From IMG/VR virus record IMGVR_UViG_3300027905_000003, positions 1-58,945 of that record: a DNA stretch of 58,945 nucleotides; one strand, written 5' to 3'. Origin of the DNA: a virus (Duplodnaviria > Caudoviricetes). Position numbers and translations under genes: made by a program. The notes under the pieces were generated by a model. It had not been told where the DNA came from. It ran no database searches and was given only the letters and a program-made list of their open reading frames with translations. This document shows, one piece after another, positions 1 to 58,945 of this stretch (positions within the stretch are counted from its first letter, which is position 1; the number at the start of each line of letters is the position of its first letter).

Positions 1-77
1 CTCAATCGCGATCACACCCGCGAGTACGACTGGTCGTCGTTCGATGGCGATGAGATGAGCGCCTTGGGCAGCTTGGC
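1..77. repeat. 77-bp terminal overlap, identical to 58869-58945 (circular assembly)
   Basis: CTCAATCGCG...GCAGCTTGGC occurs exactly at both ends. The ORF starting at ATG 58830 continues in frame across the junction. Confidence 0.95.
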
Positions 78-339
78 GCGGACGATGGGGTTCGGTGAAG
101 CGTGGCGGCCGATGGTGATCGTCAAGCGGGACTTGTCCGATGAACGACTCATCGCCGCGGCCCAGTGGCTCTTGGAGCATCAACGGTTCCCGCTCGACAA
201 AGAGCCGCACCACGCGTTGGTCTGTCGGGCCCTCACGTGGACCGACCAGCATACCCCGCACGAGACGCAAGAGGCGCTCATGCGGATCGCCGAGCGCCGG
301 CGGCGCCAGAGCACACGATCGCCCCGCGCCGGCCAGTAG
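1..339 (+). CDS. Hypothetical protein spanning the circular junction (likely start ATG 58830, MADAPKPAPEGG...)
   Basis: 13 codons at 58830-58868 join frame 1 at position 1 and run to TAG 339. Confidence 0.75.
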   Translation, partial: LNRDHTREYDWSSFDGDEMSALGSLARTMGFGEAWRPMVIVKRDLSDERLIAAAQWLLEHQRFPLDKEPHHALVCRALTWTDQHTPHETQEALMRIAERRRRQSTRSPRAGQ

Positions 340-354
340 GCGGCCATCGCTCTC

Positions 355-1665
355 ATGAGCCGCCAGAACGGGCATCGGCCATCCGCCGACATCATCGAGG
401 CCAACCGGCGCTACAACGCGGGCTTTGATGATAATCCGGACCCCGAGGAGCTGCTCCCCGGTTGGCCCGAGCCGTTAGCGAAACCGGCCTTCCGTGAGTT
501 GGCGGGCACCGTGGTCGAGACGATCTTGCCGCACTCGGAGGCGGACCCCGCGGCGATCCTGCTCCACTTTTTGGTCCTCGCCGGTGCGATCATCGGCCGT
601 CGGCGCTTCATGCCGATCGAAGGCTCGCGCCACTGCCCCAACATGTTCTTGCTGATCGTCGGGGACACGTCGAGCGGACGCAAAGGCACGGCCTACAGTC
701 AGGTCCGGCGGATCATGAGCGAGGCGTTCCCCGACTTCATGCGAAAGAACGTCGCGATGGGGCTGGCCTCAGGCGAAGGGTTGATCAACGCCGTGCGCGA
801 TTCGACACAGGATGACGTCGGGATCGTGGACAAGCGATTGGTCTGCGTGGAGACCGAGTTCGCTTCAGTCCTCCGCGCGCTCGACCGCGACGGCAATACG
901 CTGAGTGCTCGGCTCCGCCAGGCGTTCGACTCGGGCGATCTCCGCACATTGACGAAGGCGACCCCGCTCGTAGCCAGCGACGCGCACATCGCGTTGATCG
1001 GTCACATCACGCCGAGCGAGTTGGGGTTCCGGTTGCAGAAGACGGAAATCTCGAACGGCCTCCTGAACCGGTTTCTCCTCGCGTGCAGCCGGCGCTCGAA
1101 GAAGCGACCGGAGGGCGGCGTCGTCCCCGAGCACCAGGTCCATGACTTGGGAGCGGTCGTCCGCGAGATCCTGAACACGAGCGCCATGCAGTACCTGCAA
1201 CTCGAACGCGATGCGCAGGCGAAAGCGCTCTGGCAGACCGTCTACGATGAACTGACGGATGGATATGCGGGCGAACTCGGGGAGGTATTGAGCCGGGCCA
1301 CGGCGCTCGTCACGCGGCTCTCCCTCATCTATGCCACCCTTGACCGCGGGCTCGCCATCCAGTCCGAACATCTCCAAGCCGCGTTAGCTGTATGGCACTA
1401 CGTCGTTCAGTCTGTTCAGTACCTCTTTGGTACTCTAGAGCAGTTAGATAGAAGGGCGGATGAACTGCTGGATGCTATACGAAGTGAAGGGAAAGAAGGG
1501 ATCAAACGCAGTGAGCTGAGAGATGCGGTGTCCCACCACATCTCGGCGTCGGAAATGGAAGGCGCATTGCGCAGTTTGGAGGCGCGGGGACTGGCCGAGC
1601 GGCGAAGCGAAAAAACAAAAGGACGTCCGCTCGAAACGTGGGTCGCGCGCAAAACCGATGAATAG
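355..1665 (+). CDS. DUF3987-type replication protein (primase-associated helicase-like NTPase) with C-terminal winged helix
   Basis: P-loop-like LLIVGDTSSGRKGT, plus SGEGLI, ETEFASVL and NGLLNRF; C-terminal LRSLEARGL...KGRP. Confidence 0.75.
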   Translation: MSRQNGHRPSADIIEANRRYNAGFDDNPDPEELLPGWPEPLAKPAFRELAGTVVETILPHSEADPAAILLHFLVLAGAIIGRRRFMPIEGSRHCPNMFLLIVGDTSSGRKGTAYSQVRRIMSEAFPDFMRKNVAMGLASGEGLINAVRDSTQDDVGIVDKRLVCVETEFASVLRALDRDGNTLSARLRQAFDSGDLRTLTKATPLVASDAHIALIGHITPSELGFRLQKTEISNGLLNRFLLACSRRSKKRPEGGVVPEHQVHDLGAVVREILNTSAMQYLQLERDAQAKALWQTVYDELTDGYAGELGEVLSRATALVTRLSLIYATLDRGLAIQSEHLQAALAVWHYVVQSVQYLFGTLEQLDRRADELLDAIRSEGKEGIKRSELRDAVSHHISASEMEGALRSLEARGLAERRSEKTKGRPLETWVARKTDE

Positions 1666-1689
1666 CTGAGGATGCTTGTAAGTATATGT

Positions 1690-1900
1690 ATAGGGCAAAA
1701 AGGGCAGAAGGGCAAAAAGGGTCTAAGTCGTTGTCAGATAAGCACATCTTTTTGCCAGCAAAAAGTGGGCGGAAAGTCGGGTACCCCGGGGGGGCATCAC
1801 CCCTTTTTGCCCACTTATCCGGCTGTTTTCGCCCAAATCGCATCTCATTCACCCGGAACAGCTTACGACCTTTTTGCTCATTTGCCCTTTTTGCCCCTGT
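1690..1900. repeat. Putative replication origin: AT-richer stretch of direct and inverted AGGGCAAAA/TTTTGCCC repeats
   Basis: AGGGCAAAAA AGGGCAGA AGGGCAAAAAGGG at about 1692-1721, with inverted TTTTGCC(C) copies at about 1750, 1805, 1880 and 1889, directly after the DUF3987 gene. Confidence 0.6.
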
Positions 1901-1941
1901 ATACAAATACACTCTACTGTCTGTTTACGGGGCCGTTTGAC

Positions 1942-2065
1942 GTGCGATTCGGCTCTCTGTTCGCCGGCAGTGGACCGATTGCACTGTCTGGGCAACGCTG
2001 TTGTCCCAGCGCAAGCGGCGCGCGCGTGGGAAGTCCTCATGAATCGCATCGGTCATTCACCATGA
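1942..2065 (+). pseudogene. DNA cytosine-5 methyltransferase remnant (N- and C-termini joined, middle deleted)
   Basis: GTG 1942 gives VRFGSLFAGSG (motif I). Directly after it, in another frame, is VDRLHCLGNAVVPAQA (motif X). Confidence 0.75.
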
Positions 2066-2247
2066 GCATCACCATCCATGCGGGGGACTGTCGGACCGTC
2101 CTCCCATCCTTGCCATCGGGATCGGTGCGATGCTGCGTGACGAGCCCGCCGTATCTCTGGCTCCGCGACTACGGCGTCGACGGGCAGATCGGGTTGGAGG
2201 ACAGCGCTACCCTCACCAGCACGGAGGACCCACCGCATGCCACGTAG
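2062..2247 (+). pseudogene. Truncated N4/N6 DNA methyltransferase (N-terminus only)
   Basis: MSITIHAGDCRTVL...VRCCVTSPPYLWLRDYGVDGQIGLE carries the SPPY motif IV, then stops after 61 aa. Confidence 0.8.
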
Positions 2248-2764
2248 TTGGGATGACGTCGAACGACAAGCGGAGTCTGGACCCCGAGGGATGTTTCATC
2301 TCTTGGCCTGGGGGATCGTCGCCTTGTTCGTGCTGGGAATGCTCGTGTGGTTCCTCGGGAGCGTCTGCAGTGTGGCCGAGAACACGCGCCAGACGGCGAT
2401 GCAGCAGTTCTCCCCATCCGCCTTGCTCGGCAAATACGAGTGGTTCAAGGACGCGCACGCGGCACTCGATGCGAAGCGCGCGAACCTCCAAGTCTATGAA
2501 CAGCGTCTCGCGGGACTCGAAAGGAGCTACGGACCGAACCGCGGCAAGTGGCCGGCCGATGAGCGCGAGCGCGCGGGAATTTGGGAGAGCGAGCAGGCGG
2601 GGATCGCCGCCTCGTACAATCTCCTCGCGGCCGACTACAACAGCGCGATGAGCAAATTCAACTACAGGTTCACTAACGTGGGAGATCTGCCGGGTGGCGC
2701 GACCGAAGTGTTGCCGCGATCCGTCGCCCCGTATACCACCACTGACCGGAGTGAAGCGAAATGA
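2237..2764 (+). CDS. Membrane-anchored helical protein
   Basis: N-terminal TM (LLAWGIVALFVLGMLVWFLG) followed by a coiled-coil; overlaps the next gene. Confidence 0.7.
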   Translation: MPRSWDDVERQAESGPRGMFHLLAWGIVALFVLGMLVWFLGSVCSVAENTRQTAMQQFSPSALLGKYEWFKDAHAALDAKRANLQVYEQRLAGLERSYGPNRGKWPADERERAGIWESEQAGIAASYNLLAADYNSAMSKFNYRFTNVGDLPGGATEVLPRSVAPYTTTDRSEAK

Positions 2765-3321
2765 GATCGTACGTGATTGCCCTGCTGTGCGCCCTAACGG
2801 CCTGCATTGCACAGCCAGACAGCGCGCCATCGCAGCCGGTGAGTGCTGGCGGCGTTACCCAAGCTGTGGCGAAAGTGACCACGGGGGCTGACGGCCTCAC
2901 CGCCGAGCAGCGCAACATCCGCGATCGTCTCGCCGAGGACAACAAACCCGGCGCGATCAAGCATCTCTACGTGATCAGCGCATACTCGGGCCAGGTCCTC
3001 ATCTACTCGACCGTCAGAGGAAAGGTGACCAGTGGCGGGAAGCGCCTCACGCCCACGAGCATCTACGCGGGTTGCACGGGCGGCCAGTACAACGCCGGAT
3101 GCTGGGGGCAGGACTGGAACGGCAACCGGACCGCCGAAGTGATTCAAGACGATGGCACCTACGGCACGAGCGGCGATTACCTCTACTGGTGGGACACGAG
3201 AGGCGTCTACCACCAGCACTACGTCCAGGGAGGGCAGATCGTCCACATCTCCTCAGAGCCATTAAACGTCCCGCACATCGTCTTGAACCTGAACGAGACC
3301 AAAGCCGATGCGCACCCGTGA
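2761..3321 (+). CDS. Putative lipoprotein
   Basis: Signal peptide with lipobox LTAC; ATGA-coupled to the upstream gene. Confidence 0.7.
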   Translation: MRSYVIALLCALTACIAQPDSAPSQPVSAGGVTQAVAKVTTGADGLTAEQRNIRDRLAEDNKPGAIKHLYVISAYSGQVLIYSTVRGKVTSGGKRLTPTSIYAGCTGGQYNAGCWGQDWNGNRTAEVIQDDGTYGTSGDYLYWWDTRGVYHQHYVQGGQIVHISSEPLNVPHIVLNLNETKADAHP

Positions 3322-3682
3322 GCCCCCCGTTCAAGGTCGGAAGGACCCCCCAACCTTGCCAGGGGGTATCACCCCCCTACTGACCATCGACGAGGCCGCG
3401 ATCTATCTGCATATTTCCGTCAAGCAGATGCGGCAGCGATCGGATATTCCCCGGTTGAACCTGAGCGAGCCGGGCGTCCGGAAACCGCAGTGGCGCTATC
3501 GGCTCGCGGATTTAGAGCGATTCGCGGCCGACCGCGTAATAAACCCCCACCGACCAGGGGACCGAGAGCATGCGACAGCGCCAGTGGTTCTACCACGGCA
3601 GCAAGGCGTGGATGCGCGTCCTACGGAGCGACAAGCGCTCCGTGCGCGTCTCCTGCGAAACGTCAGATCCCCACACCGCTGA
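3308..3682 (+). CDS. Excisionase-like HTH protein
   Basis: LLTIDEAAIYLHIS...WRYRLADLERF resembles HTH_17; lies upstream of the integrase. Confidence 0.7.
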   Translation: MRTREPPVQGRKDPPTLPGGITPLLTIDEAAIYLHISVKQMRQRSDIPRLNLSEPGVRKPQWRYRLADLERFAADRVINPHRPGDREHATAPVVLPRQQGVDARPTERQALRARLLRNVRSPHR

Positions 3683-4682
3683 CGCCATTTGCGAGATGCG
3701 GAACGCGCTCCAGAACCGAGGCGAGTTCTCGCTGATCGATGGGCTGACCGACCGCACCATTAGTCCACTGGCCCTGCTGGCCGAGTATCGGCGGGACCCG
3801 ATGCTGGCCGAGGCCAAAAAGGCGCTTGATGACATCGACCTCGGGCCCTTAGTCGACGAATGGCGCGCATCGCTCTTGAACGATGGACTCGCGTCCGCCG
3901 ACCGCTACATCGAGCAAGTCCGCCGACTCATCGCGCACGGCGAGGCATTCCCGAGAAGCGCGTTCGCCAAGCAGACGCTCCGACGCCATCTCGACTCACT
4001 CGCGGTCACCGGGTCGACGCGGAACCGCCACCGCGCCGCGCTCCGGCAATTCGCCGCGTGGCTCGTGGACCGTGACGTGCTCGACACGAATCCCGTCAAC
4101 GATGTCCGCTCCTCGACCGAGAACGATCATCGCATGCGGTATCTGACGCCGGCCGAGGTCCAGATGCACAACGCGGCCTTGCCAGACCCATACCGGGCGC
4201 TTGAGGCGATTATGGCGGGAACCGGCATGGAGTGGGGGGCGATCGTCAAGGGTCCTCGCACGCCGGGTCTTCGCCGGCGCGACATCGACTTCAAGGCGCG
4301 GACCATCCAGGCCCACGGGGGCAAGAATCGCTGGCGGAACCGGAGGTGCCACGTGACCGAGCTCTGGACATGGCCGATCATCCTCGACTACGCGAAGCGG
4401 GTCCTGCCCAACCAACTCCTGTTCAGCGACGCCGTCGACTTCCATGATGAAGCGTTGGATCTGCATCACGCGGCGTCGGAAGCGGTACAGTTGGAGCATT
4501 CGACGCTGCACGACCACCGACACAGCTACGCCTACGCCACGCTCTCGCGGGGGATGCCGGCCATTCTGGTCGCGCGCCAGTTGGGCCATAAGGATGCGAG
4601 TATGGTGAACAAGAACTACGGGGACTTCATCCCGAGAGGGCACGAGTACGAACGGTACCTGAGCGCAGAGAGTGGAACGTGA
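3570..4682 (+). CDS. int: Tyrosine recombinase/integrase
   Basis: RYLTPAEV, box I-like GTGMEWG, GGKN, LHDHRHSYA (HxxR), QLGHKD and catalytic-type Tyr in KNYG. Confidence 0.9.
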   Translation: MRQRQWFYHGSKAWMRVLRSDKRSVRVSCETSDPHTADAICEMRNALQNRGEFSLIDGLTDRTISPLALLAEYRRDPMLAEAKKALDDIDLGPLVDEWRASLLNDGLASADRYIEQVRRLIAHGEAFPRSAFAKQTLRRHLDSLAVTGSTRNRHRAALRQFAAWLVDRDVLDTNPVNDVRSSTENDHRMRYLTPAEVQMHNAALPDPYRALEAIMAGTGMEWGAIVKGPRTPGLRRRDIDFKARTIQAHGGKNRWRNRRCHVTELWTWPIILDYAKRVLPNQLLFSDAVDFHDEALDLHHAASEAVQLEHSTLHDHRHSYAYATLSRGMPAILVARQLGHKDASMVNKNYGDFIPRGHEYERYLSAESGT

Positions 4683-4855
4683 AACAGCGACCTCTCCGGA
4701 GTACGTCGATTCAGGTTCGGCTCAATGAGCAGGAGAAGAAGCTTCTTGACGGCGTGGCCGATAGACAGGGACTTACGACATCGAGTTGGGCACGGTCAGT
4801 CTTGTTGCGAGAGGCACGCCGGGATGGCGAAACTGGGCAGACGCGACGGTCTTAA
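4679..4855 (+). CDS. 58-aa ribbon-helix-helix protein overlapping tRNA-Leu
   Basis: GTG overlaps the integrase stop. SIQVRLNEQEKKLLDGVADRQGLTTSSWARSVLL is similar to 12708-12875. Not in the supplied ORF track. Confidence 0.65.
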   Translation: MKQRPLRSTSIQVRLNEQEKKLLDGVADRQGLTTSSWARSVLLREARRDGETGQTRRS

Positions 4856-4902
4856 GAACCGTTGACCGGAAGGTCGTGCGGGTTCAAGTCCCGCTCCCGG
4901 CA
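4818..4902 (+). tRNA. trnL: tRNA-Leu(TAA)
   Basis: Acceptor GCCGGGA/TCCCGGC, anticodon arm ACGGT-CTTAAGA-ACCGT, long variable arm, T arm GCGGG-TTCAAGT-CCCGC, A73. Confidence 0.92.
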
Positions 4903-4926
4903 TTGGACAATTAAGCGGGGATCAAC

Positions 4927-5337
4927 GTGATTGAATTTGATGAGAGCATCATCGGCATCTGGTTTATGACGACGGACCGCGATCAGGACTTCATGCTCGG
5001 ACTCAACTCTGAGGGCGACCATTTGCGAATGCGGTACCGGTTCCGGTATTACAACCCAGAGTCCCAGCGATCCCATGACGGGAAGGACAAGAAGAACTGG
5101 TTCAGTGCCGTTGTTACCGCCCCACGTGCCGAAGCCATAGCCAAGATGGAAGCGTGCCTAAACCAGTTCGCCTTGGCCGCCCAGCGGATGTTCGAGTCAT
5201 CGCCCAAGATCTGGTCGTTGGTTCGCGGTGAGTCCGAGACGGTGGGCGACTTCATCGATCGATTCAAGGCAGCGCCATTCGCGAATTTCAAAGAGATGTC
5301 GCAGGAGGAAGCGAAGGCCCTGGGCTTGGAGGGATGA
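4927..5337 (+). CDS. Hypothetical protein
   Basis: 136-aa ORF, ATGA-coupled to 5334-5666. Confidence 0.65.
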   Translation: MIEFDESIIGIWFMTTDRDQDFMLGLNSEGDHLRMRYRFRYYNPESQRSHDGKDKKNWFSAVVTAPRAEAIAKMEACLNQFALAAQRMFESSPKIWSLVRGESETVGDFIDRFKAAPFANFKEMSQEEAKALGLEG

Positions 5338-5666
5338 ACATGGCGGTGGTCCTCGTGCAACTCTTGTGTCCCGACCGGCATTGCATCACGGCCGTTGCCA
5401 GCGGTGAGAAATCGCCGGAAGAGATGATCGCGCTGTTCAAGACGATGATCGCGCTGGGGATTGAGCGTCATGCCCTGAATCCCTGGTGCGGGCTCTGTGG
5501 CGCGCCGGCCGACACATGGCAGTACGAAGCCACGCGCACGCCGTGGCCCACGATGGAGGAAGCCATGCCCATTCTGCGAACGGGAGAGCAGGGCCAGATC
5601 CAGTATGCCCGCGTGCAACGCGAAGCGGGGCTGGCGTACGACAAGGACCCAGGGGCGCAGAACTGA
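5334..5666 (+). CDS. Hypothetical protein with Cys motifs
   Basis: CPDRHC and CGLC; coupled to the upstream gene. Confidence 0.6.
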   Translation: MNMAVVLVQLLCPDRHCITAVASGEKSPEEMIALFKTMIALGIERHALNPWCGLCGAPADTWQYEATRTPWPTMEEAMPILRTGEQGQIQYARVQREAGLAYDKDPGAQN

Positions 5667-5689
5667 TATCCCCCAGTGGTATCCGAAAT

Positions 5690-5860
5690 TGTGTCGTTTT
5701 TTGTGTCAAAGCGATGCGCGATGCGGCCCCTGTTTACAGCGTTAAAGCCATCTATGCCGAGCCAATGTGATTCTCCGGGCTACGGCACCCTCTTAAAATC
5801 CCCTAGCGGTTGTTGATTGACAACGACTTACACGATCACTGTGACACCCACTGTGACAGG
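5690..5860. other. Candidate attP site
   Basis: AT-rich gap containing a tRNA-3'-end-like core TCCGGGCTACGGCACC (5774-5789), tandem CACTGTGACA (5837, 5849) and TGTGTC copies near 5690 and 5702. Confidence 0.5.
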
Positions 5861-7314
5861 GCATCATTCTGTTTGCTTTCTGTCCATCTGTGTGATACTG
5901 TACGCTCAAGGATGGGTGTACCTTCAAGGTAGGTAATACATCGACGTGCGACAGGGGACGCCTTTGAGAGTGATCGCCGTGGAGTTCGAGATCGAACGAG
6001 ACAATGACCTATCCGCTCTGGCCAACCTGCGGGCGCAGCTCGGTCGCACGGAGTTGGCTGGGACCTACGAGATCAAAGGCGTTGTCAACCGTGGCCGCGT
6101 CTGTCGCGAATGCGGGTTCGAGGAGTATGGCTCGACCCAACGACTCGAAGCGAAGGGCGGTCCTGTGGCTACCTTCGTCGCCGCCGACCTATGCAGCGCC
6201 TGCGAGAGAGAGGGCACGGCTGCGGGCGACCGGGACGAGGCCATGCGATTGGCTTCTATGGCGGACGAGGATACAAGGGCTCGGGTCCCGCGCCCGCACA
6301 ATCCGCGGGCGCCCCGACAGAAGAACGCGAGGCGAAAGGCGTGATCCCCGTCCACCAGTCTCCCTCCGACGTTTACATCCTCCCCGCCATCGCGGGCTCG
6401 TGGCCACCACCCGTCGATCGCTACGCCTCAGACATCGCCCGCGTCTCGGAGCAGTTGACCGGCGGGTCGCTTTCCCTTCCCATCGATCCAGCGAACATCG
6501 AGTGGATGCGAGCGCATATGCGAGGGGAGTACGAGGACCCGCTGTACACTGCCCTGAGCAGGGGACGCCCTTGACGCTGTTCTCCTTTGATCCGGTCACG
6601 AGCGCTGGGGATTTCTGGTTGGTCGCCGGCTATGCGATAGGGAGCATCGTCATCGTCGTGGCCGTGATCCTGGCCGTCTCGCATCTCCGGAGACCCGATG
6701 CACGACGGTGATGCGGTACTGGCGATCATCGATCTGATGGGCACGCCGTGGGGCATCGCCATCATCCTCGCGGTGGGGCTGTTTATCATCCTGGTCGGGC
6801 TACCGTGGCTGGAGCGTCCTGCGCCGCGCCGGTCACGGCGTCGGCATCACTAGGGGGCCTGGCTCATGCGCGTCGTGCTCTTTGGCGGCTATCGAGACGG
6901 AGACGAGTGGTTCATCGCGGGACCGCTGGCGCTCCCCGATGGCCAACTCGAGTACGCGCGGACCGTCCCGCTCGGCGGCATGCCATCGGGTTCGACGGGT
7001 GACGGCTGGGGTCCTATGCCTACCTGGATCTACGTCCTCACGGATGAAGTCCGGACCATTGACGGGGAGGCGGTACGGGTGATGCGACAGGACCGGAGAG
7101 CGGCAGCCGTTGAACCAGAGCGTGCCTCGCGGGAGGCAGAGCCGATGGACGAGGACCCGCTCCACGACCGCCCGCTCTCCGAGAAGCGGCGCGCGGTCGA
7201 CGCCATGGCCGATCTCGTGGACGAGGCGCTGGTCGGACCGGATCGACGGGCATCGCGAGTGTTGCCCATCGATCCGGCGAGTCCCTTCTTTCGCGCTCCA
7301 GCGAGGAAAGCCCG

Positions 7315-7851
7315 ATGAGCGACCTCGAAATCCAGCAGCGGAACTTGGCCTTGAAGACCGACGCCCGGCACTCAGGGTACACGGTGCAGCAGTTGGCCAA
7401 TTCCTACGAGATGGACGAGGACGAGGTGGTGCGGGTATTGGCTGAGGCGAATATCGTCGTGCATGATCGACGCCAGGTGCTGCCTTCGACTTCTCAACCC
7501 GAGCCGGAGACCGACGCCCAAATCGTCGCATCCGGCCGAGACCCGCTCGTCACGCGCAAGGCCGACCGGTCGGTTTCGGGCAAGAAGCCAGTCACGGTCA
7601 CGCCGCTCGCGCCTGTGGCGTCACACGGCGAGGCCAATGAGGAGGTCGTGAATGCGGCGACCGCCGCCGCTCCGGTGCATACGGTCCCCGCGACGGATCT
7701 CGTCTCCGTGCTCGCGAGCGTCCCAGCAGGCACCCGTGATGTGGTCCTTCGGATGCTCCCACCATTCGTCGATCTCTTAGGCTCGCTCTCCTATCCGGAA
7801 CGGCGGAAGGTGTTGGAGACGATCGCCACCTTGGCGGGGGTGAGCCTGTGA
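7315..7851 (+). CDS. Hypothetical protein
   Basis: 178-aa ORF within a coupled run of small + strand genes (5.9-15 kb). Confidence 0.6.
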   Translation: MSDLEIQQRNLALKTDARHSGYTVQQLANSYEMDEDEVVRVLAEANIVVHDRRQVLPSTSQPEPETDAQIVASGRDPLVTRKADRSVSGKKPVTVTPLAPVASHGEANEEVVNAATAAAPVHTVPATDLVSVLASVPAGTRDVVLRMLPPFVDLLGSLSYPERRKVLETIATLAGVSL

Positions 7852-8081
7852 GATGGCTCTACCATCCGCCCCGCGCCCCCAAGACGGGCCGGGATCTCCG
7901 CGCGTGGCGGGAACGCTTGGGCTGGACCCAGGCGACATTGGCCATCAAGGCGGGGGTCGTCTCACGCACGGTGTTGCGCGCGGAAGATGGGCGCTTCTCG
8001 TCAGAGACGCTCTGGAAACTGCTCGCGGCGCTCAAGGCCGGAGAGGCGGCACTCGAAGTGTCCGACGGTGGCAAGGCATGA
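7848..8081 (+). CDS. XRE-family HTH regulator
   Basis: LRAWRERLGWTQATLAIKAGVVSRTVLRAEDG. Confidence 0.8.
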   Translation: MRWLYHPPRAPKTGRDLRAWRERLGWTQATLAIKAGVVSRTVLRAEDGRFSSETLWKLLAALKAGEAALEVSDGGKA

Positions 8082-8422
8082 AGCCGGGCACCTATTGCTC
8101 TCAATGCGGACGGACGGATGTGGAGCTGCGAATGAACCTTGTGGGTCCGGGCCGAGGGGGCCGGGAGTCGGGCCGGCTCGGGAACGGGAAGGTCGTCACC
8201 TGGCGGGTGGAGTGGCCCCTCTATCACTGCCAGGGCTGCGATGCGCGCTTGCGTCGTACGGGATTCTACCCCAACTCCACCCCAAGCGACCCTCGCCCGC
8301 CCGTCTTCCTTGAGTCGAGCCCGTGGGCGACTATACCACGTGAGACCGAGTCCTAGCGACCTCGCCAGCAAACATCCATATTGGTTCCAATGCCGACAGT
8401 ATCAAAGGTGAATGGACGGAAG

Positions 8423-8674
8423 ATGCACCCGATGCGACTCCGCATCCCCGAGCTCTGGGAAGAACGCCATCAGACGCCCTATCAAGTTGCAAAGGAATCG
8501 GGCGGGCGACTGACTGAGGCGACACTCTACCGGATTACACGAGAGAGAGGGGCCGTCAAGTTCGTAAGCCTCGCCGTCCTGCAAGCGTTAGCGGATGTGC
8601 TGCACGTTGAGCCGCAGGAGCTGTTCGAGTATGAGCGGCGGGCGGTCAGGCCGAGGCCGAAACGGGCCGGATGA
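8423..8674 (+). CDS. Cro/C1-type HTH regulator
   Basis: MRLRIPEL...TPYQVAKESG...TLYRI...LQALADVLHVEPQELFEY. Confidence 0.75.
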   Translation: MHPMRLRIPELWEERHQTPYQVAKESGGRLTEATLYRITRERGAVKFVSLAVLQALADVLHVEPQELFEYERRAVRPRPKRAG

Positions 8675-8883
8675 CGAAAGTGAACCGCTACCTCGAACGC
8701 TTAAGCGATGACTGTTTCGCCATTGCGAAGCGACTGAACGACATCTCGGCTGACCTGTGGAGCAAGCAGCGCCGCGACGGCCCGGACACCAAGGACGCGC
8801 AGCTCGACATCGAACGCCAAGCGCAAGACATCGAAGCCGTCGGCCGAGCGCTGCACAAGGCGGCCATTTCCTACGATGAGGAG

Positions 8884-8936
8884 CACGCGACATGAAGGTC
8901 ACGCGACATGAAGGTCACGCGACATGAAGGTCACGC
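8884..8936 (+). repeat. 16-bp tandem repeat x3 (CACGCGACATGAAGGT) at a gene junction
   Basis: Units at 8884, 8900 and 8916 plus a partial fourth. Confidence 0.95.
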
Positions 8937-9400
8937 TGGAGAGCACGCCACAGGTCGTGACCCTCGATGGGGTCGCGGCCCGCTTGTGGACGGGCATGAC
9001 GGAAGGCGGCGTCGCCTGTGAAGCCTTGATTGCCCGTGTCGCGGTGCAGCACCGACTCGATCAGCATGAGTTCGAGGAGCTGTTGTTTCAGGATTTGCTG
9101 CCCGCCGCCCCTGCGGTGTCGCGCCCGCCAGGCCTGACGGACGACCTCGAAGCGCGATGGATGGCCTACGCCGAGACCCACGGGCGTATTCCGATGGACA
9201 TTCGGGCCGACGGCGTCATCTGGTACGCCGTGTTGGGAAATCTCCACCTCGCCCTCCGGCATCCGGGGCAGCAGGGCAATCGGTCCGCCGAGGTCGCGCG
9301 CGCGTTCATGCGCCAGACCATCGCTCGGCTGTCCGAGCAAGATGCCGAGGGGGGCGCCGTGCTCACCGAGATGTTCGGCGACGTCTTGGACGATGCGTGA
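8924..9400 (+). CDS. Hypothetical protein
   Basis: 158-aa ORF starting in the last repeat unit. Confidence 0.6.
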   Translation: MKVTLESTPQVVTLDGVAARLWTGMTEGGVACEALIARVAVQHRLDQHEFEELLFQDLLPAAPAVSRPPGLTDDLEARWMAYAETHGRIPMDIRADGVIWYAVLGNLHLALRHPGQQGNRSAEVARAFMRQTIARLSEQDAEGGAVLTEMFGDVLDDA

Positions 9401-11145
9401 CGATCCGCAAATTCCGTTCGTTCCCTTGGGCGAGATCTGCGCCGCCATCCGTCAGCACCTCATGCAGGTCTCGATCATCGACTCGTGGGACCCCTTCATG
9501 GAGCCCTACCCCCGTGTTCCAGATCATCCAGCCCGCCCCTCCGGCCACCCCCGCCATGCGACTCCGCGATCTCCGCTCCGGCCTGCGCGGGTACCTGATC
9601 CTCGCGGACAAAGAGGCGACTGACGCCTGGGCGATGAAAGGGCCGGGCCGATGCTTGAGTATCCGGGATGTCTTGAAGGACTTCGTCCGGTACGTCGAGG
9701 AGCACGAGATGCGATTAGGGGAACTGACGGAGATGCTCGAATCGTCCGGGTCGGGGGTCCCATCTCCTGGTGGTGGGGCGGAGTGTTGTTCACGCTGGTG
9801 GAAGCTTCGCAGGCGGTTCGCATGAAGCCCATGACGATGCTCGACTTTGCGGGCGCGTCCTGCGGCAATCCATCCTGCCGAGACCCGAACTGCGCCGAAC
9901 TGGTGTTGCACTCGAAGTGCCATCCCCGCTCCCCGACCTGGGCGAGCGTGGACAAGGGACGGAGTGTGCTCATCCTCTCCTGCTGCGTGTGCGACAAGGT
10001 CGTCGCTGAAATCGCCATCCGGCGGGCTGGCCAGTGATCACCGAGCGCGAGTGGCGCTGGAAATACCAAGGTCTGTGGGACGTCCTCTTCCCCGCCTGGG
10101 GCAAGAAGAAAGCAGTGATCGCCTACTACCCCACAAGGCAGCAGTACCACATCGCGGTCGTCGGCTTGAACTTCGCTCCGGCGTGGATGACATCAGTAGA
10201 AATGGGGAAGTGGTTGGAGATCCACGAAGGCAAGCGAGTGCACCGGTAGATGGACAACGTCTGGTTCGAGATTCTCCTGGCACGAGGGATCGCGATGGGG
10301 TGGCGGATGCGCGAGGCCGAGGAAATGCCGTCCCGTGTGATCGATGCCTTGTGCGATATCCTCGCCGACGCGATGGACGCGTCCGGGTTCCCGCGTCCGA
10401 AGTGTGATTATCCGATCACGCGCGCCGAGGTGGCCCGAGCGCGGTATCGGGTCGAGACCACGGGGGACCGGATGGCCTGGTTCCGGATGGAGGATTACGA
10501 GCGCGAGACGGAGGCACCATGACGGGACCCGAACAGCAGGCTCGCGCCCTGCAACGCGTCGTGCACAAGATCGCGTTGCCCGATGACATCGTGAATGACG
10601 CCGAGTCCACCAAGGTGGAGTTACCGGAGGATGCCGAGATCATCCACTTCGGCTTCCAGCGTGCCACGTTCTGCATCTGGTACGTGACGCAGCGCGTACC
10701 ATCCGGGCGCCTCAAGCGCGTGCGGTTCGTGCTCAGAGGGACGGGTCATCCGCTCCCACTCGAAACGGTCGACTTGTATCAGCATGTAGGCTCGTGCTTC
10801 ACGGACCAAGTCGGGACCTATGTGTTCCACCTCTTCCGACTGGATGAGGTCTGAGATGCCGACGCCCGAGGGCTTGGACCCGGTCGACCTCCCCGAGGAG
10901 TTCTTTCAGCGGCAGACGCTGGGCGCGTTGGCCAAGGCACTCACGGATCTCGTACGACAAGGCTATGCTGTCGACATGCCGGTCAAGATCGGCATCGTGA
11001 CGCCAGGCGCACGCGATGGCCAGTTGTATGTCGCGCACATGGCGGTGACGGTTGGGAGGAGTGAAGAGGATCAACGTCGCGTCCTCCAGCTTCTCATCCC
11101 GCCGCCGCCCGGGTACACGCCGCCGCCTCGGCAACCGCAGAACTG

Positions 11146-11778
11146 ATGACCGTCCTCTCCTGGCGCCCCCTCGGGACCTGGCCCGGCGCGCAACGGAACC
11201 CCGGTGATCGCCGCTTTGGGCATTTCCGGGTCGACTACGACAAGATCATCCGGGACTTGGCCTACGAGCTCGGGATGGTCGATGTCGACGTCGCGGTCGT
11301 CGAAGTCGACTGTCCCCCGCACGGCTTTTCACGCTATGGATCGCCGCTGGTCGACCGGGTGCAGGGGCCGGGGGTCGTCCTCTCGTTCACGCATCCCGAG
11401 CGGGGCCCCATCCGCATCGGCGCCGATCTCTACACGGACTTTCGGGACAACCTCCGGGGCTTGACGCTCTCGCTCGAAGCGCTGCGGGCCGTCAACCGCC
11501 ACGGCATCGCGTCCCATGGCGAGCAGTACACGGGGTTCGCGCGACTGGGAAGCGGGGACAACAAGCCCATAGGCATGACGGTCGAGCAGGCGGCGATCGC
11601 GCTCGTCCCCGAAGGGTGGAACCCTGAGATGCTCATCCGCGACAAGGAACTGGCGAAGATGGCGGCCGACCGGGCGCGGAATGCCTCCCATCCCGATCGC
11701 GGGGGATCGAATGAACGGTTCCAAGAAGTGGAACAGGCGAGGCGAGTCTTGTTCACCCATCACCGGTTGCCGGTATGA
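11146..11778 (+). CDS. Phage protein with C-terminal DnaJ-like J-domain
   Basis: HPDRGGSNERFQEVEQAR contains the HPD motif. Confidence 0.75.
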   Translation: MTVLSWRPLGTWPGAQRNPGDRRFGHFRVDYDKIIRDLAYELGMVDVDVAVVEVDCPPHGFSRYGSPLVDRVQGPGVVLSFTHPERGPIRIGADLYTDFRDNLRGLTLSLEALRAVNRHGIASHGEQYTGFARLGSGDNKPIGMTVEQAAIALVPEGWNPEMLIRDKELAKMAADRARNASHPDRGGSNERFQEVEQARRVLFTHHRLPV

Positions 11779-12459
11779 CCCGAGAAGAACTGGGGGAGTA
11801 CATCCGTCGCATCTGTCACCAGATCGACACCGTCATGGCCCACGATGCGCCGGAACTCCATTTCATTGGCATGGTCTGGGGGTTCGATGACACGGACCAA
11901 CAACTGGTGGGACGTATCTCGACGGTCGAACCGGATGACATCGCCGACGCATTGGCGCTCTTGGCGAATCCGGGCACGCAGTTGGCGCCCACCGAGAGTG
12001 TGCGACGGGATACGCCGGACAACCGGAACTGAACGGGGCTTCGCTGATGAGTGACGAACGCGTGGTGGATCAACGCCGAACCGACCTCTGGCTCTGGCGG
12101 CATGGGCAGGGAGAACGCGGAAACCGAGCGTCCCTCCTCCGTTTGCTCGCGCGGATGCACCTCGGTCCCGACGTGACTGACGACGAGGTGGATCTCGCAC
12201 TGGAGATGGCGGGCGATCCACCCGATTGGCTCGCCATCCGCGCGCTGTCGGATGGACGGTTCGCGGGTGTGATGCCCCAGTTGTTCGGCGGAGGCAAGCT
12301 TGGCGTGAATCACTTCCCTGGCCACCCCCTTGCCGACGCGGACATCTTCGCCGCTACGTGGGACTACGAACGGGCGATCGATGCCATAGCGGCCCTCAAT
12401 GCGTGGGAGCCGGATGCTGACCATCCGGAGCCCGCAGGCTACAGCAGGCGGTGCGGGAT

Positions 12460-12705
12460 ATGACGGATGTGAGGGCGTTGATGAACAAGCGCGCCAGACT
12501 TCGGAACCGGGTCAGAGAGATTCGCGAACTGCGCGTCATGACGCAGGAAGAACTGGCCAGGGCCAGCGGAGTGGGTGTCGCAACTATCTCGCGCTATGAA
12601 CGGCAACTGGTCAAGCAATACGATGGCGATGTGCTGATCGCTCTCGGGAAGGCCCTCGAGTGGGAGGCCACGCAGTTGTTGTTCGTTTCGACGACAAAGA
12701 ATTGA
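12460..12705 (+). CDS. XRE-family HTH regulator
   Basis: MTQEELARASGVGVATISRYER. Confidence 0.85.
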   Translation: MTDVRALMNKRARLRNRVREIRELRVMTQEELARASGVGVATISRYERQLVKQYDGDVLIALGKALEWEATQLLFVSTTKN

Positions 12706-12707
12706 CT

Positions 12708-12875
12708 ATGCCACGAGAAAATCGGGACCAGCCGTTCGTCATTCGCCTCACCGTATCAGAGAAGAAACGTATCGACCAGGCCGCGTGGGAAGCACATCTC
12801 GACATGAGCACCTGGGCGCGGAACCTGTTGCTCAAAGAGATCGATCGCCTGTTGTCGCGGAAGCGGGATCGCTAG
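12708..12875 (+). CDS. Ribbon-helix-helix protein
   Basis: FVIRLTVSEKKRIDQAA...MSTWARNLLL. Confidence 0.7.
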   Translation: MPRENRDQPFVIRLTVSEKKRIDQAAWEAHLDMSTWARNLLLKEIDRLLSRKRDR

Positions 12876-13214
12876 CCGATGGGCTTCTACCTCGACTGTC
12901 ACCGAGACTTCGACAAGGCCGAGATGCTCATCCTGGCCTTGGATGCGAAAGAAGTCAGCGAGCCCGATCGGGAACTCTGGCAGGCGATCCCCCAGGATTA
13001 CTGCGCCGTCTGCGTGGTCGAATACGACACCCACGATGCCGCAGGGATAGTGTTCGATGAGCGAGAACTCAACCACACCAAGCGCAGCGTCGGCGGGGGC
13101 CAACGACCGTGCCGGTGGCTCTTGATCCGGAAGGATCTCGCGGCGTTGAACTGTCCAGCGTATGCGGACTGGCTGGCGAAAGGACCGCCACCCTCCTTGC
13201 AACGGGAGAAGTGA

Positions 13215-13691
13215 GTGACGGACATAGACTATGGCTTCTCGCGCATCGTGCGCGTGAGGCCGGCCTTTCACAAGGTTCACGCAAATCCCCGGCAAGACTA
13301 CGGCGTCGGCTGTTGCGAAGTAATCTTCGTTCTCCGGGGCCCGCTGGGTGCCATCTCCTGGCAAGTCTTCACCGGGTGGCATCTGGACGAGACGTGGGAG
13401 TGGTGGGAGATGCGACGGCATACCATCGGCGACACGATGTTCGGGTGGCCACTTCCGGTGGAGCGACCGAAAGGCGGTGTCCTCGCGCTGCACGCCTCGG
13501 CCTACTCACCCGAGCATGCGTATCGCGGGCCAGAGGAAGCATGCGAGTGGCTCGGTGGCCCATGCTGGAGCGAAATCATCAGCTATCTCGCTGGGGACAA
13601 ATTGATGCCGCGACTGATCACGGATGGCGATGAAGCGGTGTGGATTGAACTGCGGACGTTGTACGATCGGCATCTCGCCGAGATAGCCTAG
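13215..13691 (+). CDS. Hypothetical protein
   Basis: 158-aa ORF following 12879-13214. Confidence 0.55.
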   Translation: MTDIDYGFSRIVRVRPAFHKVHANPRQDYGVGCCEVIFVLRGPLGAISWQVFTGWHLDETWEWWEMRRHTIGDTMFGWPLPVERPKGGVLALHASAYSPEHAYRGPEEACEWLGGPCWSEIISYLAGDKLMPRLITDGDEAVWIELRTLYDRHLAEIA

Positions 13692-14227
13692 CCCCATGAC
13701 CGAAACATCATCGGAGTTGCGAGAGTGGGACGATCGACGAACTGATCGAGGAGCTGCGGCGGATGAAGAGGGCCGGCGTCCACGGCGACAGTCGCGTGGG
13801 GATTGGCGCGCGCGCAGCATTTCGTGGCGTTGGGGAAACCGGGGTGCTCGTGCGGACGTGGTTCATGCTCGTCGCGGCGGCCAATGGTCAAGTCATGATC
13901 TTGCCCGAAGACATCGCGCGTGACATCACGGCGATGCGGAAGGACGGACATGCGAATTGATCCTATCTGTCCCTTGTGCCAGGAGCGGGTCGCGTACGAA
14001 GATGCCGCCGACCGCTATGGCATCGGCGCCTTGCGCCACCGGAACTGCGACATCCGCGCCGTCTTGGGTTCTGTCGCCCACTTCTGGTACCGCTGTTCCT
14101 GCTATGTCCAATGATCGAAAGAACACAACCCGCCAGGGATGACGAGACGAGAAGCGGCTGATGCGGCGGCGGCGCTCTGGATGAGACCTGAGGGACGACC
14201 GGATGGACCGCCTCGGCTGAGAGACCG

Positions 14228-15358
14228 ATGAGACTCGTGCGCGGTCTCAAGCGGGCGTGTCTCGCATTCGTGGCCATCAATGGCATCTTCGCCGTGCACG
14301 AGACGGGGCATCTCCTCGCCGCGCGCTGGGCCCGCGTCACCGTGCGCGGCTTTTCCCTCGGGATCGGCCCCGCGATCCTGCATCGGACGATCGGCGGCAC
14401 GGCGTACGCCGTACGGGCGATCCCGTTGGGCGCCTATGTCGATCTCGCCACCGGCCCGGAGACCGTCATCATCGGGTCGCTCGATCGCGTATCGCCGTGG
14501 GCTCAGGCCGGCATCTTCGCGGCGGGGCCTCTCGTCAATATCGTGTTCGGGCTCGTCGTCATTCTGCTGCTGCACCCCCATCTCGATTCTCTCGATGCTA
14601 GCCCCGCGAGTAGCGCGCGCATTCTCGGGCCCATCGGCGTGCTCGGTGCCTTGGCGCGCAACATGGGTCGGGATTGGCGGTCGGCGACTGTGGCGGCGGG
14701 GGTCCTCTCCGTCGACATCGGTCTCAGCAATCTCATCCCGCTCCCGCCCTTGGATGGGGGGAAGATCCTGTGGCTCGGCGTGAAGCACGTCTTTCGCGTG
14801 GGGCCAAAAGTAGAGCTCTGGGTGATACTCATCACCACCGCCCTCTTGCTCCTTGTTGTCATTGAGACCGTGGTCGCCGATCTCCGTCGCCAACTGGCGC
14901 AACGCCGGGCGACTCCCACCCACGACTATTCGGTGACCCCGATGCTCGTCCCCTGTGAGTGCGGGCATTTTACCTACCGCGGGTTTCCCCGCTGTGAATA
15001 CTGCGGCGGCGTGAACTTCGCGTACCGCCCGCCACGCGAAGCGGAGAAGATCAACGAGGCGATCGTCCAGTACTTCGGACAGCCGATGAAAGTCCGCTGC
15101 GACCGCGAGTGCAACAAGGCGTGGGGGATGCACACGCGTCCGACCGAGAACGGCGCGTGGCTGTCGGACACAGAGCTAGGTGAGGCGCCAGCCGATCCCG
15201 GCACGTACGAGGGCGATTCCGGCAAGCCGCTCTCACCGGATGCCTTCCCCACCAAGTGGTGCGTGCGAGAGTGCGAGCGATGCGCCTCCTCCCATCTTGG
15301 CGAATCGGGATTGCCGCTTGCCCTGCCCGACCTTTCGCGCCGGCATCCCTGGCCCTGA
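14228..15358 (+). CDS. Site-2 (M50/RseP-like) intramembrane metalloprotease fused to a Cys-rich domain
   Basis: HETGH, GFSLGIGP, AIPLGAYV, AAGPLVN and NLIPLPPLDGG; C-terminal CECG, CEYC, CDREC and CVRECERC. Confidence 0.85.
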   Translation: MRLVRGLKRACLAFVAINGIFAVHETGHLLAARWARVTVRGFSLGIGPAILHRTIGGTAYAVRAIPLGAYVDLATGPETVIIGSLDRVSPWAQAGIFAAGPLVNIVFGLVVILLLHPHLDSLDASPASSARILGPIGVLGALARNMGRDWRSATVAAGVLSVDIGLSNLIPLPPLDGGKILWLGVKHVFRVGPKVELWVILITTALLLLVVIETVVADLRRQLAQRRATPTHDYSVTPMLVPCECGHFTYRGFPRCEYCGGVNFAYRPPREAEKINEAIVQYFGQPMKVRCDRECNKAWGMHTRPTENGAWLSDTELGEAPADPGTYEGDSGKPLSPDAFPTKWCVRECERCASSHLGESGLPLALPDLSRRHPWP

Positions 15359-15788
15359 ACTGGCGGGATCGGCGTGATCCCGATAGACTGATCCCTTGAA
15401 GGGTCCGCGCGCCCCCTTCGCTTAGTCGTTGGTGATGGCCACCCCGATCCAACCGGACCAGTCTCACCCGCTCTCCCTCGAGGAGCTGCGGAAGAAGCGC
15501 GCCAGCTCCGTCGACTGGGGCCAGTTGCCCCCGCTCGCCACCAGCCTCGAAGTCTCGGATCGCGGTCCGCAGACCGTCTTCTTCCGGAAGCGGTCGCGGC
15601 TGGAGATGGACTCCGCCGAGCAGATGGTCGCCATCACGCCGCAGGAGCTCTTCCAGGCCAATGTCTACGTCCAGGCGGCCTGGTACGGCCTACAGTGCTT
15701 GGGATTTGCTCCGTTGCCGGTGCCGGGGATGCCGGGACAGACGAATGGATCATCGGGACCGTCCTCCAGCACACCGAATCCCGCCTAG

Positions 15789-17213
15789 ATGCCGCGCAAA
15801 ATCGTGCCATCTGGGGTGCCGAACGTCACCGTCAAGGTGTCCCCGGGCGGGTCTGAAGACAAACCCGAACCCAAACCCGAAGAGTCCGGGGACGAGGAGC
15901 AGCGCCAGGCGGCCGAAGACATCGCCCTCGCACATGAAGAGGCGGCCCGGGGCTCGGTCGGGTGGATCTCGCGGGTCAACGCCACGGGGCAGAAGGCGTA
16001 TGCGGGCGAGGCGCCCTCGCACCGCATCACGCAGAAGTTCCTGGCCGAGAACTACGGGGGCGGGACGTTCGAGATCGAGCATCGTCGCCCGCGCGAAAAA
16101 GGCGGCGGCACCGTGCGCGACTCGGTCGACACGATTCGCGTCGACGACACGATCCCCCCCCGCGTGCCCGCTTGGGTCGCCGTCGAGAAGCCGGTCGCCC
16201 CGAGCCCCAACGGCGTGCCGTCGCCCTCCACGCAGTCGATGAACGATGTCCTCACGACCGGCGTCCTCACCGTCGTCAAATCGATGCAGGATGCGTCGAC
16301 GACGAACGCGCAGTTGACCCAGGCGGCCATCGAGCGCTTGCGCGAGCCCAAAGCGGAAGGACTCACGGTCGAGAAACTGGCCGCCGTCGCCGTCCCGTTC
16401 ATGAGCGGGCTCGCAGCCATCGCGACCGCGATCATCAACCGACCGGTCCCAGCGCCCCCCGACCCCACCGCGATCGCGGTGGCCATCGCCACGTTGACCA
16501 AGCAGAAAGACCCGGCCGAGCTGATAGCCGCCCTGGCCCCGATTCTCCGACCGCCCCCGGGCCCGCCCGCCGATGTCACGCAGCTCGGCGGCATGATCGC
16601 CGCGCTCAAGGGTCTCGTCGATCTCAAGGACTCGCTCTCCCCAGGGAACGGATCAGACACCGGCAATCCGTGGGTGGACTTAGGGAGAGACGTGGCCAAA
16701 GCCTTACCAGAAGTCGCCTCAGTCGCCAAAGCCGCGATGGCACAACGGGCCGCGAATGCCGCGCCCCGGCCGACAGGCGAGACGCTGGTGCCGGCCAACG
16801 GAGCAGGTGGCACCCAGGTCCCTCCGGAGGAGCGTCGCGCTCTCCTGACGCCTGCTGCGGGAGAACCGCTAGGACCGCCGCGTGTCGCCGCGCCGTCCTC
16901 CGTTGTGGTACAACCGCCAGCCCCCGACGTGAACGGAGCCCAGACCGAGGAAGCGATGCTCCGCGTTTTCTTGAAGGGCATCTCGGATGAGATGCTCCAG
17001 CACGCCAAAGCGAACCGGCAACCGGTCCGGATCGCCCAGGCGTTCTTGGATCTGCATGAGCAGTACATCGAGCAGATCGCCTGGTGGGTGGAACAGCCGA
17101 ATTGCGTCGAGAACTTCATGAAAGACTTCCCCGAGTGGCGAGAGCATAAAGCCTGGCTCGAGGAGTTCATCCAGACGATCGACAAGGAGACGCATGAGGC
17201 GCCCCAGCCATGA
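15789..17213 (+). CDS. Pro/Ala-rich membrane-associated protein, possibly involved in morphogenesis
   Basis: 474 aa with a central hydrophobic helix and Pro-rich linkers; follows 15429-15788. Confidence 0.65.
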   Translation: MPRKIVPSGVPNVTVKVSPGGSEDKPEPKPEESGDEEQRQAAEDIALAHEEAARGSVGWISRVNATGQKAYAGEAPSHRITQKFLAENYGGGTFEIEHRRPREKGGGTVRDSVDTIRVDDTIPPRVPAWVAVEKPVAPSPNGVPSPSTQSMNDVLTTGVLTVVKSMQDASTTNAQLTQAAIERLREPKAEGLTVEKLAAVAVPFMSGLAAIATAIINRPVPAPPDPTAIAVAIATLTKQKDPAELIAALAPILRPPPGPPADVTQLGGMIAALKGLVDLKDSLSPGNGSDTGNPWVDLGRDVAKALPEVASVAKAAMAQRAANAAPRPTGETLVPANGAGGTQVPPEERRALLTPAAGEPLGPPRVAAPSSVVVQPPAPDVNGAQTEEAMLRVFLKGISDEMLQHAKANRQPVRIAQAFLDLHEQYIEQIAWWVEQPNCVENFMKDFPEWREHKAWLEEFIQTIDKETHEAPQP

Positions 17214-17570
17214 AAATCGCGCTCATGATCGACATCTCGCCGACGACGAACGGACCATCGAGATGCACCCATGGTCTGAGCGGAGAGGACTTCGGGCATC
17301 CCTGGATTCGGGTGCGGTTCGCCCGAGCGGATAGCACGGGGCGACTGTCCTATGTCGACATCACGTGCGAACGATGCTCGATGACGCTCCCCTGTCTCGT
17401 CTTCGACGTCCCACAAGTCTTCGACATGGGTGGGTCCGCCATCCCGTGGCTCGAACAGGATAAGGCCCGGATGGCGGATCTCAAGCGGCAGATCGAGCAG
17501 TTGCAATCAGCACGGCGGGAACTCAAGACATTGGCGGCGCAAGAGGCAACCGAACCATGAGGATTCACTG

Positions 17571-18311
17571 ATGACCGAGAAGCTGACGTACGTGTACGTG
17601 GTCGTCGACCGATCCGGGTCGATGGGGTCGATCCGACGCGCTGCGTGGAGCGGGATCAACGAAGTGATCGGCGCCATCCAGTCCAATGCGGCGGCCGCCG
17701 GCGGGACGACAATCGCCTCCGTCATCCAATTCGACTCTCCCGAGTATGGCCCCGTCGAGTGGCTCTACGATCACGTGGACGCCGTGAGCTTGCAGCCGAT
17801 CGCGGAGGCCGCCTACGCCCCGCGGGGCTCCACCGCGCTTTATGACGCGCTCAAGGCCGTGTTGGTCAAAGGTGAGTCGCAGCGCACGACTGACGATACG
17901 GGATTCTTGGTTACGGTCATCTCGGACGGCGAAGAGAACGCCTCTACCGAGATCGATGGCAAAACAATCAAGGCCGAGATCGCACGATTAGAGGCGACCA
18001 AGAAGTGGACCTTCGCCTACATGCTGGCGAACGTGAAGATCGGGGATGTCCAACGGGATCTCGGTGCCCAGTTGGGGAGCACCCGGAACTTCGCGGCGAC
18101 GCAAATCGGCACGGCCACGGCGTCACACGCGATGGCGGACGCGGTCGGGACCTACATGTCGTCCACGCGATCGTCGGGGCAGACCTCGTCGGATTCGTTC
18201 TACGATGATGCCGAGGCCGAGCGGGAAAAACGGGCATCGCAGGCGGCGAAGGACCCGAAGCCGTTGGACGCCATCTCGCGCGTCATCGGCCGGAGAGACG
18301 CCAAGCCGTGA
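17571..18311 (+). CDS. vWA-domain protein
   Basis: MIDAS motif VVVDRSGSM, RGSTALYDAL and VISDGEENAS. Confidence 0.85.
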   Translation: MTEKLTYVYVVVDRSGSMGSIRRAAWSGINEVIGAIQSNAAAAGGTTIASVIQFDSPEYGPVEWLYDHVDAVSLQPIAEAAYAPRGSTALYDALKAVLVKGESQRTTDDTGFLVTVISDGEENASTEIDGKTIKAEIARLEATKKWTFAYMLANVKIGDVQRDLGAQLGSTRNFAATQIGTATASHAMADAVGTYMSSTRSSGQTSSDSFYDDAEAEREKRASQAAKDPKPLDAISRVIGRRDAKP

Positions 18312-18882
18312 CCGCCCGCTTCTCCGTCTCCGTCGAGGTCGAGGACGAGCCCGCCCAGGCGATGATGCGGGTGCTCGTCAAACTTCTGAGTTTCGATCAG
18401 ACCGACGGCGGGCTCAAGCCGCCCGGCATCCGCGTCATCGGACTCCAGTACGCGCCGGATTTCTCGCCGAGCTACCCCGGTCTCGTCGGTCCCGGAGCCA
18501 TCGTCTCGTCGAACTTCGGTCCCTCGCCGCTCGATGAGCAGAACCGGCTCATGGCCGAGTTTCTGGAAGTGGCGAAGAAGCAACTGAAACAGCAAAAGGG
18601 AGACGATGAGGACTGGAAGGGGGACGACGCATGATCGCTCGGTTCTCTCTCACCGTGGAGGTCGAGGCGGATTCTCCATCGCACGCCATCGGTCTCGCGC
18701 TCTCGACGATCGAGCAGGAGAAGCGCTGGGCGATCCGGGTGACGGGGATTCTCTACCCATCGGTTCGCGAGGAGAGCCCGGATGCGACCCGCCTCATGGC
18801 CGAATACCTCGACGTCGCGAAAAAGCAGTTACGGAACTTGAACGAGGATGAAGACTGGAAGGGCGGGGAGGGCGAACCCTAG
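18308..18882 (+). CDS. Two tandem paralogous hypothetical genes (18308-18634 and 18631-18882)
   Basis: M[TI]ARFS[VL][ST]VEVE...IRV.G..Y...RLMAE[FY]L[ED]VAKKQL...DEDWKG is shared. Confidence 0.8.
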
Positions 18883-19718
18883 CGCCATGTGCTTCACCCC
18901 CGCTGAACTCCTCTTAGGGATGCTCGCCTCGTGCGCGATCGGCATCATCGTCGGCGCCGTGATCGAGAGCCGGCTCCGTGTGCAAGAAGATGAGAAAGAT
19001 GCGAACGCCTCTCAGTCTGGAGATCCGTTGACGTGAAGTGGAAAGAATTCTTAGCTCTGGCTGAGCAGGCCGTGGAACTGACCGGGGACCCGGCCGGGAA
19101 TCCGGAGATGAAGATCGCCTTCTTAGGGACCGAGGCGAACATGAATGCCACGCGAGCCGTGAGCCGCGAAGTCGCCTTCATCGCCGCACCGGCCTCCCTG
19201 CCCTTTGCACAAGTGCAAGGCGCGCCCAAGCCCGAAGGCCAGTCGCCAACCGCCAATCAGTTCGACGAGATCCCGGCGACGATCGCCGTTCAGCCGAAGA
19301 TGCTTTTGATCGAACTGTTCCCGCAGGGGCCCGTGAAAGGGACGGCGAAGTGAGTGAAACAGACACACTCCCAGATGTTGCCGAGGAGCAAGCGAGCGAT
19401 CGCCGATTGCCCGACATCCACGTGTTGCTAGGATTGCTGTCGGCCGCGTGCGCCCGCGCCGATGCCATCGGCTACGTCGTGATCGATGCGCCGGACGCTG
19501 AGGCACCGAGAGCCGCACACGAGACCCCACCCCGCACGTTCGTCACCTCGCATCTGGGACGTGCCGATCGATGCTCGCACTTCACGGCGATCGGCCTCTT
19601 GTCCGGCGGTGAGGCCCTGGAGCGCCTACGCCTCATGGAGTGGGACGGACAATCGCGGCGTGCGCGAGAGAACAATAAGGCCGATGCGAAGTCAGCCGAT
19701 GAGAAGTCAGAGGAGCTT

Positions 19719-20027
19719 TCCGATGCCCGATGAGCGTGAGATGGCCGAGACAACGACCCATGCCAACCGCCACTATACCGCCGCCGACGGGCCGTGGATC
19801 AGAGACCACGGTCGCCGCATGATCAAGCGACCGCACCCCGTCTACGCGCTCGGTCCGATGGAGCACGCGTTCACCGTCGACACGAACGAAGGCCGACTGG
19901 CTGGCAACGTCGGTGATTTCGTGGCCCACGACCCGATGTCGGGGCACGTCTGGCCGATCGCCGCCTCGTATGTCGAGCAGCATTATGATGAGGTATCCGA
20001 TGCCCGATGAGCGTGAGATGGCCGAGA
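19719..20027 (+). repeat. 32-bp direct repeat (19719-19750 and 19996-20027) bracketing ORF 19723-20010
   Basis: TCCGATGCCCGATGAGCGTGAGATGGCCGAGA occurs twice. The flanking ORFs share SDAR* ends and MPDEREMAE starts. Confidence 0.95.
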
Positions 20028-20413
20028 TCAACGAAGCCATCCAACCCCAAGAGCCACTCCTGCCCCGGGCTGAACGACGTCGGATCGCCCGAGAGCAACC
20101 CGTCTCCGATCGGTTCACTGGGGTCAAGCGGTGTGACCGATGTGGGTTTCAGGTGGAGTTAGAACGCGAGCCCATCCCTGAGCGATGCGATGGGTGTGGG
20201 TTCCGCTACGACACCACGGTCCAGGCGCCGGAAGACTACGACCAGGTGGGATCGGGGATCGAATCGAGCGCGTTGAAGCGCCGGCACGCCGCAGCCGTCG
20301 AAGGCGTGGGCGGCGCGATAGAGCTCTTAGCCGAAGGGGTCAACCGGTTGGCGGACGTCTTTGGGGATATCGGAGAAGCGGTCGCGCAACGGATAGGGAA
20401 GGCGGGACGGTAG
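20000..20413 (+). CDS. Zinc-ribbon hypothetical protein
   Basis: CDRCG...CDGCG. Confidence 0.6.
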   Translation: MPDEREMAEINEAIQPQEPLLPRAERRRIAREQPVSDRFTGVKRCDRCGFQVELEREPIPERCDGCGFRYDTTVQAPEDYDQVGSGIESSALKRRHAAAVEGVGGAIELLAEGVNRLADVFGDIGEAVAQRIGKAGR

Positions 20414-20415
20414 TT

Positions 20416-20990
20416 AGTGCACGCGGGGTCGCGGAGTGCGGGGAGTGCGTGGCCAGCGTGGGGTCGGGTTGTGAATCGCAGGCAAGTCGGGCGTAGGCGT
20501 GGCACGCGCTGTCATGGGGATCGGCGCGGCGGCACCTCGATGGGATGTTGATGCGTCGTGAGGCGAAGATCTGGCGAGGCGGCGCGGCGGGCCGGACAGC
20601 GTTGGGGTTGCGCAGCGTTCGTGGGGCGTGGGGTCGGGCAGCGTAGCGCTCGGGCAGCTCGGCGTAGCGCTTCGTCGGGGAGGGGGGGGCGGGCAAGGCA
20701 GGCTATGGGTTGTGTTGCACGCGGGAAGGGTCGCGTCGGGTCGGATAGGCGTGGCTGTCGCGGGGAAAGTCGGTGGGCGGATTCGCGTGGCCGTGCGCAG
20801 CGAGGGGCAGTTGATCGTGGGAGTGCGTTGCGACTGCGTGGTGCAGGCTTGGGTGGCGACGGGTTGGTGGGGCTGGCAGGGGACTGCGTGGTGGTGCGAA
20901 GTCGGGCGTTGACGAGCGATGGCAGGACGAGTCGGGGCGGTCGACGGATCGGGAAGCCGTGGGGCAACGCCGGCGATGGCGTCGCGTAGG
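20416..20990 (+). ncRNA. Upstream 5-nt-periodic G-rich array (G-S-G-N-N); candidate guide-like RNA
   Basis: 21 consecutive pentamers start with G at 20836-20940, and 19 of 22 at 20426-20535. Single-base register slips occur between blocks. No credible ORF. Confidence 0.7.
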
Positions 20991-21107
20991 ACGGATGATC
21001 CAAGATGCTATGGCCAAACACTCAACGAGTGAGAGATCCGTTCATGCGACAGTCAACGATGGACCCGCCCGCAACCAAGCGGCGCGCGAAGAAAGAACCC
21101 GGAGGCC

Positions 21108-21599
21108 GTGAAGGCCAAGGGCGAAGCGGCCAAGGCGAAGAAAGAAGATGACTTGGAGAGCTACATCTTCCGCACGCCGGAAGGCTACATCGGCGTCCCG
21201 TCGCTCTACATCTGCTCGGCGCTGGCCGATGCCGGTCGCTCGATGCAGGACCCGAGATCGCCCCGGAAATCCTTCCGCGATCTCTTGCGCGCGATCTTGA
21301 TCCCCCTCCCCACGCCGGACCACGTATGCCCGTTCTTGCCGGTGACGAAAGAGTGGGAATTTCTGCATAAAGGGCGCGTCGTCGTGCAACGGTCGGCGAT
21401 CACGCGGTCACGGCCGGCGTTCCGCGAGGGATGGCGGATCGCGTTCGATACGCTCATCAATGCCCCCGAGTACTTGCCGCCCGAGCGGTTGGCGGAACTC
21501 ATCAACACGTGCGGGAAACTCAACGGGTTCGCCGATCATCGGCCGAGTTACGGGCGATTCGTGCTGAGTGGATTCGAGACACGAAAATACGACAAGTAG
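21108..21599 (+). CDS. Stand-alone Cas7/RAMP-like protein, N-terminus possibly truncated
   Basis: YIFRTPEGYIGVP, QDPRSPRKS, RVVVQRSAITRSRPAF..GW and a C-terminal Gly-loop GKLNGFADHRPSYGRF. Confidence 0.7.
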   Translation: MKAKGEAAKAKKEDDLESYIFRTPEGYIGVPSLYICSALADAGRSMQDPRSPRKSFRDLLRAILIPLPTPDHVCPFLPVTKEWEFLHKGRVVVQRSAITRSRPAFREGWRIAFDTLINAPEYLPPERLAELINTCGKLNGFADHRPSYGRFVLSGFETRKYDK

Positions 21600-21925
21600 G
21601 CGGGACGGGACGGATGGCGTCGGCGGTCCGGGCCGCGCAGGGCGAAGCGGTTGCGCTGCCGCGCGCGGCGAAGCTGAGTGCCGCGGTGTGGAGAATGGCG
21701 ATGAGTTGCGAGGGATCAGCACAGCGTTGGCTGTCGACGGCGTGCGATGCGGGACGTGGCGACGGGCCGGGAATCGAGGGGCGTGGGGGCACGTGGCCTA
21801 GCCATGGAGTACGAGGCCAAGCAAAGTGCCGGTAAGGCGATCGGGGCGTCGGGCCGCGTGGGGATCGGTGGCGTGGCGGAGGGTTTGCGCAGTGGCGCGA
21901 AGCGATGCGAAGGGGGAGCGGCTAG
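21600..21925 (+). ncRNA. Downstream 5-nt-periodic G-rich array
   Basis: GGGAC GGGAC GGATG GCGTC begins right after the stop codon; 17 of 21 pentamers start with G at 21781-21885. Confidence 0.65.
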
Positions 21926-21959
21926 ACATCTTCTCGGGTTCGACGATAGGTTGGAAGAC

Positions 21960-22532
21960 ATGCCCTACGCCCTCCGGCTCGGATGCTCGACGCCTGGTCA
22001 AGTCCCCTTCCCGATCACCACCCGTCGGATGCACATCGGTTCGGGCGAGCGCGGAAATTGGACGTCGATCGGCGAAGCGCGTGCTGCCATTAACGGGCCG
22101 GAAGGCAGCAGTGATTTCCTCGTGCGCCAGACCGCCGTCGACGTCACGATGGGATGCGCACACGATGACCCGGCGTGTCTCGTGGGTGCGCTCAAGGGTT
22201 TCTTAGGCACCATCCCCTTCATTCCGGATGACCTCGGCAATCAGGAGCTGTTCAAGCCGCGGCTCTCGCTCTTGATCCATCAGGAGGGGCGCCATCGCAT
22301 CTCGTGCTACAGCATCGCGACCTTGGGCGCGGCACTCGCCAAGGCTATCGCACTTCAGCCTGCCTTTATGGTTCTCGCCTTTGAAAACGGGCCGCCGATC
22401 TTCACGCACATCTACGCGATCGCACGGGATGTGGAGAGCGATGAGGGATTCTACGACCTCGATTCGACCAACCGATTTCAGCGGGGATCACGAGCGGCGC
22501 CGATTGCCCGGTGGCGGATGATCCCGATTTAG
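21960..22532 (+). CDS. Transglutaminase-like Cys-His-Asp protein, candidate virion maturation protease
   Basis: ISCYSIATL...FTHIYA...YDLDST has transglutaminase-like triad spacing; the protein starts MPYALRLG. Confidence 0.65.
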   Translation: MPYALRLGCSTPGQVPFPITTRRMHIGSGERGNWTSIGEARAAINGPEGSSDFLVRQTAVDVTMGCAHDDPACLVGALKGFLGTIPFIPDDLGNQELFKPRLSLLIHQEGRHRISCYSIATLGAALAKAIALQPAFMVLAFENGPPIFTHIYAIARDVESDEGFYDLDSTNRFQRGSRAAPIARWRMIPI

Positions 22533-22540
22533 GAGGGAGT

Positions 22541-22981
22541 ATGCAGGAAGAAAAAGACATGACCCTCGACGAAGCGGAAGCCCGCCACGAGGAGGTCATG
22601 TTGGAGATGGCGGGCATCAAGGCGCAGATCGCCGCCGCGAAGGCGCACGTGCACACCACGGGGGAGTACGCCGACGCCGGGTGGTTCGCCAAGGCGTCAA
22701 GCGCGCTCCGGTACAAGCAAGCCGAGCATCAACGTCTTCAACTGCTCTGCGGCCGGTTGCGGCGGGAGGAGAAACGGAATGGCGTCCGGCCGAATCTTGA
22801 GGCAAGGCGCGAACGCGCCATCAAGGGCAAATTTCACGAACTGGTGCGAGACGAACTGGGCGACGAACTGTACGAGTGGATGTGGGAGGAAGCGCGGCGA
22901 CTCGTGGCGGCATCGCCACCGGACGACGACAACGATGGCTACGAGTTCGCGATCGAGAACCGAATTGCCGGTGGCGGATGA
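22541..22981 (+). CDS. Hypothetical coiled-coil protein
   Basis: Strong RBS AGGAGGGAG before ATG 22541. Confidence 0.65.
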   Translation: MQEEKDMTLDEAEARHEEVMLEMAGIKAQIAAAKAHVHTTGEYADAGWFAKASSALRYKQAEHQRLQLLCGRLRREEKRNGVRPNLEARRERAIKGKFHELVRDELGDELYEWMWEEARRLVAASPPDDDNDGYEFAIENRIAGGG

Positions 22982-24008
22982 TCCCGGTATGACCACCAAG
23001 TACGTCACGATTCCCGTACTCGACCGGGAGCACAATGTCCGGTTGGGGGAATCTCTCTTGGTGCACGCGGTGCGATGCTTCGTGGTCTCTTTCTGGCCCT
23101 GATCGGTTGTCGTGTGCGCACGGCATCATGAACTAGGACAGCGTTCCGAGTCGTATCGCCCCGCCTCTCCCATTATCAACGGGTGCGTCTCATTTAAAGA
23201 CAAGCGTCGGATCTTGGCGATACAGAAACGACTGGCGCACTATGTCCTCAATCCGCAATCGCAATGAACCGCTTCGATCGGGCCATCCTCTGGCTGGCGG
23301 ACCGGATGCCGATGAGTCTCGCGCTTGGCGGCCCGATGGGATTCGCGTGGGGATTCGTGTGCAGTCTCCTCTTGCCTCGTGTCGTGCCGCGTAACGGCAC
23401 CGGCCACTGGATCGGCTACGCGCTCATGCTTGTCTCGGGGTTTCTCTTTGGCATGGCGGGCGGACGGTGGCAAACCCGCTGGATGCACCGACTCGGCATC
23501 GACCGCTGCACGGACTGCTTTCGCATCGGCCGCTGGGCGATCCGCGTCGTCTGTCGTGCTGATGATTCACTGGCGATCCCGGAACCGCCTCCTTCGTGGC
23601 AAGGCGGATGCTGGTGCCAGCGACACGCCATGGTACATCTCCTGAAATTAATCGGACCGTATCACAACGAGGTCTCCCTCGTGCCGTATGATCGGAACTG
23701 GGGACGGCTGGTGAATGAAGAAAGGGAGCGACGGGGCGCATGAGTGTTTCGGTTGAGGAGCAAATCGATCGGCTGATCCGGCAACGGGATGGCGCGCGGC
23801 AGACCGTGCTGTCGATCGTGCGCGATATCGAGAGCCTTCGCGCGGATCTCGGGGGCGCCATCTTCGGGGATCAGTTCCACGGCCACGTCATGTGGTGCGA
23901 GAACTGCGGATTGCCGGCTCGCTCGCTCGCGTATCAGGCCAATCGGGGGATCGCCGTGTGCCGGCGATGCGTCCTGCCGACGGATTCGGTGCAGCCAACG
24001 ACTTGACG

Positions 24009-24803
24009 ATGGCTCGGGATGTCCTGCTATCCATCCTCGGGATTCTCATTGCCTTGGCCCAGGCGATCACCGAGGCGGATGCGTGGCCGGGATGGCTCCG
24101 TGGCGACAGCACTAACGAGAGGTCGGGGCCTGCAGTCGCCTATCTCCCGCCAATCATCCCGTATCGCCCGACCCCACTTCTATTCCCCTTCACCGGGATC
24201 TCGGATGCCCAACGGCAGGAGAAAGTCTACGGATATTACCAAATGGGCATGACGAACCCCGGATCTCCCTCATCAGTCGCCGCCCTGCGCACGCTGCACG
24301 CCATCGCCACCAATGGCCATGATCCAACCTTCGGGCGAAGGCAGAATAATCCCATCTCGACGAGAGTCTACGCGCACTGCGCGCTCGCCACGCTCGCGGT
24401 CGATGGTTGGCATGGAGCGGCAGTGGGTGCCCCTGAGTATCTGGGCAATTACGATCATCCCGCGCCGGGCCGGGCGGGGTTCACGGCGGCAGCGCTGGGC
24501 AAAATGTTGGGGCCGTACGGGATCAAGTCACGGACAATCCGCATCGGCGCGGAGACGGCGAAGGGCTACTACCTCAAGGACTTTGAGGACGCATTCAAGC
24601 GCTACGCTTCGGGTCAGGGCGTCACAGCCGTCACATCGTTGCCGGGCAACGCGTTGGACGGAGACACAGCCGTCACATCGCGAGAGGATGTGACGGCGTC
24701 TCCACGTCGTAAGCCCGTGACGTCAAAGCCTGTGTCGGCTGTGACGGCTGCGAGCAATGGCCGCGTCGGAAATCCCCCAGCGAACGTCGAGGAAAGGCTG
24801 TGA
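24009..24803 (+). CDS. Chimera: virion-protein paralogue domain fused to a DUF3631-like C-terminal fragment
   Basis: DAQRQEKVYGYY...GW matches 26625-27587. It is followed by LGKMLGPYGIKSRTIRIG...KGYYLKDFEDAFKRY. Confidence 0.65.
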   Translation: MARDVLLSILGILIALAQAITEADAWPGWLRGDSTNERSGPAVAYLPPIIPYRPTPLLFPFTGISDAQRQEKVYGYYQMGMTNPGSPSSVAALRTLHAIATNGHDPTFGRRQNNPISTRVYAHCALATLAVDGWHGAAVGAPEYLGNYDHPAPGRAGFTAAALGKMLGPYGIKSRTIRIGAETAKGYYLKDFEDAFKRYASGQGVTAVTSLPGNALDGDTAVTSREDVTASPRRKPVTSKPVSAVTAASNGRVGNPPANVEERL

Positions 24804-25369
24804 CCGGCCCCGAAATCGTAGCCCCGAACAGCCGCATTCGTGTTCGCGGTCGAGCCGGCGATTCGTCGCTGGCCTTCGCAACTCTTCGACGGGTGAGACT
24901 GTAGTGTTTCATTCGATCCGCACGCAGTTGGCGCAGTCGGGCTTTAACCGCGATGAGCCGCTGCTCTGGGGCGAGCGCACGCAGTCCGGTTGGTCGGTGT
25001 TCTTTAACCGCGAAGGCGTGGTCACGGCCTGGGCCAACCGGTGGAATACGGCCTGCCGGTTCTCGTTGGAGATCACCTTCGATCGGTCACACTATCTGCG
25101 CGGAAGACCAGGGTTCTGCCTGCATGCGTGGTTCTGGCGGTACCATGCTGCCCTCTACATCGGCGCTCGCCGCACAGGTGCCATCTCGCGCAAAGCGCAG
25201 CGTCGTGCGCGCCGTACCGGCACCTTGACAAACAACTCATCGTTCATCCACTAATTCATTCGTCCCCACGCCGCGGTGGCGTTGGTTGACGGGCCCGTCG
25301 CCTTAAGTGAGCGGAGCGTCACAGCTCTAGACTCCAGCGGACGCCCAAGCAGTCAGTTGAGCGCGCGTC

Positions 25370-26017
25370 CTGCCCTACGGCGGCCAGCAGTCCCACGTCT
25401 CTCAGAACGGCACCCGTCCGAACAACGCGTATGCGCCGGACGGGTCTGGTCGTCGGACGCTCCCAAATAGAGTCTGGGTCGACGGAGACCAACGCGAAGC
25501 ATCCCGCGCCCGCGCCCCGCGATTCGGATCGCTCGCCTCGGCCTTTACTCCGCCCATCCCGCAGACGGGCAAGATCGCCCCAGGCGCCAAGCGCCCTGAT
25601 CCACGCAAAGATGCCTTAGGTCCCGAAGCGGGCTTCGCCAAGAAGCGGCAGGACGCGAGCCGGATGGGGAGAGCCTCGACGGCCGTGGTCAAGAGCCGAG
25701 CCATGATTGCGGGCGAGCTCTATGACGAGCACGGGAAGCCGATCGCGGCGGTCATCGATGCGACCCCCGCCTCGCGCAACGGGTCGGGTGGGTCCGGCGG
25801 CGGCGCTCGGTTGGGTCTCGCACCGGTCGCGACGCCCGGCCCGCGTCCGCTCACGCTGCCCAAAATCCCGACCTGGGGCTGGGTCGCCATCGCGGCCGCG
25901 GTAGGCCTTGGCGCCTACGCCGTCTTCGGGGATGACGTCGGCGGATCGGACGAATACGACGATGAGGATCTCGATGACGTCGACGTCGACGAGCCCGGGT
26001 CGATCGTGGCCGCATGA
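25370..26017 (+). CDS. Putative virion membrane protein with probable CTG start (M)PYGGQQ
   Basis: Frame is open from CTG 25370 through the annotated ORF 25664-26017. RFG and RLG motifs, TM WGWVAIAAAVGLGAYAVF, acidic tail. Confidence 0.6.
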   Translation: MPYGGQQSHVSQNGTRPNNAYAPDGSGRRTLPNRVWVDGDQREASRARAPRFGSLASAFTPPIPQTGKIAPGAKRPDPRKDALGPEAGFAKKRQDASRMGRASTAVVKSRAMIAGELYDEHGKPIAAVIDATPASRNGSGGSGGGARLGLAPVATPGPRPLTLPKIPTWGWVAIAAAVGLGAYAVFGDDVGGSDEYDDEDLDDVDVDEPGSIVAA

Positions 26018-26625
26018 GCTACGATCCCTCGCGCGCGGGCAGCGGCTTGCGCCTCTACCGGGGTCCCGATCTCCGCTCCCGCGTCACCCGGTTCGGCCAG
26101 GGCCTGGCGTTCAAGGCGCCGACCATTCTGTCCGCCAAGATGCTGGCGCCGGCGCCCGTCGCGCCCAAGCCCGCCGTGACGCTCAAGCCGGTGACCACGA
26201 CGACGCCATTCAAGCCCTTCGTCCTGCCCCCGACCATCGCCATCAACACGCCGTCGTTGCCCGGTCTCCCGGGTTTTCATATCACGCTGCCCACGGCGCC
26301 GACGCAGCCGCCGCCCACGATCACGATGACGCCGGCCCTCCCGCCTCTCACTGGCAGCAGCCCCGGCGTCCCGCTCACCGGCGGCCCATCGACGCCATCG
26401 AGCGGCGGTGCGCCTCCGACATCACTCGGCCCCTCGAACGTGCCGCCGATCTCGGATGGGTCGCCGGCTCCCCAACCCACGAGCACTGATGGCGGCGGCG
26501 GTGGGATCTCGGCTGCACCTGTCTTGAGCGCCGCAGCACCGGCCGCGGGCTTCCCATTGAACACGCTGCTGTTCCTGGCCCTGGGAGCCGTTGGCGTCTA
26601 CCTCCTCGCCACGAGTCACCACTAA
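26014..26625 (+). CDS. Pro/Thr-rich putative virion membrane protein
   Basis: RFGQ motif and C-terminal TM LLFLALGAVGVYLL. Confidence 0.75.
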   Translation: MSYDPSRAGSGLRLYRGPDLRSRVTRFGQGLAFKAPTILSAKMLAPAPVAPKPAVTLKPVTTTTPFKPFVLPPTIAINTPSLPGLPGFHITLPTAPTQPPPTITMTPALPPLTGSSPGVPLTGGPSTPSSGGAPPTSLGPSNVPPISDGSPAPQPTSTDGGGGGISAAPVLSAAAPAAGFPLNTLLFLALGAVGVYLLATSHH

Positions 26626-27587
26626 TGCCCTACGGGAACCAGAGCGCGAGCACGGGATCCTTCAGTGCCGTCCGGCGGGTGAATACCCCGTACGATCTGG
26701 GCGCACTCGATGCGAGAAGCTTGCTCGCCATGCGCGGGCGCTTGGGCGCGGTGCAATCGATGGCGACCACGGGTGTCGAAGCTCCGCCAGCCATGCCGCA
26801 CGGGATTACTCCGGCGTCGCACCACTACCCGCCGATGCGGGCGTTGAACCGGGTACCCCGACAAGGGTTCTCGCGGACGGCGTTCGCTCCCGGCGCTGAT
26901 GGCGTCCGCGCGTTCTATGCGATGCGCGGTCGGCTGGGTGAGACCTTGACCATGCGGTCGAGCCGCTATCCCTCGCGCACGGGTGCGCCGGGCTCGCTCA
27001 TGCGCGCGCCGATCGCGGGACGCTACGTCGCGAACGGTGGGCGACGCTTGGGTCAGGTCGCCGAGATCGCGACGGCGGCCACGAGCCTGGTCCCGGTGAT
27101 CACGACCATTCAAGGACTCTTCGGTCCCGGTGCATCAGGGGCAGACGCCGAGCGCCAAGCCAAGGTCTACAGCTACTACGAAGGCGCGATGACCGCGCCG
27201 GGCTCCGTGTCATCGGTCGATGATGTCATCACGTTAGCCGCCATCAGTACCAACGGCTACGACATCACCCAGAAGATCCAGCAGAACAACCCGCAGATCA
27301 CAAGAACGTACGCCCAGCAGGCGTTGCAGGAGCTGTCGTCTCAAGGCTGGATCAACGTCAACACGAGTAGCCCCAAGTACACCGGGATCGGGGCCTCGGG
27401 CGTGGTCTACAAGCCCACCGGGACCACGGGCTTGAACACCGAGGCGGCAGTCTCGCAGAGCGCACTGCCCGCGGGGAATACCGCAGCGCTAGGCGGGACG
27501 GCGGGTGGGTCGAGCACCACGCTCTTGCTCTTGGCCGCACTCGGCATCGGCGGCTTCCTCATTCTCCGGCAACGGGAGCACCACTAG
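26625..27587 (+). CDS. Putative virion membrane protein
   Basis: MPYG start; RLGA, RLGE and RLGQ; C-terminal TM LLLLAALGIGGFLIL. Confidence 0.8.
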   Translation: MPYGNQSASTGSFSAVRRVNTPYDLGALDARSLLAMRGRLGAVQSMATTGVEAPPAMPHGITPASHHYPPMRALNRVPRQGFSRTAFAPGADGVRAFYAMRGRLGETLTMRSSRYPSRTGAPGSLMRAPIAGRYVANGGRRLGQVAEIATAATSLVPVITTIQGLFGPGASGADAERQAKVYSYYEGAMTAPGSVSSVDDVITLAAISTNGYDITQKIQQNNPQITRTYAQQALQELSSQGWINVNTSSPKYTGIGASGVVYKPTGTTGLNTEAAVSQSALPAGNTAALGGTAGGSSTTLLLLAALGIGGFLILRQREHH

Positions 27588-27588
27588 C

Positions 27589-27876
27589 ATGCCCTACTTC
27601 CCCGGTGGCGGCGGCGTCGCCTACCAAGCGCCCCATGTGTTCTATCGCCAGCCTGCGCGCGGGACGCGCGGCCGATTGGGCCAGAGCTTGTCCGACATCT
27701 TAGGCATCGTCTCGGATGTCGCGGGGACGGTGAGCGATGACACGAGCTCGCCGAGCTCGTACTACGCCGCGCCGCCCGCGCCGGCGCCCGCCCCCGCGAC
27801 GGGGATCTCGTCGACCACGCTGCTCTTGGGTGCGGCCGTGGTTGGTGGGCTCATCTACTTCGGCACGAAGAAGTAG
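27589..27876 (+). CDS. Small putative virion membrane protein
   Basis: MPYF start, RLGQ, C-terminal TM ending in KK. Confidence 0.75.
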   Translation: MPYFPGGGGVAYQAPHVFYRQPARGTRGRLGQSLSDILGIVSDVAGTVSDDTSSPSSYYAAPPAPAPAPATGISSTTLLLGAAVVGGLIYFGTKK

Positions 27877-27880
27877 CGCC

Positions 27881-28516
27881 ATGGTCACCCACACGGTGTT
27901 GGCGCCGTTGACGGCCGCGATCGGGCGAGCGCATGGCCGCTTTGGGCAGTCGCACCACTATCCGCAGCCCGTGGCGGCTCGCGTCATCGGGACGTCAGGG
28001 AATGCCGCGCTCTCCCGTACGGCGTATGGCGTGGATCCCTACGTCACGTATCAGCAGGCGTACACGGGACGGTTCGCGGGACATCACTATCCGCGTCCGC
28101 GCATGGGGACCGTGCAGTGGCGCGGCGTCCGGTGGGCCGGACCGCGGCTCGGGCAGAACGTATTCACGGATCTCTACAACGCCGCGGTCAACGCGGGCGA
28201 GAACATCGCGGGCGGGTTGCCGATCAATGCGCCGAACGCGGGGGGCGGATCGGTGACGATCGCGCAGCCGTTCGTGGCGCAAAATGACTTCACGTTGCCA
28301 GATGGAACGCAAGTGGTGGCTGGCCAAACCGTCACGCCGGCTATGGCGAACGCCTACGTGAATGCCCAGGGCCAAGATCAGTCGACGCCCGATCCCACGG
28401 CCGGACAGACGCCCGGTCAGCAGTTGCAGCAGGCCGCGGCGGATGCCGGCCCGGGCGGGCTCCTCATCTTCGCCGGCATCGCAGCCGTGGGCCTCTTCTT
28501 CCTGCTCAAGAAATGA
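27881..28516 (+). CDS. Putative virion membrane protein
   Basis: RFGQ, RMGT, RLGQ and two HHYP motifs; C-terminal TM ending in KK. Confidence 0.75.
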   Translation: MVTHTVLAPLTAAIGRAHGRFGQSHHYPQPVAARVIGTSGNAALSRTAYGVDPYVTYQQAYTGRFAGHHYPRPRMGTVQWRGVRWAGPRLGQNVFTDLYNAAVNAGENIAGGLPINAPNAGGGSVTIAQPFVAQNDFTLPDGTQVVAGQTVTPAMANAYVNAQGQDQSTPDPTAGQTPGQQLQQAAADAGPGGLLIFAGIAAVGLFFLLKK

Positions 28517-28875
28517 CCGCGACGATGGCGAACCCCTCCCGGTCGATTCTCCTCTCGCGCGCCGCCGAGGACATCACCTTCTTGGCGCTTCGCGACGGGA
28601 AGAAGCGGACGCATCGCTTCCCAGCGGACGCCGTCCGCATCCGGCTCGCCGGCGACATGACCGTGCACCTCTCGCGGACCGATGGGGTGGCCGTGTTTCC
28701 GCAAGAGCCCTCAGGGCTCTTGTCGAAGGAAGTCGTGCAGCTCCGCTACCGCCATGAAGAAGATGGCGAGGACTACTTCCACGACTTCGATCCTGGCGTC
28801 TCGCTCATCGTGACGGGCAAGAGAGCCCATCTCTATCGCCCCGATGGGAAGCCCCTCTGGGGACGGTTCGACTGA
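28513..28875 (+). CDS. Hypothetical structural-region protein
   Basis: ANP near the N-terminus; YRHEEDGEDYFHDF. Confidence 0.65.
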   Translation: MTATMANPSRSILLSRAAEDITFLALRDGKKRTHRFPADAVRIRLAGDMTVHLSRTDGVAVFPQEPSGLLSKEVVQLRYRHEEDGEDYFHDFDPGVSLIVTGKRAHLYRPDGKPLWGRFD

Positions 28876-28876
28876 T

Positions 28877-29233
28877 GTGGACCCAAGACCTCTTTTCCGC
28901 CTGGTGCATTGCCCTCTGGCTGATCGCGAGCACGCAGCCTCGCTACGCCAGTACGCGCACGTCTTCCACCGGACGAACGTCATCTGCGTCGCATCCGCGT
29001 TCGCAGGTCTCCCGGAGACGCACCAGCTCGGGATCGCGCTCCACGAAGTCGGCCACGTCTTGGCGGGAGAGCGGGCGAGCGAGCGCGCGGCCACCCGAGC
29101 GGTCGAGCGGGAGAGCGGCATCCGCATCGAGTATCTCGACTCGTCGTTGCACGGCGACGCATTGGAATGGATCGCCGTCCGCGACAAGCGCCAGGCCATC
29201 GCGTTCCTCCGCGACTTCATCCGCGAGGAGTGA
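28877..29233 (+). CDS. Small HExxH (zincin-like) protein
   Basis: IALHEVGHVL with a downstream Glu; GTG start just after the upstream stop. Confidence 0.55.
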   Translation: MDPRPLFRLVHCPLADREHAASLRQYAHVFHRTNVICVASAFAGLPETHQLGIALHEVGHVLAGERASERAATRAVERESGIRIEYLDSSLHGDALEWIAVRDKRQAIAFLRDFIREE

Positions 29234-29236
29234 GTG

Positions 29237-30814
29237 ATGCCTGCTCCCCGCCGCGCGCACCACTACCTCATCAATCCCTCGGGCGCCCGGAGTCGACGGA
29301 ACCCGGTGCTCACGATCTTCGGCAACCCGAAACGAAACGCCGAGTTCTCGCGGCCCACGCAGCGTCGGATCTCGTCCTTCATCGGGCGCGAAGTGCGGAG
29401 CGGCGTGCCGGTCAAGCAAGCGGCGGCGATCGCGTATTCAAAAGCCCGGCGAGGCGCCCTCAAGAATCACGGCTACTACGGCGCACTGCCCTATCGGCCC
29501 GCGCCGAAGCGGACGAGCCAGGGCGGCGGAGCCGTGATGTTCCGCGACGTCCCCGTCGGCGGCCGCTTCCAACTCGCCGGCGGCGGCCCCACCTACACCA
29601 AAACCGCCCGCATGGGCTTTCACGGATCAGACCTCGTGTATCGAGCCAATAGAGGCCGTCGGAATGCGACCACTGGCGGGAGATCCCATTACGCCGCCGC
29701 CGGGAGAGCTCTGGGCTCTGCCGCCAAGTCCATCGGGACCGGAGTGTATCGCTCCGGCATCAAGTACGGAAAGAAAAGCTTGGCCGGGGCCGGCGCGGGC
29801 CTCTCGGCCGGATGGAAAGCCTTCCGCGCCGCCAACCACCCTCGTCGCGAGACGACACGTCGGAGAAAGAACATGGCAGCTCGCCGTAACAGCCGCCGCA
29901 ATCACCGCCATCGCGTGCGGTCTGTGCGGCGGAACCGCTCGCGCGTTCGTCAAAACACTCGCGCTCGCACGCGACGGAATCGCCCGCGCTCGCGCCGGAA
30001 CTACCGCGCCCGCGCCAATCGGCCACACCGCAACCGTCGGCGCCGGAACGTGCGGCACCGCGCCCGGATGAACAGCCCGCGCCGCAATCGCCGCCGTCGC
30101 AACGTGCGCCATCACGCCCGCCGCAACACTCACCGTCGTCGTCGGAACACCATGCGCACCCGTCGTCGCCGCAATGTGCACCACAGACGTCGGCGGAATA
30201 GCCATCGCGTGCATGCCCGTCGGCGGAACGTCCATCATCGGCGCCGGCGGAACACGCACCGGATGCACCACCGCCGCCGGAACCCCTTTGCCCGTCGTCG
30301 GCGCCGGAATCCGTTCACTGTCGGCGGCATGACGCAACTGGTCGTGAGCGGATTGATCACCGGTGGTGCGGCCGTCGGCGGGTATGGGCTCGTCAAGTTC
30401 CTCGACTCGCTGTACACGTTCCCGGTCTTGCAGACGACGAACGTCCCGGGTACGACGGCGACCGTGGGCGACACGCTCCAGAGCACGCTCCACGCGACAG
30501 GCATCACGATCGCGAGCGCGATGGTGATGAGAAAGGCCCGGCCGACGACGTTCGTTCGTGAGTTGGCCGCCGGTGTCATCGCCGGCGCCTGGCTCTCCGT
30601 CTTCTTGGACCTCGTCCGCTCGTGGACGGCCCTCCCGGCATCGGTGCAGGGCTACTTCGGCGCCTACCCCCGGATGAGCGCTTATCCGAGGATGGGTGCC
30701 ACCACGGGCTCGAACCTGATCGGCCCAGGCTCTTTGGGCTCCCGCGCCGCGACGGTGCAGGCGGCCCATGCGCGTTACGGCTCCTACCCGGCCATGGGGG
30801 GCGCCAGTTGGTAG
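29237..30814 (+). CDS. Arg/His-rich RRN-repeat protein with hydrophobic C-terminal helices (candidate DNA-condensing core/membrane protein)
   Basis: About 20 Arg-rich units punctuated by Asn at 29873-30316, ending RRRNPF twice, then three hydrophobic helices and YPRM repeats. Confidence 0.8.
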   Translation: MPAPRRAHHYLINPSGARSRRNPVLTIFGNPKRNAEFSRPTQRRISSFIGREVRSGVPVKQAAAIAYSKARRGALKNHGYYGALPYRPAPKRTSQGGGAVMFRDVPVGGRFQLAGGGPTYTKTARMGFHGSDLVYRANRGRRNATTGGRSHYAAAGRALGSAAKSIGTGVYRSGIKYGKKSLAGAGAGLSAGWKAFRAANHPRRETTRRRKNMAARRNSRRNHRHRVRSVRRNRSRVRQNTRARTRRNRPRSRRNYRARANRPHRNRRRRNVRHRARMNSPRRNRRRRNVRHHARRNTHRRRRNTMRTRRRRNVHHRRRRNSHRVHARRRNVHHRRRRNTHRMHHRRRNPFARRRRRNPFTVGGMTQLVVSGLITGGAAVGGYGLVKFLDSLYTFPVLQTTNVPGTTATVGDTLQSTLHATGITIASAMVMRKARPTTFVRELAAGVIAGAWLSVFLDLVRSWTALPASVQGYFGAYPRMSAYPRMGATTGSNLIGPGSLGSRAATVQAAHARYGSYPAMGGASW

Positions 30815-30911
30815 TGCACCGCTGATCGCTTCACTGCCTGTAGTCAGTCACTCGTAAAGAGCACTTCGTAGTTCACAACCGTTCACCCTCTCGTCGTGAG
30901 ACGACACGTTT

Positions 30912-31742
30912 ATGACTCGCATTCAGCAGTTCAGCCGATCGGCGGTGACTTCACTCTTCGCGCTCATCGCCGCCATGACAGCGGCGGTGGGCCGGTGGGT
31001 CAACGCCCGCTTCGATCACTGGTACGACCGCTCGAAGAAGATCCTCGCGTTGCTCGACGCCGACGGTCCGGCCATCGCGCGCAAGCTGCGCTTGGGCATG
31101 ATCCGCATCGACACGAGCGCCTTGACGCAGGATCAGTTGCAAGCCGCGTCCACGCCGGCGACGGCGCTCGAAGGGGAAACCATCGCGTATTCGTTCTGGG
31201 ACACCCAGACGTATCCCTCCGGTGGTCAGCAGTCCTTGACGTTCTTCCAGACTACGAACTCGGACGCCTCGCTCTCGAATATGCCGATGAGCGGATCGTT
31301 CCCGAACCCGATCTGGTTCTGCCCGCAGTTCGTCACGTTGGATGCGCTCGGCATCCCGTCGAACACCGCGGCGACCTCCGCCGGTTCCGTGAATACCGGT
31401 CTCGCCAACGATCTCTACACGTTGGCCAACTCGGGCCGGCTCTGGTTCCAGTTCACGCTGGCCCAGAAGATCTACGCCCAGTTCCCGGCGACGGGCATCC
31501 ACCCCTCGGGCGGCCCGGTCGTCTTCAACACCTCGACCGGCGTAGCGGCCACCCAGCAGCAGTACGCGCTCTGGGGTATCCCGGATGGCGATCTCTACGT
31601 CGGCCCTCCAGGGACGTTAGTCATCCCGCCGATGCAGAACTTCACCGTCAACCTCTTCACGAGCACCACGGCGCCGACGATCACCACGAGCCTCCCCATC
31701 CGCATCACGATGTGGGGCTCGATCATCCGCCGCGTTCTGTAG
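30912..31742 (+). CDS. Candidate major capsid protein, large (jelly-roll-like)
   Basis: Beta-rich 276 aa (FWDTQTY, LTFFQ, SNMPMSGSFP, LVIPPMQNFTV) directly after the basic protein; hairpin leader. Fold is inferred. Confidence 0.6.
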   Translation: MTRIQQFSRSAVTSLFALIAAMTAAVGRWVNARFDHWYDRSKKILALLDADGPAIARKLRLGMIRIDTSALTQDQLQAASTPATALEGETIAYSFWDTQTYPSGGQQSLTFFQTTNSDASLSNMPMSGSFPNPIWFCPQFVTLDALGIPSNTAATSAGSVNTGLANDLYTLANSGRLWFQFTLAQKIYAQFPATGIHPSGGPVVFNTSTGVAATQQQYALWGIPDGDLYVGPPGTLVIPPMQNFTVNLFTSTTAPTITTSLPIRITMWGSIIRRVL

Positions 31743-31769
31743 TCCCGGTTTCCGGCCACCGCCGTCGTT

Positions 31770-31810
31770 TCAGCGAACTATCAGTTTGAAAGCAATTGAT
31801 AGTTCGCTGA
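31770..31810 (+). promoter_or_regulatory. Long inverted repeat between the two capsid candidates
   Basis: TCAGCGAACTATCA pairs perfectly with TGATAGTTCGCTGA (14 bp, extendable). Confidence 0.7.
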
Positions 31811-31883
31811 TCGGCGCGATGGACCTGCACCTCTGAAGGATCCTGAAGGCTGTCTTTCACGCACGCCGTGAGGCGTTCTGTCA

Positions 31884-32408
31884 ATGGCTGGATCTGGACC
31901 GATAGCGGCCGCGCAAGTCGCGCCGACTGTCCTGCCGATCATCCCGTACCCGAACTGGCTGGCGCTTTTGCCGCCCCAGTACTTGGGGCTCGTCAAGAAG
32001 TTCGCGACGTACTCGGCCGTCTTCACGGGATCGAACGTGTTGAACGCGAGTGCGACGCTCACGGTCCCGGTCCAGCTCAATAACGACTCGGACTTCTGCG
32101 TCCTGGCCATCAATGCGATGGTCATCTCGACGGACAGTACCACGCTCTACACGTACCAGCCGATCACGATTCAAGTCACCGATACGCGATCGAACACGCA
32201 GCTCTTCACGCAGCCCGAGCTCCTGCAGAACGTCGCCCCCAACGCGGCGACCCCGTTCTATCTCCCCTATCCCTACGTGTTCGATGGCGGGAGTGTCATC
32301 CAGACGACGCTCGTCAACCTCATCGCAGGCACGAACTTCAACGTCTACGTCAGCTACAAGGGCTTCAAGATCTATCCGACGCCCATGTCGCAGATCACGA
32401 GCGAGTGA
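31884..32408 (+). CDS. Candidate major capsid protein, small (single jelly-roll-like)
   Basis: Beta-rich 174 aa (VQLNNDSDF, IQVTDT, PFYLPYPYVF, VSYKGFKIY). Fold is inferred. Confidence 0.55.
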   Translation: MAGSGPIAAAQVAPTVLPIIPYPNWLALLPPQYLGLVKKFATYSAVFTGSNVLNASATLTVPVQLNNDSDFCVLAINAMVISTDSTTLYTYQPITIQVTDTRSNTQLFTQPELLQNVAPNAATPFYLPYPYVFDGGSVIQTTLVNLIAGTNFNVYVSYKGFKIYPTPMSQITSE

Positions 32409-32676
32409 GCCATGGCCTCCTCTCGCAAAGGGCGCCGGCATCGCCCGAATCGCATTCCCTCGGCTGACGAACTCGAACGCTTGGTCGATGACTTGGCCGA
32501 GGAGCGCCATGTCCCGCTCCATAGCTGGGCCGAGATCGGGGCAGGGACCGTCATGGAGATCGCCGACGAATTGGACTACGAGACGGACGACGAGGACATC
32601 GAGTCGATCCAGATCCGTCTCCGGGCACTCGCTGACATCCTGAGCAAGTTGGGCGACCGGCTCCGGTGATGCGCCC

Positions 32677-33327
32677 ATGAGTGTCTTGGACCGTTTGCCG
32701 CGCCGGCATCCCTTCGCGCCCAAGACGATCGCGAACCCGACCGGCATGCCCCCGGACGTCGAGGGCGCGTCGGGACGCTACGCGCAGGTCAACCCGGCGC
32801 TCAACTACGACGCCTACACGCCGGCCCCGGGGGTATCCGCCCCGCTCCAGCAGCCCACGCCCAATCTCCAGATCCATCCGGCCTGGGAGTATCCGCCCAA
32901 GGGCAGTCAGAACTTCTCGGCCCCGAACCGAAGCTTGGGTGTCATCACCGGGACACTCGCCGCCGGCGCCGGGTCAACCCTCGTCTTAGCCTCGCTCGCC
33001 TACTCCTCTCCGTCCAACTACATCACCGTCGTCCGCACGGTGAGTGCCTTCATCAATGCCCCGGACGGGAATAACGACATCAGTTGGATCTTGCAGGTGA
33101 ACGGGCAGGCGGTGCAGAACGGGGCGTTCACGATCTTCCCGTTCATTGCCGGCGCGGTGATCCGTTCCTTCTCGGTCGTCTTCCGCGACATCGAGCCCAA
33201 CTCGACGATCAGTCTCTTGATTCAGAACAACGCCGCCTCGGGGCCTTATACGGTGGGCGGCGGGTTCAGTGGCTGGTCGTATGCGATTCAGGCCGAGCAG
33301 TTGTTGACGGGCGGGTTGCCGAATTGA
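32677..33327 (+). CDS. Beta-rich structural protein (penton/vertex candidate)
   Basis: Pro-rich N-terminus followed by a beta-strand-rich domain; lies in the structural cluster. Confidence 0.5.
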   Translation: MSVLDRLPRRHPFAPKTIANPTGMPPDVEGASGRYAQVNPALNYDAYTPAPGVSAPLQQPTPNLQIHPAWEYPPKGSQNFSAPNRSLGVITGTLAAGAGSTLVLASLAYSSPSNYITVVRTVSAFINAPDGNNDISWILQVNGQAVQNGAFTIFPFIAGAVIRSFSVVFRDIEPNSTISLLIQNNAASGPYTVGGGFSGWSYAIQAEQLLTGGLPN

Positions 33328-33588
33328 GTACCTGGCCTCCGCTATCTCCACCGACTGTGTCGACCCGGTCCCCAGATCATCCGAACTGGTGGGTCCCCGA
33401 TACCCTGCGCTTTGCGGTCGCGATACCCGACGTCTTGTGGTATGTCGTTGTGCACGCGCCGATCGCCGCGCTTCGGCATCTCGTTGGCAAGCGAGATCGG
33501 TCTAGGCGTCGTGCGCTGCGCTGGTACCTCCAAAACAGTCGCGCGCCGGTCACCGAGCAGTTGTTGACGGGCGGGTTGCCGAATTGAG
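33293..33588 (+). repeat. 36-bp direct repeat (33293-33328 and 33553-33588) bracketing ORF 33324-33587
   Basis: CCGAGCAGTTGTTGACGGGCGGGTTGCCGAATTGAG occurs twice; both ORFs end EQLLTGGLPN. Confidence 0.95.
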
Positions 33589-33925
33589 ACTCGCCTCGCG
33601 TCGCCGCAATTGCGTTCGCCGGAACCCGGTCGAGACCGAGACGAACGCATTGGAAGAAGTCTTGGACGCGTTTCGCGCCCTCAAGCGCCTCCGCGAGCAT
33701 CTCGTCGAGTTGGCCCACGTCATCACCGCCGAGGACGAGGAGGTGGCCGAGACCACGAGCCGCGCGCTGCTCCGTGACCTCGATGACAGCGAGGCCGGAC
33801 TCGTCAACGCCATGCGCGTGCTGATCTCGGGGAAGTACAAGCGCCAAGCCATCGAAGCGCGCATCGTCCGCGTCGAAGATGATCCCGACTACGGGGACAC
33901 AGACCCGCTCGCGAGCTTCGAGTAG
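33584..33925 (+). CDS. Small helical protein with RRN/RRNP N-terminus
   Basis: RRRNCVRRNPVET; followed by 33930-34139 (MPRRANP). Confidence 0.6.
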   Translation: MRLASRRRNCVRRNPVETETNALEEVLDAFRALKRLREHLVELAHVITAEDEEVAETTSRALLRDLDDSEAGLVNAMRVLISGKYKRQAIEARIVRVEDDPDYGDTDPLASFE

Positions 33926-34142
33926 TCGCATGCCGCGTCGCGCCAATCCGCTCTCGGTTGATCCCGCCTCGCTCGACGACTTCGCACGCCAAGTCGACCA
34001 CGCCGTGCGAGAACTCGACACCATCGACTGGCCTGACCGCAAAGTCTTCCGCGACGTCGTGGACCAAGCGAACGGGGACGGGAGCGCGTTCGCGACGGAT
34101 CTCCGGACGCTGGCATCGGCGCTCCGCAAGTACGGGTAAGCG

Positions 34143-35447
34143 ATGGCGTTCGCGATCGAAGACCTCGTCGTCTCCCCCGGTATCAATGCGGGCTCGCCCT
34201 TCGCGTTGGGCGATGTCTTGTACGTGGCCCAGGTGTCTCCCGCGATCGCGGCCTCGACGCCCGTCATCCAGATCAACACGGCGACCAGTCCGCAGCAGGT
34301 CCAGATCGGACCCTTCGCCACGATCCCCGGTGCGACGGTCATCGGAAGCGGGGCCGTCGTCCCCACGGGAGGGGCCGGCAACGAAGTCGTCATCGGCACC
34401 AACGCCTCGACGGGCTTGGATACGCAAGACTCCATTGCGATCGGGCATGGGGCCACGACGGGCATTCTCAATAGCGCGAACGGCGGCGTGGCGCTCGGGG
34501 TCGGGGCCACGGTCGGGGGCGCCGGCTCGAATGCGGGGGGAGGCGTCGCAGTCGGGGAGACGGCCACCGCGAACAACGGCGTGGCGATCGGGGCCGCAGC
34601 CGTCTGTCTCTTGGGACAAGTCGCGATCGGGTCCGGGTCACTAGCGCAGAACTTCGGCGTCGCGGTCGGCGGCGGGGCCGCGGCGTTTATCGGCGCGGCG
34701 CACGGCAACGGCAGCGTCGCGATCGGCCGCAATGCGAGCGCCGGCGAGTCGACCGACATCGCGATCGGCACTGGGAACGGTGGGACCCTGGGCGGGGAAG
34801 GCGGGAACGTCATGCTGGGCTCAGGCGTCGGGAGCGCGGGCGTCACGGGCCACGACTGCGTCTGCGTCGGCTCCTCGAGCAACTCGGGCGGCGGCTTCAC
34901 CGCGGCCGCCTCCTCGGGCAACTTCTCGACGGTCATAGGCGGCAACTCGACGGCCGCCCACATCGGCGTCCACATCTTCGGCCGCGGGATCACGAGCACG
35001 GCCAACAACCAGTGCGTGATCGGTGGGACCGATGACCCGGTCGCCACGGTGTACGTCGGGAATGGGATCACGAACACGGGGCCGCAGAACGTCATTCTCG
35101 GCGTGACGGGCGCATCCGGCGCCAACGTGGGCGGCGCGCAACTCACGATCGCGGGCGGGATCTCGACCGGCACGGGCTTGGGTGGACCCATCCTGTTCCA
35201 GACGACGCCTGCTGGGCTCGCGGGCTCATCTCCCAATGCGCTGACGACCGCGCTCACGATCGACTCGACGCAGCTCGTGACGTTCGCCAATGCGCCCTTC
35301 CTGACGACGCAAAGCGCGCCGGGCGTCGCCAACGCGGGCACGTTGACGAATCTCCCGGCGGCGGCGGCGGCCGGGAATCCGCAGGTCTACTTGCAACTGA
35401 AGTCGACCGGCCACACCTACGTCGTGCCAGCCTGGCAGGTCGCGTAG
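34143..35447 (+). CDS. Spike/adhesin with YadA-head-like beta-roll repeats
   Basis: Repeated [VI]A[ILV]G motifs at about 13-17 aa spacing; Gly-rich. Confidence 0.7.
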   Translation: MAFAIEDLVVSPGINAGSPFALGDVLYVAQVSPAIAASTPVIQINTATSPQQVQIGPFATIPGATVIGSGAVVPTGGAGNEVVIGTNASTGLDTQDSIAIGHGATTGILNSANGGVALGVGATVGGAGSNAGGGVAVGETATANNGVAIGAAAVCLLGQVAIGSGSLAQNFGVAVGGGAAAFIGAAHGNGSVAIGRNASAGESTDIAIGTGNGGTLGGEGGNVMLGSGVGSAGVTGHDCVCVGSSSNSGGGFTAAASSGNFSTVIGGNSTAAHIGVHIFGRGITSTANNQCVIGGTDDPVATVYVGNGITNTGPQNVILGVTGASGANVGGAQLTIAGGISTGTGLGGPILFQTTPAGLAGSSPNALTTALTIDSTQLVTFANAPFLTTQSAPGVANAGTLTNLPAAAAAGNPQVYLQLKSTGHTYVVPAWQVA

Positions 35448-35459
35448 AGAAACGACGAT

Positions 35460-36776
35460 ATGGCGACCTCCATCATCGACACGATCGTCCCGACGCCGGC
35501 GACGCCGCCCCCTGTGATCTCGGTGTTCGGTCGGGTGGGCGCCGTGGTCGCCCAGACGGGGGATTACACGGTGGCCCAGGTGACCGGGGCCGCCCCGTTA
35601 GCCTCCCCCGCCTTGACGGGAGTCCCCACGGCTCCCACCGCCGCGCCTGGGACCAACACGACACAGCTCGCGACGACCGCCTTCGTGCAATCCGCCTCGC
35701 CGGTGACGTCGGTGTTTGGCCGGACCGGGGCCGTGGTCGCCCAGACCGGCGACTACACCGTCGCGCAGGTGACCGGCGCGGCACCCTTGGCCTCTCCTGC
35801 TTTGACTGGGGTGCCCACGGCCCCGACGGCCGCTGCGGGCACCGATACGACGCAGCTCGCCACGACCGCCTTTGTCCAATCCGCCTCTCCCTCGCAGACC
35901 ACTTTCACCGCGGCCGGCGCCCAGACGTACACGATTCCCTTGGGCGCGACGTTCATCGACTTCTTCATCTACGGGAGTGCCGGCGGCGGCGGGGGGGGAC
36001 GGGAAGGACCCGCAGCAGAAGCCTCAGTCGGCGGCGGTGGTGGTGGCGGTGGCGGCTACCTCTTCCTCCGCTACCCAGTCTCGGTCTTCACCGCGAACCT
36101 CGACACGCAGCTCACGATCACGGTGGGCGCCGGCGGGACGCCGGGTGCGGCGGCCACGGCCAATTCGACGAACGGCGGGAACGGCGGCACGGGCGGCACG
36201 ACCACGATCGTCGGCGCGACGTCGGCCGTGGTCTATGCCAGCATCCCTGGTGCAGGCGGGGGCGGGGGCGGACAGGCGGCCGCTGGTGGGGCGGGTGGGA
36301 CAGCCCAGTCCACGTCGCAAGGCTTCGGCGCGCATTCTCCAGAGATCGGTGAGGTTGGCGGATCGGCGTCGGCGACGGGCGGGGTTGGAGGGAACGGGAC
36401 CCAGCAGAACTCCTTGGTCGCGGCCATTTCGGATGCCGGGTCCTCGGGCTCGGCCGGCGGCGGGATCAGTACCGGTAACACGGCGGCCGCTGGGGGGATT
36501 GCGGGCGCGGCCGCGGGCTACACCGGGACCTTCAGCCAAGCGGCCGGCGGCACCGTCGGGAACAATGGCAACAACGGCTACACTCCACCGGCGGGCGTCC
36601 CCTACTCGGGCGGCGGCGGCTCGGGCGGTGGCGGCAACACAGCGGGTGTGGGCGGCACGGGCGGGCTGGGCGGACCCGGCGCGGGCGGTGGCGGCGGCGG
36701 CGCCTCGCGGAACGGCGCCAACTCGGGCGCTGGCGGGGCGGGCGGGAATGCGGGAGTATACGTGTATGCCCACTGA
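35460..36776 (+). CDS. Fibre/spike protein with 2 x 63-aa repeat and a Gly-rich domain
   Basis: SVFGR.GAVVAQTGDYT...APLASPALTGVPTAPTAA..T.TTQLATTAFV repeats at a 189-nt period (35520, 35709); poly-Gly C-terminal half. Confidence 0.75.
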   Translation: MATSIIDTIVPTPATPPPVISVFGRVGAVVAQTGDYTVAQVTGAAPLASPALTGVPTAPTAAPGTNTTQLATTAFVQSASPVTSVFGRTGAVVAQTGDYTVAQVTGAAPLASPALTGVPTAPTAAAGTDTTQLATTAFVQSASPSQTTFTAAGAQTYTIPLGATFIDFFIYGSAGGGGGGREGPAAEASVGGGGGGGGGYLFLRYPVSVFTANLDTQLTITVGAGGTPGAAATANSTNGGNGGTGGTTTIVGATSAVVYASIPGAGGGGGGQAAAGGAGGTAQSTSQGFGAHSPEIGEVGGSASATGGVGGNGTQQNSLVAAISDAGSSGSAGGGISTGNTAAAGGIAGAAAGYTGTFSQAAGGTVGNNGNNGYTPPAGVPYSGGGGSGGGGNTAGVGGTGGLGGPGAGGGGGGASRNGANSGAGGAGGNAGVYVYAH

Positions 36777-36817
36777 TCTGATTCAGGGCCTCTCCATCAT
36801 CTCACCCCGAGCGGGAC

Positions 36818-36916
36818 ATGAGCAAATTGGACCAGCGACTCTGGCTCGTGATCGTGGTGGGCGCCGTCCTCTTCACCGCTCTCGTAGTGTGGCTCGTGGC
36901 CGAGAACATGCGGTAA
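36818..36916 (+). CDS. 32-aa single-TM peptide
   Basis: MSKLDQRLWLVIVVGAVLFTALVVWLVAENMR; below the ORF-track cutoff. Confidence 0.5.
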   Translation: MSKLDQRLWLVIVVGAVLFTALVVWLVAENMR

Positions 36917-36993
36917 CCTCGGGGCTTCTTTCGGTCGCGATGCCGCATCACGCGAAGGCGCTCATCGTCGCGGAATCGGACTAAGTCCATCCC

Positions 36994-37455
36994 ATGGCCA
37001 ACCCTCCTCCTTATCCGGCCGCCGTGACCACGTCGAGCACGACTGCGCTCTCAGGGATCACGCAGTCCGTAGTCAACGGGATGAACGAGATCACCCTCCC
37101 CGTGATCGTGGTGTCGGGCGCGATCTCGGGTCAGGCCACGGTCGGCGACTTCGTGTATCTCCAGACCCCCGAATTGGCCGGAGCCACGGTACTGGATGCG
37201 AATACGAATGAGATCCTCGCCAGTCTCGCGCTCTTTCAAACCGCATTCTTCCTCGCCTCGGCGAACCTCGTGTGGAAAGCCGTGGCCGCCTTGGCGCCCG
37301 TGTGCTTGCGGCTCATCCCCAAGGGCGCGGTCAACACGCTCGCCTTCGGCAGCGCGAACGCCGCAACGGAGATCACGACGCCGGGCGCGCTCGCGGGCTT
37401 TATCCCCGTCATTGCCCCCAATGGGGCGATCGGTTACATGCCCTACTGGCAATAA
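36994..37455 (+). CDS. Putative structural/spike-associated protein
   Basis: MANP start; C-terminal PGALAGFIPV...YMPYW resembles the end of 34143-35447. Confidence 0.6.
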   Translation: MANPPPYPAAVTTSSTTALSGITQSVVNGMNEITLPVIVVSGAISGQATVGDFVYLQTPELAGATVLDANTNEILASLALFQTAFFLASANLVWKAVAALAPVCLRLIPKGAVNTLAFGSANAATEITTPGALAGFIPVIAPNGAIGYMPYWQ

Positions 37456-37820
37456 CACTTCCGGAGACCCGCTATGCACTGGCTCGATGACGTCGTCGCC
37501 ACCCTCACCAAAGAAGCCCAACGCTGGAGAAGCTCACACGCCGACAAAGCGGAAGCGCATGCGACGGCGGCGGCATTGCTGCGTCGCTACGCACTCGCCA
37601 ACGAATCCCACGAAGCGGTGAAAGCCGCGCTGGCCGAGCATCCGGTCGAGGCATCCGATGTCGCCCCTGCTCCCGTCGTGACTGAGGTGCGCGATCGCGT
37701 CGAACTGGTGCCGCCCGTGCATCCGGTCGACCCCGATGCCGAAACCCCGACCGTATAAGAATGCCATTGTAATGGCCTAAGTATTTTTCTCTAACGCACG
37801 CCGTGAGGCGTTCCGTTCAC

Positions 37821-38279
37821 ATGCCCTTCCTCGACATTCAGCACGAAGTCCTCGACGTCTTCGGCTCGGGGGCGACCGGCTTCAAGCCCGTCGTACGTAC
37901 GACGTATGGGTTCGACTCCTCCATAGGCTTCGGGTACCGACTCCAGAAGCCCGTGTTTCAGGCGAACATCGTCGTCGATCTGAACCTTGGGAACTACATC
38001 AGGGTCATCGCGACAGCGAACACCAACATTACGCTCCTCGCCCCGGTGAACGTGCCACAGATATTCGCGATGCCGATCGTGATTGAGATTTCCAACGCGA
38101 GCGGGGGGGCCATGGGTTCAGTGACCCTCAATGCGGCGTACCTCTCGCCGTCGACGGCGGCGTTCTCGACGCAACCAGCCAATGGTAAAAACCAGGTGGC
38201 CGGATGGTTCAACGTTGGAACCCAAGCCGTTCCGGTGTGGCACCAGTGGTTCATACAATCCAGTGATTCGAGTAATTGA
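37821..38279 (+). CDS. Beta-rich putative structural protein
   Basis: Shares a 20-nt leader with 31884; beta-rich composition. Confidence 0.6.
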   Translation: MPFLDIQHEVLDVFGSGATGFKPVVRTTYGFDSSIGFGYRLQKPVFQANIVVDLNLGNYIRVIATANTNITLLAPVNVPQIFAMPIVIEISNASGGAMGSVTLNAAYLSPSTAAFSTQPANGKNQVAGWFNVGTQAVPVWHQWFIQSSDSSN

Positions 38280-38481
38280 CCCTCATGCGAACATGCTTCC
38301 GCCATCCTGATCGCGAGACGTCGGTCGTCTCGATGTTCGTCCATCGCACCTTCACCGTCGGCGCGGGCGAGGAGAAATCCGTGATGGCGGTCTGTGGGGC
38401 CGAGGCGATGTGTGAGGAGTGCTTTCTCGGCACCGGGGCGGGGAGCGCTGCGGATTGGACTCGGGTCAGCGGGGCCTGTCG

Positions 38482-39141
38482 ATGACGACGGTCACCGGCA
38501 TCGACGTCGCGGGCGATGTCCGCCCCTACTTGCCGCAGTTCAAAGCGGCGGGGATCTCATTCGTGTTCCGCTACTACGCGCTGCAAGAAGACACGCGGAT
38601 TCCAGGGAAGATCATCTCGGCGGATGAAGCGCAAGCGATCAGCGCGGCGGGATTCAAACTGGGCGCGGTGTTCGAGAACGGACAGCCGACGACTCCGGAG
38701 TACTTCACGAGCGACCGGGGCCGAACCGACGCGGCCATCGCGTTGCAGTGCGCGGCGCGCATCGCGCAGCCCGCGAATACGCCGATCTTTTTCACGGTCG
38801 ACGGCGACCTGCCGTACGGAGACATCAGCACCGCGGTCTTCAACTATTTCGTCGGCATCCGGAACGCGATCTCACCCGCGTATCCGGTCGGGGTCTACGG
38901 CTCAGGATTAGTCTGCGAGAAGATGACGGACTGGGCGCTCGCCAAGTACTCCTGGCTCGCCGGCGCGAAAGACTGGGCGGGATACAGTGACTTCCTACCT
39001 CGCGCGACGATCGTCCAGGGATCACTGCCGGCCGCACTCCACGGGATTCCCGACTTCCCGTATTCGGACAGTGATGGGGATACGACATCGGCTATTGACT
39101 ACGGGGGATTTCAGGTGCCGGTCGACGTGAGTGCCGCATGA
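38482..39141 (+). CDS. DUF1906 (GH25-like) glycoside hydrolase, probable endolysin
   Basis: GIDV, FVFRYY, GAVFE, PIFFTVDGD and VGVYGSGLVC. Confidence 0.85.
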   Translation: MTTVTGIDVAGDVRPYLPQFKAAGISFVFRYYALQEDTRIPGKIISADEAQAISAAGFKLGAVFENGQPTTPEYFTSDRGRTDAAIALQCAARIAQPANTPIFFTVDGDLPYGDISTAVFNYFVGIRNAISPAYPVGVYGSGLVCEKMTDWALAKYSWLAGAKDWAGYSDFLPRATIVQGSLPAALHGIPDFPYSDSDGDTTSAIDYGGFQVPVDVSAA

Positions 39142-39925
39142 TTGAGTTTCTTGGTGGACCGAAGGATGGCGATGTCGAAGCGCCTGTCGGGGCCCTGCCC
39201 GCCGTGTTGCCGTGCCGAGACGGGTACTACTATCTGCGCGCTCGGCGCACCGACCTCGTGACGACAGCGTCCACGTGTGGCCCACTGCCCGTCGGCACGT
39301 ACGAGTATTCGTATCAGTGGCAGGCGACCGCATGAGAACCACCGTCAAGCGACTGATCAAGGCACTCGGTGAGTACCCGCCGGATGCCGTTGTGCTCGTG
39401 CCAGAGTTTCCGTCGGGCCGTGTGCGGGATCTCATCCTCGCGGGGCGGGAGATCATGCAGGTCGATGCCAAGCGGGTCGTGCGCTCCCGGACGGTCCCGA
39501 ACCGGCGCCACGAACACGCTAGGCCCCGGCGGGTCCGCTTCACGGAGTACGAGCTCCGACGCTATGGCTCGAAGCTGAAAGCGCCTCGCGGGTTTCCGGT
39601 CAAGGCCGTGTACTTCAACATCGCTGATGAGTAGCGATAGGAGCCCCATGACGATGCCACCGATGACGCCAGCCATGGCCGCCGACCTCACGCGCCAGTT
39701 CGACATCGTGAATGCGCTGCAGGCTGCCGAAGACCTCGTGCGCAAGCAGCTCCGGGAAGGGAAGGCGACCTACACGAAGCTCAGCGATGAGTGTGATGCC
39801 GCGGCGACCGCCACGCACGAGGCGCGTCGAGAATTGCTGCGGTTATTGGTGCGACAGGGCGTGCCGGAGATATTCATCGCGGCCGGTTCCTGAGAGCCTC
39901 AACCTCTTTCACGGAGTGATCCGTT

Positions 39926-40162
39926 ATGACGACCCCCCCCGCTCAGACGCCCGGCGGATTTAGCCCGCGGCCCCCCGTACCGACCCGGAGCTCCGGCTGG
40001 TGGACGACCGTGGTCTCCACGGTGGTCACCGTCCTCGGTTTCTTGGACAGCCAGCAGGTCATCGCCCTCTTGCCCGCCAAGTGGGGGACGGTCCTCGCGG
40101 CCTTGGGCGCGGGCGCGGCCGCCTTCGGGCTCGTCAAGCATACCGACCAGTCGACGAGCTGA
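39926..40162 (+). CDS. Holin-like two-TM protein
   Basis: Two hydrophobic helices, located near the lysin. Confidence 0.5.
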   Translation: MTTPPAQTPGGFSPRPPVPTRSSGWWTTVVSTVVTVLGFLDSQQVIALLPAKWGTVLAALGAGAAAFGLVKHTDQSTS

Positions 40163-40166
40163 CGCC

Positions 40167-40511
40167 ATGGATACGATCCTTTCCATCATTCAGGAGCTGA
40201 TCGCGCTCTTGGGTTCAGCGAGTCTCGCCGCCGATCTCGCGACGATCGAATCCATCGCGAGCCAGCTCGTAGTCCTGGTGCGGGGCAAGAACGCGCTGCG
40301 CGACGTCCAGGCGCAGGATGCGTACAATGCCGCCGTCCTTGGGTCGGTGACCGCCGCGCAGTACCTGTATCACAACAGCCGGCCGGACTCGGGGATGCCG
40401 CACCAGGACATCGTGGACGGCCAGTTCTATTGGGCGAAGCTGTTGACGGCCGGCTGGACCGTGACCAACGAGACCGTAGTCCCTCCCGTCAGCTCGGCAC
40501 CGACGTCATGA
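40167..40511 (+). CDS. Hypothetical protein, distant paralogue of 24009 and 26625
   Basis: DTILSIIQELIAL resembles DVLLSILGILIAL of 24009; AYNAAVLGSV...LLTAGW. Confidence 0.55.
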   Translation: MDTILSIIQELIALLGSASLAADLATIESIASQLVVLVRGKNALRDVQAQDAYNAAVLGSVTAAQYLYHNSRPDSGMPHQDIVDGQFYWAKLLTAGWTVTNETVVPPVSSAPTS

Positions 40512-41019
40512 CGAACCTGGAGGCCTACGCCTTGGGGGTCTTCTCGGGTGGCATCGTTACGGCGCTGGCCCTGGCGATCATCGCCAGAAGGTTGATGGTC
40601 ATCGGGCAAGAATGGATGGAGCGGAAAGGATTGACTCCGTGAATGCCCGCCAATGGGCTGGGATTACCGCCTGCCTGGCGCTCCTGGGCGCGGCGATAGC
40701 CGGAGTAGCTCTGGACAGAGTCCCGCATCATCGCGGGCATTCTGAAGCTCTCCAAGCCCATTCGTCCCGATGAGCCCCCTCGGCCGGATGCGGGTCTCCA
40801 AACGGGACCTCTCTCATGTCCTCCACAGCGTGGCCAAATGCCGGGCGCTCGAGAAGCCCGGGTCATCCTTCGCCAACTGGGCCATCACCTTCACGGAACG
40901 GCTCCGGAAGTTCTTAGGGGGAGGGAAGGCCATCGGGGAACTGGAGTGGGAGTTGGCGGAGGAAGAGAGACCACCGGCCCCTGGCAAGGCACCGGAGCCT
41001 TGATAGATTGTCGGATGAA

Positions 41020-41088
41020 CGCCGGGGGAGCGGTCTCCAAGAGAGCCTCATAAGCTCACTGCCGTCAGTTCGACTCTGACCCTGGCTA
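41020..41088 (+). tRNA. Atypical tRNA-like gene with CAT anticodon (Met/fMet-like)
   Basis: GCCGGG/CCTGGC acceptor with C1-U72 mismatch, minimal D arm GGAG-CGGT-CTCC, GAGC-CTCATAA-GCTC and GTCAG-TTCGACT-CTGAC. Confidence 0.6.
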
Positions 41089-41402
41089 CTTTGGAGGGAG
41101 CGTCGCGCCGTTTTTCCGGAACCTCTAACCGCCCTGTGGCGGGATGACAGTACGGGTTGCGGCGGTGTGTCTCAACAGCAAGACCGGGTGTTTGAGACCA
41201 TCCGGTTGATAGACCTTCCCTCCACTCAAATTTGGCGTCAGGGGTAACGGACTACGGGCTGCACGGCTTGCGTTTTGTTGCTCTGACCGTGGCTCGTCTG
41301 TAGCCCTGGCGCCGACCCAGCGACGATCGCGCGCAGGCACAGGGCCGATGTCGGGTTCCGCTTGCCAGTTGAGAACTGGCGCGATCTTCTTCTTTCAAGG
41401 CT

Positions 41403-41474
41403 GCGAGATTAGCTCAACGGGTAGAGCGCTCCTTCGCCATGGGAGAGCCACAGGTTCAAGTCCTGTATCTCGCT
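41403..41474 (+). tRNA. trnG: tRNA-Gly(GCC)
   Basis: GCGAGAT/ATCTCGC acceptor, U73, CTCCT-TCGCCAT-GGGAG (C at position 33), ACAGG-TTCAAGT-CCTGT. Confidence 0.85.
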
Positions 41475-43049
41475 TGAATGACCACCACGAGGGATAGACC
41501 GAGAACAGTCAACAGCAAGGTCAAGGGCCGACGACAAAGGCCCATTGGCGGGGTCGCTCCCCGCGTGCCCGGCGCGGTTCGTCGACAAGGCGGCCGCGCC
41601 GTGGTATTGTTGGCCCCCATGGGTGGCATCGCGTGCGAATAATCCTTGAGAGCGACACGAATCCCGAAGATGATGGGCTTCCGAATCGGCCACTTACTAT
41701 GACGCGTGCTAAACGACACTTGCGTGGCGCTACCCTAGATGTTTGGCTGAATGAAAGGTCGAAGGATGACTGGTGCGCGCTAATGGGTGCGATGCGCCTG
41801 TTCGAGAGCATTTCCTTGTACGGCGCCGAGGTGGTACCAACTCCGTTGCGAGACTTGTTGATCGCGGCGGGTAGTGAGCCGTCCCCGTTCCCACCCGATA
41901 CGGAGTAGCTCCGATGTGCAAAGCCACTGGACCCTGCTACTGCGACATCTGTCAGGCTGATCGGAAGAGAGCCTTGCTCGCGCACATGGACAAGTGCGAG
42001 CCGTGTCGTACCGGACAGGGGCTGTGCGCGACCGGCGATGAACTGGCGCTGGCCTTGCGCGATCCCAAAGCGATCTACATCACGCGGGGGAGTGGGGGCT
42101 CAACGGTGGGTCCCGGAACGTGACGACGCCCGAGAGGATCGAGGAGTGTGTCGCGGCGCTGTGTCTGACCTTTGGGATCACGCGCGACGGCTCGGATGAC
42201 GATGACTCGACGATCTACTGGGTCGATGCCGAACCGGGGCCGGTGAGCTATGGCGACTTCCCTGACGCCTTAAAGGCTGCGGTGAACTTGAACATCGAAC
42301 AGCGTCTGGCCGCCGTCGAGGCGATCGTCTCGCGTCTCAATGGACAGGCAATGTGGAGTCGGCCGATGGACGTATGAAATACCGCGCCCAGCTTGCGATC
42401 GAATTGGAGATGCACGAAAACAGCCCACAACTGGCGGCGCGCTGCCTCGACAGCATCGTTGATCGAATGAGGCATGATTGGCACGGCAACCGGATAACGC
42501 GGGTCGACATCGAGGATCTTGAACCCGTCGTTGATCCTTCTCGGTCTATCCCATAGCGTTTGAGAGCCCGGCCGAGTAGGACGCGCCGGGGGCGACGCGA
42601 ACTGAATATGATCAGCAATGACGAATTGGACCGGATCGAACAGAAAGCGGTAGGCGAGGCCAAGGCTCACAGCTTTCTCATGCCCGAGGCATGGGGGCGA
42701 ACGGCGCGTCTGATCGCCATCCTACGCGATCGCTTTCCCATGGTGCGCGTCGGGGGCGACGCGAACTGAAAACACACCCGTACAGGACTTGACGCACTTG
42801 CCGGCCAACGTGATCTGTGGGACCGCTGGCGATCGACGTGACACACATCGATGGGCGCAGATCACCCGGTCCTGCGGGCGCCCACGGGTCAGCCATAGCA
42901 TCGGGGTAGGTCTCGTTTCAGACGCGTGTTGAAACCCGCTGGGCCCCAGCGGGCGGGGGTCGGTGACCCGTTGACATCCCGTACGGCCGACGCCAAGGAC
43001 GAGACGCGCCCTACTGGTGATCCCAGCAGGGCGTTCTTACGTTCAAGGC

Positions 43050-43511
43050 ATGCCATTCGTGAAAGGCGACCGCGTCCGCCTGAGGCGCAACGGTCGTATA
43101 GGCACCATCGAAGCCGTCCGGATGAACGGCTATCAGATCCTCATGGACGACAACGGACTCGTCGAGTTCTGGCCCAGTGGGCAAGCGGTCCCGCTCGAAG
43201 CGAGGCCGACCAAGGTAGAATGGGAGACGGTCCACTACCCACAGTGGGCAGATGCCCCGCTTTCAATCCCGCTGCCGCCCGACTTTGAGCCGCCCGAGCT
43301 GGCGGTCATCCTGACTCACGCCATCCCGATCGAACCGATGCCTACCAAGCCCTGCCCGCTCGACGGTGCGGACTCAGAAGTTCTCGTGACCGACAGCGAT
43401 TACCGCTACCAGTGCATCAAATGCGGCAACCGGTTCAACGAAGCGGGAGAGATCCAACCACGATGGGATGACGACTGGGACGAGGGACACCCGGAAGGCG
43501 AAGGCGCCTAG
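43050..43511 (+). CDS. KOW/SH3-like plus zinc-ribbon protein
   Basis: FVKGDRVRL...GTIEAV; CPLD...CIKCG. Confidence 0.55.
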   Translation: MPFVKGDRVRLRRNGRIGTIEAVRMNGYQILMDDNGLVEFWPSGQAVPLEARPTKVEWETVHYPQWADAPLSIPLPPDFEPPELAVILTHAIPIEPMPTKPCPLDGADSEVLVTDSDYRYQCIKCGNRFNEAGEIQPRWDDDWDEGHPEGEGA

Positions 43512-44621
43512 CGCTTTGCATAGCCGGAACGGGTGTGATATTCTCAGGGACTATGAGCCAGCGCTCCGAACTTTTCCTAGGCGATGACGCACGGCGCGGG
43601 CAGATGGAGCGCTCCGAAACGCCGCGCTACTGGCCACGCGAGAAGAACTCGGCCCTGCTACGCTCCGACTGGGGGCGAGGTGCCAAGCTCTCCGATCCTG
43701 GGCACGTCGCGATGCCTCGGAAGCACAAAGGCTGGCATTCGTGAGCTCTCCCAACCTCCTCCCCGACGCCCACACCCAAGGCCGGCGCACCGAGCAGCAA
43801 GCTGGTCGCCTGGACTTAACGAGCGACTACGGAGAATCCTGGGCGGTCGATGCCGTCTGCTCCTGCGGGATGCGGTGGCACACGATGACGGGACGTCGGG
43901 ACAAAGCCAAGCGGAAAGCGGCGATCGAGGCGTCGGTCGACGCGCACCGGCATCGCCAGCACTGCGTCTTGCTTCGGGAAACCCGCTACCGGCTCTTCAA
44001 CTCCAAGCTCGTGGCGATGCACGTGGCCACCTATCTCTTGTCCGCCTTAGATCAGATCGCCTGATATGCCACAAATGGAAATGCTGAACGAGCGGAACGC
44101 CTCGGTCTCCGGACAGGTGGCCGGCATTCGGATTGAGTCGGCGGGAGACGCTTCGGGGACGACGATGCTCTCGATCGAGACGCGCGAGGGCAAGTCCTAC
44201 GGCTTCCCGTTGTCTGAGCGGGAAACGCGCGCCCTCTGTGGACTCCTCTTTGCGTCGGCTGAATGCGGCAAAGTCGACAAGTGAATTGCTTATGTCTTTC
44301 CATTTCCGAGCGTGACACATGAACCGCCAGCCGCAGGAGCCGCTACACTACGATCGCGTCGGCTTCATCAAGTATCGGCCGATACCGGGCGGACCCGAGC
44401 ATAGCGTCGAGGTTCAAGCCCTGCCGTCGGGGTTTGAGCCGAACGATCTCCGGCCCTACGTTCGTGTCATCTTTCGCGACGAGCGGGAGCAGGCAGCACT
44501 GACTGCGGACCTCTGTCCGGACCAGGCCCACGGCATCATCCAGGCGCTCGGCCTGGCGTTGGGGCGACTGCCGCCGGTGGATGCGAGTGGGCGACCCATG
44601 AGCAAACCGACTGCGTGACCT

Positions 44622-44939
44622 ATGTCTATCCGATTTCAACTCTCCGACGTCGACCCCGAAGACGACGACCTCCTCGACGAAGCTGATGAGGAAGACGACG
44701 GATCACGCTGCGAGCACGGGAAGCTCCTGATCGAACTCTGCATCGACTGCGACGCCGAGGACGAGGCGTTGGATGAGGAGGAGGAGGACGACGACGACGA
44801 CGATCTCGAATACGACGCCGACGATCTGGACGAGGAGGACGACTTCGAGGATGACGACGACGACCTCGACGATGACGATGACGATCTAGACGACGAGGAT
44901 GACGAAGAAGAAGCGCCGGACGATGCCATCCAAGCCTGA
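44622..44939 (+). CDS. Extremely acidic Asp/Glu-rich protein with CEH...CIDC
   Basis: Over half the residues are D/E; next ORF overlaps. Confidence 0.7.
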   Translation: MSIRFQLSDVDPEDDDLLDEADEEDDGSRCEHGKLLIELCIDCDAEDEALDEEEEDDDDDDLEYDADDLDEEDDFEDDDDDLDDDDDDLDDEDDEEEAPDDAIQA

Positions 44940-45940
44940 CCCCGAGAACGGCCTCCCCGCCCCGACCGCCGAGCAGCGGGCCGAATTGGCTGATGCTCTG
45001 GCCGAGCTCCGCGAGTCTCGCGATGCACCCGTCCCCGAGTCCGTCCGCGTCATCCCGTCCAAGAACGTCTCCCGCCAGACGGCCCGACTCCTGAACGGCG
45101 CCTGGGCGAACTTGACCCGGGAGTGCGCCGAGATCGCGCACGATGCGGCGCAAGATGAAGGGATCGATGAATCGGTCTACAAGCTCGTATGGGTGCCGGG
45201 GCAGCCGGCGCACTGGGCGGCCAAGTGAACCAGCGGATGAGTCTCGACTGCGCGTCGCATGGCGGAACAGAGGATTGGCTCGCGATCTGCGTCCATGTGC
45301 GCGATGGCGTGCGCCCGTTCTACTTCGAGATGCCGAGTCCCGAACGACCCGGACAAGCGATGTGTGCCGAGTGCTACCGCGCGCCCGTCACTCGGCCATC
45401 CCCGGTTCCCGTCTGTGCGGGGTGCTACCGCACAACGATCGCCGCCCAATTCCCGCCTCTTTGAATGTCCCGCCGTCCCCGGACCGGTCTACCTGTATCT
45501 CTCGACAAGGCCATCATCCAGCACGCCTTGGTGAGTGCCTCGTACGCGGTACGACATGGGATGAAGCGCGTCATGGGAACTCCATTAGGTTCAGTGTTCG
45601 CCCACGGGGTCGGGATGCACAACCCAAAGAACGGCGTCGACTGTCATCCGGATCCGGAGTGTCCGACGTGCAGAAGAGAGCGTCGCCGTGGCTGACGCAC
45701 CGGAGAACGCACCGCAGTGGGGATATTTAACGTGTTCCTGGTGTGGCGGAGACACGTTCGCGGACGGGACAGGGCCCTGCCATCATTGCGGGCATGCATT
45801 GAGCAGTCAGGCGCCACCGCATGAGCACGTCCACATGGAACGCCAGGACGCGGTACTGCGACGGATCGCCAAGTACCTGGGTGAAATCGCAGCGACCCTT
45901 GAAAATCGGTATTCGTCGAATGGGTGATCAGGCCCCGACG

Positions 45941-46196
45941 TGTCGACGGGAGCGGAGACGATGAGCACCTACAACGTCGAAGCTTTGTACGGCGAGAAGA
46001 CTCTGCAATTTCCGGAAGGCGCTCCCGGTTTCCGACAAGTATTACGCGCCATAACGACTGGTCAATCTCTCTCGGATGTAGCGAGGTTTGCCGCTGGCAT
46101 CGAGCGCCTGAGCATCGAGGAGCGGGGTGATTGCGTGTTCACCATTCGCGTGACAAAGACGCTGTGATCTGTCGACGGGAGCGAAGACGATGAGCA
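45941..46196 (+). repeat. 27-bp near-identical direct repeat (45941-45967 and 46170-46196) containing RBS and start codon
   Basis: TGTCGACGGGAGCG[G/A]AGACGATGAGCA brackets ORF 45961-46167. Confidence 0.85.
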
Positions 46197-47904
46197 AACC
46201 CCTGCGCAGGAACAAGCCGCTGGACCAACTGACCGCCGATGAATTGGACGCAGCCGCTTCGCGCAACGAACGGCTGGTCGCCATGCACGATCTGTTGGGA
46301 TTCGAGGACCGCTACGGGGAATATCGGACCATGCGGTTGGTGGCGCTTGGGCTTCGAGCGATGGGCGGCCTGCGACGAGCCAACCCCAATGCCGAATGGG
46401 CGTGGATCGTTGAGGCCACGCGGGCGGCGGTGGCGGGAGCTTCACCGTGAGCGACACCGAGACACCGGAAGATGCGGCTGCGAATCAGTTGCGCTCCGAC
46501 TTCGCCTATGCGCTCTGGACCGTGATCTTGCTATTCGAGAACGAGGGCGTGCCGCGAGCGACGAGCCACGACATCATCGCGCATTTCGCTTCGGCTTCGG
46601 AAGACGCCTGGTGGACGGCGCTCGCCGCCACCGCACGCCGTCGGGAGCGACAGGCGATCGGCCGCGCCGTTTTTGATCGTTCTCGGTCCACCCCTGATGT
46701 TAGTTCGGAGCATCCGTAGTGCGCACGGCAGTCCTGGAAGTCGAAGCCACTGCGGAAGAGGCCGAGCACACGGCGCGCGCGATCGCGTTCTATCTCGTCG
46801 CCGGCCCCTCGCCCTTACCCCACCGTGTCATGGAGTATCTCCGGGACGTGCGCGATGAGGCGTTAGACATGGTCGACGATTTGCGAGCCGGGAACCGTCG
46901 GCGTGGCGACTGATCGGCTTGGGACGGACTCGCGCGGATGAGCCGCTTCATGCCTTACCACGTCATGACGGAAGCCGAGGAACGGGAGTGGCGCGCCTCG
47001 ATCCCGCACTGGAAACTCGCGGGCTATCGCCTCAACTGCGGGCACCGCGTCTGGACGAATACGCAGTTTCGAGCGACCGGGGACTGCCGGTTGTATTGCG
47101 CGACGTGCCAGTCGTGGGAGTGGGCGACCTGTGAGTTCCCGGCATCGGGGACCTGGGGACATTTTCATCTGCCCGATGAAAGGGTCGAGCGCTTGATCAC
47201 GGAGAGGCTGGCGGCGTGATCGCCCTCATCGTCATCGCCGGCATTGTGCTCTATGTCGTGGGCGGTTTCGTCACCTACGGATACATCCACTACTCGCAGG
47301 TCGTCTATCCCGAGCGGTGGAAGGATTCCGACACTGAGGAGATCGCGCTGTTCTTTGGATCCATTCTCTGGCCGCTCGCGTGGCTGCTGTTCATCCCGAT
47401 GTTCGCGGCCGCGCGAGTCGCCGATCGCATCGCCGAACGGGGGAAGGAGACGCGCAAACTCGCTGAGGCGAACGAACGGGAGATCAAACGCGCGATGCGA
47501 GAGTTGGAATAACGAATGGGCGTCATCTACTGGATACGGAACCGAGCGACGGGCGAAGCGTTCGATCTCGACAAGCACGGGTACCATATCATGGTCGACG
47601 ACGACCCGGACGAGGGCCAGCCGGGTCGAGGACTTGATCCGATCATGAGCGGGGACGACGTGGAGGCGAGCACGGCGCGTCTCCTCCGGTACGTTCGCGA
47701 CCGACATCCTGGCGCTGACCGTTCCCTCGTGCCCGACTACGAGAAGTACGTCCGCCAGCAATGGCATCGGTGGCGCGCGCGGAATCCCGGCCCCTTAGAG
47801 ATTCAGAACGATGCGTCGTGCGACTGGGATGACGATCCAGATGCGTTTACGGGAGGCATCATGATGGAGACGGAATACGACCATCGCGCCGGTCACGGGG
47901 ACAA

Positions 47905-49083
47905 GTGGCGATGAGCTTCTACTCCGCCCTCCCCCTCTTAACCACCAACGCCCTCACGACCGATGAGTGGCGGGATCTCGTGAGCGCCTGGCGCGACACC
48001 CCCTACGTCCCGAACTACGCCTACCGGCTCTCCCACGTCTACCATCACGCCGGCCGGAAGGACCTGGCCCAGGAGCTCGTGCAAATCGCCTTCCGCTTGG
48101 ACCACGACCGCCCGGACTCGGTCTGGCTCCGGGCCCAGGAGCGCATCCGCCTAGGGGATTTTGGAGGGTGGAGGGAATATCAGACCCGCTGGTCCGACCC
48201 GGCATTCCTGCAAGGCCACGATTACCAGCACTGGTTCGGGAACCGGGTGATGTGGGACGGGGTCGAGGACTTGTCGGGCAAGAGCTTGCTGGTGGTGCAA
48301 GAGCAAGGGATGGGCGATTGCATCCAGATGCTCCGCTATCTCGCCGTCGTGTCCCGAGTGGTGGGCAGAGTGTACGCCTTCGTGCATCCCAGCATTCGCC
48401 GCGTGGTTGAAGCGTCGTACGGCGGCGTGCTCGAACGATGGGACGCGACTCGGGTCCGAGGGCCAGAGGATCTGCCGCAGACCGATCGCCACATCGGCAT
48501 CATGAGCTTGCCGGGAATCTTTGGCCCGCTCAAGGATGGAGATCGGGCGATGCCCTGGCCGCTCAAAGAGCCGGGGAAGGACCTGGGGGGAACGGGACTC
48601 GTCTGGCGGGGGAACCCGAAGAACGCGAACGATGCCAACCGGTCGATGCCCCGAGAGGCATACGAACTGCTCGTTGGGTCGCTGCAAGGCGTCGCGTACT
48701 GGCCGCTCTACTCGTTCCAGTTTGGCGAGGGGGCCGATTGGTGGTACCGCACCCGACCCGACAACCCCAAGCTCCGCGATGTCCTCTGCCATCCGCTCCC
48801 GCCGAGCACAGGCGACTGGTTCGACACGGCCAAGTCCCTCCGACGGATCGACCGCCTGGTGACGATCGACTCCGCGGTGATGCACTTGGCGGGCTCGCTC
48901 GGGGTCGAGACGTGGTGCCTTTTGTGTTACCCGGACGACTTCAGGTTTCCGATCGCTGGTGATTACGATCAGTGGTACGATTCGGTCCGGCTCATCCGAC
49001 AGGAGAAACCGGGGGACTGGGACTCGTGCATTCGGCAATTACTGGCGAGATTGAAGGGAGAGGCCGCAGGGGTTAGTGTCTAG
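47905..49083 (+). CDS. GT9-like glycosyltransferase
   Basis: EQGMGDCIQMLRY, GLVWRGNP..NDANRSM, LVTIDSAVMHLAGSLG, VRLIRQ..PGDW. Confidence 0.85.
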   Translation: MAMSFYSALPLLTTNALTTDEWRDLVSAWRDTPYVPNYAYRLSHVYHHAGRKDLAQELVQIAFRLDHDRPDSVWLRAQERIRLGDFGGWREYQTRWSDPAFLQGHDYQHWFGNRVMWDGVEDLSGKSLLVVQEQGMGDCIQMLRYLAVVSRVVGRVYAFVHPSIRRVVEASYGGVLERWDATRVRGPEDLPQTDRHIGIMSLPGIFGPLKDGDRAMPWPLKEPGKDLGGTGLVWRGNPKNANDANRSMPREAYELLVGSLQGVAYWPLYSFQFGEGADWWYRTRPDNPKLRDVLCHPLPPSTGDWFDTAKSLRRIDRLVTIDSAVMHLAGSLGVETWCLLCYPDDFRFPIAGDYDQWYDSVRLIRQEKPGDWDSCIRQLLARLKGEAAGVSV

Positions 49084-49139
49084 CGGCAGCACGGCGGGTT
49101 GTGGCTCCGTCAGGATGGGTTCGAGTCCCATACCCCTGA
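49066..49139 (+). tRNA. trnH: tRNA-His(GTG), overlapping the GT gene stop codon
   Basis: G-1, CAGGGGT/ACCCCTG, GCGGG-TTGTGGC-TCCGT and ATGGG-TTCGAGT-CCCAT. Confidence 0.85.
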
Positions 49140-50450
49140 CTTGAAATCGGGAGCGCGATGGCTCGACCACCGTACGACCACCAACCGGAACTGTGGGCCT
49201 GTGACCGCTGCGGAGCAGTCTACATGGATCTCTCTCGCGTCCGGGCGGTGAGCGATGGCAACGATCCCGAGACGGGAGAGGTCATCCACGTCTGTTCGGC
49301 GCCGAGCAGCTTAGAGTTCTCGACTGCGTGCGAGGGCACGGTGAGGCTCCGGGCACGGCTGACGAGTTGGATTCGCGAACGACGCGAGACAATGGGACTG
49401 CCATGATGAGACGACGCGACTTTCTTCTGATCGGCGCGGGGTCGGCCTGTTGGCTGTTGCTCTCGCGCCTGCCGTTCAGCACGAGCGCCACGAAGCGGGT
49501 CGGTGCCTGGGTCGAGTGCCAGAGTCTCATTACAGCGTTGGGCGGACGCGGGCGGGTGCAGTACTTCTACGACCCCCGCGTGGGCGTGATGGTCGACGAG
49601 GATGGCTTGGGGCCTGCGCCTGGTGGCGGGTACGGGTGCGCGCGCTTCGGGCCTCCCGTGCTGTCGGTGAAAGAGGCTCAGGCATTGTGGAAATGGGCCT
49701 TGCACGCGAAGGCGGAGATCGCGTGAGCGAGAACGTCATCCGGCGTCTACACGAGGCCCGCGATGCCGGTTAGAGACGTGGGGCACATCGGTGACATGAG
49801 CGTGCATCTGCACACCGATGTGCAAAGCCAGTTCGCCCCGATGGTGAAACTCATCAAGACTGAGCTGGATCGAGACCCTGGCATGCGACTCACCCTGGAC
49901 GAGTCCGTGGAACTCGCCCGCCTCTTGATCAAAACGGCGGCCGCCAACGGGTGGGGATCGGATGATCCGGATCGTCTGCGGATCATTGCGTGGGCACAGG
50001 TCAAACATGGCTGAACCAATCCACGACCGTCAGTGCGACATGGTCTTTGACGCCGTGATGGGTGTCGGGACCGATGGCCGACGCTTCGGGACCAACTTCC
50101 GCTGCACCCGTGCCGGAACGAATACGGTAGAGCGCCGATGCATAGACGCCTCTTGTCAGAAGTATCACGTCTTCCATTTCTGCGATCACTGCTACGAGAT
50201 GGTGAAAGACTGATGCGATCCTCCCCGTACCTCGACGAGATCCTCGGCCGGCATCCCGACCAGGCGACACTCGTCTGTGCGAAGTGCGGCGCGCGACAGT
50301 TCTTCACCCATCACGAGCCGTCAAGGCCGGCTCTCACGCTCTGGCGCTGGACGCTGATCGCCGCGACGCCGGAGCATCTCCGGTATGCGTGCTGCAACTG
50401 CGGGTATGCGTTCACGGCTCCCGTCGGCACGTACAAAGCGAAGCGGGGCG

Positions 50451-51746
50451 ATGGCTGACTCCTCTCGGATCACCGTCGACACCGTTTACGGCCAGATGGT
50501 CGTCAACCCAAACGACCATCCTCGAGGCAAGTCCTTAGCGGAGACCGGCCAAGCCTACGACCACGAGGACATCGCATTACTCGTCGACTTGGTGAAGAAG
50601 CGGGGACCGGAAAGCGTCGTCATCGACGTCGGGGCCAACTGCGGATCGTATGCGCTGGCGATGGCGCGGCACGCGGCCCAGGTCATTGCCATCGAACCGC
50701 AGCGAGAGCTGGTCCAGCAGTTGCGAGACACGATCGAATTGAACCCGTTCGGCCACCGGATCTTCGCCATGCACGCCGCGGCGGGGCGGGGAGGAGACCG
50801 GTTCTGGGAAGTTCCGGCCCTCGACTACACCGCACGGCATGAGACCGACATCGTGCGCTTGGCCGCGGCGACCGATGAGACCCCGCGAGCGCGCCTGGTG
50901 CCAGAGACCACGGTCGATCACGTCGTGGGCATCTTGCAACTCGCGCGGGTCGACATCCTCAAGATCGACGCTGAAGGGATGGACTTAGACGTCTTGGCTG
51001 GAGCGCGGGAAACCATCCTCCGCTTCAAACCCATCCTGTTCGTCGAGTGGCGGCACACCGACCGCTTCGCCATGCAGCGGGTGCTGTTCGAGGACTTCGG
51101 GTATCCCTCAGCCCAAGTCATCGGGGGGAACGACTTCCTCTGCGACCCGGATGTGGTGACGCCGGATCCGTTGCACTCGTACGTGCCTGGGGATCTGCCG
51201 ACGCTCCTCATGCCGGAAGCGCTCGCCACGATGGAAGACTTGGCGCGGTCCGCACCACAGGGATGCTTCGTCGAGGTCGGGGTCTACCAAGGCGGGAGCG
51301 CGCAACGGCTCTACCGGATCGCGGAGGCGCAAGAGAGAACCCTGTGGCTCTTCGACAGTTTCGTAGGGCACGTCGAAGCGTCGGCCGTGGACTGGCACCC
51401 GGTCGGGGCGTTCAATGCTGGCGGGGGGCCTGCCGCACGCGTCGTGCAAGAGACGCTCCCCAACGCGTACATCGTCATGGGGCGGTTCCCGGATGTACTG
51501 GCGGTGAAACCGGTGGCGTTCGAGTGTCTCCGCGACATTGCATTCGCCCACTTGGATGTCGACCAGTACGAATCCACGAGACGAGCTATTCGCGTGCTCT
51601 GGAGCCGATTGATCTCCGGCGGCATCATCTTGATCGACGACTACGATCTGGACGGGTGCAAGCTGGCCGTGACAACCACATGCTACGAGATGGGCATAGG
51701 CATTGAGATGACAAAAGAGGGGAAGGCCGTCTTGAGGAAGCCGTGA
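50451..51746 (+). CDS. Fused FkbM-family and TylF/MycF-family methyltransferase
   Basis: VIDVGANCG, IEPQ and LKIDAEGMD; then VEVGVYQGGS, LFDSF, HLDVDQYES and IDDY. Confidence 0.85.
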   Translation: MADSSRITVDTVYGQMVVNPNDHPRGKSLAETGQAYDHEDIALLVDLVKKRGPESVVIDVGANCGSYALAMARHAAQVIAIEPQRELVQQLRDTIELNPFGHRIFAMHAAAGRGGDRFWEVPALDYTARHETDIVRLAAATDETPRARLVPETTVDHVVGILQLARVDILKIDAEGMDLDVLAGARETILRFKPILFVEWRHTDRFAMQRVLFEDFGYPSAQVIGGNDFLCDPDVVTPDPLHSYVPGDLPTLLMPEALATMEDLARSAPQGCFVEVGVYQGGSAQRLYRIAEAQERTLWLFDSFVGHVEASAVDWHPVGAFNAGGGPAARVVQETLPNAYIVMGRFPDVLAVKPVAFECLRDIAFAHLDVDQYESTRRAIRVLWSRLISGGIILIDDYDLDGCKLAVTTTCYEMGIGIEMTKEGKAVLRKP

Positions 51747-51957
51747 CCGTCAAAGAACTCATCGCCCATCTCCAGAAACTGCCCTCCGCGGCCCGCGTGG
51801 TGACGCCGTTCGAGGGCACGCTCGAATATGTCGACATCGAGCTGCCGCATATCAAGCGGTTGGGACAGTGCGGCACCGCCGAGATGCGGTACTACGGACT
51901 GGCACATCCCTACTATCGCCCCGGACCGAACGAGGTCGACATGGTGGTCATCGACTG

Positions 51958-53103
51958 ATGGCCGTCGCCCCGCTCGTCACCCGCCACCCCTTGCTCACCG
52001 TCCATCTCTACTACGATGCCATCTCCGCACGAGCCCACGGGGATGAGGTATCCGCCTGGGCCATGGAAGACGAGGCATTCACGAAAGAGCATCTCACCGA
52101 CGTCGACTTCGTCTACCGGGGATGGGCCCGGCTCCGGCATGGGGACTGGCGCGGCTGGCTCGATGGAGAGCACCGGTGGGGCAACCCCCTGCATCGCATG
52201 AAGAATGCGCGGCCGTTCATGCGGACGCATGAGCCTTGGCATCGCTTCGCGACGGACGGCCACGGGGAATGGGTCGAACGCGAAGGATGGGAGACGGAGC
52301 TCCGGGAGTTGACGATCCTGGTCGGGATGGAAGCGGGAGCGGGAGACATGATCATGCTCTTGCGGTTCCTGTCCTGGGTCGCGTCTCGAGCTAAGCGGGT
52401 GTACTGGCTCGTGCCCCGCGACCTGAAACGACTGGCTGATTGGTTCATCGGGGACATCGTCGGCGTCGTCACGGAGGAGCCGCTGCCTTCGTTCGACCGG
52501 TGGATCATGATGGAGTCGCTCCCCGCGATTGTCGGCGCAATGGTGCCCTGGCATGAAGGCTACCGGGGATGCGTCAAGGCTCGGATGATCGATGGAGGTC
52601 GAGGTCGCATGCCGGAACTCCCGCCGTCGGGGCGCGCCACGGGGCTCTGCTGGTCGGGGAACCCCGCGTTCGACAATAACGCCAGACGGTCGATGGACCA
52701 CGAGTCCTCCATCCGCTTCCTCTTAGCGATAAATGAAACCATCCGCGATCCCGCCCATGAAGCGCTCGTCTCCTACCAACGCGGTGACGCGGCAGATGTC
52801 TGGCCATCCGTCGCCCGCGATTGGGAACGGACGACGGGGGACTGGCACTCGACCTACCAGTCCCTGGCCACTGAGTGCGCACGGGTCATCACGGTCGACA
52901 CGGGGCTCGCTCATCTCGCCGGCGCGATGGGGATGCCGACCTACTGCTTGGTCGCGTATGATCACGACTTCCGATGGCAGCACGTGGTCGATGGCTGCTC
53001 GGCCTGGTATCCGTCTCTTCGCGTGATCAAACAGCAACGGCCCGGTGACTGGTCGTATCCGATTGCGGAAGTGGTGCGGCAACTGAAGACGGAGGGGAGA
53101 TGA
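51958..53103 (+). CDS. Second GT9-like glycosyltransferase (paralogue of 47905)
   Basis: EAGAGDMIMLLRF, GLCWSGNP..NNARRSM, ITVDTGLAHLAGAMG, WYPSLRVIKQ..PGDW. Confidence 0.85.
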   Translation: MAVAPLVTRHPLLTVHLYYDAISARAHGDEVSAWAMEDEAFTKEHLTDVDFVYRGWARLRHGDWRGWLDGEHRWGNPLHRMKNARPFMRTHEPWHRFATDGHGEWVEREGWETELRELTILVGMEAGAGDMIMLLRFLSWVASRAKRVYWLVPRDLKRLADWFIGDIVGVVTEEPLPSFDRWIMMESLPAIVGAMVPWHEGYRGCVKARMIDGGRGRMPELPPSGRATGLCWSGNPAFDNNARRSMDHESSIRFLLAINETIRDPAHEALVSYQRGDAADVWPSVARDWERTTGDWHSTYQSLATECARVITVDTGLAHLAGAMGMPTYCLVAYDHDFRWQHVVDGCSAWYPSLRVIKQQRPGDWSYPIAEVVRQLKTEGR

Positions 53104-53341
53104 TCCGTCTTCGAGTGATCGCCAATGTGCAGTCCATGAATCCTGGCGCAGGCGGCACGAAAGAGGTCGACTTCGGTGTCATCGTCGCCCCGTCAGAACT
53201 TGCGGACCACGAGCAGTCCTTGCGCAACTGGGGTGCGAACTACCTCCGCTGGTGCACGGACCACAACAAGAACGGCATCATGTCAGTGTACGATCGAGAA
53301 TTCGCGATCGTCTGGCTCAATCGAGTGGAGCGAGAGATGTG

Positions 53342-53851
53342 ATGGCGTTCGTCCCCGAAGTCTTCCGCCCCGATGGCTACATCGCCAAAGAGTCGTTGCG
53401 GGATGGCGTCTACTACTTCGGCCGCTGCCGGAACTCACAGGTCGCTCGCTGGGATGCCACGCGACAAGTCTTTCGCTACTGGCGAGAGAAGTTTACCCAT
53501 CGCTACGTTGAAGCCTTACGGTGTCGGGAAGACGAAGGCCCGACGATCGATGTCTTCGACGCTCGATGCGCGCTCAGCGAGTTGGAGCGTGAAGATGTGC
53601 CCGACGAGGGACCGCCCATAGACCGCGCTCGACTCCTCCACCAATTCGGTAGCCGCGTGCTGCAACGGAGAGAAGTGCTCAATCTCTCGCAGCAGGAACT
53701 GGCGAAGCGAGCCGGCATGAGCAACGCGGCGTTGTGCAAGATCGAGCGCGGCTACGGATTGCCGTCGTTGGAAGTGGCGGTGCGCCTGGCGGAGGCGCTG
53801 TCGACTAGAGTGGATGCGTTGGTGGGGCCGACGACGGATCCGGTGCTCTGA
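53342..53851 (+). CDS. Hypothetical domain fused to XRE HTH
   Basis: LSQQELAKRAGMSNAALCKIERG...PSLEVAVRLAEAL. Confidence 0.75.
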   Translation: MAFVPEVFRPDGYIAKESLRDGVYYFGRCRNSQVARWDATRQVFRYWREKFTHRYVEALRCREDEGPTIDVFDARCALSELEREDVPDEGPPIDRARLLHQFGSRVLQRREVLNLSQQELAKRAGMSNAALCKIERGYGLPSLEVAVRLAEALSTRVDALVGPTTDPVL

Positions 53852-54507
53852 TGCGATTGCGTCCGAACGCGTGGCGCACACTTCTGGGCCGCATCGTCGC
53901 CGATCCCAGTGACCAAGCCAACCTCGACTGGGGCTCTCCCCGCAAAGGGCATCCCGAAGCGACGATCCGCGCCCACATCCACGAATTGGGGTCGAATCTG
54001 AACGCGCTCTCGCCCGAACTCTCAGACGATGAGTATTGGAAGCTCGCCATCCTGATCCACGTGCACGACATCTTCAAGCCTGACTCGCACGCCATGCGCA
54101 CCGGATCGTACGCGCCGCCGATTCTGGATCCGGATTCGCACGCCTCGATCGCCCGCGCCTTCTTGGCCGAGTTCACCGACGATGTTTCGATGCTGGCCAC
54201 GGTTCAGTACCACGACGAGCCCTTTGCGCTCTATCGCCAGTGGCAACGAAAAGGCCGATATAACCCAGTGCGATTCGAGTCCTTACTCACCGCTATTCCC
54301 GATTGGGACCTCTTCGTCGCCTTCCTCATCATCGACGGGACGACAGCGGGGAAGTCTCTGGCGGCGCAGGACGAGGGATTGTCATCGGTGACTGAGCCGC
54401 GCGAGTGGTTCCTGCACGCGATCCAAGGTCGGGTCACGACCCGGTGGACGGGGGAGACGGTGCGGATGGTGGAGGCGGCACGGGCCTCCTCGGGCCTCCT
54501 CGACTGA
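53851..54507 (+). CDS. HD-domain phosphohydrolase
   Basis: GHPE...H, HVHDIFK, HA, YHDE and IID. Confidence 0.7.
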   Translation: MRLRPNAWRTLLGRIVADPSDQANLDWGSPRKGHPEATIRAHIHELGSNLNALSPELSDDEYWKLAILIHVHDIFKPDSHAMRTGSYAPPILDPDSHASIARAFLAEFTDDVSMLATVQYHDEPFALYRQWQRKGRYNPVRFESLLTAIPDWDLFVAFLIIDGTTAGKSLAAQDEGLSSVTEPREWFLHAIQGRVTTRWTGETVRMVEAARASSGLLD

Positions 54508-54511
54508 CGCC

Positions 54512-54540
54512 TTGACTTTCCCTGTCGACCCCGCCAGCAT
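54512..54540 (+). promoter_or_regulatory. Putative sigma70 promoter of the Y RNA/Ro60 operon
   Basis: TTGACT-17 nt-CAGCAT about 15 nt upstream of the first Y RNA. Confidence 0.45.
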
Positions 54541-54554
54541 CCCCCATTAGTGAT

Positions 54555-54625
54555 GTGCCGGGTGGCGCACGATGCGGATACTTCTCTTGTAAAGAAAACG
54601 CCGTGTCGGCTTGTTCCCCAGGTGC
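54555..54625 (+). ncRNA. Y RNA 1 (minimal; Ro-binding stem plus one hairpin)
   Basis: GGTGGCGCAC...GGATACTTC and GGCTTGTTCCC motifs shared with copies 2-4. Confidence 0.7.
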
Positions 54626-54641
54626 TCTGATAAACTGAACC

Positions 54642-54773
54642 GCCAGTGGCGTAGGTCGCAGATACTTCATTGGTTCGAATCCAATATTGACCGCCGCACC
54701 ACACGCCCTCTGTACGAGGGGAAGGTCGATTAGCTGAGCGGATACAGCAATCTGCTGCCGCTTGTTCCCTGGC
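54642..54773 (+). ncRNA. yrlA: Y RNA 2 (YrlA-like)
   Basis: GCCAG/CTGGC stem, TGGCGTAGG...GATACTTC, T arm ATTGG-TTCGAAT-CCAAT before a D-like TAGCTGAGCGGATACAGC, then CCGCTTGTTCCC. Confidence 0.8.
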
Positions 54774-54810
54774 ATCTACTTTTTTGTTCGGTCTGCACGC
54801 ATTCAGGAAA

Positions 54811-54908
54811 ACCGGTGGCGTAGGATTCGGATACTTCTTTGGTTGAGACAGGCTCTAAACCTGTCGGCGGTTCAAGCCCGCTAAGCCCGAGTCCGCTCAT
54901 TCCCCGGT
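54811..54908 (+). ncRNA. Y RNA 3, with CUA anticodon-like arm
   Basis: ACCGG/CCGGT stem, same motifs as other copies, GACAGG-CTCTAAA-CCTGTC and GCGG-TTCAAGC-CCGC. Confidence 0.75.
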
Positions 54909-54918
54909 GCTCGCGTTC

Positions 54919-55069
54919 GAGAGGGGATCGATGGCGTAGGTGATGGTTACTTCGATTCTGGATCGAGAGGTCGTGGGTTCGAGTCCCACCTGGCTGGGTA
55001 ACACCAGTCGGTAGCTCAGTTGGTAGAGCGCTAAAATCTCCATTGCCGCTTGTACCTCGGTCTCTTCTC
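54919..55069 (+). ncRNA. yrlA: Y RNA 4 (canonical YrlA-like)
   Basis: TGGCGTAGG...GGTTACTTC, GTGGG-TTCGAGT-CCCAC, a closed acceptor-like stem, D arm TAGCTCAGTTGGTAGAGC, then CCGCTTGTACC. Confidence 0.85.
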
Positions 55070-55109
55070 TTCGCGCACAGCACCGGGCCAATCTCGAAAG
55101 GAGATCAAC

Positions 55110-56501
55110 ATGGCCCGCACGAACACTCCGATCGCTCACACCGCCCAGACGCACGAGGGCGGCGCCGCCTGGCCGCACGCGACCGCCGAGCAACAACTCC
55201 GGCGCTCCGTCCTCTCGTGCCTCCTCTGGGAGGACGAGTTCTACGAGGACGGCGAGTCCATCGCCAAGCGGATCGCCGATGCGGCGAATGCGGTCCCCGT
55301 CGAGATGCTGGCATCGCTCGCCGTCGAGGCGCGCTCCTCGTTCAACCTGCGCCACGTCCCGATGCTCTTGCTCTCGATCTTGGCCAAGCGCGGGAGCGGG
55401 AACCGGATCGTGCGGGATACGATCGCCGCCACCGTGCAGCGCGCCGACGAGCTGGCGGAGTTCCTCGCGGTCTACGCCAAGACGAATGGCGTCACGCCCG
55501 ACAAGATCAAGAAGACGCTCTCGGCTCAGGTCAAGAAAGGGCTCGCGCGGGCGTTCGCCAAGTTCGATGCCTACGCCTTGGCCAAGTACGATCGCGAAGG
55601 CGCCATCAAACTGCGCGACGTGCTGTTCATGGTGCACGCAAAGCCTAAGGACGAGGAGCAGAATGCGCTCTGGGCCAAGCTGATCGATGGCACGATCGAG
55701 AGTCCCGACACGTGGGAGGTCTCGCTCTCGGGTGGCAAGGACAAGCGCGAGACATTCGAGCGGTTGCTGCGCGAAGAGAAGCTCGGCTATCTGGCGCTCC
55801 TCCGGAACCTGCGGAACATGCTGGAGGCCAAGGTCGATCGGGACCTCATCGTGTCGGCGCTTGCCGCCCGCAAGGGCGCGCGCCGCGTGTTGCCGTTCCG
55901 TTATGTCGCGGCCGCGCGCGCGGTGCCGTCCTTGGAACCCGCGATCGACGCTGCGCTCGTCGCGTCAATCGCCGAGATGCCGGCGTGGCCGGGCGAGACC
56001 GTCGTGTTGGTCGACGTGTCGGGCTCAATGGAGGCCAAGCTGTCGGGCAAGTCGGATCTCTCGCGCATGGATGCGGCCGCTGCGTTGGCGAGTATCATCC
56101 CGGGGCGCGTGCAGATGTTCAGCTTCTCCGACTGGTTGGTCGAGGTCCCGCCCCGGAAGGGTATGGCCGGAGTCGATGCGATTGTGAAGAGTCAGTCCCA
56201 CTCGGGCACTGCGCTATTCGAGGCAGTCCAGCGGGCCGTGAATGCCCAAGGCCACTATGATCGGCTCATCGTCATCACGGACGAGCAGGCGAACCAGGGG
56301 TCAGGCTGGGATGTGCACGGTCGTCTGCAAACAGGAGTGAGTCGGCTGCCGGCGCCGAAGGGGCGAGGCTATATGATCAACGTTGCGAGTTTTCAGAACG
56401 GCGTCGGCTACGGGCCGTGGGTCCACATCGACGGATTCTCGGAGCAAGTTCTTCGGTTCATCCATGAACACGAGGCGTCAGTCTCGCCGTCCCGTGAATA
56501 G
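55110..56501 (+). CDS. rsr: Ro60/Rsr TROVE-vWA RNA-binding protein
   Basis: THEGG, LLWEDEFYE, FDAYALAKY, TWEV.LS, LALLRNLRN, VLPFRY, VDVSGSM and ITDEQ; RBS AAGGAG. Confidence 0.95.
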   Translation: MARTNTPIAHTAQTHEGGAAWPHATAEQQLRRSVLSCLLWEDEFYEDGESIAKRIADAANAVPVEMLASLAVEARSSFNLRHVPMLLLSILAKRGSGNRIVRDTIAATVQRADELAEFLAVYAKTNGVTPDKIKKTLSAQVKKGLARAFAKFDAYALAKYDREGAIKLRDVLFMVHAKPKDEEQNALWAKLIDGTIESPDTWEVSLSGGKDKRETFERLLREEKLGYLALLRNLRNMLEAKVDRDLIVSALAARKGARRVLPFRYVAAARAVPSLEPAIDAALVASIAEMPAWPGETVVLVDVSGSMEAKLSGKSDLSRMDAAAALASIIPGRVQMFSFSDWLVEVPPRKGMAGVDAIVKSQSHSGTALFEAVQRAVNAQGHYDRLIVITDEQANQGSGWDVHGRLQTGVSRLPAPKGRGYMINVASFQNGVGYGPWVHIDGFSEQVLRFIHEHEASVSPSRE

Positions 56502-56585
56502 CCCGAAAGATCTCCGTTGACTCCACCGACCAAGACTCAACACGAGAGCGCGTCCCGTGAATACGCCGAAAGAACCAGAAATAAG

Positions 56586-57652
56586 TCACAGGACTTTCTG
56601 CATCACCACGTGCACGCAGTGGCAGCAGATGATGAGGTCTTGCGACGGGTCGACGATGATGAGCCCGCAGGCGTGACAGTCGGGGCACTCCATGTCGACG
56701 GTGATCACGGGCAACTCACGGCCAATACACTCGGGCGGAATGGACCACGGCTTGGTCAGCAACCCGCGCTTCATGCGATGCAATGGTCTCGCCCGCAGTG
56801 CTCACACATCCAGTGGGCGTCATCGGGCAGGAGTTCTATGTCGTCGAGCTTCTCGGCGCTCTGGACTCGCGAGCAGCCGCCACAGGTCCGTTGACAGTGC
56901 CGGATGGACTCGCGGGTCTCGTGCAAGAGGGAGCGGCGCTCCTCGGGCGTCATGATGGCCATCAGGATTCGTCCTCGTCCAAGGCGCGCTGCAAGAGGCG
57001 CATCAACGCCCGGACGCCAGCGGCATCGAACTGGATGAACGTCGCGCCGTCGCTGGTCAGTTGGACGCACGGACCGCGTCGCTCGCCGCCCGAGAACGTC
57101 CCGACCTGAAGGTCCGGCAATCGCCCTGGTCCCATGTTCGGGAGACGCAAGCCCTGCACGACGCCAATGGCTTTGCTCATTGCGGTTCGCCTCGCTGCGG
57201 AGGTACGTCGACCCATTCCCGCATTTTGATCGCCTGGCCGTAGATCGACTGCCCACACTGCCAGCAGATATCGACGGGCCACTCTGACCGCGTCCGTGGG
57301 TGGGTGTCACTCCACACACGGGGACAGAGATGATCGGGGTTTTCCCGGTCCCAGCAGTCGGCACACCATGACACGGCCGTCCAGGGCATCAGTTCTCGCG
57401 GTCGAGCACGCCCGGCGGAGCCTCTTGTCGAGCGATGAGCTTCTCCCGCCACTCCGCGAGGAGCTGGATCAGATGCTCGCGCCGGCAATTCGAGACGTGC
57501 GTGAAGAAGCCGGTATCCGCCTCACCGATCGACGTGATGCAGAGGGCGAACGCATACCCAGTCGGGATGTCTGACAGGATCACGTCGGCGAGGGCGCGGG
57601 CGAACGCCTCAGCGTCCCGGAGCGGAGCATGGACAGGTTTGGTCGGTGTCAT
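56586..57652 (-). CDS. Block of small minus-strand hypothetical genes (e.g. 57389-57652, 56962-57282, 56586-56783)
   Basis: Overlapping Cys-rich small ORFs divergent from the resolvase; the only convincing minus-strand block. Confidence 0.55.
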
Positions 57653-57933
57653 GGCGGAGATACTACACGTCCGTCTCTGGTGTCACCAGATGCGTTCCCC
57701 AGATGCACTACGCCCGCCAGCCGGTTTGAAAACCAAAGGTCCGCGCTTCAGGAGTCCCGGACCGGCTGACGGGCGAGAGCATGGAGTAAGCATCCACCGA
57801 CCAAGATGGAGCGAGAACGCACAATCTATCCACAGAACCCCCGGCGTCAATGTGGGCAAAACCATTGCCTTTTGTCACACCCGTTTTCTGCTGTTGCATC
57901 GGCTACGGAACAGCCTAGATTGCGCGCCCCAAT

Positions 57934-57990
57934 CCTGTGCCATAAACAGGTGTGCCATAATGCTTGTTTGGTGTTGAATTCTGGCACAGG
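57934..57990. promoter_or_regulatory. res-like site upstream of the serine recombinase
   Basis: TGTGCCATAA at 57936 and 57951; CCTGTGCCA (57934) is inverted as TGGCACAGG (57982). Confidence 0.6.
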
Positions 57991-58037
57991 AACGAAGTCG
58001 CGTCATCGGGATGACTTGCGAGGGAGGGGCCGGCACC

Positions 58038-58655
58038 ATGCTTGTCGGGTACGCGCGAGTCTCCACGGCGGATCAGGACGACGAGATCCAGACCCGAGCG
58101 CTCAAGGAGGCGGGCTGCGAGCGGATCTTCACCGAGACGATTTCCGGTGCCGCGCGCGAGCTGCCCGAGCTCCAACGCACGGTCGCGTTCCTCCGGACGA
58201 ACGACTTCCTCTGCGTGTGGAAGATCGACCGGCTGGGCCGAACCTTCCGCGGGATCGTGAACATCGTTGAGGAGCTGCGCGACAAAGGCGTGCACATTCG
58301 GTCGCTCACCCAGGGGATCGATACGTCGACCGAAGGGGGCCGCATCCTCTTTGCCGTGTTTGGCATGGCCGCCGAGATCGAGCGCACGAACATTCGGGAG
58401 CGGGCGATGGCCGGCCAGGCGAAGGTGCGCGCCCTGGGCATTAAAGTCGGCCGGAAGTTGCGTTTGACGCCCGAACAGGAGCGCCAAGTCGCCGCCCTCC
58501 ATGCCGCCGACATCCCGCCGAAAGAGATCTGCGGACAGTTCAACATCGGTCGGCGCACGATGTGGCGGACGATCGTGCGGGTGGCGGATCGGGATCGTGA
58601 AGCCCGACGGCGCGCGGTGCCCGAGCATCGCCAAGAGGAGAGGGCCCAAGCATGA
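58038..58655 (+). CDS. Serine resolvase/invertase
   Basis: MLVGYARVSTADQ, ISGA..ELPEL, KIDRLGR, AEIERTNIRER and a C-terminal HTH. Confidence 0.93.
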   Translation: MLVGYARVSTADQDDEIQTRALKEAGCERIFTETISGAARELPELQRTVAFLRTNDFLCVWKIDRLGRTFRGIVNIVEELRDKGVHIRSLTQGIDTSTEGGRILFAVFGMAAEIERTNIRERAMAGQAKVRALGIKVGRKLRLTPEQERQVAALHAADIPPKEICGQFNIGRRTMWRTIVRVADRDREARRRAVPEHRQEERAQA

Positions 58656-58868
58656 CCCACCGCGTGGGGAACGACATCCGGAAGATCATCAAGCTCCAGG
58701 CGGAAAAAGGCCGCGTCACGATCGTCGACGTCTTGCACGATGACTGGTGCGCCCACTTCACGGGCGACCTCTGCGATTGCGATCCCGAGATCATGGCGAC
58801 ACCGCTCGCGCGAGATGATGAGCACGGCCATGGCTGACGCGCCCAAGCCGGCGCCCGAGGGCGGCCCG

Positions 58869-58945
58869 CTCAATCGCGATCACACCCGCGAGTACGACTG
58901 GTCGTCGTTCGATGGCGATGAGATGAGCGCCTTGGGCAGCTTGGC
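58869..58945. repeat. Terminal overlap copy of 1-77
   Basis: Exact 77-nt match. Confidence 0.95.

Follow-up and report, generated by a model that had tools for sequence, protein, structure and literature searches.

A VIPR locus with a truncated vipr gene and G-S-G-type repeat arrays in a temperate phage from peat

Introduction

Does a lone RAMP-like gene between two G-skewed stretches of phage DNA constitute an RNA-guided system that is not CRISPR? The gene in question, ORF 21108-21599, lies in the 58,945-nt stretch analysed here in full, referred to as the window. The window is a complete virus record (58.9 kb) with direct terminal repeats, and the genes recognised in it with Pfam and PHROG include an integrase, a tail fibre, an endolysin and a repressor, a phage context like that of VIPR systems; the phage is temperate and comes from peat. 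A first-pass annotation had read the locus as a candidate RNA-guided system and had pointed to a likeness to VIPR.

VIPR (Viral Interference Programmable Repeat) was published in 2026 as a system of Vipr and vrRNA with or without vap (10.64898/2026.04.26.720920), examples being the type II system of Escherichia phage SUSP1 and that of a Pseudomonas fulva prophage (10.64898/2026.04.26.720920; 10.64898/2026.04.26.720927). In the mechanism described in these reports, the protein holds a constant triplet while variable dinucleotides spell a gapped target (10.64898/2026.04.26.720920; 10.64898/2026.04.26.720927). The first-pass annotation had arrived at the same arrangement, which was already published for VIPR and is therefore not new. 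The family has been described only since 2026, and the variation of its repeat code and its loss or subversion in nature are barely charted.

Results and Discussion

The ORF belongs to the Vipr family

To place ORF 21108-21599 (plus strand), a profile of 50 homologues including the window protein was compared with PDB sequences. The profile matched SUSP1 Vipr (36pp_D) with an E value of 3.1e-15 and nearly end to end, covering positions 34-209 of 214 in the profile and 4-190 of 202 in the chain, and the suggested VIPR identity was thereby borne out. The full-length homologue P0002, which is 78% identical to the window protein, was modelled at pLDDT 88.4, and its model gave 123 matches at E <= 1e-3 in the Foldseek PDB with a best E value of 1.5e-6. 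All listed matches were Csm3, Cas7, type VII Cas7 or Cas7-11 complexes, although sequence similarity in these alignments was only 9-16%. The window protein retains the thumb (ITRSRPAF, R102) and the G-loop (ADHRPSYGRF; D143, R145), and the motifs R.RP.F..W and ADHRPSYGRF quoted in the first-pass annotation correspond to the thumb arginine and glycine-loop motifs of the family.

The homologues are likewise flanked by period-5 arrays. Of 154 non-redundant related loci, 144 had their best plus-strand period-5 G window no more than 500 nt from vipr, where 34.2 loci were expected by position, and the loci L002 and L010 carry clean GGYNN arrays on both sides of vipr in the same layout as here. As such, ORF 21108-21599 is a member of the published VIPR family.

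Both flanks are 5-nt periodic beyond their G-richness

The gene is flanked on its own strand by an upstream vrRNA-type array (20416..21000, ~585 nt, G 0.50 and C 0.21) and a downstream one (21600..21925, ~326 nt, G 0.49 and C 0.23). Against 300 dinucleotide-preserving shuffles, the G autocorrelation at lags 5, 10 and 15 reached z values of 3.8, 2.5 and 3.4 in the upstream array and 3.7, 2.4 and 1.7 in the downstream array. The lag-5 peak was absent from ORF 21108-21599 and from two coding controls, and neither array exhibited a period-3 signal. When a slip-tolerant statistic (lags 5, 10 and 15 minus neighbouring lags, in 300-nt windows) was computed genome-wide (58,945 nt), the top 20 of 1173 windows included 13 that started in 20351-20701 or 21451-21651, with a genome maximum of 0.264 (~5.5 sd). 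Local 100-nt Fourier power was also tried as an array test and was not discriminating, being unexceptional because register slips break the phase; the slip-tolerant statistic was used instead.

We further modelled the arrays with a five-state cyclic hidden Markov model that allows register slips. The arrays scored 0.127 nats/nt against 0.010 +/- 0.006 in shuffles, none of 60 shuffles reached this score, and the z values were 16.5 for the upstream array, 10.7 for the downstream array and 0.7 for the coding control 22000-22900. The claim of a period of five beyond G-richness is therefore confirmed by both the autocorrelation and the model, and the flanks are G-skewed and non-coding.

A block parse reproduced the counts given in the first-pass annotation, namely 21 G-initial pentamers in a row from 20836, followed by TCGAC, 19 of 22 in 20426-20535 and 17 of 21 in 21781-21885, and likewise the register slips of a single base that separate the blocks. 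In this parse the long arrays are almost uninterrupted and have no spacer elements. Eight slip-free blocks of 9-25 units were found across both sides of vipr: those of the upstream array (20422-20531, 20649-20719, 20757-20834 and 20835-20963) comprise 21, 13, 15 and 25 units, with shorter blocks besides, and those of the downstream array 9, 13, 12 and 20 units. Tandem 5-nt repeats of at least four units beside vipr, as defined for VIPR, are thus present with a related, non-canonical consensus. In terms of the 300-nt autocorrelation statistic, for which the median across the 154 loci was 0.28 and 56% were above the arrays of the window, the arrays are ordinary for the family and hence not obviously eroded.

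The fixed triplet reads G-S-G

When each array was trained separately, the unit profile was G (0.84-0.89), C (0.43-0.57) or G (0.32-0.38), G (0.62-0.65) and two N. The strongest anchor is one G per unit (0.89), the second position being C or G (0.48 and 0.36) and the third G in 64%; these three fixed positions are skewed, whereas the two variable positions are not. The triplet GSG occurred in 82 of 168 in-phase units (49%; 52 GCG and 30 GGG), while GGY accounted for 18 of 168 (11%) compared with 93% in the relative L002, so the suggestion of a divergent GSG-NN variant was upheld. The units here are also more degenerate than those of L002, which scored 0.433 nats/nt under the same model. In the rotation nearest to GGY, the unit reads x-G-Y-N-N with G1 at 0.23, G2 at 0.85 and Y at 0.68.

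Arrays could be measured in 160 related loci, and the G-S-G triplet was absent from all of them. The glycine loop of this sub-branch is LNGF-x-D, in contrast with the L-V/I-G-L/V-x-D common in the rest of the family, and in SUSP1 the differing positions contribute to the shape of the triplet pocket. Directly behind the G-loop Asp, 150 of 161 sequences have Phe, the others being too few to be tested against the array profile. The relative L057 has an intact protein and clean G-Y-Y-N-N arrays, which suggests that the protein-RNA recognition code can be re-written. Considering that a 95%-identical full-length gene exists elsewhere, we infer that G-S-G is the sub-branch's own code and not a decay product. 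The loci encoding P0002-P0005 and P0122 were searched for and found neither in metagenome contigs (best 53%) nor in viral contigs, and that of P0004 was also not found in genome contigs.

The vipr gene has lost its 5' part

The first-pass annotation missed three points that concern the gene and its surroundings: the 5' deletion of the ORF, the model of the remnant lacking a significant RAMP match and the deletion of the locus in siblings. Among the matches listed, 119 of 120 homologues are 185-281 aa long, and the window protein alone is 163 aa. In tblastn with five full-length relatives, homology started only at 21096/21102, and neither the N-termini of the relatives nor a full-length vipr was convincingly found elsewhere in the complete genome. 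The full-length relative P0122 (233 aa), a member of the same 90% cluster, shares 95% identity with the window protein over 150 aa. Residues 1-19 of P0122 matched 21044-21100 in frame 2 by BLASTP (14 of 19 identical, E 5e-8), and the homology restarts at about residue 66 at 21102 in frame 0. The original 5' end of vipr thus persists as a remnant on the plus strand (21044..21151) that begins with ATG 21044 and runs for 35 codons in frame 2 before a stop, and the deletion scar (21100..21102, plus strand), whose codon positions were read by eye from the nucleotide sequence, marks the loss of ~46 codons together with a change of frame. Just downstream of the scar, a further gap of three codons removes Gly-Ser-Lys of the family motif AAKGSKAKK.

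Two other candidates for the missing N-terminus were rejected. Weak tblastn matches at 57872-58018 (E 0.16-6.7), which could have pointed to a split gene, looked non-coding and offered only an 'APIL.H' resemblance. A frame-1 ORF from ATG 21010 did not align to P0004, and frame 2 from ATG 21044 was preferred.

The lost segment contains RRM strand β1 and a nearly invariant His that aligns with H17 of SUSP1, the residue described as reading G1 of GGY (10.64898/2026.04.26.720927, section 5). The other RNA-contact residues of SUSP1 that could be mapped (thumb Arg, G-loop Asp and G-loop Arg) are all kept. Compared with a complete minimal RAMP of RRM core, G-loop and thumb, the protein thus retains the G-loop and thumb with β1 deleted. 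Modelled with AF2, the 163-aa remnant did not form its last, C-terminal strand, and the model gave no Foldseek matches at E <= 1e-3, in contrast with the 123 of the full-length homologue; AF2 and Foldseek give no measure of protein stability. The RAMP/Cas7 resemblance that the first-pass annotation had suggested for the ORF holds for the fold of the full-length homologue, which is Cas7/Csm3-like; the model of the window protein itself gives no significant RAMP match.

The remnant, which starts at GTG 21108, is still open for 163 codons, has a GC3 of 0.80 typical of coding sequence and carries GGAGG 2 nt upstream of the GTG, so that a shortened protein could be made. A 1736-nt contig from a different study's run carries the identical truncated form (0 differences), and this form persists without change across several assemblies (8 contigs for P0001, besides P0123), which is unlike a fast-decaying pseudogene.

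Sibling genomes have lost the locus

In contigs of three runs, X1, X6 and X9 (sides of 28, 63 and 184, respectively), position 20461 is joined directly to 21815 and the gene is skipped. For X9, record 24 has 0 other letters, and a 2-nt overlap at the joint fits either side. The skipped segment (20462..21814, unstranded, 1353 nt) comprises the inner parts of both arrays and the whole vipr remnant. Of the upstream array 46 nt remain in the siblings, and of the downstream array 111 nt, a piece with ~14 units; published vrRNAs are described as having 9-16 units each (10.64898/2026.04.26.720920). Runs with contigs of the locus are from peat and lake water, and no RNA run was listed among them. This phage population combines a vipr gene broken by an out-of-frame deletion with siblings in which only array ends are kept. 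Together with the 95%-identical intact gene elsewhere, the in-place truncation and the full deletion make the locus a dated snapshot of loss in one phage population.

Targets, accessory genes and other elements

The variable bases of all eight blocks were searched in two registers (NN at positions 4-5 and NNN at positions 3-5) with 0-3 skipped bases, both within this genome and across related loci totalling 1.26 Mb. All best scores equalled those of shuffled-order controls, and the first-pass expectation that these bases would spell a target was not supported in this search space.

The first-pass reading of a locus with no CRISPR structure and no other cas gene was sustained: TRF detected no repeat-spacer array in the locus region or in the whole window, and none of 78 submitted ORFs (of 103 called) matched a cas model in PADLOC at E <= 1e-5, so the repeat-spacer array and further cas genes of class 1 CRISPR-Cas are both missing. 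None of 11 neighbouring ORFs (19913-20413, 21960-22532 and nine more) had a relative in 184 related loci that would mark it as a vap gene, and none belonged to a Pfam or PHROG family. Atlas gave only leads for neighbours of vipr, a zinc ribbon (all feature scores < 0.8) and a transglutaminase-like protein (0.90-0.93). No promoter or terminator consensus was found at the locus, a search that is uninformative for the host of this phage, and no Rfam family, hammerhead included, was found within 20200-22100 at E <= 1. There was no repeated non-periodic element between array blocks and no recognisable invariant 3' tail or pseudoknot. An invariant structured 3' tail belongs to type II VIPR and has been described in no clade but that of SUSP1, so other VIPR types are still compatible with a locus lacking a tail.

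Explanations of the locus

In an intact VIPR system, each 5-nt unit is bound by one Vipr protomer, which grips the fixed triplet and exposes the two variable bases; with every third target base skipped, the variable bases pair with double-stranded DNA, and the pairing silences transcription of rival mobile elements. Here, the out-of-frame deletion of ~46 codons has removed RRM β1 and the His that recognises the triplet's first G. With the native ATG frame closed after 35 codons and the GTG-started 163-aa remnant alone open, the locus would be unable to build its own filament and appears to be on the way to loss, siblings being already without the gene and the inner arrays. We infer a loss of Vipr function from the sequence, and a broken protein gene implies a locus that is inactive on its own. 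The first-pass idea of an RNA-guided system thus stands in that the locus is a VIPR locus, but with its gene 5'-deleted and siblings lacking it altogether, it is probably not an active stand-alone system. On balance we favour, at slightly better than even chances, a VIPR locus with a broken protein gene that is inactive in cis, its arrays being relics or dependent on the Vipr of another element.

The dependence on another element could take a more active form, in which the arrays are 'guns for hire' loaded onto the Vipr of a relative that co-infects or resides in the cell, for instance a P0122-type phage, and redirect this Vipr to decoys or aim it at rivals. The solo vrRNAs of satellites and 346 VIPR-null phages, which are described as using or redirecting the Vipr of another element, are a published precedent (10.64898/2026.10.15.759431). 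The arrays are still strongly periodic despite the broken vipr, the ~14 downstream units kept by siblings are within the published size of one vrRNA, and a 95%-identical intact Vipr exists in nature. Against this, neither a target nor a decoy emerged for the eight blocks from this genome or from the 1.26 Mb searched in related loci, and the promoter and terminator search, uninformative for this host, yielded no consensus; we regard trans-acting guides as possible but unlikely. A system that still functions in divergent form, with the β1-less 163-aa protein as effector of a re-coded array, seems quite improbable. In such a system the loss of the G1-reading His would go with the changed triplet, which fits the frequency of G at the two positions, only 23% of units at G1 against 85% at G2; the ORF is open with coding-like GC3, its thumb and G-loop residues are conserved, and the triplet varies in the family with intact proteins, as in L057. 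However, β1 is a central strand of the RRM sheet, and the remnant model lacks both a C-terminal strand and a significant RAMP match. That the native ATG and N-terminus are still present in a frame now closed marks an accident and not a designed short form. Moreover, since the 95%-identical relative is full length, the deletion is too recent for the array code to have co-evolved with it, only 1 of 120 homologues among the matches listed is so short, and siblings drop the locus.

The flanks might also be no guides at all, merely G-rich non-coding DNA, for example prone to G-quadruplexes or recombination, beside a RAMP remnant. While the degenerate units and the lack of a conserved tail or processing motif, an Rfam match and a promoter or terminator consensus would suit this explanation, the 5-nt order is far above composition and unique in the genome, one profile with unskewed variable and skewed fixed positions is common to both arrays, and the gene-plus-arrays layout recurs in the related loci. 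It is highly improbable and already close to refuted. A bolder and in our view unlikely extension is that a re-coded VIPR sub-branch uses the G-S-G + NN arrays as active guides and that this phage has shed its own effector, with ~900 nt of guides commandeering or misdirecting a rival P0122-type Vipr, or with the β1-less protein capping and poisoning the rival's filament. If so, the locus would represent a natural anti-VIPR or 'freeloader' state in an environmental lineage remote from the enterobacterial examples, its triplet code being so far undescribed; if the arrays are mere relics, it is no more than an ordinary case of decay within a known family. The locus also offers a way to ask whether guides persist beyond the loss of their effector in phages other than those of Enterobacteriaceae.

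Comparison with known systems

The locus is similar to VIPR in its homologous protein family, the Cas7-like fold of the full-length homologue, its phage-borne nature and the absence of a CRISPR array and cas genes, and in the long non-coding 5-nt arrays, with three constrained and two free positions, that flank vipr on the strand of the gene. In contrast with VIPR of SUSP1, its triplet is G-S-G and not GGY, it has no recognisable 3' tail or pseudoknot, its vipr lacks β1 and the equivalent of H17, and no vap was recognised. Loci with the alternative repeats NNNGG, YNNNG and NNNNG and with 'staggered' arrays appear in the methods and supplementary legends of the VIPR report (10.64898/2026.04.26.720920). 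Compared by text description, the x-G-Y-N-N rotation with G1 lost is YNNNG-like, and the near-continuous blocks with single-base slips and no spacer elements resemble the staggered arrays; unlike in the alternative repeats, the second position here is C or G instead of a clean pyrimidine and the next is G in 64%. The class 1 subunits Cas7, Csm3 and Cmr4 share the RRM core, thumb and glycine-rich loop of the family, but their step is 6 nt compared with 5 nt here, and the CRISPR array and other cas genes of their systems are absent.

VIPR-null phages of the SUSP1 family are described as having lost vipr-vap1 by a shared deletion and kept 1-2 solo vrRNAs (10.64898/2026.10.15.759431, sections 8 and 29). 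Here, too, a deletion hit the protein gene and guide sequence was retained, in two steps: the internal vipr deletion in this genome and the 1353-nt deletion in sibling contigs, with array ends left. Unlike in the VIPR-null phages, the gene is truncated in place and not absent, the arrays amount to ~910 nt instead of 1-2 guides, no predicted targets were found here, and the lineage and habitat are unrelated. Among the genome matches of the family, 31 of 76 are Planctomycetota MAGs, as counted from record titles, and the host of this phage is probably far from the published VIPR hosts.

Identity and truncation of the vipr gene

The 163-aa product of ORF 21108-21599 (+) had no match in Pfam and fell into an unnamed PHROGs family (phrog_4652, E 6e-11), and of 488 candidates in a large protein collection, 403 were relatives at E <= 1e-3. 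A profile of 50 relatives matched one solved structure by sequence, nearly end to end, namely the 'SUSP1 Vipr protein' of an Escherichia phage (36pp_D, E 3.1e-15). Vipr is the minimal Cas7-like RAMP of the Viral Interference Programmable Repeat (VIPR) system, whose guide RNAs consist of 5-nt units, canonically GGY followed by NN. The model of P0002, a full-length homologue 78% identical to the window protein, was confident (pLDDT 88.4), and its structural neighbours in the PDB were Csm3, Cas7, type VII Cas7 and Cas7-11 (123 matches at E <= 1e-3, best E 1.5e-6). Considering the profile match and these neighbours, the VIPR identity suggested in the first-pass annotation is correct. The system itself is already in print and so is not new, and while the Cas7/RAMP-like gene proposed there does belong to the VIPR family, the effector gene is only a remnant.

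Among the 120 homologues listed, 119 are 185-281 aa long and only the window's protein has 163 aa. When five full-length relatives were compared with the window by tblastn, homology was found only from 21096/21102 onward; the sole weak matches to the N-terminal part elsewhere, at 57872-58018, were rejected on inspection. The window spans a complete virus record, terminal repeats included, so the missing part does not lie elsewhere in the phage. P0122, a 233-aa member of the window protein's 90% cluster, is 95% identical to window residues 14-163; in a different frame, 21044-21100 codes for a counterpart of the N-terminal 19 residues of P0122 (14/19 identical, E 5e-8). By the codons of the sequence, homology stops at 21100 and picks up again at 21102 in another frame, near P0122 residue 66. 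The window vipr is therefore short of about 46 codons, an out-of-frame loss, and of three more codons slightly further on. The reading frame of the native ATG at 21044 (+) now closes at a stop codon, 21149-21151. Strand β1 (E49-57 in the P0002 model) lay in the lost segment, as did a nearly invariant His that pairs with SUSP1 H17 in the profile alignment; the SUSP1 cryo-EM work assigns recognition of G1 in the GGY triplet to H17 and D177 jointly (10.64898/2026.04.26.720927). Equivalents of the thumb Arg (SUSP1 R138) and the G-loop Asp/Arg (D177, R179) are kept. In the AF2 model of the remnant (pLDDT 87.5) the C-terminal strand is no longer formed, although such models do not measure stability. 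Foldseek found no match to this model at E <= 1e-3 (best E 0.25); a significant likeness to Cas7/Csm3 is seen for full-length P0002 but not for the window's own remnant. An assembly artefact does not account for the truncation: the window's protein is recorded on 8 contigs, and 19900-21617 is matched with 0 differences by a 1736-nt contig of a run in another study.

Periodicity of the flanking arrays

The two flanks, 20416-21000 and 21600-21925, contain 49-50% G and 21-23% C, compared with about 31% each in neighbouring genes, and the GC skew of 0.30 at 20001-21000 is the window maximum. Against 300 dinucleotide-preserving shuffles, G autocorrelation at lags 5, 10 and 15 gave z = 3.8, 2.5 and 3.4 in the upstream flank and 3.7, 2.4 and 1.7 in the downstream flank. 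The lag-5 peak was absent from ORF 21108-21599 and two coding controls, and neither flank carried a lag-3 signal. Simple Fourier analysis of 100-nt windows failed to set the flanks apart from the rest of the genome because single-base register slips break the phase. When a statistic tolerant of slips was applied to 300-nt windows, the two flanks accounted for 13 of the 20 top-ranking among 1173 genome windows (maximum 0.264; genome sd 0.048). A cyclic 5-state model with slips scored 0.127 nats/nt versus 0.010 +/- 0.006 for shuffled sequence; 0/60 shuffles reached the arrays' score, and a coding control gave z = 0.7. The periodic flanks described in the first-pass annotation are confirmed, and its unit counts (21 in a row, 19/22 and 17/21) were all recovered by the unit parse.

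We assembled 184 related loci, comprising 80 of 389 IMG/VR relatives, 20 metagenome, 8 further viral and 76 genome loci, 31 of the last being Planctomycetota MAGs as counted from record titles. Thirty were left out (< 3 kb, duplicate, or without a tblastn match) and 154 kept. The strongest plus-strand period-5 G window lay <=500 nt from vipr in 144 of the 154, with 34.2 expected from position alone; homologues are therefore flanked by period-5 arrays, a point raised for checking at first pass. Two related loci, L002 and L010, have textbook GGYNN arrays on each side of the gene, and L055 has one short array per side. The layout of the window (array of ~585 nt, gene, array of ~326 nt) is like that of L002.

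A divergent repeat code

The pentamer profile of the cyclic model was the same when each array was trained separately: G 0.84-0.89, C 0.43-0.57 with G 0.32-0.38, G 0.62-0.65, and two unskewed positions. Triplet starts among 168 in-phase units included GCG (52), GGG (30), GGC (16) and GTG (12). The GSG variant suggested earlier is real, with GSG in 82/168 units (49%) versus GGY in 18/168 (11%); L002 has GGY in 143/154. Rotated for the best GGY fit, the window gives G1 0.23, G2 0.85 and Y 0.68 with G 0.67 at the next position, which resembles YNNNG; either register may be the one that the protein uses. YNNNG is among the alternative repeats named in the methods of 10.64898/2026.04.26.720920. By the cyclic model, the information content of the window arrays is ~3.4-fold below that of L002, and the 300-nt statistic places them near the family median.

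Array profiles were compared over 161 distinct sequences with measurable arrays (7/168 had none). The dominant group, in which the G-loop Asp is followed by Phe, comprises 150 loci (means G1 0.75, G2 0.64, Y 0.79). L057, a related locus with an intact Vipr gene, has Asp-Ser instead of Asp-Phe, and its arrays at 3800-3970 and 4640-4870 are very regular G-Y-Y-N-N (triplets GTT, GCC, GCT, GTC). This is a second non-GGY code inside the same protein family, and with an intact gene beside clean arrays it follows that triplets do change within the family. Because P0122 is only ~5% diverged, the deletion in the window vipr is recent, and it is hard to see how neutral drift would have changed GGY to G-S-G alike in both arrays. 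From the recent deletion and the same G-S-G on both sides, we infer that G-S-G is probably native to the window's sub-branch. The G-loop of this sub-branch (the window protein, P0002, P0122 and a further homologue, P0003) reads LNGF-x-D or close, whereas that of most relatives is L-V/I-G-L/V-x-D; the contrast is observed, and as a cause of the code it is a candidate.

State of the locus

In the published mechanism, each VIPR protomer takes one unit, sequestering the triplet and presenting NN; one target base is skipped, and rival elements are silenced transcriptionally (10.64898/2026.04.26.720920; 10.64898/2026.04.26.720927). This mechanism is the frame in which the window locus is read. Since the RRM core is incomplete, we lean towards a locus that is inactive in cis, a recent casualty. 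The arrays might instead be retained for use with the Vipr of another element, which we consider rather unlikely here; it has a direct precedent in satellites and VIPR-null phages, whose guides act with a foreign Vipr (10.64898/2026.10.15.759431). A functional short protein of 163 aa is improbable, disfavoured by both the dead native start and the 95%-identical full-length P0122. As autocorrelation and cyclic model beat shuffles, the order goes beyond G-richness, and it is very improbable that the flanks are mere G-rich DNA. Local searches of this genome and the related loci found no array targets.

Contigs of three runs from three studies (one peat, two lake water) connect 20461 directly with 21815 and so leave out 1353 nt, with sides of 28, 63 and 184 nt at the joint; the record of run X9 has no other differences. 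The deleted form is without the vipr remnant and inner arrays; what it retains of the arrays is 46 nt upstream and 111 nt downstream. Since run X6 also has a 217-nt contig that falls within the skipped segment, both forms occur in it. The VIPR locus is being lost.

Genomic context

The genome is that of a temperate phage, with genes for an integrase (3570-4682), a tail-fibre protein (35460-36776), an endolysin-like hydrolase (38419-39141), an HTH repressor (53252-53851) and a resolvase (58011-58655). The window has no CRISPR array, and 0 of 78 ORFs tested, out of 103 called, matched a cas model, as the first-pass annotation had stated. For the 11 ORFs around vipr, no relative turned up in the 184 related loci, and no vap (accessory gene) was recognised. 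The gene after the downstream array, 21960-22532 (+), has no Pfam/PHROG match; transglutaminase-like clusters occur among its language-model neighbours (scores 0.90-0.93), a lead only.

The phage encodes a Ro60/TROVE plus vWA RNA-binding protein at 55050-56501 (+; phrog_850 E 3e-65, Pfam TROVE E 1e-16). The only matches in the window to Rfam at gathering thresholds were three tRNA genes (+) at 4818-4902, directly after the integrase gene, 41403-41474 and 49069-49136 (59, 55 and 29.5 bits); neither a Y RNA nor another partner for this protein was among them. A Peptidase_M50 (site-2 protease family) gene lies at 14228-15358 (+; Pfam E 1e-34). Between small ORFs, 8884-8936 is a perfect 16-nt direct repeat of 3.3 copies (TRF score 106), possibly an operator or iteron set. 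ORF 44622-44939 (+) is of extreme composition (GC 0.19 at codon position 2) and overlaps a GACGAC / 21-nt tandem repeat at 44787-44905, which together imply a highly acidic, Asp-rich protein.

Of 177 distinct related loci, 40 have a RusA-like resolvase ORF beyond vipr and its downstream array, at a median distance of 81 nt, and 42 have a RecA-like ATPase upstream of vipr, which in the representative, L134, carries an intein-like insert. Examples are L055 4720-5000 and L134 4594-5178. In prophages of Planctomycetota type, vipr is often part of the replication-recombination module.

What the first reader, a model, noticed from the sequence alone, without database searches (positions are those of the whole stretch)
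25370..38279. Large temperate tailless virus with two putative jelly-roll capsid proteins and no recognisable packaging ATPase
Seen: in an apparently complete circle I found no terminase, portal, HK97 capsid, tail or tape-measure gene, and no convincing A32/FtsK-HerA-type Walker A protein among the ORFs. Present instead are several TM-anchored proteins, a basic core protein, adjacent beta-rich 276- and 174-aa ORFs, and spikes. Knowledge: single-jelly-roll membrane-containing viruses such as Thermus phage P23-77 use two capsid proteins of roughly these sizes, but they have much smaller genomes and encode an ATPase. Inference: this may be a little-characterised lineage that co-assembles DNA with a condensing protein instead of pumping it.
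Basis: partly seen in the sequence, partly recalled or inferred. Interest (0 to 1): 0.85.

Follow-up and report, generated by a model that had tools for sequence, protein, structure and literature searches.

The report
Tailless jelly-roll virus without packaging motor
This is the complete 59-kb circular genome of an uncultured peat and lake virus that seems to build a tailless, probably membrane-lined shell from two small jelly-roll proteins and has no recognisable DNA-packaging motor, so it belongs to a widespread group of bacterial viruses that I could not find described in print.

Summary
The window is a closed circle: a 77-bp terminal repeat, classed as direct terminal repeats with 100% estimated completeness. 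I found no terminase, portal, HK97 capsid or FtsK/A32 ATPase. No credible ORF holds a canonical Walker A in any of six frames.

The gene pair recurs in four other circular elements of 12.5-32 kb. In each it sits directly behind an arginine/lysine-rich protein with a membrane helix. The large-capsid-protein family has 318 clusters in metagenomes and no Pfam or PDB sequence match.

My best reading is a tailless, internal-membrane virus whose DNA is condensed by a membrane-tethered protamine-like protein, as in SPV1, and not pumped. The fold and gene-content steps are shown; the capsid role, the membrane and the packaging route are inferred. The scan has already reported similar motorless lineages on other DNA.

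The parts
15789..17213 (+). Conserved 474-aa Pro/Ala-rich protein of unknown role, upstream of the morphogenesis genes
   Evidence: Homologues in G001, G002 (BLASTP) and G003:C23 (iterated HMM). No Pfam, PHROG or PDB match. The 'APNGDGKS' in the G001 homologue is not conserved, so it is not a P-loop.
21747..22532 (+). Transglutaminase-like (Cys-His) protein, homologue of SSIP-1 structural protein gp34
   Evidence: Present in 5 of 5 genomes, with invariant C187 and H221. 2 of 5 members match PF01841 (best E 5.9e-10). The family HMM hits SSIP-1 gp34 at E 1.7e-24, and gp34 itself matches PF01841.
25664..26017 (+). 117-aa protein with a hydrophobic stretch and an acidic tail
   Evidence: Translation. 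The hydrophobic stretch was seen by eye and is below my window threshold.
26014..26625 (+). 203-aa Pro-rich protein with a C-terminal membrane helix
   Evidence: Hydrophobic window at residues 177-195.
26625..27587 (+). 320-aa protein with a C-terminal membrane helix; its central domain has a paralogue in 23892-24803
   Evidence: Hydrophobic window at residues 296-314. 51-52% identical to G001_19131-19922 and G002_29706-30476, which ORF 23892-24803 also hits.
27505..27876 (+). Small protein with a C-terminal hydrophobic tail; likely true start at 27589 (MPY...)
   Evidence: Translation. The start is inferred from the stop of the preceding gene at 27587.
27737..28516 (+). Protein with a C-terminal membrane helix; likely true start at 27881
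   Evidence: Hydrophobic window at residues 239-257. Homologues in G001 and G002.
28844..29233 (+). 129-aa protein with an HExxH motif
   Evidence: Motif read in the translation. No Pfam or PHROG match. Function not tested.
29234..30814 (+). 526-aa protamine-like Arg/His/Asn-repeat protein with two hydrophobic helices: proposed membrane-tethered DNA condenser
   Evidence: R+K 23%, D+E 2%, a 40-aa window with 72% R/K/H, helices at 369-387 and 440-458. An analogous basic protein with a helix lies directly upstream of the capsid pair in G001, G003:C23, G387:C85 and G002, across the circle junction. Near-identical contigs from RNA libraries lie on 29764-30886.
30912..31742 (+). Larger jelly-roll protein (MCP1): N-terminal long helix 3-50, jelly-roll 88-274; conserved core from M63 (nt 31098)
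31884..32408 (+). Smaller jelly-roll protein (MCP2): second capsid protein or penton
32677..33327 (+). 216-aa beta-sandwich protein, TNF/C1q/BclA-like: candidate vertex or spike base
   Evidence: Atlas structure search TM 0.44-0.52 to BclA C-terminal, C1q and collagen-tailed proteins (the Atlas model has pLDDT 0.62). Homologues in G001, G002 and G003:C23 at the same position.
34143..35447 (+). 434-aa glycine-rich fibre or spike protein
   Evidence: No Pfam or PHROG match of its own. Fibre or spike role inferred from its glycine-rich composition and its place beside 35460-36776.
35460..36776 (+). 438-aa glycine-rich fibre or spike protein
   Evidence: PF21722 Gly_rich_2, E 4e-10. Many loose ends and joints in a lake-water DNA run at 35371-36722 suggest strain-variable sequence.
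36994..37455 (+). 153-aa protein of unknown role
   Evidence: No Pfam or PHROG match. No homologue in the four relatives.
37803..38279 (+). 152-158-aa beta-sandwich like phage-fibre C-terminal domains: probable receptor-binding part
   Evidence: Atlas structure search TM 0.64-0.67 to viral clusters, some carrying Phage_phiTE_241_C or DUF4082. Homologues in G001, G002 and G003:C23.
38419..39141 (+). Lysin with an Rv2525c-like glycoside-hydrolase-like domain
   Evidence: PF08924, E 1.4e-26. 62-68% identical to G001 and G002 proteins. Endolysin PHROGs hit in this ORF group.
3570..4682 (+). Tyrosine integrase (basis of 'temperate')
   Evidence: PF00589, E 1.4e-6. PHROG integrase families.
4818..4902 (+). 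tRNA-Leu(taa) beside the integrase; possible attachment region
   Evidence: ARAGORN. No near-identical host tRNA was found.

Best explanation
The window is the complete circular genome (58,868 bp without the repeat) of a tailless bacterial virus. It belongs to a broad lineage that I could not find described in print.

Shown:
- The genome has no recognisable terminase, portal, HK97 capsid or P-loop ATPase of any kind.
- Two adjacent genes encode predicted jelly-roll proteins whose best solved matches are capsid proteins of internal-membrane viruses.
- The gene pair, a basic protein with a membrane helix directly upstream of it, and a transglutaminase-like protein recur in circular elements of 12.5 to 59 kb that carry different replication genes.

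Inferred:
- The two jelly-roll proteins form an icosahedral shell. Either both are shell proteins, as in Helvetiavirae, or the larger is the shell protein and the smaller the penton, as in SPV1.
- The run of proteins with C-terminal membrane helices sits in an internal lipid membrane.
- The glycine-rich proteins, the TNF/C1q-like protein and the fibre-tip-like protein form vertex spikes.
- The genome is not pumped into a preformed shell. The protamine-like Arg/His/Asn-repeat domain of the 526-aa protein condenses it, that protein's hydrophobic helices tie the DNA to the membrane, and membrane and shell close around the condensed DNA. This is the route proposed for the ATPase-less archaeal virus SPV1.
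- Release uses the glycoside-hydrolase-like lysin.
- An integrase beside a tRNA gene and Cro/CI-type regulators suggest a temperate life style.
For: Completeness: 77-bp terminal repeat; classed DTR, completeness 100.

No motor or tailed-phage genes:
- Pfam on 118 ORFs plus 20 proteins singly and PHROGs on 79 ORFs plus 10 proteins.
- Six-frame searches for 6 families with nothing at E<=1.
- No canonical Walker A in a credible ORF.

MCP2: pLDDT 72.9. HHIV-2, HCIV-1 and SH1 capsid chains come first or near first and cover 127-129 residues of chains 167-175 long.

Conservation:
- MCP1 followed by MCP2 in 5 of 5 circular genomes: the window, G001 (30,196 bp, DTR 127), G002 (31,786 bp, DTR 50), G003:C23 (17,762 bp, DTR 55) and G387:C85 (a 12,532-bp circle assembled about 1.5 times).
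- A basic protein with a helix directly upstream in 5 of 5.
- No canonical Walker A in a credible ORF of G002 or G003:C23. Those of G001 and G387 are judged spurious.
- Replication genes differ: DUF3987 in the window, G001 and G002; Rep_1 in G003:C23. So the structural genes are the stable core.

Link to a real virion: the transglutaminase-like protein is homologous to gp34, annotated as a structural protein of the cultured membrane phage SSIP-1.

Precedent: SPV1 and FLiP lack packaging ATPases (PMC8812541, passages read).

Occurrence: near-identical DNA is held by peat runs and by lake-water runs of three further studies. Contigs of three peat RNA libraries from one study lie on the basic-protein gene and on MCP1 with 0-1 differences.
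Against: - No particle, lipid or host has been seen.
- No sequence or profile link to any known capsid family: PDB profile search gave one chance hit at E 0.084, 0 of 137 family members match Pfam, and PF22210 gave nothing.
- MCP1 and MCP2 show no profile similarity to each other.
- Absence of an ATPase is negative evidence from sequence methods. Only 2 of about 100 proteins were folded, so a divergent or non-P-loop motor, or use of a host translocase, is not excluded.
- Tail-fibre PHROGs and a fibre-tip-like domain are also what a tailed phage would carry.
- RNA-library contigs can hold DNA and cannot rank genes (tool note).
- The SSIP-1 relative does carry a P-loop structural protein, gp40 (AAA_25).
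- The membrane helices come from a simple hydrophobicity window, not a trained predictor.
Confidence: 0.58

Rival explanations
1. The capsid reading is right, but DNA is still pumped. Either a host translocase (such as FtsK) is recruited, or a viral protein with no recognisable P-loop (for example the conserved 474-aa protein at 15789-17213) acts as or recruits the motor.
For: All classified two-jelly-roll viruses (Helvetiavirae) encode an FtsK-HerA ATPase (PMC8812541). The cultured relative SSIP-1 has a P-loop structural protein, gp40. Several conserved proteins have no assigned function. Only two proteins were folded.
Against: No P-loop motif or family in any frame of the window, G002 or G003:C23. 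SPV1 and FLiP show that motor-free assembly exists. A basic protein with a helix is conserved next to the capsid genes in 5 of 5 genomes.
Confidence: 0.17
2. It is a very divergent tailed phage whose head, portal and terminase genes escape profile searches.
For: Tail-fibre PHROG families hit the glycine-rich proteins. The 152-aa protein resembles phage-fibre C-terminal domains. The genome size and single-strand gene order are typical of siphoviruses.
Against: No match at E<=1 to terminase, portal or HK97 families in six frames. No Walker A for a terminase. Complete circular relatives of 12.5 and 17.7 kb carry the same capsid pair and rolling-circle-type replication genes, which leaves too little room for a tailed virion module. 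The best-conserved late proteins fold as jelly-rolls.
Confidence: 0.06
3. It is not a virus but an integrative plasmid-like element. The jelly-roll proteins are then secreted or surface carbohydrate-binding or adhesin proteins and the membrane proteins are cell-envelope factors.
For: Jelly-roll domains are common in cellular lectins and enzymes, and MCP2 ties with such domains. The genome carries NikA-like, resolvase, integrase, methyltransferase and glycosyltransferase-like genes. No virion has been seen.
Confidence: 0.1

Closest known systems
[quoted passage not shown]
   Different: SPV1 infects a hyperthermophilic archaeon and has about 20 kb (recalled). This genome has 59 kb and bacterial-type lysins. 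There is no sequence similarity. Here a second jelly-roll gene always follows the first. The condenser here is an Arg-rich protein with hydrophobic helices; homology to the SPV1 core protein was not tested.
[quoted passage not shown]
   Same: Bacterial host and a circular 43.8-kb genome. A cultured, membrane-containing tailless phage counted among the two-capsid-protein 'vertical single beta-barrel' viruses (PMC6356626 and PMC4958249, passages read). Its structural protein gp34 is homologous to ORF 21747-22532 (E 1.7e-24). It has adjacent structural proteins of 210 and 211 aa.
   Different: The MCP1 and MCP2 profiles find nothing in SSIP-1 at E<=10, and hhalign probability is under 1%. SSIP-1 has a P-loop structural protein, gp40 (AAA_25, E 5.3e-11), and no strongly basic protein upstream of gp45/gp46. 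The original paper (Aalto 2012) is not held.
Helvetiavirae / Halopanivirales (P23-77, IN93, HHIV-2, HCIV-1, SH1)
   Different: The hallmark FtsK-HerA packaging ATPase is absent. No match to PF22210. From recall, the gene order is larger-then-smaller here and the reverse in P23-77, and the genome is two to three times larger.
Flavobacterium phage FLiP
   Same: A bacterial, membrane-containing tailless virus without a packaging ATPase (PMC8812541). The FLiP penton and capsid proteins appear among the weaker fold matches.
   Different: From the papers read, FLiP has a double jelly-roll capsid protein and a small ssDNA genome. Here there are two separate single jelly-rolls and up to 59 kb.

Membership tests
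Caudoviricetes (tailed phages) | HK97-fold major capsid protein | tested here: not met
   PF05065: no match at E<=1 in six frames of G000-G002. No capsid family among 118 ORFs. The two conserved late proteins fold as jelly-rolls. Other ORFs were not folded.
Caudoviricetes (tailed phages) | Large terminase and portal | tested here: not met
   PF03237, PF03354 and PF04860: no match at E<=1. No canonical Walker A in a credible ORF.
Helvetiavirae (Sphaerolipoviridae, Simuloviridae, Matshushitaviridae) | Two single jelly-roll capsid protein genes side by side | tested here: met
   Both adjacent ORFs are predicted jelly-rolls, and the pair is kept in 5 of 5 genomes. The capsid role itself is inferred.
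Helvetiavirae (Sphaerolipoviridae, Simuloviridae, Matshushitaviridae) | FtsK-HerA superfamily (A32-like) packaging ATPase | tested here: not met
   PF01580 and PF04665: no match at E<=1 in G000, G001, G002 or G003:C23. No canonical Walker A in a credible ORF.
Helvetiavirae (Sphaerolipoviridae, Simuloviridae, Matshushitaviridae) | Structural likeness of the capsid proteins to VP16/VP17 or VP4/VP7 | tested here: inconclusive
Helvetiavirae (Sphaerolipoviridae, Simuloviridae, Matshushitaviridae) | Internal lipid membrane | not testable with these tools
   Only indirect: proteins with C-terminal hydrophobic helices upstream of the capsid genes.
Portogloboviridae (SPV1) | Single jelly-roll capsid protein of the VP4 type | tested here: met
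Portogloboviridae (SPV1) | No genome-packaging ATPase | tested here: met
   for the window. For SPV1: PMC8812541.
Portogloboviridae (SPV1) | One capsid protein gene plus a penton; archaeal (Sulfolobales) host; genome about 20 kb | tested here: not met
   A second jelly-roll gene is always adjacent, though it could be the penton. The lysins are bacterial-type, Rv2525c-like and SLT. The genome is 59 kb. Host and size of SPV1 are recalled.
Portogloboviridae (SPV1) | Genome condensed by a viral DNA-binding protein inside the membrane | not testable with these tools
   A functional analogue is proposed from composition and position only. Homology to the SPV1 core protein was not tested.
SSIP-1-like phages (unclassified) | Homologue of the transglutaminase-like structural protein gp34 | tested here: met
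   Family HMM against SSIP-1 ORFs: gp34, E 1.7e-24, 80.7 bits. Both sides match PF01841.
SSIP-1-like phages (unclassified) | Capsid proteins homologous to gp45/gp46 | tested here: inconclusive
   No HMM hit at E<=10. hhalign probability 0.4-0.6%. A 211-aa unnamed viral protein (I1ZBH9) matches the MCP1 model at TM 0.40/0.51, but I could not establish what virus it is from.
SSIP-1-like phages (unclassified) | P-loop structural protein (gp40, AAA_25) | tested here: not met
   gp40 matches AAA_25 at E 5.3e-11. No AAA or P-loop family appears among the 118 window ORFs, and there is no Walker A.

The most novel reading that the evidence does not exclude
These genomes are the bacterial form of the evolutionary stage that Krupovic and colleagues inferred but had no example of: a virus that already has two separate single jelly-roll shell proteins but has not captured an FtsK-type packaging ATPase. 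It fills its shell by a distinct mechanism, in which a protamine-like protein anchored in the internal membrane condenses the DNA while membrane and capsid close around it. That mechanism would scale from 12.5 kb to at least 59 kb of dsDNA, and the group would merit a new family-or-higher taxon linking Portogloboviridae, SSIP-1 and Helvetiavirae.
Probability: 0.3. Interest if true: 0.9.

Novelty: new variant of a known kind. Interest (0 to 1): 0.75.

Why it matters
Every classified tailless dsDNA phage with a membrane (Tectiviridae, Corticoviridae, Matshushitaviridae) packages its genome with an FtsK/A32-type ATPase. Per the passages I read, motor-free assembly is documented for the small ssDNA phage FLiP, for the archaeal SPV1 and for an expansive metagenomic group of double jelly-roll viruses, some of them linked to Asgard archaea.

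A bacterial lineage that spans 12.5-59 kb, occurs in peat and lakes, has 318 capsid-protein clusters in metagenomes and has no motor would show that condensation-driven encapsidation is a general and scalable route for dsDNA. It would also give a testable intermediate for the proposed origin of Helvetiavirae from a portoglobovirus-like ancestor.

In practice, standard marker-based annotation sees almost nothing in these genomes, so they are likely to be under-counted or mislabelled in viromes.

Tried and rejected
- Complex prediction on the MCP1 core (63-276) with MCP2 returned 'no answer' (score 0.00). I draw nothing from it.
- The search for related loci with A1 found nothing in viral contigs or genome contigs. 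With P0010, P0016 and P0022 it found nothing in viral contigs. The metagenome-contig scan was not used, because at most half of such a record may be held, too little to judge absence of a gene.
- tblastn of the window MCP1 (whole and core) and of the G387 homologue against 50,697 phage records gave no match, even at E 1-5.
- Paralogy of MCP1 with MCP2 or with ORF 32677 was not detected (hhalign probability <=0.2%).
- Host. G003:C23 sits in a MAG titled uncultured Verrucomicrobiaceae. Only 2 of 401 genomes sampled from that phylum hold an MCP1 relative, and no other phylum could be sampled, so there is no enrichment test. The window's tRNA-Leu region was not found in G003 or G387. It reaches only 75-85% identity in 31 of 401 genomes. 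The host stays unknown.
- Candidate Walker A motifs. 'APNGDGKS' in the G001 homologue of the 474-aa protein is not conserved in the alignment. The other three in G001 (frames of 165-288 aa) were not examined further. 'AKIENGKT' in G387 lies 18 residues from the end of a 163-aa protein with an N-terminal hydrophobic helix. I read it as not an ATPase, by inference.
- RNA-library contigs gave no cover on MCP2, ORF 32677 or the spike genes.
- The SSIP-1 paper (PMC3344969) is not held, and I could not identify what the BFVD hit I1ZBH9 is.

Full report
WHAT THE WINDOW IS. The first and last 77 bases are identical. The record is an IMG/VR virus record classed as having direct terminal repeats, with an estimated completeness of 100. 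The window is therefore a closed circle of 58,868 bp. G+C is about 64%. By third-position G+C, the credible genes all lie on the + strand. Three tRNA genes are present: Leu-taa, Gly-gcc and His-gtg.

GENE CONTENT. I scanned 118 ORFs in three groups against Pfam and 20 of the larger proteins singly. The hits were:
- HTH regulators.
- A tyrosine integrase (3570-4682) and a resolvase.
- DUF3987 (355-1665), a DUF3631 remnant and a NikA-like protein.
- An M50 peptidase (14228-15358).
- A Ro60/TROVE-vWA protein (55050-56501).
- Methyltransferase and weak glycosyltransferase domains.
- Gly_rich_2 (35460-36776).
- An Rv2525c-like glycoside-hydrolase-like lysin (38419-39141).

No terminase, portal, capsid, tail, tape-measure or P-loop family appeared. 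PHROGs on 79 of the 118 ORFs and on 10 proteins added tail-fibre, endolysin, integrase, primase and helicase families and again no head or packaging family. The 39 ORFs of 40-59 kb were not run against PHROGs.

Six-frame searches gave nothing at E<=1 for Terminase_6N, FtsK_SpoIIIE, Pox_A32, TerL_ATPase, Phage_capsid and Phage_portal, while the control genomes rang. The motif [GA]xxxxGK[ST] occurs four times in six frames, never in a credible ORF, and a relaxed scan changed nothing. So the genome appears to lack P-loop NTPases altogether, not only a packaging enzyme.

THE TWO CAPSID CANDIDATES.

ORF 30912-31742 (276 aa) has only 7 near relatives in 5.8 billion proteins. A profile of these finds 318 clusters at E<=0.001 (151 at 1e-10) among 1.84 billion representatives. 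Nearly all are 205-215 aa and align to residues 63-276. None of 137 members matches Pfam, and the profile finds no solved structure by sequence.

With that alignment AlphaFold2 gives pLDDT 87.4 and pTM 0.74: a long N-terminal helix (3-50) and an eight-stranded beta domain (88-274).
- Foldseek against the PDB lists almost only viral jelly-roll capsid proteins, at weak E-values. Against BFVD the named rows are mainly circovirus-type capsids, plus an uncharacterised 214-aa protein of an uncultured marine virus and an unnamed 211-aa protein.

The fold is therefore shown for both proteins. Kinship with a particular capsid family is suggested for the larger one and open for the smaller. The two show no profile similarity to each other.

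THE REST OF THE MODULE.
- Upstream of the pair lie proteins with hydrophobic C-terminal helices (26014, 26625, 27505, 27737).
- Two small proteins follow, one with an HExxH motif.
- Then comes a 526-aa protein with 23% R+K, a 40-residue window of 72% R/K/H and two hydrophobic helices.
- Downstream lies a 216-aa protein whose Atlas model resembles TNF/C1q/BclA-type trimeric jelly-rolls (TM 0.44-0.52).
- Two glycine-rich proteins follow.
- A 152-aa protein is like phage-fibre C-terminal domains (TM 0.64-0.67).
- The lysin closes the module.

RELATIVES. Single-protein scans brought in three relatives, and a search of 401 genomes of that MAG's phylum found one more (2 of 401, counting the MAG itself).

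| Element | Size | Ends | Source |
|---|---|---|---|
| G001 | 30,196 bp | DTR 127 | IMG/VR record |
| G002 | 31,786 bp | DTR 50 | IMG/VR record |
| G003:C23 | 17,762 bp | 55-bp repeat | contig of a MAG titled uncultured Verrucomicrobiaceae |
| G387:C85 | 12,532-bp circle, 38% G+C | contig is about 1.5 copies of the circle | genome of the same phylum |

Features shared by the five genomes (the window plus these four):
- The larger jelly-roll gene is followed by the smaller in all five.
- A basic protein with a hydrophobic helix lies directly upstream in all five. In G002 it runs across the circle junction.
- The transglutaminase-like protein (window 21747-22532) is present in all five.
- The 216-aa, 158-aa and 474-aa proteins are found in four of five.

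G002 and G003:C23 have no canonical Walker A in a credible ORF. One G001 instance is not conserved among homologues. The G387 instance is at the end of a small protein.

Replication genes differ: DUF3987 at 75% identity in the window, G001 and G002, and a Rep_1 rolling-circle initiator in G003:C23. A stable late module joined to changing replication modules is what virus families look like.

LINK TO A CULTURED VIRUS. Following a lead in the scan's earlier notes, I fetched SSIP-1.
- The transglutaminase-like family profile hits its annotated structural protein gp34 at E 1.7e-24. Both sides match Transglut_core.
- SSIP-1 has adjacent structural proteins of 210 and 211 aa, but my capsid profiles find nothing there.
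- It carries a P-loop structural protein, gp40 (AAA_25), which the window lacks.
- Two papers place SSIP-1 among the two-capsid-protein, vertical single beta-barrel viruses (passages read).

OCCURRENCE. Near-identical DNA is held by peat metagenome runs, some of which may be the source, and by lake-water runs of three further studies. In three peat RNA libraries of one study, short contigs with 0-1 differences lie on 25417-25615, on the basic-protein gene (29764-30886) and on the larger capsid gene (30779-31748). This is compatible with transcription, but the tool warns that DNA can be present in such libraries.

MECHANISM.

Shown:
- The genome is closed.
- It has no recognisable motor and no tailed-phage hallmark.
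- It has two conserved jelly-roll proteins.
- A conserved basic protein with a membrane helix sits beside them.

Inferred:
- An icosahedral shell over an internal membrane that carries the helix-tailed proteins.
- Vertex spikes made from the glycine-rich, TNF-like and fibre-tip-like proteins.
- Encapsidation by condensation of the DNA on the membrane-tethered Arg-rich domain, with membrane and shell closing around it.

Krupovic and colleagues note that SPV1 and FLiP lack packaging ATPases. They propose that helvetiaviruses arose from a portoglobovirus-like ancestor by duplication of the capsid gene and capture of an FtsK-like ATPase (PMC8812541, passages read). A bacterial lineage with two jelly-roll genes and no ATPase would fit between those stages. 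I cannot show that the two genes here are duplicates.

RIVALS. A host-supplied or unrecognised motor is the main rival (0.17), because absence rests on sequence methods and only two proteins were folded. A non-viral element (0.10) and a divergent tailed phage (0.06) are less likely, for the reasons given under each.

NOVELTY. Six keyword searches of the open-access library found no description of such a lineage. Supplements were closed and the SSIP-1 paper is not held. The scan itself has already reported similar motorless jelly-roll lineages on other DNA, so this is a further member and not a first sighting within the scan. I rate it a new variant of a known kind: tailless, membrane-containing jelly-roll viruses.

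Noticed in passing
window, whole genome: No P-loop NTPase of any kind is detectable in a 59-kb virus genome. Even the DUF3987 replication protein (355-1665) has no canonical Walker A, so replication would have to rely on host helicases.
   Followed up: partly
window 14228-15358: A virus-encoded M50 (site-2 protease family) membrane metallopeptidase (E 1e-34), upstream of the conserved 474-aa protein. Several membrane proteins of the late module carry repeated R-G-R-[LF]-G-like motifs (seen by eye), which another first-stage note reads as a processing code. Not tested.
   Followed up: no
window 55050-56501: A Ro60/TROVE plus vWA protein encoded by the virus. Another first-stage note reports Y-RNA-like elements just upstream.
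   Followed up: no
window 23892-24803 and 26625-27587: The central domain of the 320-aa membrane protein has a paralogue fused to a DUF3631-like segment. Both hit the same single protein in G001 and G002.
   Followed up: partly
window 35371-36722: In a lake-water DNA run, contigs break, skip or diverge repeatedly inside the two glycine-rich spike genes, while flanking genes are covered by clean contigs. This suggests strain-variable host-recognition proteins.
   Followed up: no
L014 (G387:C85) 1-18527: The contig is a 12,532-bp circle assembled about 1.5 times, with 38% G+C. It carries the capsid pair, lysine-rich membrane proteins, an integrase-like protein and a 469-aa protein that could be a replication initiator by its motifs (by eye). 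It may be the smallest member of the lineage seen here.
   Followed up: partly
window 58011-58655 and 3570-4682: A serine recombinase (Resolvase, E 1.2e-37; assigned to 58011-58655 by its position and size) is present as well as the tyrosine integrase.
   Followed up: no
window 50385-53103: A fused FkbM/TylF-type methyltransferase and a weak GT9-like protein suggest that the virus modifies a sugar or cell-surface structure.
   Followed up: no
window 20416-21925: G-skewed stretches without credible ORFs flank ORF 21108-21599 (GC skew 0.218 in 20001-22000). Another first-stage note covers them. They lie just upstream of the transglutaminase-like gene.
   Followed up: no
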